DNA of 63,771 bases, the filler included, from Hausera hauseri (Eukaryota), in NCBI GenBank assembly GCA_046269625.1. It is 11 parts of 11 records of this genome, joined end to end, with 100 filler letters (N's around TTAATTAATTAA, not from the genome) between each part and the next. Parts side by side here need not be neighbours in the genome. Positions count along the whole stretch, not along the records: positions 27,322 to 31,582 come from JBJURY010670662.1; positions 31,683 to 41,025 come from JBJURY010402145.1; 9 more parts are not named here. One strand, written 5' to 3'. Below are positions 1-63,771 of this stretch, one piece after another (positions within the stretch are counted from its first letter, which is position 1; the number at the start of each line of letters is the position of its first letter). Both the position numbers and the translations under genes were made by a program. The notes below the pieces were generated by a model. It made no database searches, was not told the DNA's origin, and was given only the letters and a program-made list of their open reading frames with translations.

Positions 1-169
1 ATTTCACTTCTAAAAAGTTTATTTATAAATTTTATACTATCGGAATTTGTTTATTGTATTTCATATTAACGGAGTAAATTAACTGACAATTTGATTTGTT
101 ATTCAGTTGAAATTTCAAATTTTAATATTAACGGGGTTTTTATATAAATAGGTCTATAACTTAAATACA

Positions 170-1191
170 TCAATCAAAGTATTATCCATCGTTAGATATG
201 ACCTTTTCCCATTTTTGTAGCAATAGACAGATCCTACGGTGAAAGACCGACTAATCTTTGGAGGCTATTCAATCAGAGACCCATTTTTCGTCGTTTTCAT
301 AAGACCTGAAGTGTTCCTAAGCAAGTGCGTGTGCTATCGACCAAGACAAACGGTAGTCGGAAGGGTCACAGTCTGGTGAATAAGTCGCATGAGGTAGCAC
401 TTCCCAGCGAAGTGCTTACGATGTTTCCTTGACCTCCCTAGTGACGTGAAGTCGAGCGTTGTCATGAATCAAAATCATATTGTTCTATCTTCTCTCATAT
501 TCTGGTCATTTTTCGTACAATGCTTGGCTCAAACGAATCATTTGTTGTTGGTAGAGATCCCCTGTGATTGTTTGACCATGTTAGGTATCTCAAAATATAT
601 CAAATCCTTCTTATCTCACTAAATACATAGCATGGCTTTCTTCCCATGAATATTTAATTTTGACGTCAATGTCGATGATTCACGTGGGTGGCAGAGTTTT
701 TCGGCGTTTGGGGTTATAGAAATATATCCACTTTTCATCGCCTGTCACAATTCAACACAAAACCCCTTTCTTTTTTGTCTGGCAAGCAGCATTTCGGAAA
801 TGCTTTTTCGCCTTTCGATGTTTCTTTCTTTCTGCTCATATGGCACCCATCATACATTTCCCATGGCTTTTAAACGCTTGTAAATGTCAGCTTGAATAAC
901 ATGCAACGTTTCTACAAGTTGATTTTGTGTTTGACATGGATCTTCATCTATAAATGCTTTCAGTTCCGTATTTTCGAATTTTTTAGCTTGGCCTGAACGT
1001 TCTTTATCATTCGTGTCAAAATCACCAAGTTTAAATCGTCGGGACTATTCCTTACAAGTTGCTTCCGGTAGAGCAAGTTCCTTATAAGCTTCAACAAGTA
1101 TTCTATGAGATTCAGCAGCAGTTTTCTTCAAATTGAAACAGAAAAGTAAAACTTCGCGCAAATGCTGCTTATTTGGTTGAGATTCAGACAT
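170..1191 (-). mobile_element. mariner (Mos1/mauritiana-like) transposase pseudogene
   Basis: The minus strand reads MSESQPNKQHLREVLLFCFNLKKTAAESHRILVEAY... WVPYE, IVTGDEKWI, IHDNARLH, YSPDCDPSDY and WEKVISNDG*YFD*, matching the Mos1 HTH and D,D34D motifs. It has in-frame stops and frameshifts. TIRs were not found. Confidence 0.93.
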
Positions 1192-2439
1192 TTTCGTCGC
1201 AGTAAAAGACTATGATGTTGTCACAAACACCAAATTTTATATACTGAATATCATTGACAAAAGTTAAAAGTACAAATGATGCCTTATTCAAACGTAACAT
1301 TTAACGATTGCCAAAGTTACAGCTGTTTGTTGCTAGACGGCGGGTTTTAAATTATAAATTTAATAGTAATGTTTCAGAAAGATTTAAGTATTAACGAGAA
1401 ATATTTTACCCTTTATAAGGCAATGATGGGATGATAATAAAATTTTATTAACAAGAAAACAAATTTCACTGTAAATCTAGATTTTTTATAACAAATAATC
1501 TGAGAGACATGGAAAATATAATGCTGATTAATAATATGAAACAACTTTTGAAGGAAGCCAAAATAACGCAGTTGGAGTTTTTTCATGTGACAGCATTTCA
1601 TAGGGTTGTCCAGAAAAACTTAAATTACTTGTATGCCTCCAAACTGAAAATTTTCCCATTGATATGTTGACATTTAATGTGAAAACAATTTTTCCCATTT
1701 TTGTGAGGGGTTCTGAGATCCTTCAACGCTCCGAAGCATGTATACCTCCAAAATCGCCAAAATGCACGCATTTATATCAGTTATTTTCACATCTTTATTT
1801 TTTATTTTCATTTGCAAGTAGGTTCAAAATTGTTTGCCAATACATTTTGGGTGCCATAATTAAGGCCAGCAAGTTCACGTCGCACATCTCATAGCAGTGT
1901 CGTTGCACTCTCGCACAGTCACACATGCTAGCGGCAGCGGCTACCATACAATTGCTTGTTGCTGCTCTGCTACTGTGCGTGCAGCTAAAAGTCTGTGAAA
2001 TGAGACATGACGATGACAAAATTATTAATGAGTTGAAATTAGTTGACTTGAATTTGTTAGTAAATTAAAGTAAAAATAATGACAACCAGAAGCGGGCGTT
2101 CGTATATATTAACACAACTTCATTTAAAAAGAACGTTCATCGTGAACAGATGCAACAAATGTTAGCAATAAACCGGGTCCGGAAAAACAAAAACAGACAT
2201 ACATTAGCAAAGATCAGTGATTTGAACATGCAAGTACAATGTCATACAGACTGAAGAAAGTATAAAACATATCCAAGTATCATCCAATTAGTGTCAAGCA
2301 ATTTTTCAAAACACAAACAACTGTAACCATAAAGTTTGTAGTTTGAATAAGTTTATTCTTTCACAGTTTGTTTTTCTATTACATTCAAATGCTTCAGCCA
2401 TTCTAGATCTACAGCTCAGTGGTCACGATGAAGTCTACA

Positions 2440-2990
2440 AACTTCTCCGTTTTCAGATAACAACCGTCCACTTTTCTTTGATTGGTTTTCGTCGGCCTCA
2501 TTGATTATTTACTGAAATTCCTTTTGGATAAATCCATCAATGTCCGTATCTAACAAAATGGCTTGTTCTTTGTTTTAAACACTCTTTTGATATTTCGCAA
2601 TCCATATTTACATATGTAGCTTCTAGGAATAAATTTACCTTTATTGCATTTAACCGTTGAAGTTCATATTTGATTCTGTCTTCTATTTCTGCCTTGTTGT
2701 TCTCCAAAAACTCCATGATGCTTCGGTCATTCTCATTTGCATATATATGGAATATGTTCAGCTTTCGTTTTATGGCGTGATTAACGGGCATTCTTAAGCG
2801 TGGAATTTTCTCGGGGCTGGTAGACGGTTCTGCTTGTTGTTTTTGAGGAATTCGTTCACCTTGAGTCCGTAATACTTTGTTCAGGATTTCCAGTTTCTTC
2901 ATTGATTGAAAGCCTTCAAAATGATTCTTGTGCAGATTATGGAAATCGGAGAATTGTGACTTTTCCGCTGTTTTTCATTTGGGACAAACG
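2440..2990 (-). pseudogene. fragment resembling the N-terminal region of Polinton/adintovirus-type protein-primed PolB
   Basis: ORF 2537..2902 (IMEFLENNKAEIEDRIKYELQRLNAIKVNLFLEATY) continues through frameshifts into FKTKN...DIDGFIQ...IINEADENQSKESG. This resembles the FxTKN...EEFQExxSGW pattern of that region. No polymerase motifs are present. Confidence 0.45.
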
Positions 2991-3209
2991 AAATATATAT
3001 CCCCCTTGTGTTTGAATTCATAATATTTTTCGATTTCTCCGGGAGATGTGAAAGATATTTATAGGTTTAAGGCTGCCCTAGGTTTGATCAATTCAACCAT
3101 TTGCTTCTTTGATCCTATAAACTGATTTAATTGATATTTATGTTTTTCATAAAAATCCAAATACGACATATCAGCGTCGGCAGATTTACATTTAGGGCAT
3201 AGATAATAA

Positions 3210-3250
3210 TTATATCCATTATTATATCCATATTATTATATCCATATCGT
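3210..3250. repeat. short tandem repeat (attatatccat)x3
   Basis: Directly visible. Confidence 0.7.
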
Positions 3251-3764
3251 TCCATTGTATGATGGAATTTGTCATCATCATGTATCTTTGAGTTGCAGTA
3301 ATTGGTATCGAAATTGCATTAAAACAGTTGAATATAGTAAAGTTAAAAATAATCAATATTCTTACTTTATTCATGTTGAACGAGAGATAAAGTGATTGTG
3401 TTCAATAATGAAATAGTATTTATACGTTCACTGTGCGTGTGTGTATGTGTTGTTTCAACGTTTGATTTGTATGCAGTTTTTTTGTTTTTAATAAATTTAC
3501 ATTATTTATCAAAGTTCAGCTTATGAATGATATCCACGTTTTTGTATACAAATAATTTCATTGTGTGTGTATTATTTTATCATATCATTGTCTGTATAGT
3601 TTTAACCACTTGTTTAAATGTGTGATACTATTTAATTGATTTTTCCCTATGTAAATTATGCTACATTCATATGATGAACGTCGTTATATACATACACGCA
3701 TGCTGAGCACGACACATCATGTACCAGGCTTAGTATTTCAACCTTCTTTCATATGTGGTTCCTC

Positions 3765-5015
3765 ACTTATAACTCCGTCCGGTACTGTCCAATCGCGTTA
3801 ATTTTGATGTCGTTCGATTCGTCTCAGTGAGCTATAGGTCATTTCCCGATCCCATAAAACCTTTGTTGCTTCGTCGTCCGCTCATAACTCCGACCGATAC
3901 AGTCCAGCACAATGTGACGTGTTAAATGATACCCGAACGGACTCAATCGGCCTGTTGTCGGCTGAGCTACAGTACATTATCGGAAATTTGGCCGAAAACC
4001 CCCATCTGTGACAGAACCGCCATACCCTTTGTCGGGCCGTCAGAAGGGTTGTCCGAACATGTTATATATCATTCGAATCACGCTGCCATAATTAGGTCAA
4101 CTGTGCAGAGAAACCGACAATATGGGTTTTCGTTCAGACTCAATTCCCAAAAATTCTCAAACGTTCTCAAATGCTCACTGCTCAATAGAAATGAGTCATT
4201 GCACCGTTTGATTCGTCTCCCAATCATCGTTCCAACGATATGCAGACCATTTCACTGTCCTTTACCGTTCCGGAGTTATGGTCATTTTTCTGGTTTTTTG
4301 AACTTTAAATCGCTCTAGCGCACAATTAATTTTTACTCAAACTACTCAGCGGACTGAATCCATTTACATACCAGTCGATAGACCTAACCGAATACTACAC
4401 GATGGAATCGATGAAAACCCTGTGTGATGTGAGGATTTTGAGCAGTGCTAATTTCAAACTTTTTTACTCAATTTTCTGCTCATAACTTCGGCCCGTACAA
4501 ACCAATGACGTCGGTCTGCGCTTTATCATCCTCATCTCATTGAGACGAATCGAATGACACCAAAACGAACTCCGTACTACTCCTACGGGCTGAGATATTG
4601 AATTTCCGACCATTTTCACCGAAAAATCGGAACTGTGACAGAACCGGCATACCCTTTTACGGGCTAAAAAGAAAGGTTATCCCTACAATCCTTATATCAT
4701 TCGAACCGCGCTGATGTGCCAGGTCAACCGTGATGAGAAAATTGCGATATATTTCTTCAGTCCGACGCAATTCCCGAAAAACCACCTTTTCTTTCAGGTC
4801 AATTTCTCGGTGTCCTTACGGGATTTCCACAATTTTTCAATTCCGAACACAACGGACACGGCTGCCGCGCATTTTTGCGTCATTTCCTGCTCAGAAATTG
4901 TTTAATTTCCGGTGAAAATTGCGTAAATTTGCGCAAATTTCACCGGTAATGACGCATATTTACACCGGAAGTTACGCAATTTATGAGGGGGGTCTGTGCC
5001 AGAACCGGCAATTTT
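3765..5015. repeat. modular non-coding repeat with direct and inverted sub-repeats (non-autonomous element-like)
   Basis: ctgtgacagaaccg(c/g)cataccctt occurs at 4006 and 4633 (627-bp period), with a partial copy at 4994. 3802-3831 is the reverse complement of 4536-4565 (27/30 identical). cataactc/cggagttatg modules recur, and there is a hairpin at about 4909-4946. Confidence 0.7.
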
Positions 5016-5287
5016 ATAATACTAATATCGGTTTATATAAAAGATCAGTAGTCGTGTATTTTTGGCCTTTAAAGTTATTCAACTTTCAAATGTAACATTT
5101 AAATTGACCACTCTGTAGAAAAATTCAGATCATGTGTAACTGGCTTTATTTTTTATTCACTTAAAATTATCTCAAATGAGAAAAATTGCGAATGTTACCC
5201 ATTTAAAATTCAACATTTTCTTTTGTTTCATTCACTATAATGCTATCCTATTTAAGTTCAAATGGCGTTAGATTTCTTTTCATCTTT

Positions 5288-5387
5288 NNNNNNNNNNNNN
5301 NNNNNNNNNNNNNNNNNNNNNNNNNNNNNNNTTAATTAATTAANNNNNNNNNNNNNNNNNNNNNNNNNNNNNNNNNNNNNNNNNNNN
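5288..5387. other. artificial 100-bp contig spacer; identical spacers at 10643-10742, 15306-15405, 21466-21565, 27222-27321, 31583-31682, 41026-41125, 46086-46185, 54565-54664 and 58668-58767
   Basis: Each is 44 N + TTAATTAATTAA (stops in all six frames) + 44 N. Confidence 0.99.
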
Positions 5388-7956
5388 GAGACCGAAAGGC
5401 ATGTACAAGTACTCATAAAGACCGAAAGGTGTGGTAACTGCAGTTTTCTCGATGTCTTCCGGTGCGACAGGAATTTGGTGGTAAGCTTTGGCTAAATCAG
5501 TTGTTAAATAGACTGTAGTAGTATTAAGCCGATGTAATATGTCTTTGATTAATGGTACCGGATATGCATACATTATGGTCAAAGTATTAAGTTGGCGGTA
5601 ATCGCCGCATGGTCGGAAGGATTCATCTTTTTTGGACAACATGGTGAGGCGAAGACCATGGGATTTAGATCTACGGAAAATACCTGATTGTTCGAGTTCA
5701 CAAAATTCCGCCTCTACTGCCTGCCTGCGACGCGGTGACAATGGATAGACCTTTTTTTCGAATTGGTCTTTGGTGCCGTGTAATTATACGGTGGTAAATG
5801 CCGTTTACAGGGGTGAAATTCCGATCTTTCTAAAGTATACGAGGACAAGGAGCATTAATGAATTGTTGTAAGCTTACGGGTAGTTGCTGGAATATTGGAA
5901 GTGACGATGAACCAAGGTTGCTAGCAGTACTTGGTGAATATTGGTTGATTTTTGGTGGGGAATCGAGTGAAGTTTGATGTAGAATGGTCGTGTCTGACAC
6001 CTTATTTGAGTAAATGTTGTTGTTCAATGATTTTTCTGAAGGTACAAGAGTGTAAGTGACGATATTGAGCTATGACTGACTATCGACATTGTCCTTTGAC
6101 AGCTTACGAGGTAAAACGTGATAGTTAAGAGAATTAGTACGAGGTATCAACTGTTTTAAGATTGATTGGCTACTTACCGTTAGCTGTACTGTCGTCGGTG
6201 TGCTGCCTATTCCTGTACTACAGTCTTCAGGTGTATTTGAATTCAGGCATCGTTGGTTACAATCGACTAGCAAGTTATAGTGTGACAGGAAATCGGCGCC
6301 AAGTATTGCTGTCTGGACGTTAGCGACTGTAAACGTGCAATGAAATGGTGAGGAAAATTTTGGCAGAGTGAAAGATAATTTGCAAGTTCCGGCAACATGA
6401 AGGGGTTGACCGGAGGCGGTGTATAACGGTTTTGTTTTAAGTGAAGAATGCTCAACCGGAAAAGAAAGTGGTAGTAGTGAGATAGCTTCACCGGTATCGA
6501 TGAGAAAATCTATCGATTGAATGTTAGAAGTGGAGATATCAGCTTTTAGTGTAAAAACTGCAAAAGAAGTGCGTCGGCAAGAAGAATTGGGTAAGTTGAC
6601 TTTGCCAGATTCTGCCGTGAATACTGTCGGCGAAATCAGTTTTTTTGGATTGGTGAATTGGGACTGTTAATGTTAGAGAAACTGGAACGTCTATCAGTAG
6701 TGCAGTTATGGTTAGTTTTATAGTTACAGCCTGAAATACAATTCTGAGCATTAGATCCAAATTTTGCATGATAGATGCAAACAATGTTATCTGAATGTAG
6801 ATGCGAGGAATATCTACACCCTAAACAGCATTTATTTGCTTTGTTGTTAAATTTGTTATGATAATAACATATAAAGGATCGTGTTGGTGACGGTGTTCGA
6901 TTTCTTGAAACAGAACGTGTTCAATGAGGGGAGGACGCATTCCGTCCATGTGAGGAAAGGTCATTCAGCTTATCATTGATATTATTGAACGTATGTTGTA
7001 GTGCCGCATTTTTTGCGCGTAATTGGTTCAGTTGGTGTTCGATAGATATATGTCGTTAACTGTCGTCATTCGTGATTGCGGCTGATATAATGGGTTGTGA
7101 TTGTATTTGTAAAACTTCGTGTACTTTATCGGCAAATTCAGCTAGTTTATCCAAAGCTGTAGAATCATCAAAAACAGTAAGTAAATCCCTAATTTGAATG
7201 GGTAAAGCATTAAGATATCGGCGGAGTAGATCCGGATTGTGTTCCTTGGTGACACCCAGGATACGTAAGTGGGCCAACGAGGTGCGTAAGGAATCACTGG
7301 GTTTTTGTGTCCCAATTGCGTTTTCATTAAAAACTCTGTTAGCTTTAATACATCATTGAACAATTGCGTATAAGGGTCAGGATATTGAAAGATGTCCAGT
7401 AAGTTATAGATTGAGGTCTTTATGGAGTTTCGTAGAAAGTAGAGTAGATTATGGGCTTTGGTTAACAAATCGGTAATGCCGTTGGATTGTAGCCAAAGTT
7501 GATGGAAGTGAAACCAAGTCATACTAGAGTTTTCATTGTCTGTAAAAAATTCAGAGCAATGACGGGGTGTTACTGAAAGGGTTTTATGAGTAAATTTAGT
7601 ATCGGTTGAAGGAGTTACATGGTTTGTTTTTGGATAGTAGATGATGGATTTGGGTTTTGTGGTCACCTTTTCTGTGATGTCAGTGGTTGGTGAGGAGATC
7701 ATATCGCCGCGGATTCTAGGGTGTGTATACAGAGGTAGTTTTGTGAGGACATGATGTGTGAGAGGTCAGTTAAAATAAATCCATTGTGAATCAAATAGAA
7801 GTCATTGAATGAGGTAGATTTATGAATGAGGCCATATAATTGTATGATGTCGATACATTGTGCTATATGTGCGGTATGCATTAATTCATTATTTACAAAA
7901 AGGTGGATGGAAAGTGACGGTGATAAACGACAAGATGGGTATCGTGGTATCTCCAT
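5388..7956 (-). mobile_element. Ty3/gypsy LTR retrotransposon, CsRn1-like clade, copy 1 (Ubl leader, gag, protease, start of RT; degenerate)
   Basis: Gag LRRYLNALPIQIRDLLTVFDDSTALDKLAEFADK; two Cx2Hx9Cx3C knuckles at 6720-6872; protease FLIDTG...ILGADFL; RT FRPCGDYRQLN and TAVTTPFGLYEYLYMPFGL. Truncated at the spacer. Confidence 0.93.
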
Positions 7957-8019
7957 ATATTTTATCTGTTGATTCTTAGTAAGTGATAACTATGTGTGCC
8001 TTTTAATGGCATAACAGAC

Positions 8020-10642
8020 AATTTCTCTTTTGCAAAGAAGTATCCACCACTGTACAGTGACTCGCGTAATACATTCCAGGATTCCGTACCTGGCTTGTAG
8101 ATCGGTGGAAAATATTCACCTTTGGAATTAAATACTTCAATCTCATCAATTAATGACGGATGTTCAAGAGGAAATACGACACACTCATGAGATTCTTTAA
8201 TACCGTTTAAACTTTATTCTGGAACTGATGGGAACAGCATTCTGATAGGCAATAACAACAGCACATATATTTCGTGGTTGTGTTGCAATAACATATAGAT
8301 GTCTCAATGCCTGCAAATGGTATCGGATTTCAAAATAGGTTGGAGGGAATCTTGGGAAAGAAGCTATAAGAAGTGCAGAGGATTTTGGAGAATTACATAG
8401 TTAGTTTTATTTCACCTATGAATAAAAGCCCAATGGACATAGAATACGTCATATAGACATCGTAGTTAAGCACATCTTTAGCTCGAATTATTGATCGAAA
8501 ACTTCGAGACATACGCAACAGCTTTAAATTACCAGTGCCGGATGCAATCATGCACGCCGATAAACAGGGGGTAAATAAAACCCAATCACAAAAGTATTGG
8601 CTAATGTTCTCCAATAACTCACAATCGTTTTTGATGGATAATAATTTCTCAATGTGCGAAAGAATAATAGCAAGACCATCCTGATTATCCGTACCAGCAT
8701 ATCTCATGGCCATTACAAAATATGACCCCACGAGCAACTGAAGGTAACTCTCTTTGGTCGTCAGGATATACTTTTCAACAAAATCGGTCGGTTGGGCCTG
8801 CAAAGCCTTACTGGAAATAAAGTGATGAATGATACTATCTATCCACTGTTGCGTCGGTCGAATACTGTTCCACATAATCATACCACAGGCTATTTGATGG
8901 AAAGATAAAACTGGAGGACGGATATTTTCCAGATGAAACGTATTTGGAGACTTTAATTTACTGGTTATTGCTTCGTTACTCGAAACCATGAATTTCAATC
9001 TGAGTGCCATAGCAGTACCCGGACTCGTAATATCCGCGTTGTAACATTCACCTTCTTAAACTCTGGAATTCGTAGTTTGAAAGCTATTGAAATTCAACGA
9101 ATGCGATATTATTTGTGACTTTTTCAGGTCATAATTCTTCAAAATATTCTTCTGTGAATTGTGAACACTGTCCATATCGATTTCCGCAATAGGAAATTGA
9201 TAACCCTTTTTCCGATATCGCAACAAACGAATCAATTCATCGGAATTATGGTGTTTTCCATACATGTCACCATCTAGAAACAAAATCAATCCAACGCTGA
9301 ATCCTGGCGTTGTTGTAGTGAATTCGATATTCGAATAACCGATTCCTTCTTCCAACAGTCGTTCTCTAGTTCGACCGAATTCTTCAATTAAAGATCGTGA
9401 CATTTGTTGGTTCCCCGATGCGAAATATAATAACCCGATGGAAATGCTAGAGACGACATTTTATAAGGAGGGGCTTTGATTACAGTTATCTATGTTGTCT
9501 GGCAACATTCAACCATATGAATAGTCAGGTACGACATCAGAAAATAATTCTTTGATCCAATGTTAGACGCACAAAGTCCAATTAAAAAGGCGATTGTAGT
9601 CGTGTCATTCCATGACATTAATGCTCTGCCAATAGTTGCCTTATCGAGTTTATTCAAATGTTCATTAAGACCGAAACCAAACATAATTACAGCCGGTTCA
9701 GCCGTAAGTTCGATCTTATCATTCTCTTGTTTCAAATTACATTGCTGCAAAATCCAAGATGGATCGATATTATCGTTATATGACGATGTCATAAGACCGG
9801 TTGCAACACCATTGTGAAAATTCGGCCATTTACCCATATACTTTTACTGGTTTGTCTACGTAATTTCAATGATATAGGCCTTATTGCAGCCGGATAAATA
9901 ATGTTTTCCACTCAAACACGATTGTGGAACAATCATTACATCCCTTGAAAACTGGGGATTCGTAATCTGCAAACCGAGCATTCCTCGGCCAACCGGCAAT
10001 GCATATGTTCGTTGGTAATTGGTAATCTTCATATGACTCTCTGATTCGGTTTTCAACGCATCCGAAGGACTGTCGGCCTTATCGATAATGTAATTATGAT
10101 AAATCGATGCATCCGATTCGACCGGACAGCACGATTGTAACATTTTGTAAGCTTCATTAATCCGTTTATCGGGATAAGCCAATTGAATGATCGAATCAGA
10201 CTCACAAATGACATAAAGATGGTGATCATCAATCGGACTATTTATCTTCAACAGATTAGATCTGCATGAGATTTTTTATGGGGTTTGACAGTGCTAGTCC
10301 AGTACAAAAGGCAGTTCTTCCTCGTTTCATCAAAGGAATACAGTTCATTAAAAATCGATAAGTCCGATCTCAAACTCTTGCTCTTCAACAGAGGCAACAT
10401 GAGATTTCTTTGCTTTTCCAGATCATCCCGGCCAAATAAATTATACAGAGATGGCGGCATAGAACTCGTTGTACAGTGATTGCTCGGATGACAAAGTATT
10501 CGCAAAATAATTGATAAACATGGATTTATATGATCGAAATCATCATTTTGAAAGTTTATCTACCGCAAATAACGTGTACATCGCTCATTAATATTATCAA
10601 TTGCAAGAATTCCCTTATTAATAGACGAAATAATATCGGGAA
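8020..10642 (-). pseudogene. ANAPC1: anaphase-promoting complex subunit 1, intronless and degenerate copy (C-terminal/PC-repeat region)
   Basis: Motifs RTYALPVGRGM, WPNFHNGVATGL, FGFGLNEHL, MRYAGT, SGTGNLKLLR, SMSIGLLF and FPRFP...RYHLQALRHLYVIA occur in order across frameshifted ORFs. No introns are evident. Confidence 0.9.
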
Positions 10643-11919
10643 NNNNNNNNNNNNNNNNNNNNNNNNNNNNNNNNNNNNNNNNNNNNTTAATTAATTAANN
10701 NNNNNNNNNNNNNNNNNNNNNNNNNNNNNNNNNNNNNNNNNNTGAAGCGAAATTGCGAATTAAATTCGAATCATTTCGAGAACTTGAATTTATGAGCCAG
10801 GATAAAGATCTGACAACGCTAATAGAAATATATACTATGATAGAGGAGAAGGACTTTTACAGAAAAAGAAACAAGCTAAGTGATCTCCAGCAAAGTTTAA
10901 TAAACATACCTTTGGAAAGAATACAGAACCTAATACAGAAACCATTAAAAATCTTTCTACAGGAAATAGAAACATTGGAAGTATGTAATGACCTGGCACA
11001 GACACTACAGTATTTACAGAATCCAGCAGAATAGACACCAGGGTTCGATCTACACTGCCATACCGAATTAACAGAGATTAAAAAGAATCTCCAGCTGCCG
11101 GCCGACAAAGCCAAGTTCATAGACAGGCTAATGGACGCAATAGATTCGGATGCTGAAGTATTAAACCAAATGCACAAATTAATCTTACTACTAACAGAAC
11201 TGGCAGAAATCGACGAAGTAGTAGCTAAACGACTAACAAATCGAATGCGGCTAGTAAAAGAAATCCGGTTACGCTCCGAAAAAAGGTAATGCGAGCTAAA
11301 CGAGTTACAAAGAGAAACAGAAGCTTACAAGAATAAATATACCCTTACGGAATTTGAATTGAATGATAAAACAGAATTTATACAAAGATGGCAAAGAGAC
11401 AGAATCGCAGAAATGACTAATTATCGGGAGAAAGCCTTGATACGACCAGAAGAAATGTGCCAATTGATAACACTGATACAACAAGCGTGCAGAAATGAAG
11501 ACGGATTTCGAATATCCCTAATGAAAACATTGCAACCGCAAATAAGAGAATTACGCGAAAGAGTCCAGGTCGGACATGCGGCACTAATGAACTACGAGTT
11601 ACCTGACGCAGATAATGAAGCTGAGTAGGATGAGTATCTCCAAGGTTTAACCCAGCAAAGTCAGAGGACTCCAATATGAATTTATGAATCGCCCACTGAT
11701 GCACAGAAGACGAAATTTGACGTGCAAATGCTACTTGACCCCACACTAGCTGAAAAAGAATTGAGCAGTATGTTGAAAATAAACATAAGCGAAGATAAAT
11801 TAAAGAAATTGATTCCAACTCTGACTAAGCTATCCAGCAAAAATACCGCATATAGCGCCGTATCCAAGCTCTTTATAATAGAGTACGCTAAACTATTGAA
11901 AAATAAACTGGAAGAGGAA

Positions 11920-12143
11920 ATTAAAGTGAAAGTATCATCTGAAGAAATGGATGACGAGAAATTTGAATGCACCACCTATGCTACCGTTGGGGACATAAAA
12001 CAGCGGATAATGGATAAAGATAGTAATGAAGGAGTTAATTACCGGCTCTATTTCAGAGGTAGGATATTAGATGAGTTAGAATCACTAATAGACGTAGGGA
12101 TCATACCCCACGAAGAGAGTCGAATAATAGCAATAATTGCTAG
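11920..12143 (+). other. integral ubiquitin-like domain in ORF 11722..12429
   Basis: IKVKV...ATVGDIKQRI...YRLYFRGRILDELESLIDVGI matches the beta-grasp pattern (TV.DLK..I; RLIF.G+.L.D..TL..YGI). There is no C-terminal GG. Confidence 0.75.
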
Positions 12144-12839
12144 TGAACAAACCAAAGACGAAGCCATAAGGAAAGCGCACACAGAACACTGCGTTGGAAA
12201 GATCATGGGGATTCAGGACGCCGCAATGTATTTTGAATATTTACAGACGGATAACGACAAACCGCAATATGATAAAAATTTGGTTCCGTTAAGCGAAACT
12301 TTACCACCAGTAAAACCGAAACTACCAGTTAGAAGACCAAGAAAAATAAAAGAAGTGGATTATAATGCAGACCTAATTAGAGAACTAAGACAACTATCGG
12401 TACCCACTCCAAGTTCGAATAATGAATAACTAGTCAAATTAATGAAAGATTTAATAAGCATAGTTATTTATACTGGACTACAAGGCGATGTACTATCCGA
12501 GAAAGAAAAACTAATATACAATGTAGCTCGGACCATGAAAACTTCGCGATTTAAATTATCTAAGAGAACCCTCCTTGACGAAAAAGTGATTGACAGAATT
12601 ATAATAGACAATGCAACGGAAGAATTAAGGAAAGTCGTGATATATTTGGCGGTAAGAACCAACTCCCTTCGAGAAAACGAAATCTATAAGTCAATCGGGT
12701 TAGCTAGGAAAGCTGCGAGAAGGGTACCTAAAGAAATAAAATGGGCTACACTATTCGAAATGGATGACGACGGGAGAAAAACCAATAACTTAGAAGACAT
12801 GGTACGAAACATCTCTTTGAATAAAGGAAACGAATCAAA

Positions 12840-13640
12840 TTGGTTAATTAATCTGTTAACAATAATGACGTTAGTGAAGCAGATGGGAGCAGTCACCATA
12901 TACGATTGTGACAAATTCAAGGTGGGCCAGAAATATTCCTTGATGGATTTAGAGACATGTAAGGATGCGAGGCCCCACAAGCTCCACGCAATAGAGAAGA
13001 AATATATACTATATGAACAACGTGAGTTAATTACAATGGATGCAACAGAATGCATGATACGTGAGTCCCAGAGTATTATTGGCGAACTCAACCGAACCAA
13101 CAATACTGAAGGAATACAAAACGAGCTTAGGCGAACCAATGTTTAGACGCAGTGGAACCGACTGGATAAGTCTATCAAATGGAGGTACGTCCGCAGCCCC
13201 TTGTAAACTAACCGGGATAAATCTAATCAAAGGGTTATCGAAAGATAAATTCGAAGATATATCTAATAAAGGAATTTATAGGCCAAAATACAGAAGCTTT
13301 TAGGCAATTTTTAGCATTTCCGATACAGCGAACTTATGAACTAAATCGGGCCATGTCAATGGTCATGGACGACACCCACTTTCAGGCAAAATGGGAATCG
13401 TTACTCGGCGCTAATCACTATCAAAGGGTAACTTCAGAGACATTGTATAAAATTTGTGGAAGGTTTTTAATTTTCAAACAAGCCGCTTCTGGATTCTTAG
13501 CGATCTACTTCTTAGTCCAGTTAATTAAAGCAGTGATCCAGGCTATTATAAACGGATATGAAATATTCACGTTGACAGGATTCTCTTGCAAAATCTTGAC
13601 CGCAATCATCACACCCTTTGGAAAAATGCTTAAGGCCTAC
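12840..13640 (+). pseudogene. chuvirus-like (class III/gB-type) envelope glycoprotein, central ectodomain deleted
   Basis: An internal signal-like stretch WLINLLTIMTLVKQMGA is followed by IYDC...YSLMDLETC...TECMI. The C-terminal part reads PMF...W...GIY, then a TM region FLIF...GFLAIYFLVQLIKAVIQAIINGYEIFTLTGFSCKILTAII, which is typical of chuvirus G. Confidence 0.75.
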
Positions 13641-15405
13641 GAAGAAAATTGCTGGAAAAATCACGTAGAACGCCACGTCGGGTACTATAACCGCAAACGA
13701 CGAGGAAGGCCCTCGATTTTGTATAGACGTAAAAATAAGACAGTAGTAACACGAAAGAATGATTCAGATGATGACGAGTCTAAGGGAGGAGAAGTGAGTT
13801 CCAGAATGAAGATGCACAAAATGTACTCAGTAATTAACGCACCGTTGCCAATCATGCCGCCAACAGCACCAATATATGAAGACTGCGACCGCAAATCAAT
13901 CGTATCATGTAGGTCCGAAATTTATCAAAAGCCCATTAATTATAAAGATCCTTACGACAAAACAAAACAATATGGGGTACTACGGAAGATGAATGTTATC
14001 CACCAAGGACCAACCGAAAACGACCACGGAATATTGTACTCAAAAAGGATAAAGTGTCACATAGAATCGAAATCAACGATCTGGGATAACCCGAAACTGT
14101 GTTCGGTCTCCAGTTCACTACCCCAGGAACCTCTTACTGACAATCGCGTTACAGAGATAACGAATAACGACTTGTATCCAAACGGAGAATTGAGACAATT
14201 AAGGCAAGATATCATTTCATCGCCAGAAATAACGATAAATGGACATAGAGTCTCTACTGTACAACAGTCAAAGGTGGCGTCAAATTGCTACGAAACAGTA
14301 GCAGAAGGAATACCCTTTGCTAAAATACACATCGAAGATTGGGAAGTGTATGCATTAATCGATATAGGATCAGAAAAATCATTTATAAAATATGAATCTA
14401 CACCAACCACAATGCGAGATAAGCTATGTCCACCCGCATCATCGGACCCAGGTAGCGTAGGAGCATTTGTACAAGTATCGAAGCCAAAATTTAAATAGAC
14501 TCCTACCGTTTATATGATGGGCCAGTCACTTTAACACGAATTTGCGATAATGGATCAGTTAACAAACGACGTAGTACTAGGTTGTGATATATTAAAACAG
14601 ATACCAGATATGGCAATCGATGTGCACAATGAAAAATTAAATGAGCTCGAACCGATAAAAGGGACAAAAGTAATAAAAGAAAGGAAATCGGGCGAGTATG
14701 GATTCCGTTAGATGAAGACATTCCGCCTATAACTGAAATGTTAATTTTCGCACAGATTCGACAGGATGAGGATCTACCAGTATACTTCGAGCCTCAAGAG
14801 AATATGAATTTAAACCTTATGTTTAGCAATATTTTATGTAGAGTAGTGACGGGACGAACACCTATCATACTAGTGAACAATCCACCAATTTCCGTAAGAT
14901 TGCACGCTAACACTACTCTAGGCCATATTGCAGAGTATCGGCAGTGACGATAGAGGAAAAACCATACAAATGTGCTGAATTTCCACCTAATGTTGAAACC
15001 AAATTCTCTCCTGAGGCGTATTACAAGTTCTACGAATTATTATGTAAATACAGTTCAATAATCGCACAAAATAAAGATGACATAGGTAGAGAAAAAGCTC
15101 TGAGATTAACAATTCCCTTAAGGAAGAAACCCGGCTCAATTGATAAGATCGATCTAGAGGAACAGAAAATGCCAAAATAGTATTCGCCTCCTCATTCATT
15201 GAGACCGGAGATAACCAAAAAAGTAGAGCGAATGTTAAAAGCCGATATAATTCGACCAAGTTACCGATCATGGTATTCACCTACACTTATGGTTAAAAAG
15301 AAAGANNNNNNNNNNNNNNNNNNNNNNNNNNNNNNNNNNNNNNNNNNNNTTAATTAATTAANNNNNNNNNNNNNNNNNNNNNNNNNNNNNNNNNNNNNNN
15401 NNNNN

Positions 15406-15905
15406 TAGGACGTCTTCTTCATAACCCAGAATGAAATTGGATGGGACAAAATCGTTAGAAAAGGCAGGATTGGTCGGAATGAACCATGTCAATAAACATA
15501 ATTTATCATTTGTTGAGGGGATCACGAACAAATCTGCAGTAAAAAAGAAATATACTGATAATGGAAATAAACGTCAAACATTGCAATTGTGCAAAATACG
15601 TCTCGCCAGACACGTCGTCTAATGAAACAACGTCGCCAACATTAAAATGAATTTCCTGAATAAATTAGCAAATAAGCACCGTCGTCATTTTGCTCAAATT
15701 TTACATCATAAACAATTCGACTCTGCAACTCAATTTTCCGTCGGTCTTGCACGAATTTCGTTGGCTACAAAATAAATTGACATGAGCGAACAAATTTCCC
15801 ACTTACGTTTCGTTTCAAAATGGCCTTCCTTGATTTCGGCTTTTGATGGCCACGGCCCGACGTGCTATTGGCGCGGATTTTCGTTGTTATTACACGGCTT
15901 CTCAT
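15406..15905 (-). CDS. GATAD1: GATAD1-like protein, 3'-partial; exons 15807-15905, 15705-15764, 15580-15655, 15406-15533
   Basis: GT-AG introns of 42, 49 and 46 nt splice to an open frame: ...RKAILKRNPTK...HFNVGDVVSLDDVSGETYFAQLQY...LLTWFIPT...FVPSNFILGYEED. This matches GATAD1 YQIGDVVSV...YYAQI...LTWLIPT...FDPASYIIGPEED. Confidence 0.85.
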
Positions 15906-15942
15906 TGTAAATTTCATAAATCAAGAATACGATAAATCTTAC

Positions 15943-16070
15943 ATATTTTTTACTTCATCTTCTTTATGGAAGTATTTTGCCAATTCATCAATCCCTTCAT
16001 CGATGCATACCGTTGAATCAACATCGAAACAAAAACAATCCACATCATTCCAATTGAAATTCGCCATCAT
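15943..16070 (-). CDS. PSPH: phosphoserine phosphatase, first coding exon
   Basis: HAD motif I CFDVDSTVCIDEGIDELAK. The exon ends AAT AT|gtaag, a phase-2 donor at 15942. Confidence 0.9.
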
Positions 16071-16307
16071 TTTTGTCGATTGAATTTGTAATGTCACTGT
16101 CCTTATATGACTTTTCTGACTAAAAATGTACAAATTTGATTACATTTAAAATTTTCGCTGATTCAATGGAACAAAATTATTAAAACAAATGATAGAATAT
16201 TTTTGGTAAATTTCTTGACCTTGAAATTATACGTGTGATTGTCACTTATATATCCAAACGAAAAACATTGAAATAGGTTGAAAATTATAGAAAAATGTTT
16301 TTCGTTA

Positions 16308-16540
16308 TTATAGGTAATTATAGGTAATTTCGATGAAATATGGGTAACATATGAGTGATATCTAAGTAAAATGTAGGTAATATATGTAATATGTATGTAC
16401 TATAGGTAAAATATAAGGTAATAGATAGGTAATTTATGTGAGATATATCAGTAATAATATATATTCAAATGCATTAATAAATAAATCAATACACTAATCA
16501 ATAAATCACTATATAAATCAATACATTATTCAATAAACCA
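16308..16540. repeat. degenerate minisatellites: about 11-bp ataggtaat units, then aataaatcaatac units
   Basis: Repeated units are visible upstream of the PSPH exon. Confidence 0.7.
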
Positions 16541-17667
16541 AATGTGACAATAACATTTCCTGTGTCACTCTTGAATGTCCAGAAGTTTTAGTCTTGTTAC
16601 AAATATTTAATTCTTTACCTGCCAATTTTTTGGTGGTGTGCACACAACATTTAATGGTCTCTTCAAATATTCAATCAGTATCGTTGAAAATCATTTTCTA
16701 GTGTCAACCATTGTGCCAAAATTCGAAATCACTTTGATCCCAAGATGGGTTTTATTGAGAACTGGCTTTGTAGAATTGTTCGCATCAAAGAAAAAATTTA
16801 ATTTAAGTAAAATATAACCGTTCACTTTTATGAACAATTTTCAAAAGAAAAATATTTAAAAATCTTTTTTTGATAAGGTTTAAGTACCAAAACCGATGCA
16901 TAAGTACCTTTTTTGAAAATACACATGTTTTAATCTAATTTTTGTTCTAATCCTCAGTATTTTGCGTAAATTACGAAAAATGCTAAATTTCAGACTAGAC
17001 ATTTTTGTTGATTTGTATGTTGTGTCTACATGCAAAGTGCTACATATTTCTATAATAATATACGTTCTTAAATTTCACACTTCTGAAAAATATAAGGTCC
17101 TTTATTTTAGATATCAAATTTCATGTATTAATGTTTGCTACAGATATGCTGTTAAAAAGGACAACGGTGTAGCGGTAGACTAAACACAGGAAATTTTATT
17201 AAAATTTAATTTGGAAGTTTGGTAAATAAGCGCCGCTATTTTAAAAACATGGGGCGAAATAGTACAACTTTTGCGGTTGACAATTTTCCTTTTTCAATGC
17301 ACTCTTCTCATTTAGTTTAAAGTTATTTTTACATTTTTGAATGATTTCATTAGTTTACCGAAAAATATAGTAGCAAATTTGAATTTCGATAACGAAGTAC
17401 ACTCAACAAAAAATAAAAATTCGTAAATCGACATAGAACTGTTTTTATTTAAATTAGTCTATCAAAGCATTAATGAAATGTGCATAATAAGAAAATCTCT
17501 AAAAGTTTTGTACATGAGATAAAACAGAAACGGTATTGCAAATGTACAAATAAGTAATATAAAAATTGCTGCTCTCGATCATTAATCTGAACAAATTATA
17601 TTTACACAGACATGCAATGAGCAAGGAAGATAAATCGACACTGAATGAATAGATAAAACAAGAAAAA

Positions 17668-18827
17668 TCACCGAGAATCGTTAGACTTACAAGACAAAAT
17701 GACAACTTTCTGATCGACCAATTCCCTCATACTATCACTAATCCTTGATAAAATCGTATTGGATTTTGACTGTTCATTAACGAGTGTTACGAGAACATTC
17801 GACAGATCGTTCGTACTAGATAAAACTGCAACAGGGCCATCCGTAGGTTCAATTGACACATCGGATACTTGACAAATGGACAGCTTCCTTTTACTCGAAA
17901 TTCCTTGATCATTTGAAATGGAATCGAATTGAGTTTCAACGTTCAACGAATGAATTTCAATTTGTGATTCTTCATCTTTCATTTCAACAATTGTAGTTGG
18001 CAAATTTATGCCGTTGAGTGATAAATTCTGTTCAAGATTTTGGTCGATTTTCTTCCGTTTACAGTCGCTATTTCCGCTGAAATTACTCACATTCATATCG
18101 GATACTGATGAATTTGTTCGTTTGCGTGTATTTACCGATACATTTACTAAATTATCGGACAGATGGGCAGAATCTTCAGCGGTTTTTGGAGTGGATTCTG
18201 CCGATGAAATAGTGATGTTTTATCGAGCAATTCTATATAATCTGCCGTACTGAAAATGTTTGGGTCTTTATTGGCTAAAATATAACGACGATTCTTCCTC
18301 CAATAACCGTTATACAGAAGAATCACCGGACGCTACCGACGGTTGATGAACTGACTGCAATTCACAAATGGAACCGTCACTAAACGGATCCTTTCCCTGT
18401 TGTAATTGTTGTATCAACGCATGAGCAAACACAGCACGTCGCTGTGCAGCCGCAGAAGGAAGATCGACAATCTGCCCGTCTAACAAAAACCAGACCAAGG
18501 AAAAGTACGTTATCGACAACACCAACAAAATAAAATACCGGGAACTATACCGATACAATCATTGCACACGTCAGTTGGCACGTACCGCTGATTCAATGGT
18601 GCCAGTCGGCCCTGATTTTGTATTTTCTGTTGCAATAATAGATTTCCCAATTTGCCGTCGAATGTTTGATTTGCATCTCTCTCTGTCACCAATCTGATGT
18701 GATCTGCCACTAATTTCGTGTTTCTTGCCCATTTATCCGACACTGGATGACATTCTTGACGTTGTTCGTTAAATACATGCGATTTTGGTGTGTTCTGCTG
18801 TTTAAATGGGTTTCTTTTTGTTGTCAT
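17668..18827 (-). CDS. hypothetical spliced gene, Ser/Asn-rich C-terminal part, function unknown
   Basis: Three collinear ORFs. A plausible GT-AG intron at about 18482-18538 joins ...IVP to DGQIVDLP.... The downstream junction was not resolved. Confidence 0.4.
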
Positions 18828-21370
18828 TTTTTAACAAAAAATTTTTATGACAATTGATAAATTTCAATTGTTTTATAATCTAAATAGTTGTTAAATTTAA
18901 TGTGCTATATAGCAATGAATATTTTTCATGGGTTACTTTTTTACTTGCTATTTTATTGATCTTATTTTATTAATTTCTACGATTAAGCTTACTATGATGT
19001 GTGAAAGGTTTAATTTTACTACCCAGACTTTAACACAGTAATATTTCTTTTATTTACCTTGATGTTCCTCTACATTGTTATGTGTAATATGCAAATATTA
19101 TATTTCTTATACACGTCTCCAATTTCTTATCATCTAATTTATCATAATTTATTGAATAAAATTAATTTTAGTAAATAATTATGTCATTCATTTAGAACAT
19201 ATTAAATAAGATTAATAAACTCGACAAAATAATAAGGTTTTAAATTGTCTGGTTTATTGTCTTCAGATAATCATTTCTAAATACCTGAATTTACTCAACA
19301 ATAAAATTCTCCTTTAATACTCCTATATAGAATAATTATACACACTAACAAAATTAAAGACCGCCAAAATGTAAAATATTTTTATTTAAAAATGTATCTT
19401 TTAAAATTCATAGAAACATAGTTGTTAAACAATTAAAATTTAGGACTTTTAAAACCCAATTGAATCAAGAATTACATAGAATCCAGTATTCTCCTCAGAT
19501 TTTTCATGAAATCACCTTATTAAAATGGATATTTTTATGCACCGATTCTGAGCTGCAAATCGTGATTATTCACGTTATCGTATTGCGTACAATCATTGTC
19601 TTATCCACCTTTGATTTGATTTGATTTTTGCCCATTTCACAATTTTTCTGTTGTGATTTTTGATTGGTTTTGGGTTTTTATCATTTTTGCCTTTTTGGTA
19701 TAACAAATATATTTTGTGAAGTTTTTATTTGGATAGACTGTAGATTTAACGATGTTTGAAGATACAATTTGTTTTTGTTTTCTGCCCCGAAAATATGCTT
19801 TTCCGTGGTGTTTTGTTAAAAAAGAAAACTTCGACTTTCTCCCGCTGTTTCTTCCTTCCACGCTTTTTACTTGGTGTCTGGCGTTCATCGAATGATTCTC
19901 TTTAAATATTATCGCCAGGGGATTGTTGTGGGGCACTTATTCATTATTCCCATTGTGGGAAATTACGGCGCTTATTCACTATTTCCCGCCATTTTGTTTC
20001 ACCATTAGCTTTTTAGTATTCTACGTTAAAGAAGTGACATTTGGACGAAAATCACGACCATATATACTGTGGAGGGTTTTTAATTAGACGGAACATTGAC
20101 AGCTGGCCAGAGGACGAAGTATCTTCATTGTATGGTGCATTTAATAAGTAAGAACCGTCAATTGTATTATATTGGGGATAATGCACAAGTGCCATTATGT
20201 TATTTGATTAATGACATTCAATGCTCACTTTAGACGATGGTTCGGTATTCAGTCCACTTTTACAGTTGAGATTGACGACATTGTGGTTCTTGTTTATAGA
20301 TCCGGACAGGACCTTTAAGTATTCTGTACTAACGCGAGTGAATGATATGAAACTGCATAAGTTCTTCCAAATCAAATCCTTCGAGGAATGGTGGCAACTT
20401 TCTTCTAATGTTGATAAGCCTTTTCAAAGCGAATATGCAGATATGGTAGTAAAAATCGATATTCTAAAAACGTTATAACTTCCATGCGGCAAGAAATCAT
20501 CTCTTCAGCTGAATTTAGGTTTAATGACTTTGTTACCAACAATTCAAAACTAACTACATATAACGAATTTTTAATTACTGGACAATGTAATAAGATTCTT
20601 AATTTACTCATATTACTAAGGACCTTAACTTAATACAGCCGAGAAACTACATGACCATGTCAATATGTTTATTATCGACGGAAAATATTCTTATGATATA
20701 ATTGACTCAATGATATCAACATTAATAGCCTTATTAAATATAGTCCTCTAAAAGACCTGTTCCACAACAAACTCTTCTGTAAACTATATAATATCAACAT
20801 TTAGACCCTCAGTAGTTTGTTGCCGAAACACGATACCATTCTATCCCAACTAGGTTTCACAAGTATTGAATGAGATCCTTTAGCTCAGAAAATTTTTCCC
20901 GCATTTATTAAAATCATCTACTGCATTTTTAAAATCCATGATTAAACTAACTCAGCGCATTCTCCTCATTTACCATCGGTCGCTGCAATGTATTGTAATA
21001 CACTGCTGATCCTGGGAGTTCTTTATACCTCTTCTCATATTAGGTAACAGTATATGCCAGAACTCCGATGGTAATATTACGGATTATAGTCAGCGGTCTA
21101 CGAAGATCACTAATGATCTCTTTAAAATAGATTCAACATTAAAAGACTTTCACGCCTGCAGAGATGTGGCTGAGGAGAACCTCAGAAGCTCCAGTTTCAG
21201 CTTTTGTTGTTTATTTCAGCCCCTTGAGCCTTTTTTTTTAAAACCTAAACGTTTGTTATTCTCGTCTTGGTTGGTTTGTTTTGTATGAATTTGCGCAACA
21301 ATATGCTATCACTAGCTAACCATTAACTAACAGCTACGCTTTTGCGGCTTCTGTTAGAGTCGTGTTTGTT

Positions 21371-21372
<2 letters not shown>

Positions 21373-21428
<56 letters not shown>
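21373..21428. repeat. (CT)n microsatellite
   Basis: Directly visible. Confidence 0.98.
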
Positions 21429-21430
<2 letters not shown>

Positions 21431-21565
21431 GTACCCTTGGTGCCCGTGGGGTCGTAACAGAGAAGNNNNNNNNNNNNNNNNNNNNNNNNNNNNNNNNNNN
21501 NNNNNNNNNTTAATTAATTAANNNNNNNNNNNNNNNNNNNNNNNNNNNNNNNNNNNNNNNNNNNN

Positions 21566-22946
21566 GATAAGATAGGCGTGGATTTTGCAGGACCAATAAA
21601 TACCAAACAAAGGAGAGGAAATGTCCAAGAGAAGCGTTTTATCTGCCTTTTCACTTTTCTTGTTTGCAGACGAATACATTTAGAGTTATCCTCAGGTTTG
21701 GATACAGATTTTTTCATCCGAGCCCTCAAAAGGTTTATGTCAAGAAGGGAACGACCATCAATAATTGTATCAGACAATGGAACAAATTTTGTTGGAGCAG
21801 ATAAGGAGATTTATGAAATACAACCAGATAACCATTCAGCAAAATTAAATCTGGAACAAAACCACATACGATGGAGATTGAACCCTCCAAGCGCACCGCA
21901 TTTTGGTGGAGCCAATGAAGCGCTAATAAAATCAGTTAAAAGAGCACTGAATAAAATCCTGGGAGATGTTAGAGTCACCGATGAAGAACTATTAACTATA
22001 TTATGTGAGATTAAAGGAATAATAAATAGTAGACCACTCACAGTTTCATCAGCTGACAGTAAAGACGACATCATTCTCACACCTAACCACTTCATTATAG
22101 CCGGTTACAACTCCGAGATTAATTCAAATTTCACAGGTGCAACGAAGAGCAGCGTAACCGCACGATGGCGATACGTGCAGTCAATAAGTGATGAATATTG
22201 GAAAAGATGGAGAAAATAGTTGTTGATAACTTGAAGGACAAAGAAAAAATGGCAAAGTGGAGAAACCGACATTAATCCTGTAGATAGTGTGGGTACTAGA
22301 AACAGCGGAAAAAATGAATCATTGGCCAATAGTCAAGGTAACTAAGATATTTCCTGGACAAGATGGGATCGTACGAGTTGTTGAAATCTTGAAGAATGGT
22401 GAGATCTATCGGCGACCCATCAACAAAGTTTGTAAAGTAGAGAAAGAATTAAACGAGTGGAATGATTTAGAAAGAGTAAATAGTTGTGACCGGATTGCTC
22501 CAAGGAGGGGGAAATGTTGGAACCCAATTGTCTAGTTTGGCAATCCAGCCAATGTCGAGATGCGTAATGAGGTAAGTCGGACGAGCATAAAACTATATAT
22601 AGTGTAGATATTAAAGCGTGTGTATGGGCATGTAAATTTAGTGGGGTACGCGTATGATGATATATTATATGTTGTATATGTAAAAAATTTGTTTATCATA
22701 TTAATTTTTATTGGAGTAAGTTTGTCTGATGGAAATATTCTAATTGAAAATATAAGGATGTGAAACTTGAAAAAATGTACTGACTGATAGATAGATACAG
22801 CACCACCTTTGTCGGCGCTTGGGAAAACGGAGGATGGGAATCGGAGTAAATGAAAGACTCACCGATCTCTCATTAGTGAAGGTAGTTTACGAAAAGTTCG
22901 AGAAAGAAGTTTGAAAATATTCGAAAAGCGTAATAAAATTGTAACA
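21566..22946 (+). mobile_element. BEL/Pao LTR retrotransposon 3' end (integrase, PPT 22502-22514, probable 3' LTR 22515-22946)
   Basis: GVDFAGP, IVSDNGTNFVGA, PPSAPHFGG..E.LIKSVK, INSRPLT, LTPNHF, WP...V.K.FPGQDGIVRVV and RRPINKVC. The purine tract aaggagggggaaa precedes TGTTG, and the region ends aataaa...taaCA. Confidence 0.93.
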
Positions 22947-24750
22947 TCGATGAGGATTGGATTACAATGTCACGGCTTATATATTGATTCTATAGATGCG
23001 TGGCTATTCTGGAAACCAGTACATAGCTTCAGCTTATTAGTACAAACAAGTCACCACCTTCAGTGACGACAAACCATGCTTACGAATTGGGCCAGTTTTA
23101 GACCTAGTTGAGTCGTGTTCGAATAGTAACCTAATCATTCCACAATGGGATAACAGTGCTACTACAAATGACAGTTTGTGGATAAAGTTTATGGGAATTA
23201 CCATATGGTAGTTTATCAGAATTAGCCATTCTTCAACAAAGGATCATTGTTTACCTTGAAAACCAATTAAATTTAATCAGTCCCTCTCTCAGTAGGAGAT
23301 GAAATAGCTCAAAAGAAACCGCAATTTTAAACGCACCAGCTATTAACACGAACAATTCCGAAGGTTGTTTTGAGTGGAACTGTCTTTGCCAATACCGACT
23401 GCAAATCTGCTTCACTGAATTCAGTAAGTACCTGACTGAAAATGACCGGCGTCTAGTCAAACACATCTAATACTCTAAGTGGACTCCCAAGTAATTTGAA
23501 AAATTCACAACAAACCTTACTTAACCGGAAGACACAGCCACTTACATTTGGCCACTGCCTGTTTCTATTGTAAACGATCTCCTGTTATATTGAAGATTCG
23601 GAGCATTTAAACAATTCACTACCCTTGCAAAAGTCGCATACAAGCCAATGAAAATAAGGTTTATATCAATACTCAGGGTTTATTGACACTGTGACGGTGT
23701 TTCGAATATATTCTTCTTACTCAACGAGTATCTAATCTCGTAATTGAACAAATTATTTAAACTTGATCAGCATTTCAAATTCAATCGATCAACAACGTAC
23801 TCCTTATCGTCACTTGACCCCCTCCTTACTTCGCGTTACTTATCTTCGACAAATTCGTTGCAATTAAATATAGTTTCGTCCAACTTTAAATCAGTGTACC
23901 ACACTGGTCCTATTAGTTGGAATCCAATTAATCAAGTTGTATTACTTGAACAAATGAATCTGTCATGGAAATATTTAACTAACACAAAGCTCATAAATAT
24001 TAATAAGATAGAGTACTATCCAAACTGATAGGTAACGTGACATTCGAATTTCTTTCGGGAGAAGAAGTGTAAAATAAAAATATTCATGAGTTATTGCACA
24101 GTTTGTTTAGATCTCAATTGTCACCGAATCTCCTTTCGACATGATAGTAAGATGCCTAAATCATTGTAACGGCGACGAAGTCACTCGAAAGTTAAGACTC
24201 TGAAACAGTTCTCCTAAGTGTTATGAGCTCCACTCCAGAAGATTGTCAACATGGATAACAATAATAGTTTTGTTAACTGCAGGGTCGTCATACAGAATTT
24301 ATTTAAAATCAATATCCAGTCAGTCTCTCGATTAGTTGACAAGACATGATCGAAACAATGCATCAATGGTCAAACTTGAAACAATTTTGTTTAGCTGCAA
24401 AAGCATTTGATGAAGACATGTTTAAGATTCAGCACCAGAAAAAAACAATGTATCGGTATTCGCTAAAGATTTCAGTCTAACTGAAGCATTTCACGTCCTC
24501 AAAATTTCTTAAATAGCAAAGAGAAACAACTATTTAAACTAATTCTATTTCTAATTCGCCATAAATTTATGTTTACCGTAACTCTGAGCTCCTTTTCTCT
24601 CCACCGGTTAAATGATATTTGAAGCTTGGCGTATTTTCATTGTGATAATAAAGGACATTTTTTAAAAGAAAAATTGGTAAATCGATAGATTTTAATTTTT
24701 AAAAAGATATATTGAAGAAAAATTTGAAATTTGATACCAAGTTACGATAA

Positions 24751-25461
24751 ATGCAGAAAGTGAAGAAGATGAAAAGCGATACAAGTCTAGTCTACCGGGA
24801 TAGAAATCTATTTAATCTTTTAATACAGGTGAACGAAAACGATTCAAACCGAAAGGAGATTGTGCCAAAACAAAGCGAATTGCGAATTAGTCTTTTAGAC
24901 TTTGATACACCTAACAAAATTGAAGTTGGAGGAGCAGTAGTAATAAAAAAAGATTTAGGAAGCGACAAAATAGATCTAATCACCAGAAACTTAATATTAA
25001 GTGCAACAATTGTAAGAGCTTTACCAGAGTCAAACTTTTAGCCCCGACTTTCATCACGGGTTTCGTATGACTTAATATATGATACCAAAGATCAAACGTT
25101 CTTAACGATTATAAGAAAAAATGGGGTGGTGAACTCCTTCAATGAGTATCGAAATTCCTTCATTGCACAACAACCAACCTCCATTAGCTCAATAACTGAC
25201 TGTCTGCTAGTTGATAAAGAAACAGCTCATTTTCTCACGTCCAGAAAAGTCCTGTCCAATCCATCAGAAAAATATATACAAAAGTCGTTTTGTCAAGAGA
25301 CTCAGTATGATGGAGACGGCTCTGAGTTATTCTCAAGGTTAATCTGTTTCCCTAAGATTCCAACAAAATTACAAGCAATGTTAAGAGTGAAAGATACTTT
25401 ACAATGCTACTGGAATTCAGATAAACGTTCCGTACATTGTTTCAACAAGCCAGCAGAATGA
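24751..25461 (+). pseudogene. degenerate ORF of unknown function
   Basis: Two same-frame ORFs are separated by one stop. No family was recognised. Confidence 0.3.
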
Positions 25462-26144
25462 AGAGGGTAATAGAATCTATTCATGTAACATGTTATCTAA
25501 AAAATCATTTACTACCCATCCGTTGTTTACAGTCGGTGGCAGAAATTTCATTGAATCAAAGAAAATACTCTCCAATTTTCTATCCAGAGGACGCTCCTAA
25601 CACTAACGCAGCTAATCATTTAGAAGGAACGGAGATTTTGGTTTATAAAGTTTACGTAAAGAGTTGGCACCACCCCTGTTGTTTCTGCGAGAGAGGTAGC
25701 GTCAGACGTAAATCCAATAACATTCTTATAACTTCATTCAGAGGTGATTTTAATAACATTGTTAAATTTTGTTTTCATTTTTCTGATTTCGCCAGTGCCG
25801 ATGAGGGTGGTGTTACGGGGCTAATTGGGTGTGTGTTAGAAAGGGTTAAAATAAATGTATCAAAAGGCAAGATTAAAGACAAATGTCATCCTCGAATGAT
25901 ATTATGTGTGAATCGAAACAATCTATTTATCAACTTAAATAAATTAATGGTAAATGAAATAATAATTAAAGGTAAAATACTTTACGTATCGAATCCGAAG
26001 GTATTTAGATTCAATGATAAATTCAGGCATTGGGGTCTGTATTTCGAAGTAACTAATATTTTGACGAGTAAAGTTTTTTATTAAAGGTGATATGTTCAAT
26101 GTTAGATTAATTTTATCACATAAAGACTGTACAAATTTGCCATA

Positions 26145-26155
26145 TGGTAGCAGAG
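26145..26155 (+). promoter_or_regulatory. primer-binding site complementary to initiator tRNA-Met; putative 5' LTR about 25811-26142
   Basis: TGGTAGCAGAG lies 2 nt after ...gcCA and is followed by a long ORF. Confidence 0.65.
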
Positions 26156-26182
26156 CGTGTTTTGTGCTCTGCACCGTGATCC

Positions 26183-27221
26183 GTGGGCACAAACCACGTG
26201 ATCGTCTTCCGAAGTCTTTATGTCCGTCTCCTCGTTTTCGGATTTTGTTCACTCCGTTTTAATGTTGAAATAAAGGCGAGAATCTTCTGTAAGATATGCA
26301 CGGTGAGGAGCTATGAAGAAATGGAAAAAAAGAAATGCCGTGACTATCTTACAGTAGTGACGCTAAAATTTAGATTAGTAGAATCTTATGCCGAGGGCAA
26401 TAAAAATATAAAAGAGAATATATCAAATGTCTATGTTTCTAAACAAATAGAGAATAGACAACGGCGGACCGTATCACTTGTAAAGGATTGCAAAGAAATG
26501 TATTCTAAACGGTTCTCATTTGAAACAAATGGCCATAAATTATTAAATAAATTACAAGAATTCACCAAATACCCAGAACTCCAAGCTGTTGAAGATCAAT
26601 TTGAGAAATGCAGTGAAGAATTACAAAGTAATGGTGCAAATTCAGAAAGGATATTGGGAGATAACAAATCTAGAGGGGAAAAGTTTGAGAAAGGGAGAGT
26701 AAATGAAACGAAGAAAAACAAAATTTCGGAACATAGAGCTGAAAAAATAGGGAAACAGATAATCGTACGTTGCGGCGGACGAAATTCCGTAGTTGACAGA
26801 ACTGATGTTCAGTCATATTATGATCTCATCAAGATTGTAAGAAGAAATCTGAAAATTAATGGTGAATTAATATTATTACATGTCGGGAGGCCGTTATGGA
26901 CCAACGAAGAAGTGGAAAATTTAAAACACGGATCAACAATTCACGTGATGTTTCGACTGAAAGGAAGAAGCGAATTGACTGCGGATGTGCTTGAAGAACG
27001 CATTGCCGAAGGGCGAAGGCCTATAAATTAGTTAACTTCAATTAGAAGGAGACTAATGGATGTTAATTTGAATGAGCACGACTACGAAGTATTTTATCAA
27101 AGTTACGAAAGGGTTTTCGCAAATGTCCGAGAGGAATTATGTTTGTTGACTACCGCAGCTAGAAAATTGAAAAAGAAAGAGAATATAACATTACTGGAGA
27201 ATAAGATGGAGAAGTTAGACA
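26183..27221 (+). mobile_element. ORF1 (gag position) of an LTR retrotransposon, with a ubiquitin-like domain at 26753-26968
   Basis: Lies directly after the PBS. KQIIVR...LILLHVGRPL...LKHGSTIHVMFRLKGR resembles ubiquitin ESTLHLVLRLRGG. A helical ORF follows up to the spacer. Confidence 0.6.
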
Positions 27222-27394
27222 NNNNNNNNNNNNNNNNNNNNNNNNNNNNNNNNNNNNNNNNNNNNTTAATTAATTAANNNNNNNNNNNNNNNNNNNNNNN
27301 NNNNNNNNNNNNNNNNNNNNNAAAATATATTTAAAACATCTGCAAAAGACAATAACGATTGTTATACTCAAGACAAAACAAATAAAGCTACAAG

Positions 27395-27790
27395 TTATTC
27401 TTGTTCAATTGCCTCGTAATTTGGTGGTATCATCGTAATGCATTCAGCGGTTTCGAAATCTGATGCAGTCTTGCTGTGATGAATGCCGTATAAGAAATAG
27501 ATAAATAACCCTAAAAGCCAAATAGGTAATGTCAACTAAATTAAATATGATAACCTATTATTAGCCATATGACAAAACGAATCCAAGTCATTCCTGAAAG
27601 GTTGATTATCAACGTTATGTTCAGAAGGATTGTTAAAAGAGGAATAAAAGGAACAAATGGCACCTAGAAAACATTAAACAATTTCTTCTAGACTATTTAA
27701 AATAAACCTTAAAAGTTGTGAATTCGTCGTGTTGTTCAAATATTTTGAGTAGGAATATACAAAAAGACATTCCTAAAAACAACAAAAGGA
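27395..27790 (-). CDS. cationic amino-acid transporter (SLC7/CAT) C-terminal exons 27708-27790, 27555-27663, 27395-27510
   Basis: TFK|VPFVPFIPLLTILLNITLIINLSGMTWIRFVIWLIIG|LFIYFLYGIHHS is the CAT C-terminal signature. Two 44-nt GT-AG introns. The 5' part is cut off at about 27790. Confidence 0.9.
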
Positions 27791-28048
27791 GGTTGAATCA
27801 TGTCATCTGGACTGCGTTTTTTTTAAGAAAAGTTTAATCTTCTATCTGGAAGACTTTGTCTATCTGTGGCATAGCTACCAGCTCTGTCCCAGAAGCCCTT
27901 GGAAACAAGGGGCTTTAAGTAAAAAGTTTATTTTCTCATTCATCCAGGTAGATAACAACAATAAAAGTTGAATCATGTCATCTGGACTGTGATTTTTTGT
28001 TAAAAAGAAATGTTTCGTCTCTCATCCAAGAGACTTTGTCAATCTGAG
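27791..28048 (-). repeat. two tandem Penelope-pLTR-like units (about 180-nt period) with degenerate hammerhead cores at 27826-27865 and 28006-28045
   Basis: gttgaatcatgtcatctggactg is repeated at 27792 and 27967. The minus strand reads ...gtctct tggatg agagac GAAAC...gtccag...acctggatgaatgagaa. Confidence 0.7.
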
Positions 28049-28128
28049 GGGCTTTAGGCTTTATTTTGACACCAGGGTTAGGGTTCCAACGCTGTCCTCT
28101 CAGTGGTGCGTAGTTTTATTTGTTTTTA

Positions 28129-31100
28129 TTATTCATCTAACCACTCCAGATCCAGTCCTTCACCACAGAAAGACTTCCTTTGGACCCCATAATCAAAGCG
28201 GATCTCTTCGTTTACTGAAATGTCTTTCATTGCCTTAAACAAGATTACATGCCTTTCCCCTTGAGGGAACTGCATAAGGCAATGCACTGGCCTAACGTTG
28301 GGATTCTTTCTGGAGTGGTTGAGTTTTCTTCCAATTGTTTCAATGTCTGGGTGGCACTTGCATGGAAATGTCTGGGCGTCTATGCATAATTTCTGGCCCC
28401 CAGACGAGAAAAAGAAAAGGTAATACATGTTGTCCTTTATGGATTTCAGGATCTGCTCTCCCTCCACTGCTGTAATCACCGTTCCATGGTAATCACATAC
28501 GATGGAACCTTTGATAAATCTTTTAGTGGCAACAACCCCTATGGTGAAAATAAGATCACAAAAAATGTGCATGATTAGAATATGGCCTGTTGGAAATATT
28601 TTGACAGCAGTCTTGATTCTCAATTATTCACAAATCCGTGAAGGGTACATACCTTGTCCTTTGTCATCAGGAAAATGTTGTATCGACAGACCGGACCACT
28701 TCTGCACTGTGACCAACTTGATCAAACGTGGATCACTCTCCACAGTTGTTTTTGGGGCTGGACTCCATTTTGCCACTATGTCCTCTGGCCTGGGATGGTT
28801 GGCAGTCCACCCCTCCTTGGTGATGTCTTTTAAAACAATTTTTAGGCAAGGGGGACGCCTTGTGTATTTAGCTGTAACAACAAGATTTATATTACTCACA
28901 ATGTATGTCCAGAAAGGCCATTTACGGTATTCACATAAGTAGATTTTACTTACAAAACAGATGTTCTTCCCTCTTTGCATACTGGAGTGCCCTCCACTTG
29001 TCATATGAGATCCGGTCCTTAGAGAACCCAGCTTGAACCCTCTGCTTTTTTGTTGGTGGCTGGCCAGCTAGAGTTACTGGAAAGGACTTCAGAAATGCTG
29101 CAAAATCTTCTTGTGGCTCACTTTCGTCAAATTCTCGGTGCCTTTTCTGTGCCCTAGTATGCCTCTCATCACTAGACCCTTCAGAACTGCACACAAACAA
29201 AATTTTAAGGTGAAACATTGAAAACCAGATGCACAAAACTTTGAAGAAGTTGAGAGGGTCCTCACAGCAGCATCATAAAAAGTGAACAATTAAAAGAAAT
29301 ATAATGCATATATACTACGTGTCAATTATTGCACAATGCACACATTCTCCTCTGGTGGTTTCTGTACAACTGCTGTTCTGCAGCTTTCACTCTGTGGGGG
29401 AGGATTGTGGTTGGAGAACTAGGGTTCACATATTAGTCTAATGTGTGCAGATCCAGGCACATACCTTTCCAAGGCACCGATCAAATTGATGGCGAGCACA
29501 GATGTTGATGGGGCCCTCATCCTATAGTGTGCATCAGCAACAGCTGTGGAATGGGCCATATAATGTGCAACATGCTTCTTATCTTCCTCTGTGAGATTTT
29601 GGTTAGCCAGTGTTTCTACAACTCTGCGTACTTCCTGGCTAGTCACATTTGACAACTTGTAGCTGCAATGAGCCAGAAAAATAAAACAAATTAAACCTAT
29701 ATTCTCCTGATGTGCACAGTAAATTTACTAATTTCATTCATACTTACTGTTGGTGCAGACGGTAAAGGTCCTGGGTGGCACTTCTAATGGGTCGTCCATT
29801 AGAATTAATAAAAAATCGGTCCTCCTCTTCTCCAGAGTCTTTTACACATTCGGAGCGAATGTGCCTGTAGTATGTGTCTAGCATCTGTGGAGACAAAATA
29901 TGAATGAAGTTAACTCTCGTGGGATGATTTATGGTAGTATCAATATAAAGCCATGCTAGTTTGTTAGAAAACTTACTGCATCCTCCTCCATGGACAGGGC
30001 AAATGTAGCAATCTGCATTGTTGCTGTCTTATGGCTGCTGACACCTATGACAAGTCTGCCATCACAGTTCTTTCTGTTAAGCCATTCTGAAACCTAGGAA
30101 TCATTGAAGGACAGTGCACATTGTTTATCTGAACAACATGTATACCTTTGTCAACCTTCTAAACTCTGTCCACTGACAAACAGCTGAAAACTGTGCATGA
30201 AGAGTACTTACTGTAAATCCTTCTACCACTCCTGGTCGTTGAAAGTGGTTCAGAATGAGGATCCCTTCACAATAGTAGCGGTACAAGGTTCTCTCCTCAG
30301 ATGACAGTTGCTCCTCTGTTAGGTCTTTTGCGTAAATGCCAAGCATGTCTTTCTTGGCCTCACGCATCAGTCTCTGACAGTCATGCAGGCTTCGCTGGCC
30401 CTCAACATAACGGTCATATCTATTAGAAGAACAAATGCAAAAGTGAATTAGTCTTCTATATCACACATTCTCTTCTGCCCAGTAGACACATAGGTCACAT
30501 AAACAGTGAATAAGCCTTTAAAATATTAAATGGTAGCGTTAAACTAATAACAGACCTGATTTTACATGAAACCCTGCTGTGCTCCTTAGCCATTGGTTTC
30601 CTTAAAGTCCCAAGTAGGTCAACATAGGCCTGGCATTTCCGACTGTACTCCAGGTCCCCCGTAGTGACATACAGGTAAGTGCTCAAAAAGTTTACAAAAC
30701 GGATCATGTTCTTGATGTAGTTTAAAATGGTGGCTGGAGCCATCTTGGCCATCTTGAGGGTTCTGATGAAATCACTTGTTTCGGTGTATTTGGAGAGAAA
30801 GTCCAGGTTGATGTCGTCTCCACAGGGCTGAATGTATCTCAGCATCCTGGACACATTGTCAACCTACAGTGTAAAATGAAAAGCAGTATGAGAGATGTCA
30901 TTAGTGCTTTGATTATGCATATACATACAGATTAGATGGGAACTATATGGCCATGACAGTGGAGAGTTATTAGCTTCTTTTTTTGTCTGTTTCACAAAGA
31001 GATGTTTCAGTCACATGACTGAAACAGGATCTGTTTTTGTTTTTCAACTTTCACAGGAAAGATGAAATATAAACAGCTCTTTATTTGCTCTGTACATCAA

Positions 31101-31336
31101 CTGCTTGTAATTGTAATGGTGTAAGTGTGATCATGCAGAAAGATCAGGCTTGACGCACTTTTTGATTATAAAACATTGGGTTAAATCTTACCTCCTGTTG
31201 ACAGTTTGGGACCAGCAGTGAACTTCTTAGGTGGTCCTTGAATAGCACCAGAAGAGTTGATTCACTAGGGAACTTTTCATACAGCCCCATGTTTTTCATA
31301 GTAAGCCTTACTCCTGTATGGCCTGAAGAGATTGGT
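28129..31336 (-). CDS. spliced tyrosine recombinase-SET domain (KMT5A-like) fusion protein, 5'-partial, teleost-like sequence
   Basis: GT-AG exons 31192-31336, 30556-30863, 30212-30419, 29977-30093, 29748-29884, 29465-29662, about 28953-29187, about 28652-28871 and 28129-28539. YR motifs FQRPG, HKT, EVRR and YMAHS...AHY. SET motifs KGQGVVAT...CDYHG, KLNHS and EEIRFDYG. No stops were seen in the exons. Confidence 0.85.
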
Positions 31337-31427
31337 CTGAGAAGAAACAAACAGAAAATAATCTAAAAAAGCTAAGTCTGGTCCTCTGGACATTCAAAAA
31401 CAAAACAAAGCAAAAAAATAAAATAGT

Positions 31428-31467
31428 AGAAACGTTTCGTCTTTCGTCCGAAAGACTTCCTCAGTCT
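31428..31467 (-). ncRNA. minimal type I hammerhead ribozyme (Penelope-type, dimer-dependent)
   Basis: AGA-CUGAGGA-A-GUCUUU-cggacg-AAAGAC-GAAA-CGU-U-UCU: intact core, stem II, palindromic ACGU stem III, GUU cleavage triplet and AGA/UCU stem I. Confidence 0.75.
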
Positions 31468-32229
31468 GAGATGCTGTATTCAGCTCAGTCTTATAAATAG
31501 CACCCTCTCACAGTGGATCAACCAGTTTGCTGCTGACAGCCAAAACCAGCTGCTCACATGATCAAGGAGGACCATCAGCCTANNNNNNNNNNNNNNNNNN
31601 NNNNNNNNNNNNNNNNNNNNNNNNNNTTAATTAATTAANNNNNNNNNNNNNNNNNNNNNNNNNNNNNNNNNNNNNNNNNNNNCGGTACGGGAACTCCTGC
31701 AACGGAGTCGCTTTATACGACACTTGGTCGGGCTGGAGAGAGATGATCCATATTCTCTCTCAGCAAGCACGCTCCATCGGTTTTACCAGGATGGAGATAA
31801 CCGTCGTCTCTTCGATTCGTCGGTTTTTCTACCGGTATTCCTACGACTAATGGCGGCAACCGATCGACTATATGAATAGCTGGTTCCATCGGAGAGCCAG
31901 CTGATTTCTGACCATCGAGCCACTCACAAGCGGACGGTTATGACAGTGAGCTCCTGCCTAGACAATGTTTCCACACCACTCCGTCGCCTCCGGCTGGAGC
32001 CGGAAAAACTTGAACCAGCATCAACGGATTCCAGTTCAAACGACATTCCAACTTGCTCGCGCCGGAATCAGAGGATTAACGTGGCCCTTTCCTCAACCGA
32101 GGATTCGTATGCCTCGGCGGACGAAATAATGATTAAACAAAATAAGCGTTCGGACTTTTATTTGTTCCTTATTTTGTTCGTCCTTCATCATGTGTTTTAT
32201 TTTAATAACTTTGTAAAACACAAACTCAC

Positions 32230-35200
32230 TAAACTGCTAATCCATGTACGGATGAAAACGTCAGATATAGTATTGGTATTTGTTATCCGCAGAGGGATGG
32301 CTTCTGACCATCGCGAGGAACGGTCCATCATGGTGAGAATGAATTGATGGCTGTTGTCTGGAGGAAGAGGGCCAACGATGTCAATATGCACAAATTCGAA
32401 ACGCGATGTGCAGGAAAGTGGAACAGTGGTGGCTTTAAATGCTTAGTTGTTTTGTATTTTTGTCAAGCCACACACTCCTTACCACATGCCTACACATCGG
32501 AACGCACTGACGGCCAAACTACTTGTCAGTGGACTAAACGAAAAGTGGCTTTAACACCGTGGTGACGTAACGAATGTACGCTGTTGAATGCTTGCCTTTG
32601 CAACGATGGTGCTAGAATTATTAGGGAATAACCTAGTTTGGAAGTGTCTAAAGCCACGCCGTCAACGATTCTGCAAGACTTGAAAGAATTAAGTATTTCC
32701 TGATGTGGCTGGTTTTTTTGAAGTTGTGCTTGAGTAAATATTGGTGAAAAATTAATCGAACTTACTGACCTAGATAAAACGTCGGCAACCAAATTATTAA
32801 CCCAATTAATATGTTTTATGTCAAAGTTATATGTCGACAAGTATAATATCTGTCGTTCTTAGTGTGTGGCAGGATGTTTCATAGCCATGATGTTAAGTAA
32901 GGGCTTGTGATCGGTTTGTATAGTAAAATGACGAACGAAAAGTAGGTTGGAGAAATGCTTTAAAGCGAGAATGATAGCCAATAATTCACGATCGAACGTT
33001 GAATATCTAGTTTCAGGGGATGTTAGCATACCAGAAAAAAATTCTAGCGGTTGATTTTCTCCTTTGTGGATTTGGTGGAGTACAGCACCTACTGCAGTGG
33101 TTGAAGCGTCTGTTGTAAAAATGAGTTCCGCGTCAGGCTGGGGGAAAGCGGGAATGTCGACGGTTTTCATTCCTTCGCGTAGCCTATCAAACTTGTCAAC
33201 CAATTCAGGTGTCCACTGTATTGGCTGATGATTTTTGCCGCCGCTTAAGTGTGAAAATGGTGCTGTCAATTCAAAGAAATTTAGTACATATTTATGTACG
33301 AAGTGTAGTGTACCAAGGAAGCTGCGCATTTCAGTGGTCATACGTAAAAACTGGATATTTTTAAGGGCTTCAACTCGGTCTGGTTGAGAAGAGTGGCCGT
33401 CTGGTGAAATAATGTGGCCTAAAAAGTTGAGGAGTTTTTTGAAGAAATAAGATTTGTCAAAATTGACTTGGAGATTATGGTGGTTAAAGCGTTGTAAAAT
33501 TGCGCGAAGGTGTTCTTCATGTTGTTTGGCCGAAGACGAAACAATCAGAATATCATCAGTGTAAAAATGAGCAAACCCAAAATCTGAGAGAATTGAGTCG
33601 ATGTGCCGTTGAAGAATTGGTGTGGCATTTCGTAAACCGAATGACATAAACAGGTACTCACAGAGGTCAAAAGGAGTGGTGACAGCAATCTTTTTTATAT
33701 CTTTGGGTGCAAATGGTATTTGACGGTATGCTTTGGCCAAATTAATGGTCGAATAAATTGTGGTTGAATTAAGACAATGCAAGATTTCCTTGATGAGTGG
33801 TAGGGGTTACAAATCCATAATTGTCACGTTGTTAAACTGTCTGTAATCATCGCATGGTCTAAAAGTTCTGTCCTTTTTTGTACGACATGTAAAGGTGATG
33901 ACCAAGGAGATTGGAACAGCGTACAATGTCGGAGCGTTCTAGTTCAAGAAATTCTGCTTCTACGGCCTGCCTACGACGAGGTGACAGTGGTCGTACCTTT
34001 TGGCGTATCGGTCGATGATGTTGTGTAACTATGTGGTGTAAAGTACTGTTTGCAGGAGTAGACGTACCATCTTTTTTAAGTACGCATGAACATGCTGTGT
34101 AGAAGAATTGCTGTAAAGTTGTAGGCAAGTGTGAGAGATTCGGTGATGATAATGAAACAGCTTGAGTAGTAGCGGATGCAATTTGTGAATTGTTTACTGA
34201 TGTAAAGTCAGTGGGTGTTTGGTGTAAGATGGTCAAATTAAGAATGGTGTGGGATGAAGTGATTTCTTCGAGTGAATTAACGTTGGTGACAGTACCACAA
34301 TTAACGACATCGAACCTCGACTGAATGTCAATATTATGATTTAAAAATTTACGAAATGAATTATTGTTATGGAAATTCGAATTATTTATTGATTTACTCA
34401 AAATTGACCCCCGCGTCCCGATTGACTGCGTGGTAGTCGAAATGTTATTTATATGCTCAGTAATGCTGCCAATGATGCCGCTCCTCAGACATTGTTGACT
34501 GCAGTCAACCAATAAATTATAATGCAATAGAAAATCGGATTCTAGAATTGCCGTCTGGACGTTAGCAACTGTGAACGTCTAGTGGAAAGGTGAAGGAAAT
34601 TTTGGTAAGATAAAAGATAGTTTAGCCATGCCAGAAATGTGCAGCGGTTGGCCTGAAGCGATGTATAAGAGCTTAATTCTGAATGGTGAATTTTGTACAG
34701 GAAAGGTTTTTGGTAATAAAGAAATTGCTGCATCTGTATCGATGAGGAAATTAACAAATTGCGTTGTAGCAGCGGTGATTGCAGCCTTTAGAGTAAAGAC
34801 AGCAAAGGAGGCGTGTCGGCATTTAGCAGGTGAAGCAGTGCCTTTTCCAGACTTTGCCGTGACTTTTGGCGGCAAACTTAGTTTTTTTAAAAAGGTGAAA
34901 TAGGACGACTATTAGAAGAAAAGGTAGCACGTCCGTCATTTGTATCTGTTTCGAAAGTGAAGTCTGGAATGCATTTACGACCTTGATTTTTAATCTTTGC
35001 GTGGTAGATACAAACAATAGTGTCTGAAAAAAACTTTTATTAGAATATTTTCACCCTAGGCAGAATTTTTGGCACTTTTATTGAATCTGCTGTGATAATA
35101 GCAGATAGACGACGGCGCAGGTGATGGTGACCGGTTTCTAGAAGCAGAATGGGCGCGGTCAGCGACAAAATCGTTTTTTCGGGACAGGAAAGTTAATTTA

Positions 35201-36030
35201 ACTTGTTGTTTATATTGTTAATTGTTGCTTGTAGTGTTGTATTTTCGGCACGTAACTGATTTATTTGTCACTCTATTGATGTGTTGTTGTTTTGGATACC
35301 GGTAGCAGCAACTGCCACAGTAACGATTGGTGGGGAGTTCATGTGTAGAACGTCGTGTGTTTTGTTTTCTAAGTCGGCGAATTTTTCAAGAGCCATGGAG
35401 TCCTTAACCACGGTCCGTAGAGCCCGAGTTTGGATATGTAACGCGTTGAGGAAGTAGTATCGCAGTCGTTGTGGATTATGTTCTTTAGTGACGCCGACAG
35501 TGTGTAGATGTGCTAAAGAAGTGCGTAGAAAGACTGATGGTCGTTGTGTACCTATAGCGTTGTCGTGAAAGAAGCGTTGTATGATCGTGTCCATTGAGGG
35601 TTCTGTGGTTTTAAGAACAGCGTTGAAGAACTCTGAATATGGTCCGTAAGTTCAAAGATTTCATGGATTTTGTGAATTCGTGTTTTGATATTGTTAGGAA
35701 GTAAGAAGAAGATGTTGTGTGCTTTAGTTAAAGTATCGGTAACGCTATTGGCATGTAGCTACAGTTGGCGGAATTGCAACCACGTTTTGCTGAAGCCTTG
35801 GTTGTCAAGAAAGAATTCAGTGCAGTGAGGGAAAGTGACGGAAGAAGTCATAGACGAAGAGTTATTAGCAGAAGTATGGGTGGATTTTTGAAGCCGTATG
35901 ACAGATTTTGGTTTCGTGGTGGTTTAATCCGTGGTGTCTATGGATGGTGATGAATTCATGCCACCACAGACGCGGAAGTGTATATTGAGGTGGATATAAT
36001 TTGAAGAAGATTGCAGGGTTCCAGCGATAG
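32230..36030 (-). mobile_element. CsRn1-like Ty3/gypsy copy 2 (end of Ubl, gag, PR, RT, RNase H, N-terminal half of integrase; degenerate)
   Basis: HFRVCGG|MNSSP; FLIDTDA; FYTDDILI; TDASTTAVGAVLHQ; RYSTFDRELLAI; HIDIVGPLP...DRSSRW. Confidence 0.95.
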
Positions 36031-36520
36031 GTATTCTAGAGCCGTTGTGCGTATTGCAACGTATTTTAATCCTAATTTTGTGCTGAGTATTAGCGGACCT
36101 TCGTTACTGAGATTCAGCATTATTTTCGATATCAGCATGTACTTCAGAGCAACTGTTGTTTTTATTGTGTCAGATGAATCATAACCTTCAAATGCTTCAT
36201 AAAAAACTAGTACGCCGTTTTAAAATATCTTTCGTCGGCAGCATGCAAAAGTCCACATGGGATATCTAACGATGTCTGTAACTTCGGTGGACGATAAATT
36301 CGATTCGCTGTTGTTTGAGAAGATGTCAACGCAACTTTTTCACGATAAATATTATTCAAATTTTGACGAAGTTAATTTCGTCTTTCAGATTTTTTCCATT
36401 CAATTACTTCTTTAATAACGTAAATTTCCTTGGCGGTTTTAACTTCCACATCCAAATAAAATTAACTAGAGCACGAACCAATTTTCTAGCTTTTTACTGT
36501 GGAATTTTTGAGTAAGATAG
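36031..36520 (-). pseudogene. PSMD11: 26S proteasome lid subunit RPN6 fragment, intronless and internally deleted
   Basis: KARKLVRALV...IEWKKSERR*LRQNL / [23 protein letters not shown]...[24 protein letters not shown]...ALKYMLISKIMLN...KLGLKY. Confidence 0.9.
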
Positions 36521-36550
36521 GAGAAATTATAAAATTTTCGAGGGAGAAAA

Positions 36551-36644
36551 TAAGGCCCGACTTTGTGTCTGATGCGGCGATAGAGGACGCCCGGCCGTGA
36601 CCAACCAAATTGAACAAAGGGCACCGGCCGAGGTGGGCACAACA
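36551..36644 (-). mobile_element. 5' end of the CsRn1-like family LTR
   Basis: The reverse complement (TGTTGTGCCCACCTCGGCCGGTGCCCTTTG...) matches the LTR starting at 54368 after the PPT. Confidence 0.8.
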
Positions 36645-39350
36645 AAGTTATTTGGGCGTCACTCCCACAAACAATGACGACCTTCTTCTTCGGTATTTTC
36701 TTTCTTCCTTATCCACCTCCATCAAAGCGTTGCTTACTGTCGTAGACAATTCAACGGCACTTGAAAAACTCGCCTTATTGGCGGATAAAAATTTCGACAT
36801 CTTACAATCAGACAACTCACAATCAGTAGCAGCAACCGCTTGTACGCCATCACACGCAGATAACACTTTATTTTCATAACAATCGCACATTTTGCAAAAG
36901 CAACTTGACACATTGCAACAATCAATTTCTGCGGTTACGGCCAAACTTAGCAATTTAACCGTGTTCTGACGAGGTGAAACGTGGGTTTCGTACGATCGTA
37001 GCCTTTCCCAGCATTTCTTTCGATCCAAATCTGGAGATGCAGAAATTAAATGTTTTTATCACAATAAATTCCGCAGCGACGCAAAGAAATATCTTCTGGG
37101 TTGTCGATTTTACGACAAACTTTATGAAGTAGACAGCCCCATCTGCATTCACCACACAAAATATCAATCTAAGGCTAGATCATGTGTGCCGTGGTGCATA
37201 TATTATAAACAACAAGTCCAACTTTCCCTACTTTTCCTCTCCTCTTCCATCTTTCCGTTCTTCCTTTTCTCTTCAACACCAAAAAAACCAATAACGCCAC
37301 CAGATGACACGGCACACTCTGGCATTAGCAATACCTTTCAATCCTCTGGCCGTTTCAGCAGCACCTCTGCGGTCTTTCTGTTAAAGCTGCACTGTTATTT
37401 GGAGACACCTCACATATCGACTTTCTTATAGATTCAGGAGCTGCCTTTTCGTTACTTCTCTTGTCCTTCATTCCGATATCGACTATAACTTCCTGTCTAC
37501 CGCTCTTTACAGCCAGTGGGCAACCGCTACACACTTCAGGAACCAGGGAACTAATTTTCACGTTCGGCAACTCGCCAGATAAGTTTGTCTGGAAGTTAAA
37601 TGTGGCAAATATTAAATCCCCCATAATCGGTTCAGATTTTCTGCCCGCACATTATCTGCTATTTGATTGCAAGTATCGCTGTCTGATGCGCAGAGACTCC
37701 GTCGTGGATGCCAACAAATATCTACCAAATAGTCCAATAGAAACTTCGTTGTTTTCGGTTGTCAACTTGCGTGTGAATTTAAAAACTTGTTCGTCGGCTA
37801 ATAACGGTACATTTAATAATTTATCCATTTATTCCATTACGTCAAAAGCATCTAAGTCGGTTTTAAAACAACCGAATAAACGGAGTGTTGATGGTGACAG
37901 TTACGGTTGTTCTTCGCCAATACCATCTACTGTTGCTTCTGATGATATGTCTCAATCATTCTCATCGCTGGATTCCAATCTCAAATCCTGTCACAACTTC
38001 CCTCTTCCGCACCCTCAAAAAGGACGTCAACTTCAAGCCGCCTTCTACAACTTATCACCACATAATCACCGAACACCAAAGACCTACCAGACAAAAGGTC
38101 AGACCAATGTCACATCGTGGGCGAAAAACCATTGAATCAGAATTCAATGAACTCGAAAAGGCTGGAATCATTTGAAGATCAAAATCACCGTAGGCTTCAC
38201 CATTGCACGTAGTAACAAAGAAAGATGACACTTACAGATCATGTGGTGAATATCGGCAATTAAACAATCCAACAGCCTTGGATACTTACCCTTCACCTCG
38301 CGTAAACGACATTCTGCAAACTCTTACCAATACTAATACGTACTCCACAATTGATTTTCAAAAAGCTTATCATCAAATTTCAGTTGAACCTGATGATATT
38401 CCAAAAACTGCTGTTATTACTCCATTTGGCCTCTATAAATATATTTTTATGCCATTTGATTTATCTAGCGCTTCCCAAACTTTTCAACGACACATTGATG
38501 CCGTTCTTTCAGGCCTTGATTTTGCTCATCCATACATTGATAACACAATTTTAACTCCAACTTTACAAAAGCCAGCCTTCCTTCATACGCATTCATTCCA
38601 TTATCCGGTTTCGAAAGCAACCTTTCGCCTGCTTCAACGTCATGTAGTTTGGCCATCAAAGCGCAAAGATGTACAGGGCTGGATTAAGGAATGCGTAGCC
38701 TGTTAAAAATACAAAATCAACAAACAACTTAAACCGCCGCTTTACCGTTTCCCCATTACATCACGTTTTCATACGGTTTATCTTGATCTCGTTAGTCTTG
38801 TACCTTCTGACAACGGATGTCAACATGTCCTTACTATGATGGATCGTGCTTCTCGCTGGCCTGAAACTGTTCCTTTTCGTTCAACGAATACTGATTCAGT
38901 AGCCGACGCTTTTATAAAAATCTGGATCAGTAGTTTTGGTTCCCCACGTAGATAATAACGGACCAAGGTCCGCAATTTGAGTCGGAACTCTTCAAATCAC
39001 TTGCTAAATGCTTGGCAATATTCTATTTCCATACAACACTATATCATCCTCAAGCGAATGGCCTTCTCGAAAGGTTCTATCGAACATTGAAAATTTATTT
39101 AAAAATCTTGGCTGACAATCATCGTAATTGGACGTCAATTGTGCCATTTGTTTAACTACGGTGGCGCAACACACCTTCAAACACTACCTGTTGTGTTTCA
39201 GCCGAGGCACTCTTTGAGACTCCAATTCGGGCTTTATTTGAACTTACTGATCTCGACGACAACCCCACAGACAAAAACATTCGTGCAGCACAATCTCACT
39301 TCGTCGAGGTCAGCTCAGACTCCTTCTGCCGTCCCTTTAACAATTACAAA
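36645..39350 (+). mobile_element. CsRn1-like Ty3/gypsy copy 3 (gag, PR, RT, integrase; RNase H deleted)
   Basis: LLRYFLSSL...STALEKLA; two CHCC knuckles; FLIDSGA; PYIDN joined directly to the integrase Zn-binding region at about 38545; TDQGPQFES; HPQANGLLERF. Confidence 0.93.
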
Positions 39351-39758
39351 TCGTACTACGGCAGAAAGTTATTGGAGTACTTTCAAACTCCTACCTCATT
39401 TTTTGTTTTATCACCAAATTAAAAAGCGTGTAACAGTTACCACTCATGTGACAAATCCACTTGATTTTACACTAGAAGCATTAAAAAACATACAGGATTC
39501 AATCGATGAAATAAAGGTACGAAAAAATATCACATCAGAAAAAGAAAAACTACAAGATGACTCAAACTCTATTCAGGCTTGCGTTACAAATCTAATGATG
39601 TCCCAGGAAATAAACAAAGCGACTCGGTTCGGCGCGCCGCCCGCCGTGACTCAGTCTCCCGAATAAAAGCGGCGCGTTGACACTGGCGTTCTAATACGCC
39701 CTGATAATGATCCGTGCCGGTTGATTTTGGATGAACGGGGGGGTTGGGGGGGCTGTCA

Positions 39759-40320
39759 TGTAAAAAAAAAATTTACTTTAACAAGAGTCTGGATGAGAAG
39801 AAATAAGAAATTTATTAAAACCTTGCAAGGTGAGAACAGAAATACAGAGTCAAAGGAGTCTGTCAAGTCTGCTCTGACTAACAGGGGACCTGGCATCCTT
39901 TTATAGATTCTGGTCAAAGAGAGACTTGATTGGACAATAGGTGTGAATCCCTGATTGTTATGTAATGTATCAGAGAGTCTGTGGAGCCCAACACAGATGG
40001 TCTGGCCATTTGTCTATTGTTAAGAATAGGGGGTTGTTCTTTAATGCTAAAGAGGGCAGATTTGATAAGATGTGGGGAAATAACACCTTGATTCTCTCCT
40101 GCTGTTATATCACACCATAGAGGTCTGAGTTACAGCAGATTGACCAACCTCATGATAACACTATGCAGACATCCTCAAGCAGAAGATGGGTGAGGAGCAT
40201 GTTCTAGAAAAAGTACCTTACAGGCTTTTGAGTTGCAGAAAAAACACACTGCTTTAGCAACTCATCAAGCACTTTTGGATTTAGATAACAAACAAACACA
40301 CTTTGACCCCGTAGCATTAG
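39759..40320 (-). mobile_element. probable vertebrate (fish ERV-like) LTR
   Basis: The minus strand shows CCAAT (about 39930), TATAAAA (about 39900), AATAAA (39811-39816) and a terminal ...ACA. The composition differs from the flanks. The distal boundary is uncertain. Confidence 0.45.
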
Positions 40321-40677
40321 AGAAAAAAGTTGATAAGGTTAAATGCATTTTGTAAATATTTTGTGAAAATGGAAAAAGAAATATTTTCCAGTGAAAATTA
40401 CCAAAAAATTAACACTCAAACATATCAGTAAAACAAAATAATTTGTTTAGTTTAAGGGTCAACTAGAACCGTAATTTTTATGAATATATTTGTATATTTT
40501 CAAAAGCGATTTGAAATATTCATCATCAGTTTTGGGGAAAGAATTAATTCTATTCGTTAAGTCTAACATTGTTGTAGAATCATTACTTGTCAACCATTTT
40601 TCAATAATTCTTATTGACTCCAATTCTGGAACCTTCACGATATAATTGCCCCATTTAGAGAGTTTGAGACCAATTGG

Positions 40678-41025
40678 ACGTCGTATTGACAATTAATACT
40701 ATTGATCATGCGTTTAGAAGTCGATTGAGGGCTTTCCCATCTTTGATCAACTGTGGCACAGTTTGTTGGTTTCGGAGTCGGTCAGAAGATGTATTGATTG
40801 CCGTGACTATTCGATTGAAATTGTCTATGGAACAGAGAACAGAGATGCTTTGTCGAGATAGACGATGTGAGACCGATTTAGAAAAATTACAGATCGTATC
40901 TTCAGATATACCTGTGGCGAAAGAAAACCCATAGGTCTTCATCCAAAGTTAACACAAGCAATTAAAGGATATGATCACTGTAGAGCAACGAGATACGGAA
41001 AGAGTGAAACAAAAGAAAGAGGTTA
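40678..41025 (+). pseudogene. axonemal dynein heavy chain fragment (end of AAA4 and stalk), internally deleted
   Basis: VVLTINTIDHAFRSRLRAFPSLINCGTVCWFRSRSEDVLIAV jumps to RRCETDLEKLQIVSS, the stalk coiled coil. Confidence 0.85.
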
Positions 41026-42261
41026 NNNNNNNNNNNNNNNNNNNNNNNNNNNNNNNNNNNNNNNNNNNNTTAATTAATTAANNNNNNNNNNNNNNNNNNN
41101 NNNNNNNNNNNNNNNNNNNNNNNNNGCATATAACAAAAGCTCAGCTAAAGCTAAATCTAAGCTAGCAAACAGAGTGTGGAAAGGTTCTTACCGCGAGCAG
41201 ATGATGGGTGATCAGAGCGTCTTTGAGTGCACCATTTGAGCACAATTAGCACGCAGCGCCAGCGAACGCCAAGGTCTGAACCGGGAGGCACACAAACTGA
41301 TGTCAACTAGGTGAGGGAGGCCCCTTTTTATACCGACGCCAGCGCCACAGCCAATCAGAATCAGGCACACATGTGGTGCGTTCAGGACCTATGGGCCTAC
41401 TGCCACATTCATTTGTTTATACCTAAGCAATCAAGAATAAATAATAACAGTCTTAATAAAAATTGCCAGATTTTTGCCATTTACCATGACTAGTTAAGCC
41501 TACACAACTCTATGTACAAACTCAGATTTTTACATTATCTATCTTACTCACTTATTCCTAACATAAATTCCATTCTGTTTTCCAATCCATAAAAATCATG
41601 TCACTGCATTTAAATTTTTCTGTGATGACTAAAAATAATGCATTTATGTGATGCTGAGGTGTGGCATGGAAGGGAAAAATACTCAGAAAAAAACTTGTAG
41701 TTCCATACACAAGTATTTATTTGTACCTTTTTTCAGCACAGCATGGTTCATCTCTCTCACACACAAAATGGCAACTCTCTATATATATGGTTGTCCCCGC
41801 CTTCTCAATCATCCTTCCAGCCAATCAAACTCAAGAAAACATGGCAGCTCTCTATATGAGAGCTAGGTTTGAGGCGGGCCTCCTCTTTAGGTGTTCCAAG
41901 ATGGCCTCCGTAAGGACACACCCAACAGGTAAACAGCATTTAACAAACAAAAGAATCACTGGCATACACTCTAGAATTTACACATTACAAAAATTATTGC
42001 TTCACAACACCAACTTAATTTATCATTTAAATAGCACATGACTTGTACTGAGAACCACAGCAATAAATCAATATGTGTGAGAAATGTATTAAAACTTATT
42101 AAAACTTGTTTTATTTGGAGCCTTAAGTTTTTGTAAAGGTGTAGCAGAGATTAGATCTGTGACTCTGATACAAACTCAGATCTAAACATTTGAATCATAG
42201 TTTGACTTCTTGGGTCTCAGCAGGTTGTTTACTGAGAAACACTTTTGTTATTCATTGCTGC

Positions 42262-43406
42262 CAGTGATGGCAAAGTTACTTTGAAAAAGTAACTTTAATC
42301 AGATTACTGACTACTCTTTGAAAAAGTAACTTAGTTAGATTACTGACTACTTTTTTTGGAAAGTAACTAAGTTACATTGAAAGTAACTTTTTAGTTACTT
42401 TCAGCTGCTGCTGACAGCAACGCTCCACCACCTTTGAAAATTACTTTAAGCTTTGCCAATACTTAATTGCAAGTTGTTTTATAATTCTAACATTAACAAT
42501 ATATTTCCACTTATAAGGTTGAACTGAAGGGAGATTGTTTAATGGTTACAACAATACAAAAAATATCGTAATTTGTGTGTTCCACTATTGTCTGGAAAAC
42601 AAGCCCCCAGCCCCCCCTGCCCCAGCCTCCAGGTTCTGCGTTACGGCCCTGCGTTTGTTGTCATAGCGCATGCGCACAGAGATCCTCCTGCGGCTCCACA
42701 ACTCAGATGTCCTTCTGCACAGATTTGTGACGCCTATCTTAACATTAATTATTATAATGGCGTTTAGTTGCACAACTTTACGGTTCACGTTCATTCGTGG
42801 CTGTTTTCACATTTATTGCGCGGCTCATATTAGTCTCGATGTTTGCAGTTTTCTGGAGCGCAGCGCGAAGCTCGACGTCATTCACAGCAAATATGTGAAC
42901 ATTAACAAGAAACAGCGGGACGGATCATCTGGGAAATGATAGACAAGGAGAGTCTGACGTAAACGACCTTAATGACAGACACATTCTGGGATTTATTACG
43001 AGTCTCTGCTTATTTCCAAGCTCAAATGAGTAACTTCGTTGAGAAACGAGCGCATCTCCCGATTCATTAAATGTGCAAGCGACTTTAGAAACAAAACAAG
43101 CCCAAAGCCGCTTATAATAATCGGACTTGGCGACAGAAACTCAAAATAGTTCCTGTTTTTCCAGCAACGAAATGCGCGTCTCGCTTCTCCCTCCATTGTT
43201 CACATTTCTGTCGCTGCTGATAAAGAAACGGCGGTCGCTCCCCAAGACGCGTAAAGGAAATAAAAGATCACAGTAACGCAAAGTAACGCAAGGGGATTTT
43301 GTTAAGTAACTTTAATCTGATTACTGGATTTGAAATAGCAACGCGTTAGATTACTCGTTACTGAAAAAAGTGCTCCGACGTCAGTAACGCGTTACGGACA
43401 TCACTG
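42262..43406. mobile_element. non-autonomous hAT-like DNA transposon (teleost type)
   Basis: Termini CAGTGATG...CATCACTG, with subterminal arrays of gtaac/gttac/gattact motifs at both ends. No clean TSD. Confidence 0.7.
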
Positions 43407-44256
43407 CATGACATGAGTTGACCAATGACTGAAGCAGATGACCTGCTCCACTTCCACATCCACTGATGATAATACATTGTGGAAATAGTGAGTTCATAAT
43501 AGTGACTTGATCAGAAAATGACCTTCAACCATCTAATATTTAGACAGAAATTAAGGAATCTGTGTCTGATTATATGTTGGTTTTCTGTATGAAAACAATT
43601 GATAGAAACACATTTTGTTATTGTTTTAGAAAAATTAGTTTCTGATGTCCATGATCAGCCTCATTATAGATTTCATGGATTTGTATGACAGAAATTTTGA
43701 CATCCTTGAAAAATATGTTGATTTGTTTTGCATTTTAAAATCAAACACGACTTGTGGAGTGTTCTGAATTTGTGAGGAAAAGTTAATGTAAAAATGAGGT
43801 TTTTAATCTGGGATTTATATGTTGCAAATTGAAGTTTTATTTCCACAATGTTCATCTTGTTTTAAACTCACGTTTTGTTTTTACGGCAGGGGGTCAGCCG
43901 GGCCCACAGTCGCCAGCACCGGAATACAACATGGCCGCTCATGGAGGAGAACGCATCCTGCTTAACCTGCTAACGCCGCTGCTTAGGTCTGATGTTTGTC
44001 ATCACCTTGATCATCAGCCAGATTGTAATTCAGGTGAAAATTGGAGAAAATGCCTTGGAATATGTGCTGATTTATGGGAATTTTTACTGTTACTTGGATT
44101 TTTATTGTTTGCCACAAGTCCTTTGTGTTCCTGCATTCTTTGCTGAGAGTCATTTTTCTGCCTAGGTTTCTAAGTTAGAGGCCTGGCTGTTAACAGAGCT
44201 GTCTGAGTCTCCTCTGCACTCAGAGCAGGTGGAGTGTGTCATTTTTAAGAAGTGAG

Positions 44257-44281
44257 ATGTGTGTGTGTGTGTGTGTGTGTG
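44257..44281. repeat. (GT)n microsatellite
   Basis: Directly visible. Confidence 0.95.
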
Positions 44282-44818
44282 GACAGGAACTACAGGGACT
44301 CCGCCCCTGCTGCCATGACGACACAAGAAAAGACAAAGTGACTAAATTACTGCAGATGACCTGCATTCAAATACTGCATAAAAAATACTTTGATTAAGAT
44401 TGAAATAATTTCTATATATCTACATCATATATCTATATCGCATGTCATGTGACTATTAAAGGTTTAGTGACGCAGATTGCCGTCAGTAAAAACAATAACC
44501 TGCTCTTACAGGCCCAGTCTTTCTCTACTGCCCCCTCTCTTCCCTAGGGGGCAGTAGAGAGCAACATGTTGGCGCTGGGAGGAGAGCGAGAAAAGTGTCC
44601 GGTTGTTGTGGGGAGCGCAGTGTGTTAGTTTTAGGGAGCTGTCCAGCTGTTCAAAAGAGGAATAAAGTTCTTAAAGCATTCATCTGCCTCCTCCTTGCTT
44701 TTGCCCGCCAGCGCAGCAGAACCGAAACAAGTTTGTTACCAACGAACGAGCCGATAGAGACACCAGCCCGTTTAAAACCAGCCTCTGATTGGCCTCTGCG
44801 CTGCACTGTGAGGCTCGT

Positions 44819-45227
44819 TGTGACGCCCTGCCGTGTGGCAATTGCTTGCCATTTAAGGTCCTTAATTGTGGCAGGTTAACCTTAAATGGCAAGCAAAACC
44901 TGCCACCTGGTTTGGATTTAAGGAGAGAGATCCCAGGCTGATGAGGCTGGCAGAGAGGTCCAGACGAGAGGACCCAGTCCAGAGAGTGGACACCAGGCCC
45001 AGAGGAGGGTTCCAGCCTCAAGGGAGACACCAGGCTCAGGAGGGAGAGATCCGGACCCAGAGGCGGAGCTGGAGCCGGAGCTTGACACGTTGTGGGAGCC
45101 GACGCCCGTTGACTCGTTGGGCTGCCCCCCACTTCCCTAGACATCATGTCTAAGGAAGTCCACAACCAGCTGTGGTTGTCGTGTCCTCCCTGTTCCTTGT
45201 TGCGGCCATCCGATCCGGGCCGCAACA
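44819..45227. mobile_element. possible solo LTR (TGT...ACA, GC-rich)
   Basis: Starts TGTGACG and ends CGCAACA, with an internal 18-bp inverted repeat. No TSD. Confidence 0.4.
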
Positions 45228-46788
45228 ATCGACCAACCAAGAAAATGATTAGTGACCAAATGATCGCAGAAGCTCTACATTCAAGGACTCTGGTTCAGGC
45301 GGCGATTGACGTCAATCTGTGACGTGTGATTCGGGGTTTGAGCTTGCCATCCGAGGATCACGTCACCAATGACCAGCTGAGCCAATCAGGTGCAGGCAAC
45401 GCACAGGCTTTATTACCTACAGTATTTGAATGTAGGCTTTCATTTTTTAGTCTTAAAGTTTAATTATTATACAGGTGACGGATTTCAATTAAAATAAGCC
45501 ATTAACAGTTTATGCAATTAAATTATAAACCATACAAGTGGTTAATAATACTTGTATAACCTGTAAAGTAAATATACTTTATATATCTACACCTACACAT
45601 AGTTGATAAGCCCCGTCACTAAGATTTTATGTAATACATTTTTTTTGTAATTATACATTTTAGAAACTGTTAGTATATTTGGGTTTTTGTTTTTGCAATT
45701 ATTGAAAGAAATAAGACAAAGTGACAAAATTATCAGAGAATCTAAAGACTGTCAATAAATCCGCGATGTAGATCTAAATATCTATTTCTACATATCTATA
45801 TCACATGTCCTACAGATTCATCACATGACATTATATAGCTATATATCATATAGGCAATCTAGTCACATGATACAGCTGAGCCAATCAGAGTCGCTTATCC
45901 TCCTTTTCATGCAGGCCTTTAAATAAAGACCCGGACAAAAAAATTCTCTTTTCATCCTGCATTGTGAAGCTCGCCAATTTAAGAAAGGATAACCAATCTT
46001 TATTGGCTTTTCTCTTTTTTTTTTTTCTTTTTTTTTTTTCAGTCTTCCCCGGATGAACCCTGCAAACAATCCCGGCCAAATGGTCNNNNNNNNNNNNNNN
46101 NNNNNNNNNNNNNNNNNNNNNNNNNNNNNTTAATTAATTAANNNNNNNNNNNNNNNNNNNNNNNNNNNNNNNNNNNNNNNNNNNNAATTGGACACAGTCT
46201 ATTTTCCCACTGCATATTTCATTTGTGAGCCGTTTAATTTCAGCTTCTAAATCTATTTTGTAGTTCTAAGTATATAAATGATTTCGGATAACAGATTTAA
46301 AAACATACCATTTGTCGTACTATTCCTTGAAACAACGCCATGCGATTTTAAAGGCCTATATTTATACTCGATCACCAAAATTAAAACAAAAGGGGGTGGG
46401 AATAATGATACCTAATCTGCGCCAGAAAATTCTTTGTTCACAACCAAAATGTAAACAATTTTTTTACGCGCCAAATTAAAATTTTTACAGATACCTAAAA
46501 TCCATGCAGTTCGCGTGCTTGTGTGTATCCACTTTGTGACTGTTTGTCTCCTATCTCCGCCCTATAAACCGTGTGTGCGTGTATAATTTTCCTACACCAT
46601 GACTCATCTCCGAACCAGAAAAATTTTCTTACCCCTGGGGGGGGGTTTGGCGCACTGGACTAACATCCTACTACTACAATCTTACACAGATTGCTCAAAA
46701 CTATTTTAGATCAGATAAGTGCTTATCGGAAATCGACCAAGAAACTAACAATTGTCAGAAACTTTTCGAGGTTGTTTGGTGGGACAAT

Positions 46789-48760
46789 ATGATTTTTAAT
46801 AATACTGCGTTGTCTTTGACGAAATTCCTTGTCATTCCAAAACACGTTCTAATGAACGCGTTCAAAAATCAGTGGCTCAATTTACTTAGAACTCAAGGTG
46901 TTAAGTATTGCGGATCTCCTGCCAATTTAGATTGTTTATTATTTTGGAATTTAAGTGAACGACGTAGTCGTCGATTTATTATTGACTCAAATATGGCATT
47001 TCGGTGGTCTGCATATAAGTATGGTGTCAATATCGTTGTAGATATTCAAATGGAGTTTTTGGTATGTAGATTTATTGATCGGTTAAACTGTCCAGACTGG
47101 TTAAGGCATGTGCCAGTTAAGCAGCGAATCCAATTGCGTTTGACCATTTGTTCGTATTGTCCTGTTAAGTGCGGGGCAAATTCGTTTTATCCAACATTTA
47201 AGACCACTCTTAGTAGTGCAATTTTAAGTTTGGAATTGCATGAAAATTCCCCTGTCAAAGTTCTGACGATTCCGAATGACTTTGAATTCCCCGCAGTACT
47301 GTCGGCAAATATTTTGCGGTACGATCCTACAATGGAGGAACAGCCTGGAAATTACACATCGACAGTTAATGGTCGTTTTATGCTTTCTCAACGTGGTAGA
47401 CACCAGCCACTCACCGTATGACGTTGCTGTCAAGGGCGCGGCCTACCATCTTGTTAAAGGCAATATAGGCCTGATTACATACAGAAAATTATTGACAAAC
47501 CTAGCTTAAAAGGTTGTCAGAGTATCTGATTACTCTGTCCGCCACAGTACAATAGGCGACAAAAAGAATTATAACATAACGAATATGTGGCTGTACAATC
47601 AGAAAAATATTCCCGAACTTGATCTAGCCCCGGCAGTTCGAGTGCTGAGTGATTCTCTAGACGACGGACCGGCTTATTCGATGCTAGGTAGCACTTACGT
47701 TCCTGTTAGTGAAGAAACCTCCGTGGAGCCGGGTAGTGATGATGAAGTTAAAGCCATATACAAACCCGAAGAGTTTAAGAATCAAGAAGTACTGGGCAAT
47801 ATGAGCGTCAATTGTGAAGCAGAAGGCAACGTACTTAACGAAAGCTCAATCTACATTCACACGGGCACCGATGAATTAAAGAAAGTTCGAATACTGTATT
47901 TTAGCAACTGTTCTTTTACAACCATCATGCCGATTGACATCAATTACTGCTACAATCTTGTCGAACTCAATCTGTACCACAATTACATTTCCTACTTGAC
48001 CCGATGTCTCTTCCTACCAAATCTGATGAAATTTAATCTAAAACGAAATCGATTTCTGACTGTTCCGTTTTTGGAACAATTCACAAAATTATATTCCGTT
48101 GAAATTGACGAGAACGTTTGTTGGAAGCTTAATAAAGAAAGTGTAGCATAATTCTGTTCTGAATTAACGAACATTAACGACAAAAAATTTGATAATTACA
48201 TTTGGGACGAATTGAATGTCATATTCGCGGAAGCCAAAACGTGCACTGAAACCGTAGTCCAGAGTCGTTGGGAGGAAGACCTGGCAAGGTATTTTAAAAA
48301 GAGTATTGCGCAAAGCGATTCACAGAAAGTTTTTGAAACGTTCGCTCTTAGTGCTCGGGAAAGGAAATTGGCTAGTGAAGAGAAATATTTTAATTTTAAG
48401 AACCTTATTGCTCGCCGAGTTGCTGAATCGTTTTTGGATTCAAAAATAACTGATGACGACGAGGAATAGGAGTCTAAGGATCAGTACAATTATGATGCTA
48501 ATAAATCAGCCATCCGACAGTTGGGTATTTACAACGGAACCGCCGCAATATCGCCGCATGTAAGTCATCTTAATTACAATGCTTTCATAAATTCCTCCAA
48601 TAACTTGAAAATTGTAGTTGATATGTTACGAAATTACAATTACCTGCATAAGATGATTTGTCGCCACAGTATACAAAATCTATCTAAAGTTTTACCGCAA
48701 GAAACGATTCAGAAACATTTTTTTCCAATTTTGAACACGCTTAACAGTAAGACAGATAAG
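46789..48760 (+). pseudogene. degenerate gene encoding a leucine-rich-repeat protein
   Basis: LRRs VRILYFSNCSF, LVELNLYHNYISYL, LMKFNLKRNRFLTVP and LYSVEIDEN occur in ORF 47585..48151. The flanking same-strand ORFs are broken by stops. Confidence 0.55.
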
Positions 48761-48764
48761 AGAT

Positions 48765-51700
48765 TGGTTGCCCCGCAGTTTGCGGCCCGTCACAGCGAGG
48801 CTGAAGCCCCGGCCGCCCACCCTATACCATTGGGTCATATAGCACCGGTCGTTGCCACCCCAAGATACGCCCCGCCACACGACCTCTCCTTATTTCCTAT
48901 TCTTTTTCTTAAATAACAAACACATATGCACAAATGCAGTAACACATTTAAACACGGCGGGAATTTATAACTTCATCCCAACTCTTCTTTACACACCAGA
49001 CTTTTACCTCATATATTACGGCGCCACGGTAACTCTCGTTGGAAATCTGCAACCCTCTTCCAGCTGTATTCACCTTCACATTCACTTTAGCATGCGTGAT
49101 GGCATGGATTCACCACCCGCTATTGATATCACGGACAAACCCACCAAACCAGTGATCTTTATCACTTACTTACCCAAACAAAGTGCCTCAAATACGTCGA
49201 CACAGCACACACTCCCCACTCATTAACCACGCACAGAATACTTCCTTGACAGCCAAAATTCTACTAAAAATGGTTAAAACTTCATCAATTCTGGTTTCAA
49301 TCACAAAACGTTGTCGATCCCTTATCCAAAGCCAACAGCCTGTTTTTTCATTTACCTGCTTTCATCAAAACAAAAATCACAAATATCATTGACATTCTTC
49401 AGCATGCCGATCTATATGCTCAACTTTATAATTCTATTCTTAAGCTCACTGAGCCGTCAATTTACTCTATCATTCAAAGATTGTTCAATGACAACGCAAT
49501 GGGCCTACATAAGCCTTTTGAATTTTTGCGCACATCTTTGTCTCACCTCAATACCCTTGGCGTAACATCCGAGCATAGTCCAAAACGTCTTCGTCGTTAC
49601 TTTTTAAATGCATTGCCCCTTCAAATAAGAGTTTTGCTAACCGTGGTCAAAGACTCCACGGCACTGGAAAAGCTAGACAAACTGGCGGACAAAGCCTATG
49701 AAGTATTGCACTCACACATAACACCCGCTGTCTCTGCTGCATTAGCAACAAACCAACTACAACAAAATGCAATATTGCAGCAGCAAATTGCGCAATTACG
49801 CACGGAAAATGAAATGTTGCAAAAAACAATTAACAACATAAACGACAAATCAAATGAGTTAACGCTGCCTCGACGGGGTTTTCTAGGGCTGCTTCCCCTA
49901 ATGTATTTAATTAACGTCATAGACGGTCGCCTTCGCCCGCACGGTTGTCAATTTGCTACTACCACAACAAATTTGGTAATAATGCTCAGAAATGCCTCAT
50001 CGTTTGAAAATTTTATTTCCACAATTTTAATACAAGCAACATCGTTTGCATCCATAACTCGAAATTTGGAACAAAAGCACAAACATGCCTACCTGGCTGT
50101 AACTACAAAACGTACAATAAAATTAACACCATTAAACCCACACAAAACAGTAGGCCAAACTCACCAGATACAAAAAACTGATCTCGCCGCTAGGAGACAC
50201 GGCAAGCTCTAGCAAAAGCGACAACCTACAAAAAAATATCCGACACATTTTTTTTCTGTATTCACGTTAAAAGCGGCAGTCGTCACTTCAACAAAGCAAA
50301 ACCTTAACTTTCTCATAAACACCGGCGCCGCAATCTCTTTACTACCACAAACATAGCACATACAAAACAATTTCACTTCAAAAAAGCAACTGTTCACAGC
50401 GTCCGGTGAACCTTTACAAACTTTTGGAGTTACTAAATTACCTTTCACACTTCGAAATGTCCCAAACGCATTTACATGGAAATTTACAGTAGCCAATGTA
50501 CGCACACCTATACTGGGTTCAGACTTTCTGTCTCACTACAATTTACTTGTAGACTGCAAACGATGTTCCTTAAAGAGCGGAAATAATTTTAATCAAATTA
50601 GCATCATTTCGGTGACCACCCGGGAGATCGCTTCCAGCAAGTTAATACTAAAGAAAACGACTTCCGATTTAAATTATTTTTATAATCAATCATTATACAG
50701 AAATTTTTATTACGGCAACAAATACGATATTGCCAACAGCGTGACACCTATTACTGATACTACGTCTGCCAACACCATCTTCAACACGAACATCCTGCAC
50801 CAAATACCACTTTGTCACAACACCTTGTCCACACATTATACCTCAACTGCATCCAGTCACGATGCATCAACAACGCCTAATAACTTTTCATCATTGCCCT
50901 ATTACTTACAGCAATATATTTCGTCTTCCTGCACGCGTCTGTTGCAAAAAGACAAACCATTCGTACCACCTCAATCCACCTTCCATCACATAGTAACAGC
51001 ACATCAAAGACCAATATGGCAAAAGGTCTGCCCGCTATCGCCTCGCCGCAGACAGGCAGTAGAGGCTAAGTTTCTTAAACTGAAAAGATCAGGAATAATC
51101 AGAAGATCCAAATCCCCTTGGTATTCACCACTGCATGCGGTTCCAAAAAAGATAATACCTTTCGCCCATGCGGTGATTACCGCCAACTCAACACCATAAC
51201 AACAATGGATACCTAACCTCTACCATTAATCAACAATATCCTTCACAGGCTCCATGGTTCGACCATCATTTTCTGCATTGATTGACACAAAGCATACCAC
51301 TAAATTTCGGTGGCCCCAACAGACATTCCGAAAACGGCTGTCATTACACCTTTCGGCTTTTTCAAATACCTTTTCATTCCCTTTAAACTCCATAGCGCTT
51401 CTCAGACCTTCCAAAGGCATATTGATACAGTTCTTTCAGGTTTCGGCTTTGCTTATCCCTATAACGATGATATCCTCATTGCATCATATTCGTCAATACA
51501 ACACTCCGAACACTTACGTTTAATCTTCCAGCGCTTGCACCAAAACAACTTTCAAGTTAATTTCTCCAAATTATCCTTTTTTCAACATAAGGTCAACTTC
51601 CTAGGACATGTCATTAGCTCCTCCGGATGTTCACCTTAGCCAGAGCTCATCACACAGCTCAAAAACACACAACTACCACGTACATCAACAGAGATGCTTT

Positions 51701-54460
51701 CTTTCCTCGGAACTTTGCATTTTATTCATAAGTATATTCCACACTGTTCCACTCTAACCGCTCAATTTGCATCAATAAGCTCTGAAAAAAACAGCCTATT
51801 CAATGGACCGCCAAGCTAGTCAACGCTTTCGATCACCTCAAAGATAATCCAAAAACCGTGGCAATCCCGTCCTATCCCGACTCCCATGCATAACTCTTCT
51901 TAACCATGGACGCATCTACAGCAACTGCAGGTGGTGTCCTCCATTAAGTCAAAAATGGATCCCATGAGCTATTAGAATTCTTCTCTCGAAAATTCACAGC
52001 ACAAGAGCAAAGATATTCTACATTTTACCAAGAGTTGCTTGCAATAATCCTTGCCGTAAAACACTTTAGGCATATGCTAACTGCACAAACGTTTACAATA
52101 CAAACGGACCACAATCCCTTGCTTCAAATTCTAATCATAAAATCGCTTTCTTCACGTCAGGAGAGGCAAATATCGTATTTGTCAACATTTAATTTTGAAA
52201 TTAAGCACATAAACGGAGTCGACAATTTAGTAGTTGACTTTTTGTTCCGATCGGTCAGCTCGATTGATTTCACACAAATTTTCCCTCAATCCAAACTTTA
52301 ACAAAACCAGCCACCTCCGGACATCCTTAAATCGTTTAAATGGTGCAAAACCATCGACGGTGTGGCCTTTGACACCCCAAAACCTCATAATGCTAAAATC
52401 ATCCTTTCTGAATCGCTTAAAAAAGAAGCATTCAACAGCATCCATTTGTTGCACCATCCTGATGCCAAGGCCATTTTTTGACTCTTACAGCGCCAAGTAG
52501 TATGGGTGTCGATGCGCTCTGACGTGCAGGCATGGATTAGGCAGGGTGTGACATTCCAAAAATACAAAGTTACTAAGCCCTTAAAGCCACCACTGTATCA
52601 TTTTCTCTGCACGTTTCGTTTTAAATCTGTTCACATTGATCTTGTAGGCCTACTACCCTTAGACAACGGCCATCAGTTCATCCGCACAATGATGGACCGT
52701 TCCTCAAGATGACCAGAGTCTGTCCCGATTCGCAGCACCAAAACAGAAACAATCGCAGACGTTTTCACCCGCACTTGGATCAGCAGGGTTGGATTACCTC
52801 GTCACATCATTTCGGACCAAGGCCCACAGTTCGAATCCAACCTGTTTAAAGCTCTTGTCAATTGATTGGGAATTAACCACATTTACACGTCCCCATATCA
52901 TCCTCAATCGAATGGCCTTCTCGAGCGCTTTCATCAAATGATGAAAACGTCTCTCAAAATCCTTGCTGAGTCCAATGGCAGTTGGACCACACTCCTTCCG
53001 TACGTTCTGCTTGGCTGGAGGAACACACCATCTACTTTTGCAGGCTGTTCACCTGCAGAAGCATTATTTGGCACGTCTATCCGATCATTATTCGAGCTGG
53101 CTGAGCTAGACAATATTCCTACAGACGAAACCATACAGGCGGCACCAAAACACATCGTTGAGATCAGCAAATACTCATTTTGTAGACTATTACACGGAAA
53201 TAAACCTTACATACCCGACGATTTATATACGGCCAAGTTTGTATGGCTAAAGAATCAGACGCCGTGTGGTTTTCAACCTCAGTATGTCGGCGCTTACAAA
53301 GTAATTCGCTTACACTCCCACAACATCATCATCCTCAAAGACGACAAAGAAGTAACAGTCCACATAAACAACGCTAAACCGGCTTTTTTCATTGACGATA
53401 CGTCTCCAATTAAAACCACTTCTTTACCAACTTCTTTACACGACGCTCAGCAATTCAACAATTCACCTTCCATTTCTCCTCAATTTCTTAATCCATTCTC
53501 CCCTGCGTTTTCTCCGAAAACTTCTACTTCGATTTATTCTAACAATTCAGCCTTTTCCCCCATCCGATTATGCACCTTCAAGCCTTTTCACACCTCTTTC
53601 ATCCACTTATAACAACCTGCTTTCTCCTCTTACAATACCACCTCTATCAAACTCCACTTCGAATTCACCAATCTCTCCATCTACCCCTTTCATAATCTCA
53701 ACCTCTTGCATACCACTTTCCAACTACTCTCCTTCGCCTTTTCCATCTTGTTCTCTTCCGTTTTGTACCTCTTCGCCGCCTTCTCTCTCCCTGTCCTTCT
53801 CCTTCCACACCTTCCTCATCATCGGCGCTTTCTTTCTCCCTTTCTCCTCACACATCGCCTTTTACTCCTTTCACTTCCCCTTCGCAACTTTTTCCCCTCT
53901 TTACTTCTATTTCTACCTCTTCATCTCTCTACCACTACCTCTGTTTCGTCTTCCATTTACACTCTTTCACCAAATTCAATTCTCTCTTCCTTTACCCTCC
54001 ACTTCACTTTTCATCATTCCTCCGTCTTCCAACACTCTCTTGAATATCTTTAACCATCCGTCTTCAACAACTTCTCTTCCTCCTTCAACTTCTTCTTCTC
54101 CTCTTTCTGAATCGTCTTTGCATTACACAAAACTCACAACAAAATCCAACAATTTTCCCCCAATTTCAAACTCTACAAGCAAACACATCGCAAAAGACAA
54201 AACACGCACAGTCACATTCAGCAAGTATAGCATGGAAAAATCAGTAGAAGGTACCCAACGTCTTGTCCACACTAAGACCGACTGATATATACACTGTTTT
54301 GTTTAGCGCTTGTTTCTTTCCATCTATTTTCGTCGTCATAGTTTTTACTTTCCCATGGGGGGGGTGATGTGGTGCCCACAGCGGCCGGTGCCCTTTGGCC
54401 CATTTGGTTGGGCACGGCCGGGCCTCCGTTGCCGCCGTGTCGGGCCCATAGGCGGTCCCG
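48765..54460 (+). mobile_element. CsRn1-like Ty3/gypsy copy 4, near full length (PBS, Ubl-gag, PR, RT, RH, IN, pyrimidine-rich tail, PPT 54357-54367, 3' LTR from 54368)
   Basis: PBS tggttgccccg (close to tRNA-Trp TGGTGACCCCG); CHCC knuckles; PYNDDILI; SDQGPQFES; YHPQSNGLLERFH; GPY/F-like YVGAYKV; a G-run followed by TGTGG. Confidence 0.95.
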
Positions 54461-55230
54461 ATCTTACGCTTTGAAAATCTTATCACTAACCTACGAATAT
54501 TCACAATGATCTAAAAATTTTTTCAGGAAATAGAAAGTACATTAATCAGTACAGAAACGATTTGNNNNNNNNNNNNNNNNNNNNNNNNNNNNNNNNNNNN
54601 NNNNNNNNTTAATTAATTAANNNNNNNNNNNNNNNNNNNNNNNNNNNNNNNNNNNNNNNNNNNNACCAGTAATATGCACACTGAAAACAAATCAATATGA
54701 CAAGAATAAAATTTACCCATAATTAATCCAATAACTTTAAATGTACAAATGAAATCCCAAAATAATATTTTATTAGCCCGTTAGGTGCTGTATAAAACTA
54801 GCCCTTTGGTGCTATTTAAAAGTACGCTACTAGCCTTTTTCCTAAAAGAGCTGTGTTAGCTTTAGATCTCTCGGCCGAAGTCCGTAGAAAAATTGTTTAA
54901 TTTAACTACAATTACAGTGAGTATATGTAGTTGAAATTCACGCGTCCTAGGCAAATTAAGCCAATTAGAATGAAGGCCAGGCGTGATTTCAAGACTGTGT
55001 GAAATAATAAGTTCAAACAATTACTAATTAAAACTAATTACCTAATTCCGTTACAGTTCTAATTTATTATCCTTCATACATTTATTAATTTTATCTACAA
55101 AATTCCACTAAATGATTTTTATAAATTTTGTCGTTACTAAACTATCTACTTACTAATTTACTAACAGAACCATTTCACTGAAAATGTATAATCAACGTTA
55201 TTTTAACATAAATATTTTCCAATAACATTA

Positions 55231-55677
55231 CTACATAGCGGGACTAGGTACAAAATATCTATAGTAACTTCTCGTATGTTCAGCCATTAACTCAGCATAA
55301 ATCGTGCGCAATTCCCACTTAATTTCCCGGGTGCTCATTGGAATATTGCAGATATCGATACAACAGTTTCCGGCGGCAAAACACAATTTTTCTCAATCCA
55401 TTCGTGCAGCCCAATCGATGCAACATTAACAATCGTATTATCACTGATCATAACGTCGTTCTCTATTACCAATGGGAAAATGCAACACACGGCTAAATTT
55501 CTTGAACGACGGTCTTATAACAGCTCCTGTATTAATCATACTGCTTTTTCCAATTCTTACATTAGCCAAATCGTCATGAATTTTTGCGTCAAGTTGGACG
55601 AATGCTGTTCCAACTTTATTGCCCGACGCAGTTTAAATATACTGAGAATTATCATAATACAAATCACTTAATTCCAT
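55231..55677 (-). pseudogene. DCTN5: dynactin subunit 5 (p25), intronless with two internal deletions and frameshifts
   Basis: MELSDLYYDNSQYIQTASGNKV...DLANVRIG...VIRPSFKKFS...FPLVI...IVNVASIG...KNCV|LPPETVV...ELMAEHTRSYY. Confidence 0.92.
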
Positions 55678-56827
55678 ACTCTTCTGACAAATATTTAAAA
55701 TAAAAATCAAAGAATGAAAATAAAAATAAACTGTTTTGTAAATACCATTATTCGAATTAATTATATGCGGGTTGTAATTTAGTACAAACCATATATAGTT
55801 TTTATTTAATTTTATCGTTCATGTATCATTGAGTGAATATGACATGCTTAATGAAATTTAGGCTATCAAATAAAATTAGCTATCAACCCTAAATATAGAT
55901 TTAATCCAAAATGCATCAAATCGCACACAAAATCAAAATATGCATGTTAATATTAAGGCACTCAGACACGATTTGTAAACATACTCAATTATCGTACCAG
56001 GTTTTTTACAATGCACCTTCTAAACAATTTTGAAATTTTGTAAAGTTTTTGAAACTGAAACAGGTTTAATTGAATTACTAGTGGTTGATGTTGGTAATTT
56101 CTAATAAATTTCGTTGGTTTCTGTCAGAAACCTGCACGCATTCTACATTTAGTTAGAAATGCAACATGACTGTTTGTTTTGTTAATTGAAGAAAAAGCAG
56201 CATCACAGTATTTGGATTTTGATTATAAAACGTTTGCAGATGTATTAATTCAAGAAACGGTACGGCATGACATAAATCGTACGGTACGTTTTGACAATGA
56301 TAGCATATGAAAATTGTTATACATTTTCAGTTTGGCATTGTTGAAAGTGCTGTCTTGTACAGAATTTAATTTTGCATCGAATGTTTTATAAATCAACTTC
56401 ATATGACTTTTCCCTGTTGTGCTACAGCACAAAATGTGCTACTTTTACACTTCTACAGTTTTTTTGACAAACTTTTTAGCCTTAGTAGCTAAAATTTTTT
56501 TGAAAGTTAAATTTCCATGGTTGAGATTTAAAAGACGTGTACATTACATTCTGAACTATTAAACAATTAAAGATATTCAATTTGGGTCATTTGGGTAATT
56601 TTTCATTTCGGTATCTTATTAAATGCAACCAGGAATAAAATACATATAATTAATGAATGAAATAAAGTTCGGTTAAGTAAGTTTTACGAAAAATAAAATG
56701 AAGGAAATTATTTTACATACTTGTGTCAATCTTCAATTGTATCAAATTATATCAAAGAAATTGGAATTTGAAAACTGTTTTGAAGGCGTTTCTAATTTGC
56801 AGCAGAAAAGTTAATTTTCTGTCAAGT

Positions 56828-58667
56828 TTATGTCGATAAGTATGATATTTGTCGTTCTTGGCATGTGGAAGGGTGTTTCATAGCCATGATGTTAAGTAAG
56901 GGTTTGTGATCGGTTTGTATGGTGAAATGAGGAGCGACAAGTAGGTGGGAGAAATGCTTTAAGGCGAGAACGATGGCCAATAGTTCTGGATCTAACGTGG
57001 AATATCTGGTTTCAGGGGCTGTTAGCTTGCGAGAGATAAATTCTAGTGGTTGATTTTCGCCCTTGTAGATCTGGTGGAGTACAGCGCCTACTGCAGTGGT
57101 TGACGCGTCTGTAGTAAGGATAAGTTCTGCATCTGGCTTGGGGAAAGCTAGAATATCGACGGTCTTAATTCCTTCACGTAGCTTGTCAAATTTGTCAACC
57201 AATTCAGGTGTCCATTGGATTGGCTGATGTGTTTTGCCGCCGCTTAGGTGTGCTAATGGTGCTGTCAATTCGGAACAATATGGTACATATTTATGTACAA
57301 AGTGTAGTGTGCCAAGGAAACTGCGCATTTCGGTGGTTGTGCGTGGTACCTGGATATTTTTAAGAGCTTCGACTCGGTCTGGTTAGGGAGAATGACCGTC
57401 TGGTGAAATAACGTGGCCTAAAAAGTTAATGTGCTTTTTGACGAAATGGCATTTGTCAAAATTGACTTGGAGATTATGGTGGTTAAGGCGTTGAAATATT
57501 GCGCGAAGGTGTTCCTCGTGTTGTTTGGCCGAAGATGAAACGACTAGAATATCATCGATATAAGGGTGTGCAATCGAGAAATCAGAAAGAATTGAATCAA
57601 TGTGCCGCTAAAATGTCTGTGCGGCATTCGGCAAACCGAATGGCATAAACAGGTATTCATAGAGACCAAAAGGAGTAGTGACAGCAGTTTTTTCTGTTTT
57701 CGGGTGCCACCGGTATTTGATGGTATGCTTTAGCTAAATCAATGGTCGAATAGATGGCGGTTGAATTAAAACGATACAGGATAATCTTGATGAGTGGTAA
57801 AGGGTATGCATCCATGATAGTTAAGTTGTTCAGCTGTCGGCAGTCACCGCATGGTCTAAAAGTACCGTCCTTTTTTGTACAACGTGTAAAGATGATGACC
57901 AAGGAGATTTGGAACGGCGTACTATGCCGGAACGTTCTAGTTCAAGAAATTTGGCTTCTACGGCCTGTCTACGACGAGGTGACAGAGGTCGTACCTTTTG
58001 GCGTATAGGACGTTTATGTTGTGTAACTATGTGGTGTAAAGTACTGTTTGCGGACGTAAACGTACGATCTTTTTTAAGTATGCGTGGACATAATGTGTTG
58101 CCGAATTGCTGTAAAGTTGTAGGCAACTGTGAGAGATTTTGTGGAAGTGGTAAAACGGCTTAAGTAGTGGCAAATGCAATTTGTGAGTTGTTTGGTGATG
58201 TGCAGTCAAGTGGTATTTGGTGTACGATGGTCGAATTAAAAATGGTGTTGGATGAAGTGAATTCGCCGAATGAACCAACGTTGGCGGCAGTACCACAATT
58301 ATTGACATCAAATCTCAATCGAATATCAGTGTTATTATTTAAAAATTTACGAATTTAATTATCATTGTGTAAATTGGAATTATTTATTGTTTTTTTATAT
58401 TGACCTCCGCATTCCGGTCGACTGCGCGGTAGTCGAAATGTTATTGACATGCCCAGAAATGTCGCCAACAGTGCCGTTCCTCAAACATCGTTGACTGAGG
58501 TCAACCATTAAATTATAGTGTGATAGAAAGTCGGATCCTAGAATTGCCGTCTGAACGTTAGTAACTGTGAACGTCCAGTGGAAATGTGATGGAAAATTTG
58601 GTAAAGTAAAAGATAATTTAGCCATGCCAGAAATGTGCAGCGGTTGGACTGAAGCAGTGTATAAGGG
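56828..58667 (-). mobile_element. CsRn1-like Ty3/gypsy copy 5 (PR, RT, RNase H)
   Basis: Highly similar to copy 2. KKDGTFRPCGD, PYIDDIL and TDASTTAVGAVLHQ. Confidence 0.95.
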
Positions 58668-58767
58668 NNNNNNNNNNNNNNNNNNNNNNNNNNNNNNNNN
58701 NNNNNNNNNNNTTAATTAATTAANNNNNNNNNNNNNNNNNNNNNNNNNNNNNNNNNNNNNNNNNNNN

Positions 58768-59348
58768 TGCACACAATTCTGTTTCCGTTTCCGTAAGAAA
58801 ACCAATTCCTGTTGTATGAGAGTAAAAGAATGATTCAGTCTTTTACCAGTTCACTGTAATATCGGTAGTTTCCGCAGTGGAAAAGTTCAATTTTTCACTA
58901 ATTATACTATATCCACCGAGATGTATACCTTTCGAGCGCACATTGGCAGATTATTGAAACCCCATGCCTGAGCGTCGGCTAGTCATTTAAATTGCAATTC
59001 AATCGGATGATTGTGTTTTAGCATCAATTTATTGTTTAAATGGAAAATATAAACCGGGAAATATTGTCGCTTGTAATTGCGAACGTCAAATGTTCCATTA
59101 GAGTCTCGGACTAACTGCAAACGACTAGATGCAAAAGATTGTCTTACTAGGGTATAGTATATTCCGCTGTTCTCACGTATTGTTATTAATGAAAATGTAA
59201 ACGTGAATTCCACCAAAGCCATTTCCCAGGCTCTCTGGCGTAAGTCGAGCGGCTGGTCCAACGCCATGGTAAACCGTTCAGCGGTATTGTTGTTGTTGTC
59301 ATGTTCTGATAATCTGTTACTACCAAGTATCAAATAAATGCTCATCAC
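58768..59348 (-). pseudogene. Polinton minor capsid (penton) protein, N-terminal part
   Basis: MSIYLILGSN...NNTAERFTMALDQPLDL...WEMALVEF matches the penton FY+.L.SN...N....F...L..P+.L...WEV.L.E pattern. It overlaps the integrase stop. Confidence 0.8.
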
Positions 59349-60381
59349 TCAATCTGCGACGTAAATATCCAACTCGGTGTAGTGTATCCGTGCCACTTGA
59401 CGAGATATTGTTTATTCGAACTTTTGCCGTGTGAACGTAGAATTTCCTGAATATGATACACATCAGATTTTTCCGGTGGTACTTGCATTTCCTGTTCGTA
59501 AAATTTGCCACGTGTTTCGTCACCATTTTTATTTTCTAAAACGTACATAACCGGACTTTGTTTTGTGTTGATTGCTGAAATTCGGTAAACCTCATCGATC
59601 CAGTTCTGATTAAAATTCTTAATGGATGGTGTCGTACTCAGCTTTGAAATACGTACATAATCACCGATTTTATATTTTGGACGACGTTTAGTTGCCTGTC
59701 GTCCTCGTTGGTTTCGGTTTTGATAAAGCCACATGTCCAAATCATCGATTACGTCAACCGTCTGTAATCCATTGATACGTCTACCCAGCGCTTGTTGCCT
59801 TGCCTTGTAAAAAATTTGTTTAGACGACCGCACAATGTTCGATTAAATTGTTCAACGAGTGCAGCCTTGTATTGGGAAAACACCCAGTAGTGGTTTACGC
59901 CGAACCGTTCAAAGACCGCTGCAACGTGCGAGTTGTAGAATTCCTTACCCATATCCGTTTGTAAATGCTTCGGTTGTTGCTGTTGTTGTTGTTGTTCCAT
60001 CAGTATCTGAACAGTGTCCGCAATCTCTTTACCGGATTTAGATTTCACGGCAATTGCACGTGCAAAACGACTAAACGCATCAATGCATGTCAGCATGTAC
60101 CGATACCCATCATTGATGCTTGCGTATGGAATCATTTCCATCAGATCCATTTGCCATACATTATTTACACCGGCAGAACGGTATGCACGAGTTTAAAACC
60201 GCCTTCTTATCGGTTTGTTTAGGCTGTATGCTAACTGTTTCCCGAGCCAACGTTGGGTTTGTTGCCGAGTCTGTTTGACAGTCTTTGCCAGTTTGTCGAC
60301 GCCAGTATACCCGACAGGATGACGCGGGTCGAACCACAAATCGCGCATCGTTGACTTCGATGTTGTCGGTTTTGCTTGCAT
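59345..60381 (-). pseudogene. Polinton retroviral-like integrase with C-terminal chromodomain
   Basis: WQMDL, LTCIDAFSRFA, LQTDMGKEFYN, KAALVEQFNRTL, KYKIGDYVRIS, GKFYEQEM and YLVKWHGY...SWI. Frameshifted. Confidence 0.93.
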
Positions 60382-60489
60382 TGCAACAATTTGAACGAAA
60401 CGTAAATGAAAGATTCGGTAAACTGGGACAAAATGAAAATCATGCACCCAAATCGCCGAATCATCATATACTCACCGTAATTGTTTATC

Positions 60490-61017
60490 CTATGCTGTTG
60501 CAGAACTAATGAGTTCACCCAGTAATGACGTGACAATTGGTAGAATTGCACCAAGGAATCCCCCGTCTTGCTGGTACATGACCTCTCGTTTAAGTCGTTT
60601 ACTACGGGCGTTGGCAAGGCCAATGAGTCGTTTTCGATACCATAGTAAATTCAGCTTCCCACTACCAATGTCAACGTAACCCACAACGATATTGTATAAA
60701 ATTTCCATCGAATCGTCTACTACAAATTGCGGGAATGATCGCAGCATGTTTTGCTTGTCTTGTAGGTGCCTTGAGCAAAGTAATAAAGTACAGCTGACTA
60801 CGTTTGAATCACATTTTTGAACGTATTGATGATGATGAGACGTACTTGTTTATAACCGTTGCCACTGTGACGGTAATTTGCGTCTAGTTGCTGCTGTTGT
60901 TCGAAGCATAGAAATGATTAATCGCTTGACTGTAGAAGTTCGTTTTGATACACATTTCTTGCCGGGCACCCGCTTGGTAAGTTTACGTTTAACCATAGTT
61001 TTTCCGAAATTCTTCAT
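60490..61017 (-). pseudogene. Polinton basic core (pVII-like) protein
   Basis: An Arg/Lys-rich N-terminus is in frame (one stop) with an ORF ending QQDGGFLGAILPIVTSLLGELI, the typical GGFL C-terminal motif. Confidence 0.65.
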
Positions 61018-61021
61018 TTTA

Positions 61022-61677
61022 TCACCATCGTGTCATCGATTTTCGAATTTGTTTATAGACACATACACCACCCTTCTGATTGAAAAGGTCTGTTCGTATA
61101 TGCATGTCATCGGGACACTGTTGCGTAAAGTCAATGAACAAGTATCCATGTGGCTTGATCGTAGCATCATGATATGCATCTATCAAGTAGGTTCGTTTGT
61201 GAGGAAATACTTGTCGTGTAACATAATCAATAATAGTCAGATCACAGGGATTTTTGAACACCAAATAGTGTACGTTTGGATTTCTTGTTCGATGCTGTCC
61301 GCCTTGATGGAACATGTTTTGCGTAATGAAAATAACCGTCACACCACGAAGTCGTGCAATCTTCGTAAACGGGTTGTTGAAATCTGATTGTTTCGCAGCA
61401 TACTGAAATAAATCGTCGATTACAATAATGTGACCGTTGCGTAATCTCTCTGACCAGTTCTCATCAAACTCATCAATTACCGTCATCGATTTCAGTTTAC
61501 AAAATTCCCGATGTGTCAAACCGGACACCATCATCAACACCTTGATGCCAGCATATATGATTGCACCGCGGTGAATGGAGCATGTCACGGTACTTCTGCA
61601 ATAGTTTACACACAAAGTGTTTTGCCACTCCCACTGGAGCCTACAATGTCGAAAATTGAATCATTCTTCAGTTTCAT
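61022..61677 (-). pseudogene. A32/FtsK-like DNA packaging ATPase
   Basis: Walker A IVGSSGSGKT (frameshift just after), Walker B IVIDDL, ARLRGVTVIFITQN and PHGYLFID. Confidence 0.92.
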
Positions 61678-61764
61678 CTAAATAATAATNNNNNNNNNNC
61701 ACCACATGATTTGTTTATAATCGTGTTACACGCATATAAATATCTACAGTATAAACACATTCCA

Positions 61765-62251
61765 TAATATTACTTAATATCTCCTATCGCGGACATGTTA
61801 CCGAGTGTGACATTATTAGCACACTACCTTTTAATCAATAGAAACCGAGGCAGCATGTCCTCAAGTGTCCACCGGAATTTACATGAATTATATTTCAATC
61901 GGGAAAGTGTCGTATTATGAGTTGTCGCAAACCTATCACCACTGATAACAGTAACAGTAAACTACTACCATTCGGAATTGTCATTGACCAAATCCAATCA
62001 ATAACGGTAAAGACTCAGACTACCAAACAATCAATCTGTACAAATTGGCAATGGCCACTGAATGTACGTATGAACCCGAACTGTTTCCTGCACTGAGACT
62101 GACATCGTTTCGCCCACTTTGTGTCAATGCGTTTAGCAGTGGAAAAATTGTTGTACTCGGTATTCGGATAGTGGACTATGAACCGATTATTAATCAAATT
62201 AAAAACCACATAAATGTTTTAGTCGATCAAAATAATGTACTCTGCACATAA
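61765..62251 (+). pseudogene. TBP-like protein (two TBP half-repeats)
   Basis: The first repeat has IFQSGKCRIM. The second has YEPELFPALRL...VNAFSSGKIVVLG. TATAAATA lies at 61735. Confidence 0.75.
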
Positions 62252-62298
62252 CAACAAACTAGAAATATCATTCTCATGCTTATTCAGACATTACTGCC

Positions 62299-62973
62299 AT
62301 GGAAGACGACGACAAAACGATTCTAATTAATGATGATGATGGTGGTGGTTGTGAGAATAATAAAAGTTCAGATTGGTTGTGGTTGTTTGGCTACAAAAAG
62401 GACAATTCTAATGTCAAACTGCTGGAACCTGTCCAACAATTAGAAAAACCCCGTGATTGTTTGCAGGTCGATTGTCTGGAAACGAAATAGGAACTTGCTC
62501 AGAAATCAGCAGCAGCAGCAGCAAAATCGACGTTAAAAAGGCAAAATTCAATAACTGGAATACGTAAACGAAAATCAAAACCTTTGAAGCACCAAGCACA
62601 GATATTTTTACCGATACGAATTTTTCGCAAGTATGAAATGCATTTTCTGCAAACGAACATACTGATTTCATTGAATAATCCCGTTTTTCTATGTGCACCC
62701 AAGTACAGATATCGCGTAAAGCGGCTTTCGGGTGAAAATTTGGATAAACTTTCTGATGCTGTACCTCAATTAAACGTGGATATAAAGTTAAACGAATCTA
62801 TCGGACAACAGCAATCTTTCGATTTACCGGCGCATAAAACGAAATTGTTTGATTTTATCGATCGTGAAATGTTTCATATACTAGATGGTGATGATAGTGG
62901 TGGTTTAAAGTGTCAACTGAGTACTGAATTGCAAACATACAAGAAAAAAGCTGGTATGAATAGCCCAGTTTAG
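62299..62973 (+). pseudogene. Polinton accessory ORF, function unknown (one internal stop)
   Basis: ORFs 62299..62490 and 62584..62973 are in the same frame. Confidence 0.5.
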
Positions 62974-63098
62974 CATGTAGCTGAAGCACATTTTAATTAT
63001 CAATAAATTTTGTTGTGTTACCGTTCTTCTTCTTCTTTCGTCAACCCAATTAACTAATATAAATATACGTGTAATTTTAAAAACTAGGCATAATAGTA

Positions 63099-63490
63099 AT
63101 GATAATGAATGATGTAAAGATTATCTTAATAGACGAAAATGCCTTTGTACCGAGACGTTCGACAGCAAACAGTGCAGGCTACGACGTGTTTTCCAATGTC
63201 AACACGACAATTCCAAATAGCACAATCAAATGCATAACGAATTGGATTTGATTGGCCATTCCACCCTGTTACTACGTCCTACTTTTATCGAAAAGCGGAC
63301 TGACAAAGCTCGGACTGACGGTCGTGGCTGGCGGTGTCAATGAATCAGACTTTCGTGGCGAAATTAAATTGTTGATGCAAAACCAATCCGCGAAACCGTA
63401 TGCTTCTTCGAAAGGCGATGCAATAACATAAATCGTTTTTATTCGCTGTGAAGAGGCGGAATTTAGTGTAATATTACCGGAACAATGTTT
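63099..63490 (+). pseudogene. dut: trimeric dUTPase, motif 5 missing
   Basis: PRRSTANSAGYDV, KSGL, GGVNESDFRGEI and KGDAIT*IVF, with two stops. TATAAATA lies at 63058. Confidence 0.92.
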
Positions 63491-63536
63491 ATACTCAAAC
63501 ACACATATAAATAGGTGCAGCGTGAACACTATTTCA

Positions 63537-63771
63537 ATGATGATAGCTAATATCAACTATCGCGGACATATTACTGATTGTATTAATGCAATATCTTTTA
63601 ATCAATGGAAGCCGAGACAGTATGTCCGCAAATGTCCACTGGATATTATATAAGTCATATTTCAATCGAGAAAGTGTCGTATTATGGGTTGTCACAAACC
63701 AATCACAAATGACAGACAACTACCATTCGGAATTGTCATTGACCAAATTCAATCAATAACGGTAACGGCTC
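63537..63771 (+). pseudogene. second, diverged copy of the TBP-like gene (5' half)
   Basis: MMIANINYRGH...IFQSRKCRIMGC.... The DNA aligns with 61765-62015, including the TATA box at 63506. Confidence 0.75.

Follow-up and report, generated by a model that had tools for sequence, protein, structure and literature searches.

Whether hammerhead ribozyme motifs lying around a gene mark the ends of a mobile element that carries it, or merely ride within it, is the question raised by a locus of Hausera hauseri, where three such motifs accompany a gene coding for a tyrosine recombinase (YR) fused to a SET domain (YR-SET). In the window analysed (63,771 nt, filler included), the initial annotation had placed the three copies on the sense (minus) strand, where all of them were recovered at the same coordinates, and had proposed that they bracket the gene as termini of a Penelope-like element (PLE) or Terminon with YR-SET as cargo, or else serve as recombinase binding sites. 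The reading favoured here, with a probability of roughly 0.72, is that they are Penelope pLTR fragments which arrived separately and ride in a YR-SET gene of many copies, and neither cargo termini nor recombinase sites.

Copy 1 is an intact minimal type-I hammerhead (31428..31467) within a pLTR-like fragment (31360..31582, minus strand) from the 3' part of a repeat of a high-copy family; this fragment runs off the contig end. It consists, in order, of stem I (AGA/UCU), the CUGAGGA core with its C3-G8 pair, an extra A after A9, a 7-bp stem II, GAA, the palindrome ACGU and the GUU triplet, with a predicted cut after GUU at 31431. Minimal PLE hammerheads were defined by a CUGANGA...GAAA core, a stem II of 7-8 bp, a base after A9 and an NUH triplet (features from PMC4209133); copy 1 displays all of these, together with G10.1-C11.1 and a palindromic 15.2-16.2. 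The intact core reported for it was borne out, and it is the only CUGANGA-type match of the hammerhead descriptor in the window (simulated windows gave 0.01 matches each). Copy 2 (hammerhead at 28045-28006, in a short pLTR fragment with a long tail at 27918..28046, minus strand) has a UUGACAA core, a 7-bp stem II and GAAA; matches of its type with a stem II of at least 6 bp came to 0.04 per simulated window. Its core had been called altered, but U3-A8 is a compensatory variant reported in Schistosoma PLE hammerheads (PMC4209133), and both the 3-8 core pair and GAAA are present. Copy 3 (a decayed pLTR fragment with a short tail at 27774..27888, minus strand; hammerhead remnant at 27865-27826) also has U4>A and a further change, G12>U, that had been missed; UAAA replaces GAAA, and the remnant fails the descriptor. 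Copies 2 and 3 are without the palindromic helix III needed for dimer formation (ACAU and ACUU), helix III of copy 2 being broken because ACAU replaces ACGU, and pairing copy 1 with copy 2 leaves a C-A mismatch in this helix and no clean dimer helix.

The covariation claimed for stem II holds as far as two double-sided changes among the three copies, with the 3-8 core pair as a third, but on three sequences it is not significant alone (49 of 500 shuffles reached it). Folding z-scores of the copies (-0.14 to -1.28) were not significant, and a search of Rfam gave no match at E up to 5. The assignment to the minimal PLE type, which had also been put forward, is supported by the descriptor matches, the pairing anatomy and the features in PMC4209133, where hammerheads of the same architecture are described from the fish PLEs Xena, Poseidon and Neptune, mostly as single dispersed motifs, and where no cleavage was seen for a single motif; from this anatomy and literature, a PLE origin of the copies is inferred. 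Little or no self-cleavage is predicted for them, because by itself a minimal hammerhead depends on a partner or on PLE protein, because of the mismatch between copies 1 and 2, and because copy 3 has lost core bases.

The repeats carrying these motifs were compared across sequencing runs X2 to X5, X1 (share of 0.97) being left out as a possible source sample; none of the 24 runs listed was an RNA run. Contigs matching the window numbered 12260, 10467 and 10027 in X2, X3 and X4, respectively, with their depth piled up on two repeat zones, while the gene is spanned by two or three long contigs. The hammerhead repeats are a very abundant dispersed family, with more than 10,000 contigs in each of these three runs; family contigs matching copy 1 have loose ends at 31360, and the loose-end consensus of 108-130 family contigs per run (X2-X4) has a canonical CUGAAGA core. 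Such a high-copy dispersed family, with a variable tail of 30-40 nt, is what PLE fragments are recognised by. In broader collections, patterns made from the repeat DNA found 0 matches in viral contigs, 1 in metagenome contigs and 3 in genome contigs, and the three distinct loci (L001, L003 and L004; L002 covers the same contig range as L001) contain no hammerhead and resemble bacterial coding DNA. No PLE body (an ORF with reverse transcriptase, RT, and GIY-YIG) came out of these pattern scans, which gave nothing or bacterial chance matches only, and no locus of a YR-SET relative was confirmed among 372 + 11 pattern matches in viral contigs and 311 in metagenome contigs.

The ends of the copies suggest how they may have arrived. 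Copy 2 follows closely after the stop codon and three AATAAA signals, 14 nt past the third, and is flanked by a 10-bp direct repeat, TAAAGCCCCT (28047..28056 and 27908..27917, minus strand), a candidate target-site duplication; only 4 of up to 3000 random pairs of 40-nt segments shared at least 10 bp. From a common GTCCAGA motif to the end of the copy there are 32-39 nt in copies 1 and 3 and 65-70 nt in copy 2, a difference of about 30-38 nt that fits the optional 30-40 bp tail of PLEs (PMC11167929, PMC8557442). Hammerhead-bearing pieces of this family, likely Penelope-like pLTR ends, would have been inserted separately by target-primed reverse transcription into one intron and the 3' end of one YR-SET copy, and would since have travelled with this fish-type gene as passengers; internal initiation during target-primed reverse transcription would explain the different ends after GTCCAGA. 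A recent, simple duplication of copy 2 was considered as the source of copy 3 and rejected, as copy 3 is far more decayed and has an upstream likeness to copy 1 with no counterpart in copy 2.

The YR-SET gene (28129..31336, minus strand) has nine exons (31336-31192, 30863-30556, 30419-30212, 30093-29977, 29884-29748, 29662-29465, 29186-28954, 28871-28653 and 28538-28129) and eight GT-AG introns, with an open frame of 657 aa. This frame starts without the approximately 140-165 N-terminal residues present in homologues of about 800 aa, and 115 nt of contig remain upstream of copy 1 before the linker at 31583. Because the homologues have this additional N-terminal part, copy 1 likely sits in an internal intron, and the proposed bracketing of the gene does not hold. 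The encoded protein is a predicted recombinase of the Cre/Xer fold that carries catalytic-type R-K-R-H-Y residues and is joined to a SETD8-like domain. The core-binding and catalytic fold is predicted on models of homologues rather than of the window protein: one (P0044, pLDDT 90.6) had only Cre, Xer or integrases among the PDB matches listed (best E 3.2e-4), and another (P0005) had Atlas TM values of 0.62-0.69 to named Phage_integrase rows. A full-length model had low confidence (pLDDT 55.7) and no fold match, and PDB searches by sequence found the SET domain alone among the matches listed. In an 83-row alignment the catalytic-type residues are kept as R in 53/82, K in 57/74, R in 71/79, H in 48/72 and Y in 44/57; another residue, in most cases Q, stands in place of the H of HxxR. 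The window protein keeps all five, as assigned by motif and not by superposition. Its SET domain (Pfam SET, E 1.1e-11) has its best PDB matches in SETD8 (E 5e-15) and retains the NHS and FDY motifs; by sequence it belongs to the SETD8/KMT5A-like type, which is marked by NHS and F/YxY.

On a cargo reading, a PLE in this lineage would have transduced the 3' portion of YR-SET, PLE reverse transcription would have amplified the stretch running from copy 1 through copy 3, and copy 1 could possibly act as promoter (TATA-like TATTTATAA, 31499-31491) for a truncated protein starting from the Met at 31299. This is unlikely. It would agree with the sense orientation of all three copies, with the intron retention known in PLEs (PMC4209133) and with the unit at 27795-31384 (the end of copy 1 plus both other copies), identical in X2 and X3; the depths of its contigs, 116-175 where most others listed from the same runs have 6-21, are a hint only, depth not being copy number. 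Copies 1 and 2, however, are no LTR pair (40/51 positions, 78%, with different core pairs; the other pairs share 31/51 and 32/51), copy 2 has its own duplication, and copy 3, which would be terminal, is the most decayed. Moreover, a check fixed in advance, of whether homologous loci keep the repeats, was made among close relatives only (the runs differ by <0.3%): an X4 contig of 1811 nt (record 20) matches 30170-31369 with 4 differences in 1200 nt (99.7% identical) and continues past 31369 for 611 unbroken nt unlike the window, so that copy 1 is absent there among the matches listed, beyond which a second piece of the contig could exist. The homologues, besides, occur in tandem clusters, and none of 60 long relatives has an RT or GIY-YIG domain. 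The cargo proposal is thereby weakened, and that PLE ends define the amplified YR-SET unit in this lineage is improbable.

The junction of copy 1 bears on another, very unlikely alternative, namely that a rearrangement, a duplication breakpoint or an assembly join at an already present PLE copy, and no fresh insertion, lies behind copy 1 or copy 3. Ten nucleotides (31369-31360) are covered by both the X4 gene contig and the repeat-family alignments, as it would have it, and the flank beyond copy 3 (27322..27790, no strand assigned) has a different, non-vertebrate-like composition (CpG o/e 0.93 and GC 30%, against a CpG o/e of 0.28 in the gene; Poisson P 0.001). This flank, possibly a chimeric join, is essentially without cover in X2-X5 and was not used as an element boundary; the word share of X2 and X3 (0.89) equals the contig minus the flank. 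The X2 and X3 contigs, however, end 25 nt inside the copy-1 repeat (at 31384) and bridge its junction with 15 identical nt, so the junction is no artefact of this assembly, and the ends agree with PLE tail positions.

Separate arrival could also have been followed by co-option, copy 2 with its U3-A8 pair acting in 3'-end processing, or copy 1 cleaving the pre-mRNA with PLE RNA or protein and tying YR-SET expression to PLE activity. The position of copy 2 beside AATAAA and its preserved pairs would suit such a role, as would an Anolis PLE hammerhead that cleaves only upon addition of PLE protein (PMC11167929). All four runs compared show the junction of copy 2 with the gene (X2, X3, X4 to 28020, and X5, where record 24 links the last exon to copy 2, its match ending at 27923 with 14 nt left over), but at differences below 0.3% such sharing requires no selection; copy 2 also has a broken helix III, and copy 1 is missing in X4 among the matches listed, which leaves co-option distinctly unlikely.

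Extremely unlikely is the use of the stem II dyads as binding sites of the encoded recombinase. Dyads with 7-bp arms do flank the visible exons, but their 4-nt loops and arm length differ from typical YR sites, with arms of 11-13 bp and spacers of 6-8 bp (PMC3212892), they differ among copies of a genome-wide repeat family, and copy 1 is missing, among the matches listed, at the homologous X4 site, all of which weakens this part of the initial annotation.

Against the passenger reading itself, three same-sense copies within 3.8 kb seem denser than uniform scatter would give. Further observations also count against it: the absence of any difference in the unit carried by X2 and X3, the constant junction of copy 2 with the gene, the perfect stem II of copy 2 with a compensatory 3-8 pair, and the lack of a PLE body among the results of the pattern scans.

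The YR-SET gene, rather than the hammerheads, is the better lead and matters more. Its homologues occur in fish and frogs, fish loci including those of Dissostichus, Carassius, Anabas, Knipowitschia and Girardinichthys, with tandem clusters of near-identical copies in several fish, and the family comprises 853 clusters at 50% identity (E up to 1e-10), some of which may be SET-only matches. The multicopy gene itself likely constitutes a mobile element, amplified, we infer, by its own recombinase or by unequal crossing-over and not by the hammerheads. YR-SET was not found described in the papers searched, and it is tentatively, at somewhat less than even odds, proposed as an undescribed vertebrate YR mobile element with its own SETD8-like (H4K20) histone methyltransferase, which would form head-to-tail arrays via recombinase-made circles, has gained KRAB in some relatives (one from a toad) and carries hammerheads as passengers. 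Should it prove mobile, with an active SET domain, vertebrates would have a transposon that codes for its own histone writer. The hammerheads are nothing unusual in fish genomes and mostly illustrate how readily abundant PLE ends can pass for element termini.

Among known systems, the minimal hammerheads of fish PLEs (Xena, Poseidon and Neptune; Cervera and de la Pena 2014, PMC4209133) share with these copies the long stem II, the short stem I, the extra base after A9, the palindromic 15.2-16.2, the U3-A8 variant (there in Schistosoma) and dispersed solo motifs, whereas here the palindrome is gone from copies 2 and 3 and no RT-EN ORF was recovered. Poseidon PAc of Anolis (PMC11167929) likewise ends past the hammerhead at either of two 3' positions, some 30-40 nt from each other, and has an AT-rich junction, but its ORF begins in stem II, where these copies have no ATG. 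Non-LTR retrozymes (bioRxiv 10.64898/2026.07.22.740005; PMC7229834) also carry type I hammerheads of PLE origin, and 180 nt separate copy 2 from copy 3; a retrozyme, however, comprises two or more successive units in tandem, each with a complete hammerhead, and no such array of intact units exists here, where these two copies are 63-74% alike, with an unrelated spacer and one broken core. Terminons and Athena (PMC6431247) resemble this locus in having hammerheads near host-type genes but differ in their RT and in a reverse-complement telomeric repeat that directly follows the hammerhead, neither of which was found here; the only telomere-type sequence is a stretch of 12 nt, AACCCTAACCCT, on the upstream side of copy 2. 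PLE or Terminon cargo would be expected to keep near-identical terminal repeats at homologous loci, which is not what copies 1 and 2 present (40/51, with copy 1 absent in X4 among the matches listed). Cryptons contain spliceosomal introns, a feature in common with YR-SET. These YR DNA transposons (PMC3212892) are also alike in having a YR with catalytic-type residues, many copies and no RT, whereas YR-SET is set apart by an N-terminal Cys/His motif, a C-terminal SETD8-like domain, tandem clusters and, in some relatives, KRAB fusions.

The three hammerhead repeats that the initial annotation reported at the YR-SET gene (28129..31336, minus strand; a tyrosine recombinase, YR, fused to a SETD8-like SET domain) were confirmed in the sequence, all on the sense strand: copy 1 at 31467-31428, copy 2 at 28045-28006 and copy 3 at 27865-27826. 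We read them, with a probability of about 0.72, as real and ordinary hammerheads, likely fragments of the terminal repeats (pLTRs) of Penelope-like elements (PLEs), of which copy 1 alone would plausibly, given its sequence, be able to cleave. A full minimal type-I hammerhead is present in copy 1: stem I pairs AGA with UCU, the CUGAGGA core is followed by an additional A and a 7-bp stem II, and then come GAA, a palindromic ACGU and a GUU site. An Rfam search for hammerheads gave no match, therefore a relaxed descriptor was needed; in its CUGANGA form it picks out copy 1 alone in the window, where 100 simulated windows averaged 0.01 matches each. Copy 2 has a UUGACAA core, with U3-A8 in place of C3-G8 (a covariation known from Schistosoma PLE hammerheads, according to passages of PMC4209133), and its helix-III palindrome is altered to ACAU; copy 3 shares U3/A8 and has additionally lost U4 and G12. 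Among the copy pairings, all four helix-III positions pair only when copy 1 meets copy 1. In the same source passages (PMC4209133), a single motif of this kind does not cleave, and the fish elements Xena, Poseidon and Neptune carry such motifs mostly dispersed and single. Double-sided changes, the compensatory stem changes claimed earlier among them, occur in 3/11 pairs of a 46-column alignment, but 49/500 shuffles do as well, and covariation among the three copies is real in the letters and statistically weak.

The gene has nine exons and eight GT-AG introns, and its 657-aa open frame shares 49-64% identity with the longest matches from teleosts. Full-length homologues (~800 aa) have ~140-165 extra N-terminal residues, including a Cys/His motif, so an internal intron is the likely location of copy 1, beyond which the contig continues for 115 nt. 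The repeats are where they had been placed but probably do not bracket the gene, whose frame here lacks those residues. A model of the homologue P0044 (pLDDT 90.6, 83-row alignment) matches Cre, XerH, XerA and the Tn1549 and lambda integrases, and an Atlas structure search agrees with this Cre/Xer/integrase fold. Of the residues assigned by motif, R, K, R, H and Y are conserved family-wide, the window protein included; the H of HxxR is replaced. The closest SET domain to the gene's own is SETD8/KMT5A; the window copy keeps both SET motifs, NHS and FDY, and three cyprinid copies (P0001, P0005 and P0008) have THS and FNH instead at their C-termini, where the methyltransferase may be altered. The intron following the first visible exon holds a perfect dyad (31003-31026; 11-bp arms, 2-nt centre), which would suit protein binding better than the hammerhead stems do, or may be a MITE remnant. 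A telomere-like 12-nt stretch, AACCCTAACCCT (28074-28085), possibly a chance occurrence, lies past the stop codon and ahead of copy 2.

Parts of the gene contig (27322-31582) were found in 24 sequencing runs, and half or more of it in four; the runs compared were X2-X5, X1 being left out as a possible source. X2-X4 yielded 10027-12260 matching contigs per run, with depth heaped on two repeat zones and the gene itself spanned by 2-3 long contigs, which places the three repeats in a dispersed family of very high abundance; the loose-end consensus of that family shows a canonical CUGAAGA core. X2 and X3 are probably one fish genome, since they show 0 differences from the window between 27795 and 31384 and share further identical contigs; the X4 gene has 8 differing positions over three contigs (1189, 1011 and 1200 nt aligned). 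The X2 and X3 contigs reach 25 nt into the repeat and end there, which is the usual outcome where a repeat is high-copy, and the X4 contig runs on: this 1811-nt contig, the only cover of exon 1 in its bin, follows the window as far as 31369 and then extends through another 611 nt that do not resemble it. Among the alignments listed, this X4 site therefore lacks copy 1, with the limits that contigs drop rare variants and that gain and loss are indistinguishable. Anatomy and the high-copy family bear out repeats of PLE type, but this X4 site disfavours their role as termini of a PLE carrying YR-SET. The junction of the last exon with copy 2 recurs in 4/4 runs compared. The X5 match ends at 27923, with 14 nt left over, and a loose end in X4 falls on that position too, which weakly hints that copy 3 does not follow copy 2 there.

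That a PLE carries YR-SET between its ends is improbable, even if three same-sense copies in 3.8 kb are many. The depth of the gene contigs (116-175 in X2 and X3, where most of the other listed contigs have 6-21; ~50 against 16-23 in X4) is only a hint of several near-identical gene copies, repeats included; a tandem array with passenger repeats would explain the excess, and so would a PLE-bounded unit. Several signs point to separate insertions. The copies (40/51, 31/51 and 32/51 alike) differ more than the two LTRs of a young unit would, and copy 2 carries its own flanking exact 10-bp direct repeat (equalled in 4 of the random window pairs, up to 3000 in number), although the X5 match breaks off 5 nt ahead of the second copy of that direct repeat. 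The X4 gene site lacks copy 1. Pattern scans of viral, metagenome and genome contigs retrieved no PLE body and no DNA from distant fish. An imperfect inverted repeat (27893-27915) lies between copies 2 and 3 and overlaps the second 10-bp duplication.

A profile search for YR-SET relatives gave 853 clusters (E up to 1e-10). Among 60 long relatives picked by length from the 150 listed, SET was found in 31/60, KRAB in 3/60 and RT or GIY-YIG in 0/60. The KRAB box is N-terminal in P0092, P0096 (Bufo bufo) and P0098; other frog relatives (Hyperolius, Dendrobates) have SET and no KRAB match. Several fish contain tandem clusters of near-identical copies (P0031, P0172, P0005, P0017, P0042). Dissostichus has, by locus tags, six models within a 311-kb contig, including a 3363-aa model with ~three head-to-tail units; Carassius has four consecutive loci on a 153-kb scaffold, Anabas and Knipowitschia adjacent pairs, and Girardinichthys identical proteins at separate loci. 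The C-terminal part of P0172, a Dissostichus model, holds a second, different YR-like stretch after the array, which suggests another YR gene beside it.

The gene contig has a CpG o/e of 0.33, against 0.99-1.29 in 10/11 other pieces of the window and 0.64 in 1/11 (41126-46085, partly CpG-depleted and possibly vertebrate-derived too). It looks, from its composition, like fish-type DNA amid non-vertebrate-like contigs, since the named relatives of its protein are from fish and frogs. The flank past copy 3 (27322-27790) has a CpG o/e of 0.93 vs 0.28 in the gene (P 0.001); this AT-rich, CpG-undepleted stretch meets CpG-depleted DNA where copy 3 ends, and the junction may be a chimeric assembly join or, less likely, a very recent transfer into the other organism. 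Elsewhere, decayed Gypsy-type LTR retrotransposon ORFs (5340-7352, 32200-39000, 49268-53612 and 56828-58715; protease, RT, RNase H and integrase) and a BEL-type integrase (21566-22535) were recognised by eye. ORFs at 58768-63771 resemble, by eye, a chromodomain integrase, a packaging ATPase and a piece of DNA polymerase B, and are presumably Polinton-like; broken minus-strand ORFs at 8393-10559 resemble a divergent anaphase-promoting complex subunit 1.

PLE hammerheads are already known, and the value of follow-up lies in the YR-SET family rather than in the hammerheads. The literature searched for a YR-SET element or for a link between hammerheads and YRs describes no YR-SET fusion, and Repbase, Dfam and subscription papers may already include the family. 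The relevant passages of PMC6431247, PMC3212892, PMC11162782, PMC10680173, PMC13565253, PMC5753468 and PMC8557442 contain no YR fused to SET, nor do those of bioRxiv 10.64898/2026.07.22.740005 describe one; CryptonV appears there only as a name in a table. The ends of the copies lie at different distances from a shared GTCCAGA motif (copy 1, 32 nt; copy 3, ~39 nt; copy 2, 65-70 nt). In Anolis Poseidon, according to passages of PMC11167929, the hammerhead cleaves only with the PLE protein and is dispensable for insertion, and an optional 30-40 bp tail arises from two RT start sites (also in passages of PMC8557442), which fits the differing end distances of copies 1-3 here.

What the first reader, a model, noticed from the sequence alone, without database searches (positions are those of the whole stretch)
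28129..31336. Intact spliced tyrosine recombinase-SET methyltransferase fusion
Seen: at least nine clean exons encode a core-binding-like region (APATILNYIKNMIRF), a YR catalytic set (R in QRP, K in HKT, R in EVRR, H in MAHS, Y in AHY) and a C-terminal KMT5A-like SET domain (NHS, FDYG). It is open throughout, unlike the other mobile elements here. Known: Crypton DNA transposons use intron-containing YRs, and KMT5A methylates H4K20. Inference: a Crypton-like element whose recombinase carries its own chromatin writer. I recall similar teleost proteins being annotated only as KMT5A-like or uncharacterised, not as a defined system.
Basis: partly seen in the sequence, partly recalled or inferred. 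Interest (0 to 1): 0.82.

Follow-up and report, generated by a model that had tools for sequence, protein, structure and literature searches.

The report
Fish recombinase fused to histone methyltransferase
This fish gene joins a Cre-like DNA recombinase, of the kind used by Crypton jumping genes, to a KMT5A-type histone methyltransferase; the fusion is real, shared by many fishes and apparently undescribed, but whether it still moves is not settled.

Summary
On the minus strand, nine GT-AG exons (31336..28129) join in consistent phase. All nine map in order onto independently predicted proteins of about 800 aa from bichir, many teleosts and a toad. The last exon is a SET domain (Pfam 1e-12) closest to KMT5A/SET8. 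Exons 2-6 belong to a region that folds, in a relative's model, as a two-domain tyrosine recombinase (Cre/XerA/XerH; Z 11-13). The window copy has R, K, R, H and Y at the catalytic positions, with Q at the first-His position.

Exon 1 starts at a splice acceptor, and relatives carry about 150 more N-terminal residues (a zinc-finger-like domain). That part must lie beyond the piece's edge.

"Crypton-like mobile element" is only partly supported. The family is multi-copy, patchy and deeply split. In other runs the unit's contigs are deeper than contigs of single repeat copies, while this locus's left flank is nearly missing. But no termini, empty sites or RNA were obtained. Several relatives have lost recombinase residues yet keep SET, which looks like domestication.

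I found no paper describing this architecture. Verdict: a new variant of a known kind, interest about 0.65.

The parts
31192..31336 (-). Exon 1 as seen. It starts at a splice acceptor (ttcttctcAG|A) and has an in-frame ATG at 31299-31297. It encodes the conserved ...VRLTMKNMGLYEKFP...NCQQE segment.
   Evidence: Splice sites and phase. It aligns with residues about 155-196 of P0018 and 158-197 of P0028. Relatives have about 150 more residues upstream.
30556..30863 (-). Exon 2: core-binding (SAM-like) domain of the recombinase part. It contains APATILNYIKNMIRF.
   Evidence: Weak Phage_int_SAM_4 hit at residues 31-61 (E 0.016). The same weak family recurs in 9 relatives. 57 homologues found with this exon.
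30212..30419 (-). Exon 3: start of the catalytic domain, with the first catalytic Arg (HFQRPG).
29977..30093 (-). Exon 4: beta-hairpin carrying the catalytic Lys (SSHKTA).
29748..29884 (-). Exon 5: middle of the catalytic domain (RFFINSNGRPI...DLYRLH).
29465..29662 (-). Exon 6: the Q-x-x-R motif (SQEVRR), His (MAHS) and the nucleophile Tyr (AHYR).
   Evidence: The fold of the homologous region in models of relatives matches Cre/Xer/Flp catalytic domains.
28954..29186 (-). Exon 7: acidic linker plus a conserved helical segment (FPVTLAGQPPTKKQR...DRISYDKWRALQY).
   Evidence: This region is helical with pLDDT about 90 in both models.
28653..28871 (-). Exon 8: conserved helical linker and the N-flank plus first strand of the SET domain (...KWSGLSIQHFPDDKGQ).
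   Evidence: The family profile aligns this stretch with the N-flank of KMT5A.
28129..28538 (-). Exon 9: SET domain core (CDYHG, PCKCHP insert, NHS, RFDYG), the family's usual C-terminus (LDLEWLDE) and the TAA stop.
   Evidence: Pfam SET 1.1e-12. KMT5A/SETD8 4.6e-10. Residue table.
28115..28130 (-). Two AATAAA polyadenylation-type hexamers (28130-28125 and 28120-28115) at or just after the stop codon.
   Evidence: Read directly from the sequence.
27792..28056 (+). Two tandem partial units (27792-27876 and 27967-28056) of a very abundant short interspersed repeat, directly 3' of the gene. In other runs they form part of the deep-contig unit.
   Evidence: Repeat families D1 and D2, alignment, summed depth of 1e5-1e6 and X2 contigs 1-2.
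31360..31582 (+). A third copy of the same abundant repeat, directly upstream of exon 1 (in an intron or the 5' flank). It runs to the edge of the piece.
   Evidence: Loose ends at 31360.

Best explanation
The locus is one copy of an undescribed vertebrate gene family, found mainly in ray-finned fishes plus one toad.

Domain order of the product:
- an N-terminal zinc-finger-like domain, seen only in relatives; its exon lies outside this piece;
- a Cre/Xer-type tyrosine recombinase (core-binding plus catalytic domain);
- a conserved helical linker;
- a KMT5A/SET8-type lysine methyltransferase domain.

The most likely history is that a Crypton-like element (a DNA element that encodes only a tyrosine recombinase and no reverse transcriptase) captured a KMT5A-type SET domain before bichirs and teleosts diverged. 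The fusion has persisted since as a low-to-moderate-copy lineage.

The copy in the window keeps the recombinase residues R-K-(Q)-R-H-Y and the SET cofactor and catalytic residues. In related genomes it appears to exist as several near-identical copies. I therefore read it as a still or recently mobile or amplifying element.

Inferred mechanism, not shown: the recombinase excises and integrates the unit by strand exchange at a short site. The SET domain binds the H4 tail or nucleosome and methylates H4K20 (or another lysine) at the donor or target chromatin. Phe at the SET8 Tyr334 'switch' position predicts di-methylation rather than mono-methylation. That activity could serve chromatin targeting, repair-factor recruitment or self-silencing.
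For: Gene model: nine in-phase GT-AG exons, colinear with independent proteins from many species.

Fusion conserved: SET was found in 7 of 10 long relatives retrieved with the recombinase exon alone. Further examples of 795-808 aa come from Oryzias, Melanotaenia and Mugilogobius.

Recombinase fold: the model of P0020 has pLDDT 84.8. All top Foldseek hits are Cre, XerA, XerH, Tn1549 and lambda integrases (E from 3e-4, probability 1.0). VIA-align gives Z 12.8 for XerA, and Z 11.7 at rmsd 3.4 A over 162 residues for the XerH catalytic domain. UniRef calls two members 'Core-binding (CB) domain-containing'.

Catalytic residues: present in the window and in members of three deep clades.

SET: Pfam 1.1e-12. 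The family profile hits KMT5A at 4.7e-22, with the Y334F mutant 3f9w as top hit. The full-length model of P0018 matches SET8 at target-normalised TM-score (TMt) 0.64-0.73 and 31-34% identity.

Transposon-like behaviour:
- Several loci per genome on different chromosomes or unplaced contigs (Melanotaenia 3, Mugilogobius 4, Channa 3, Betta 2).
- At least 5 near-identical copies in Leuciscus, and run-on gene models holding 2-4 head-to-tail copies in Dissostichus.
- Many truncated predictions.
- At least 4 deep clades, with percomorphs in three of them.
- In run X2, contigs with no mismatches cover 27795-31384 at depth 155-175, against 8-17 for contigs of single repeat copies and about 1.8 for the left flank 27322-27750. 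Run X4 shows about 50 against 15-36.
- Other organisms hold 0.89 of the sampled words, about what the unit without that flank would give.
Against: - Mobility is not demonstrated. No termini, target duplications, empty sites, circles or RNA were seen. Contig depth is explicitly not a copy number.
- The deep-contig unit includes pieces of an unrelated-looking high-copy repeat at both ends. That fits segmental or tandem duplication as well as transposition.
- Pfam and NCBIfam do not recognise the catalytic domain, and there is no DUF3504 match. Kinship to described Crypton groups is therefore unproven.
- The first His of the H-x-x-R motif is Q in most of the members tabulated.
- Many intact-looking relatives have replaced the first Arg, the Lys or the His while SET stays conserved. 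Syngnathus models lack exons 3-6 altogether. This is the pattern of domestication.
- Eight introns and only 1-3 hits per genome among the few RefSeq proteins this limited search returned suit a host gene.
- The 5' end of the window copy is not in the piece.
Confidence: 0.5

Rival explanations
1. It is a domesticated host gene family, a host-transposase fusion analogous to SETMAR or to the Crypton-derived DUF3504 genes. An ancient Crypton-type recombinase became a DNA- or chromatin-binding module for a KMT5A-type methyltransferase. The copies arise by ordinary tandem or segmental duplication, not by recombinase-mediated transposition.
For: - SET residues and the family-specific CxCH insert are conserved almost everywhere, whereas recombinase residues are replaced in many intact relatives: Mugilogobius R to L and H to S; O. 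latipes R to W; Melanotaenia second R to C; Dissostichus_b R to P.
- Syngnathus models keep the core-binding domain and SET but lack the catalytic exons.
- The multi-exon structure is shared with Goodea, whose model skips exactly exon 4.
- Copies cluster in Leuciscus, and run-on models hold head-to-tail copies in Dissostichus.
- The searches returned only 1-3 loci for the RefSeq-annotated genomes they hit.
- The deep-contig unit in X2 carries flanking repeat DNA with it.
Against: - The full R-K-R-H-Y set is retained in the window and in members of three deep clades after more than 400 My (by the bichir-teleost split). That is hard to explain without selection for catalysis.
- Identity among percomorph members is only about 50%, and the family is patchy with deep paralogous clades.
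- Many fragments sit on unplaced contigs.
- The window's left flank is nearly absent from runs that hold the gene with no mismatches.
Confidence: 0.35
2. It is an inactive relic. The copy looks open in the piece but is truncated at the 5' end by the repeat insertion at 31360, or is not expressed. It would then have neither recombinase nor methyltransferase function today.
For: - Exon 1 begins at an acceptor, and the 222 bases upstream of it that the piece holds are a high-copy repeat.
- No listed holder of the stretch is on record as RNA.
- A diverged paralogue with a 62-nt gap exists in X4.
Against: - All nine exons are open with intact splice sites, the native C-terminus and all key residues.
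- The sequence shows no mismatches over the 3.4 kb covered in another organism's contigs.
- X4 contig 11 continues 611 nt beyond 31369 with sequence unlike the window's. The repeat may therefore be an intronic insertion, or that copy may lie at another locus.
- Absence of RNA runs is not evidence of silence.
Confidence: 0.1
3. It is an annotation illusion. Two neighbouring genes, a recombinase element and a KMT5A paralogue, happen to lie head to tail and are not one transcript.
For: No RNA evidence was obtainable for this locus.
Against: - The exon phases connect across E6-E7-E8-E9.
- The linker exons 7 and 8 are themselves conserved and structured.
- The same order is found in one protein in bichir, cyprinid, notothenioid, medaka, rainbowfish, goby and eelpout models.
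Confidence: 0.03

Closest known systems
Crypton DNA transposons (animal CryptonA / CryptonI groups; Kojima & Jurka 2011, PMC3212892)
   Same: The only enzyme for DNA movement is a tyrosine recombinase. There is no reverse transcriptase. Copy numbers are low, fish are among the hosts (medaka, salmon), and no obvious terminal repeats are present.
   Different: Animal Cryptons are described as having no C-terminal domain, whereas here a KMT5A-type SET domain and a conserved linker are fused. There is no DUF3504 or Phage_integrase Pfam match. Termini and mobility were not demonstrated here.
SETMAR (Metnase), the primate SET-mariner transposase fusion (from established knowledge; structures listed in PMC3529403)
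   Same: A SET lysine methyltransferase and a transposon-derived DNA enzyme sit in one polypeptide.
   Different: SETMAR has an N-terminal SET domain fused to a DDE mariner transposase and is a single-copy primate gene. Here the order is recombinase then SET, the recombinase is a tyrosine recombinase, the SET is KMT5A-type, and the family is multi-copy and old in fishes.
KMT5A / SET8 / PR-Set7 (H4K20 monomethyltransferase)
   Same: It is the best sequence and fold match (4.7e-22; TMt about 0.7 and 31-34% identity). The Tyr245 equivalent (DYHG), NHS, and the Tyr336 equivalent (DYG) are conserved.
   Different: Phe stands at the Tyr334 switch position, as in the Y334F mutant crystallised with dimethyl-lysine (3F9X). 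A conserved insert of about 7 residues, PC-x-CHP, is present together with extra conserved Cys residues. The domain is fused behind a recombinase, so this is not the KMT5A orthologue.
Crypton-derived DUF3504 genes (KCTD1, KIAA1958, ZMYM2-4, QRICH1, WOC)
   Same: A recombinase-derived domain is built into multi-domain host proteins.
   Different: No DUF3504 match was found. The window copy keeps the catalytic Arg, Lys, Arg, His and Tyr. The family is multi-copy and fast-evolving rather than conserved one-to-one.
DIRS1-like retrotransposons
   Same: They are tyrosine-recombinase elements that often also carry a methyltransferase-like domain (PMC13465315).
   Different: DIRS elements have reverse transcriptase/RNase H and terminal repeats, and their MT domain is not a SET domain. 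No RT is encoded here.

Membership tests
Tyrosine recombinase superfamily | Two-domain fold: helical core-binding domain plus catalytic domain | tested here: met
   Tested on relatives, not on the joined window protein. P0020 model: Foldseek top hits are all Cre/XerA/XerH/Tn1549/lambda Int. VIA Z 12.8 (XerA); Z 11.7 at rmsd 3.4 A over 162 residues (XerH catalytic domain). The window's exons E1-E7 align to P0020 at 42-51% identity.
Tyrosine recombinase superfamily | Catalytic residues R...K...H-x-x-R...H/W...Y in order | tested here: inconclusive
   The window has R (FQRPG), K (SHKT), R (SQEVRR), H (MAHS) and Y (AHYR) in the right order and spacing. The first His is Q in most of the members tabulated. 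The assignment rests on motif pattern and family alignment, not on a residue-level structural superposition.
Tyrosine recombinase superfamily | Significant match to a curated sequence model (Pfam Phage_integrase or NCBIfam Xer/Int) | tested here: not met
   Only sub-threshold Phage_int_SAM_1/_4 hits (9 relatives) and a XerD N-terminus hit (E 0.0063) were found, and nothing for the catalytic domain. No recombinase appeared among the 60 listed PDB hits of the family profile.
Crypton DNA transposon | Encodes a tyrosine recombinase and no reverse transcriptase | tested here: met
   The nine exons and the full-length relatives contain no RT/RNase H. Pfam finds only SET and weak SAM-like hits.
Crypton DNA transposon | Dispersed copies with common ends, insertion polymorphism, or short direct repeats at the termini | tested here: inconclusive
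   The deep-contig unit spans at least 27795-31384 in X2 and X4, and the left flank is nearly absent there.
Crypton DNA transposon | Sequence kinship with a described Crypton group (for example the DUF3504 domain of CryptonA) | tested here: not met
   No DUF3504 hit at E up to 1 in the window exons or in 26 aligned sequences. Repbase and Dfam could not be consulted.
KMT5A/SET8-type SET methyltransferase | SET fold with cofactor and catalytic residues (Tyr of DYHG, NHS, Tyr of DYG) | tested here: met
KMT5A/SET8-type SET methyltransferase | Tyr at the Phe/Tyr switch (Tyr334), which gives monomethylation | tested here: not met
   The window and most relatives have Phe (RFDYG / KFDYG). The best PDB hit of the family profile is the Y334F mutant.
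Domesticated host-transposase fusion gene | Single syntenic orthologue per species under purifying selection, with the transposition function lost | not testable with these tools
   No fish genomic context could be fetched. Indirect signs point both ways: catalytic substitutions in many relatives, but a full catalytic set in the window and several loci per genome.

The most novel reading that the evidence does not exclude
An active vertebrate Crypton-type transposon whose recombinase is permanently fused to an H4K20 methyltransferase predicted to be a dimethylase. It would write a chromatin or repair mark at its own excision and integration sites. The extremely abundant short repeats that bracket it, each carrying a conserved 6-6-6 palindrome, would be its recombination targets or non-autonomous partners.
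Probability: 0.15. Interest if true: 0.88.

Novelty: new variant of a known kind. Interest (0 to 1): 0.65.

Why it matters
Transposon enzymes fused to chromatin readers are known (chromodomain integrases). One SET-transposase fusion, SETMAR, is known as a primate domestication. In the papers I could search, I found no tyrosine recombinase carrying a histone-lysine methyltransferase.

If the element is mobile, it would be the first Crypton with its own chromatin writer. It would offer a direct test of how a DNA element uses H4K20 methylation for targeting, repair or self-silencing.

If it is domesticated, it is a new, old and repeatedly duplicated vertebrate gene family that pairs a sequence-recognising recombinase scaffold with a KMT5A-type enzyme. 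Some members still look catalytically competent for recombination.

Either way, dozens of fish genes now labelled 'KMT5A-like' or 'uncharacterized' would get an explanation.

Tried and rejected
1. Direct repeats D1 (28006-28056 and 31428-31478) as the element's attachment sites or termini. I dropped this. Both belong to a repeat with summed depth of 1e5-1e6. A third copy lies at 27826-27876. The right copy sits upstream of an exon that begins at a splice acceptor. The little hairpin is no more stable than in shuffled sequence (z -0.1 to -1.1). The 'joints' that skip about 3430 nt are ordinary copies of that repeat aligning in register.

2. Sequence-model detection of the catalytic domain. Pfam, NCBIfam and a family profile against PDB gave nothing significant for the recombinase part. 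Only fold comparison did.

3. Rfam scan of the piece for a SINE or tRNA origin of the flanking repeat: no hit.

4. RNA evidence for splicing: no listed holder of the stretch is on record as RNA.

6. Literature search for the zebrafish gene name (dkey-23a23.2), 'KMT5A-like', and YR plus SET domain: nothing relevant. CryptonV turned out to be a cnidarian group.

Exons were translated and searched one by one by reference, so no whole-protein search or fold of the window's own product exists. The folds are of relatives P0020 and P0018.
Full report
**Scope and limits**

Only window 27322-31582 was used. Each exon was translated and searched on its own by reference, so the two folds reported here are of relatives, not of the window's protein. 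No fish genomic context could therefore be fetched.

**1. The observation**

The gene lies on the minus strand. Stop-free blocks and a splice-site and phase scan give nine exons. All have GT-AG borders, and their phases fit one another:

| Exon | Coordinates | Phase at 3' end |
|---|---|---|
| E1 | 31336-31192 | ends on a codon boundary |
| E2 | 30863-30556 | +2 bases |
| E3 | 30419-30212 | supplies 1 base; ends on a boundary |
| E4 | 30093-29977 | ends on a boundary |
| E5 | 29884-29748 | +2 bases |
| E6 | 29662-29465 | supplies 1 base; +2 bases |
| E7 | 29186-28954 | supplies 1 base; +1 base |
| E8 | 28871-28653 | supplies 2 bases; +1 base |
| E9 | 28538-28129 | supplies 2 bases; TAA stop at 28131-28129 |

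Two AATAAA hexamers overlap or follow the stop. From the ATG inside E1 (31299-31297) the exon lengths sum to 1938 nt, which is 645 codons plus the stop.

The exons, each on its own, align in order with independently predicted proteins. These include Zoarces (P0018, 799 aa), Polypterus (P0028, 783 aa, named 'si:dkey-23a23.2'), Dissostichus, Oryzias, Melanotaenia, Leuciscus and others, at 29-67% identity. The split codons predicted at the junctions reproduce residues seen in relatives, for example ...CKI-R-YDRYVEGQR.

There is one correction. E1 starts at an acceptor site. Relatives carry about 150-200 residues before the E1-equivalent. That region has a C-x2-C...H-x4-C motif and folds confidently in the P0018 model (residues 12-105); a feature search of the first 150 residues points to a C2H2-type cluster as a lead only. 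It is followed by an acidic disordered stretch. No such exon is in the piece, because a high-copy repeat fills 31360-31582. The 5' end is therefore unverified, and 'intact' holds only for what can be seen.

**2. What the parts are**

SET domain:
- E9 matches Pfam SET at 1.1e-12.
- Among solved structures it matches KMT5A/SETD8 best, at 4.6e-10.
- A profile of the family reaches 4.7e-22 and extends into KMT5A's N-flank, which E8 encodes.
- The full-length model of P0018 (pLDDT 82.6) matches SET8 structures at target-normalised TM-score (TMt) 0.64-0.73, 31-34% identity and about 3.2 A rmsd.
- The Tyr of DYHG, the NHS motif and the Tyr of DYG are kept.
- The Tyr334 'switch' position is Phe in the window and in most relatives. 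The top PDB hit of the profile is the SET8 Y334F mutant. That mutant series includes a complex with dimethyl-lysine, 3F9X.
- The family also has a conserved insert, PC-x-CHP, and extra conserved cysteines that KMT5A lacks. This may be a zinc site, but it was not tested.

Recombinase:
- Curated sequence models see only the core-binding domain, and only weakly. The window's E2 hits Phage_int_SAM_4 at 0.016. Nine relatives hit Phage_int_SAM_1 or _4. One relative hits the XerD N-terminus at 0.0063.
- UniRef independently labels two members 'Core-binding (CB) domain-containing protein'.
- The fold evidence is clear. A model of P0020, which covers E1-E7 (pLDDT 84.8), has only tyrosine recombinases as top Foldseek hits: Cre, XerA, XerH, Tn1549 integrase and lambda integrase, with about 350-390 aligned columns in nearly all rows and probability 1.0.
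- VIA-align gives Z 12.8 for XerA. For the catalytic domain alone it gives Z 11.7 at rmsd 3.4 A over 162 residues against XerH, followed by Flp, lambda and SSV1 integrases and type IB topoisomerases.
- In the family alignment the window has R (HFQRPG), K (SHKT), R (SQEVRR), H (MAHS) and Y (AHYR), in the order and local contexts typical of these enzymes. The first His of H-x-x-R is Q in most of the members tabulated.

Linker: exons 7 and 8 are conserved and helical. The two enzymes are therefore joined by a structured region, not by an accident of annotation.

**3. The family**

The recombinase exon E2 alone retrieved 57 clusters from 1.84 billion representatives. Of the ten longest, seven carry a SET domain, at the C-terminus in six. 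Further fusion proteins of 795-808 aa come from Oryzias latipes, O. javanicus, Melanotaenia and Mugilogobius.

Members occur in bichirs, cyprinids, many percomorphs and the toad Bombina.

A quick maximum-likelihood tree (the careful search did not finish) shows at least four deep groups, with percomorphs in three of them. Dissostichus has members in two groups. The window's nearest relatives are goodeid, Ilyodon and unnamed Logan/ENA fragments, at 55-73% identity. Full-length relatives are only about 50% identical.

**4. Mobile element or host gene?**

For mobility or recent amplification:
- Several loci per genome lie on different chromosomes or unplaced contigs (Melanotaenia 3, Mugilogobius 4, Channa 3, Betta 2).
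- Leuciscus has at least five near-identical copies. Dissostichus run-on models hold two to four head-to-tail copies.
- There are many truncated predictions.
- The full catalytic set survives in three deep clades.
- Six differently labelled organisms hold the stretch. In X2, contigs with no mismatches cover 27795-31384 at depth 155-175. Contigs of individual repeat copies have depth 8-17, and the left flank 27322-27750 has about 1.8. In X4 the figures are about 50 against 15-36.
- The 0.89 share of words held by X2 and X3 is about what the unit without that flank would give.
- X4 also holds a diverged paralogue of about 88% identity with a 62-nt gap. It also holds a contig that leaves the window's sequence at 31369 and runs on for 611 nt.

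Against:
- Contig depth is not a copy number, as the tool itself warns.
- The deep-contig unit carries pieces of an abundant repeat at both ends, which suits segmental duplication too.
- No ends, empty sites, circles or RNA were seen.
- Eight introns are present.
- Many intact-looking relatives have replaced the first Arg, the Lys, the second Arg or the His while SET and its insert stay conserved. Syngnathus models lack E3-E6 altogether. That is how domesticated recombinase genes look.

My estimate:

| Reading | Probability |
|---|---|
| Mobile or recently amplifying Crypton-like element in this genome | about 0.5 |
| Domesticated multi-copy host gene family | about 0.35 |
| Inactive relic | about 0.1 |
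| Two separate genes | about 0.03 |

I put the chance that the fusion protein family itself is real at above 0.9.

**5. How it probably works**

What is shown is the architecture, the folds and the residues. The rest is inference from established knowledge of tyrosine recombinases and of SET8.
- The recombinase part would bind a short site through its core-binding and catalytic domains and exchange strands through a 3'-phosphotyrosine intermediate. This would allow excision as a circle and reintegration, as proposed for Cryptons (PMC3212892).
- The SET part would dock on the H4 tail or nucleosome as SET8 does. With Phe at the switch position it could go beyond monomethylation.
- Possible uses are choosing or marking chromatin at the integration site, recruiting factors that read H4K20 methylation during repair of the recombination site, or dampening the element's own expression.
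- In lineages that lost recombinase residues, the scaffold may serve only to bring the methyltransferase to DNA.

**6. Comparison with what is known**

- Kojima and Jurka state that animal Cryptons have no C-terminal domain.
- Fungal and oomycete Cryptons carry GCR1_C or a separate peptidase.
- DIRS elements carry a non-SET methyltransferase-like domain.
- SETMAR joins SET to a DDE transposase.
- DUF3504 genes are Crypton-derived, but no DUF3504 match exists here.
- Searches of about 8.4 million papers found no description of a tyrosine recombinase with a SET domain, nor of these 'KMT5A-like' fish genes.
- Repbase Reports and Dfam could not be consulted, so prior cataloguing there is not excluded.

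**7. Verdict**

This is a new variant of a known kind: a Crypton-like recombinase, or a gene derived from one, with a captured KMT5A-type SET domain. Interest is 0.65.

Noticed in passing
window 27792-27876, 27967-28056 and 31360-31582: Three copies of a short interspersed repeat bracket the gene. Its contigs sum to a depth of 1e5-1e6 in four runs. They share a core: GTTGAATCATGTCATCTGGAC, then an A/T-rich stretch, then AGAAAyGTTTCGTCT, then a 6-6-6 palindrome, then GACTT..TCTGAG. The palindrome differs between copies by paired changes (GTCTCT/AGAGAC, GTCTTT/AAAGAC, ATCTTC/GAAGAC). It is no more stable than in shuffled sequence. There is no Rfam match.
   Followed up: partly
window 31369 onward (run X4, contig 11): A contig of another organism matches 30170-31369 and then runs on for 611 nt that are unlike the window. 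Either the repeat at 31360 is an insertion missing there, or that copy lies at another locus. The missing 5' exon may be on it.
   Followed up: no
window 30241-30450 (run X4, contig 12): A diverged paralogue of exon 3 and its flanks, with 18 differences in 147 nt, a 62-nt skip (30241 to 30304) and a TAA insertion at 30420. Its depth is about a third of the main copy's.
   Followed up: no
relatives P0076, P0079, P0054 (Dissostichus eleginoides, one 311-kb contig): Predicted proteins of 984-3363 aa contain two to four complete head-to-tail repeats of the E1-E9 order. This suggests tandem arrays with short spacers that the gene finder ran together.
   Followed up: partly
relatives P0043, P0071, P0072 (Syngnathus typhle): These gene models keep E1-E2 (core-binding), E7-E8 and SET but lack the whole catalytic region E3-E6. 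They look like a natural 'recombinase-dead' form of the family.
   Followed up: no
exon 9, window about 28290-28330; relatives in A1/A3: A family-specific insert, PC-x-CHP, lies inside the SET domain. With conserved Cys in CDYHG and LCID it could form a metal site that KMT5A lacks.
   Followed up: partly
relatives only (e.g. P0018 residues 12-105); not in the piece: A conserved N-terminal domain with a C-x2-C...H-x4-C motif, confidently folded as a beta-hairpin plus helices, followed by an acidic disordered stretch. Protein-atlas features point to C2H2-type proteins, which is a lead only.
   Followed up: partly
window 28502-28942, + strand: A 146-aa ORF runs antisense to the intron 8 / exon 8 region. 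It is most likely a by-product of the coding strand and was not searched.
   Followed up: no
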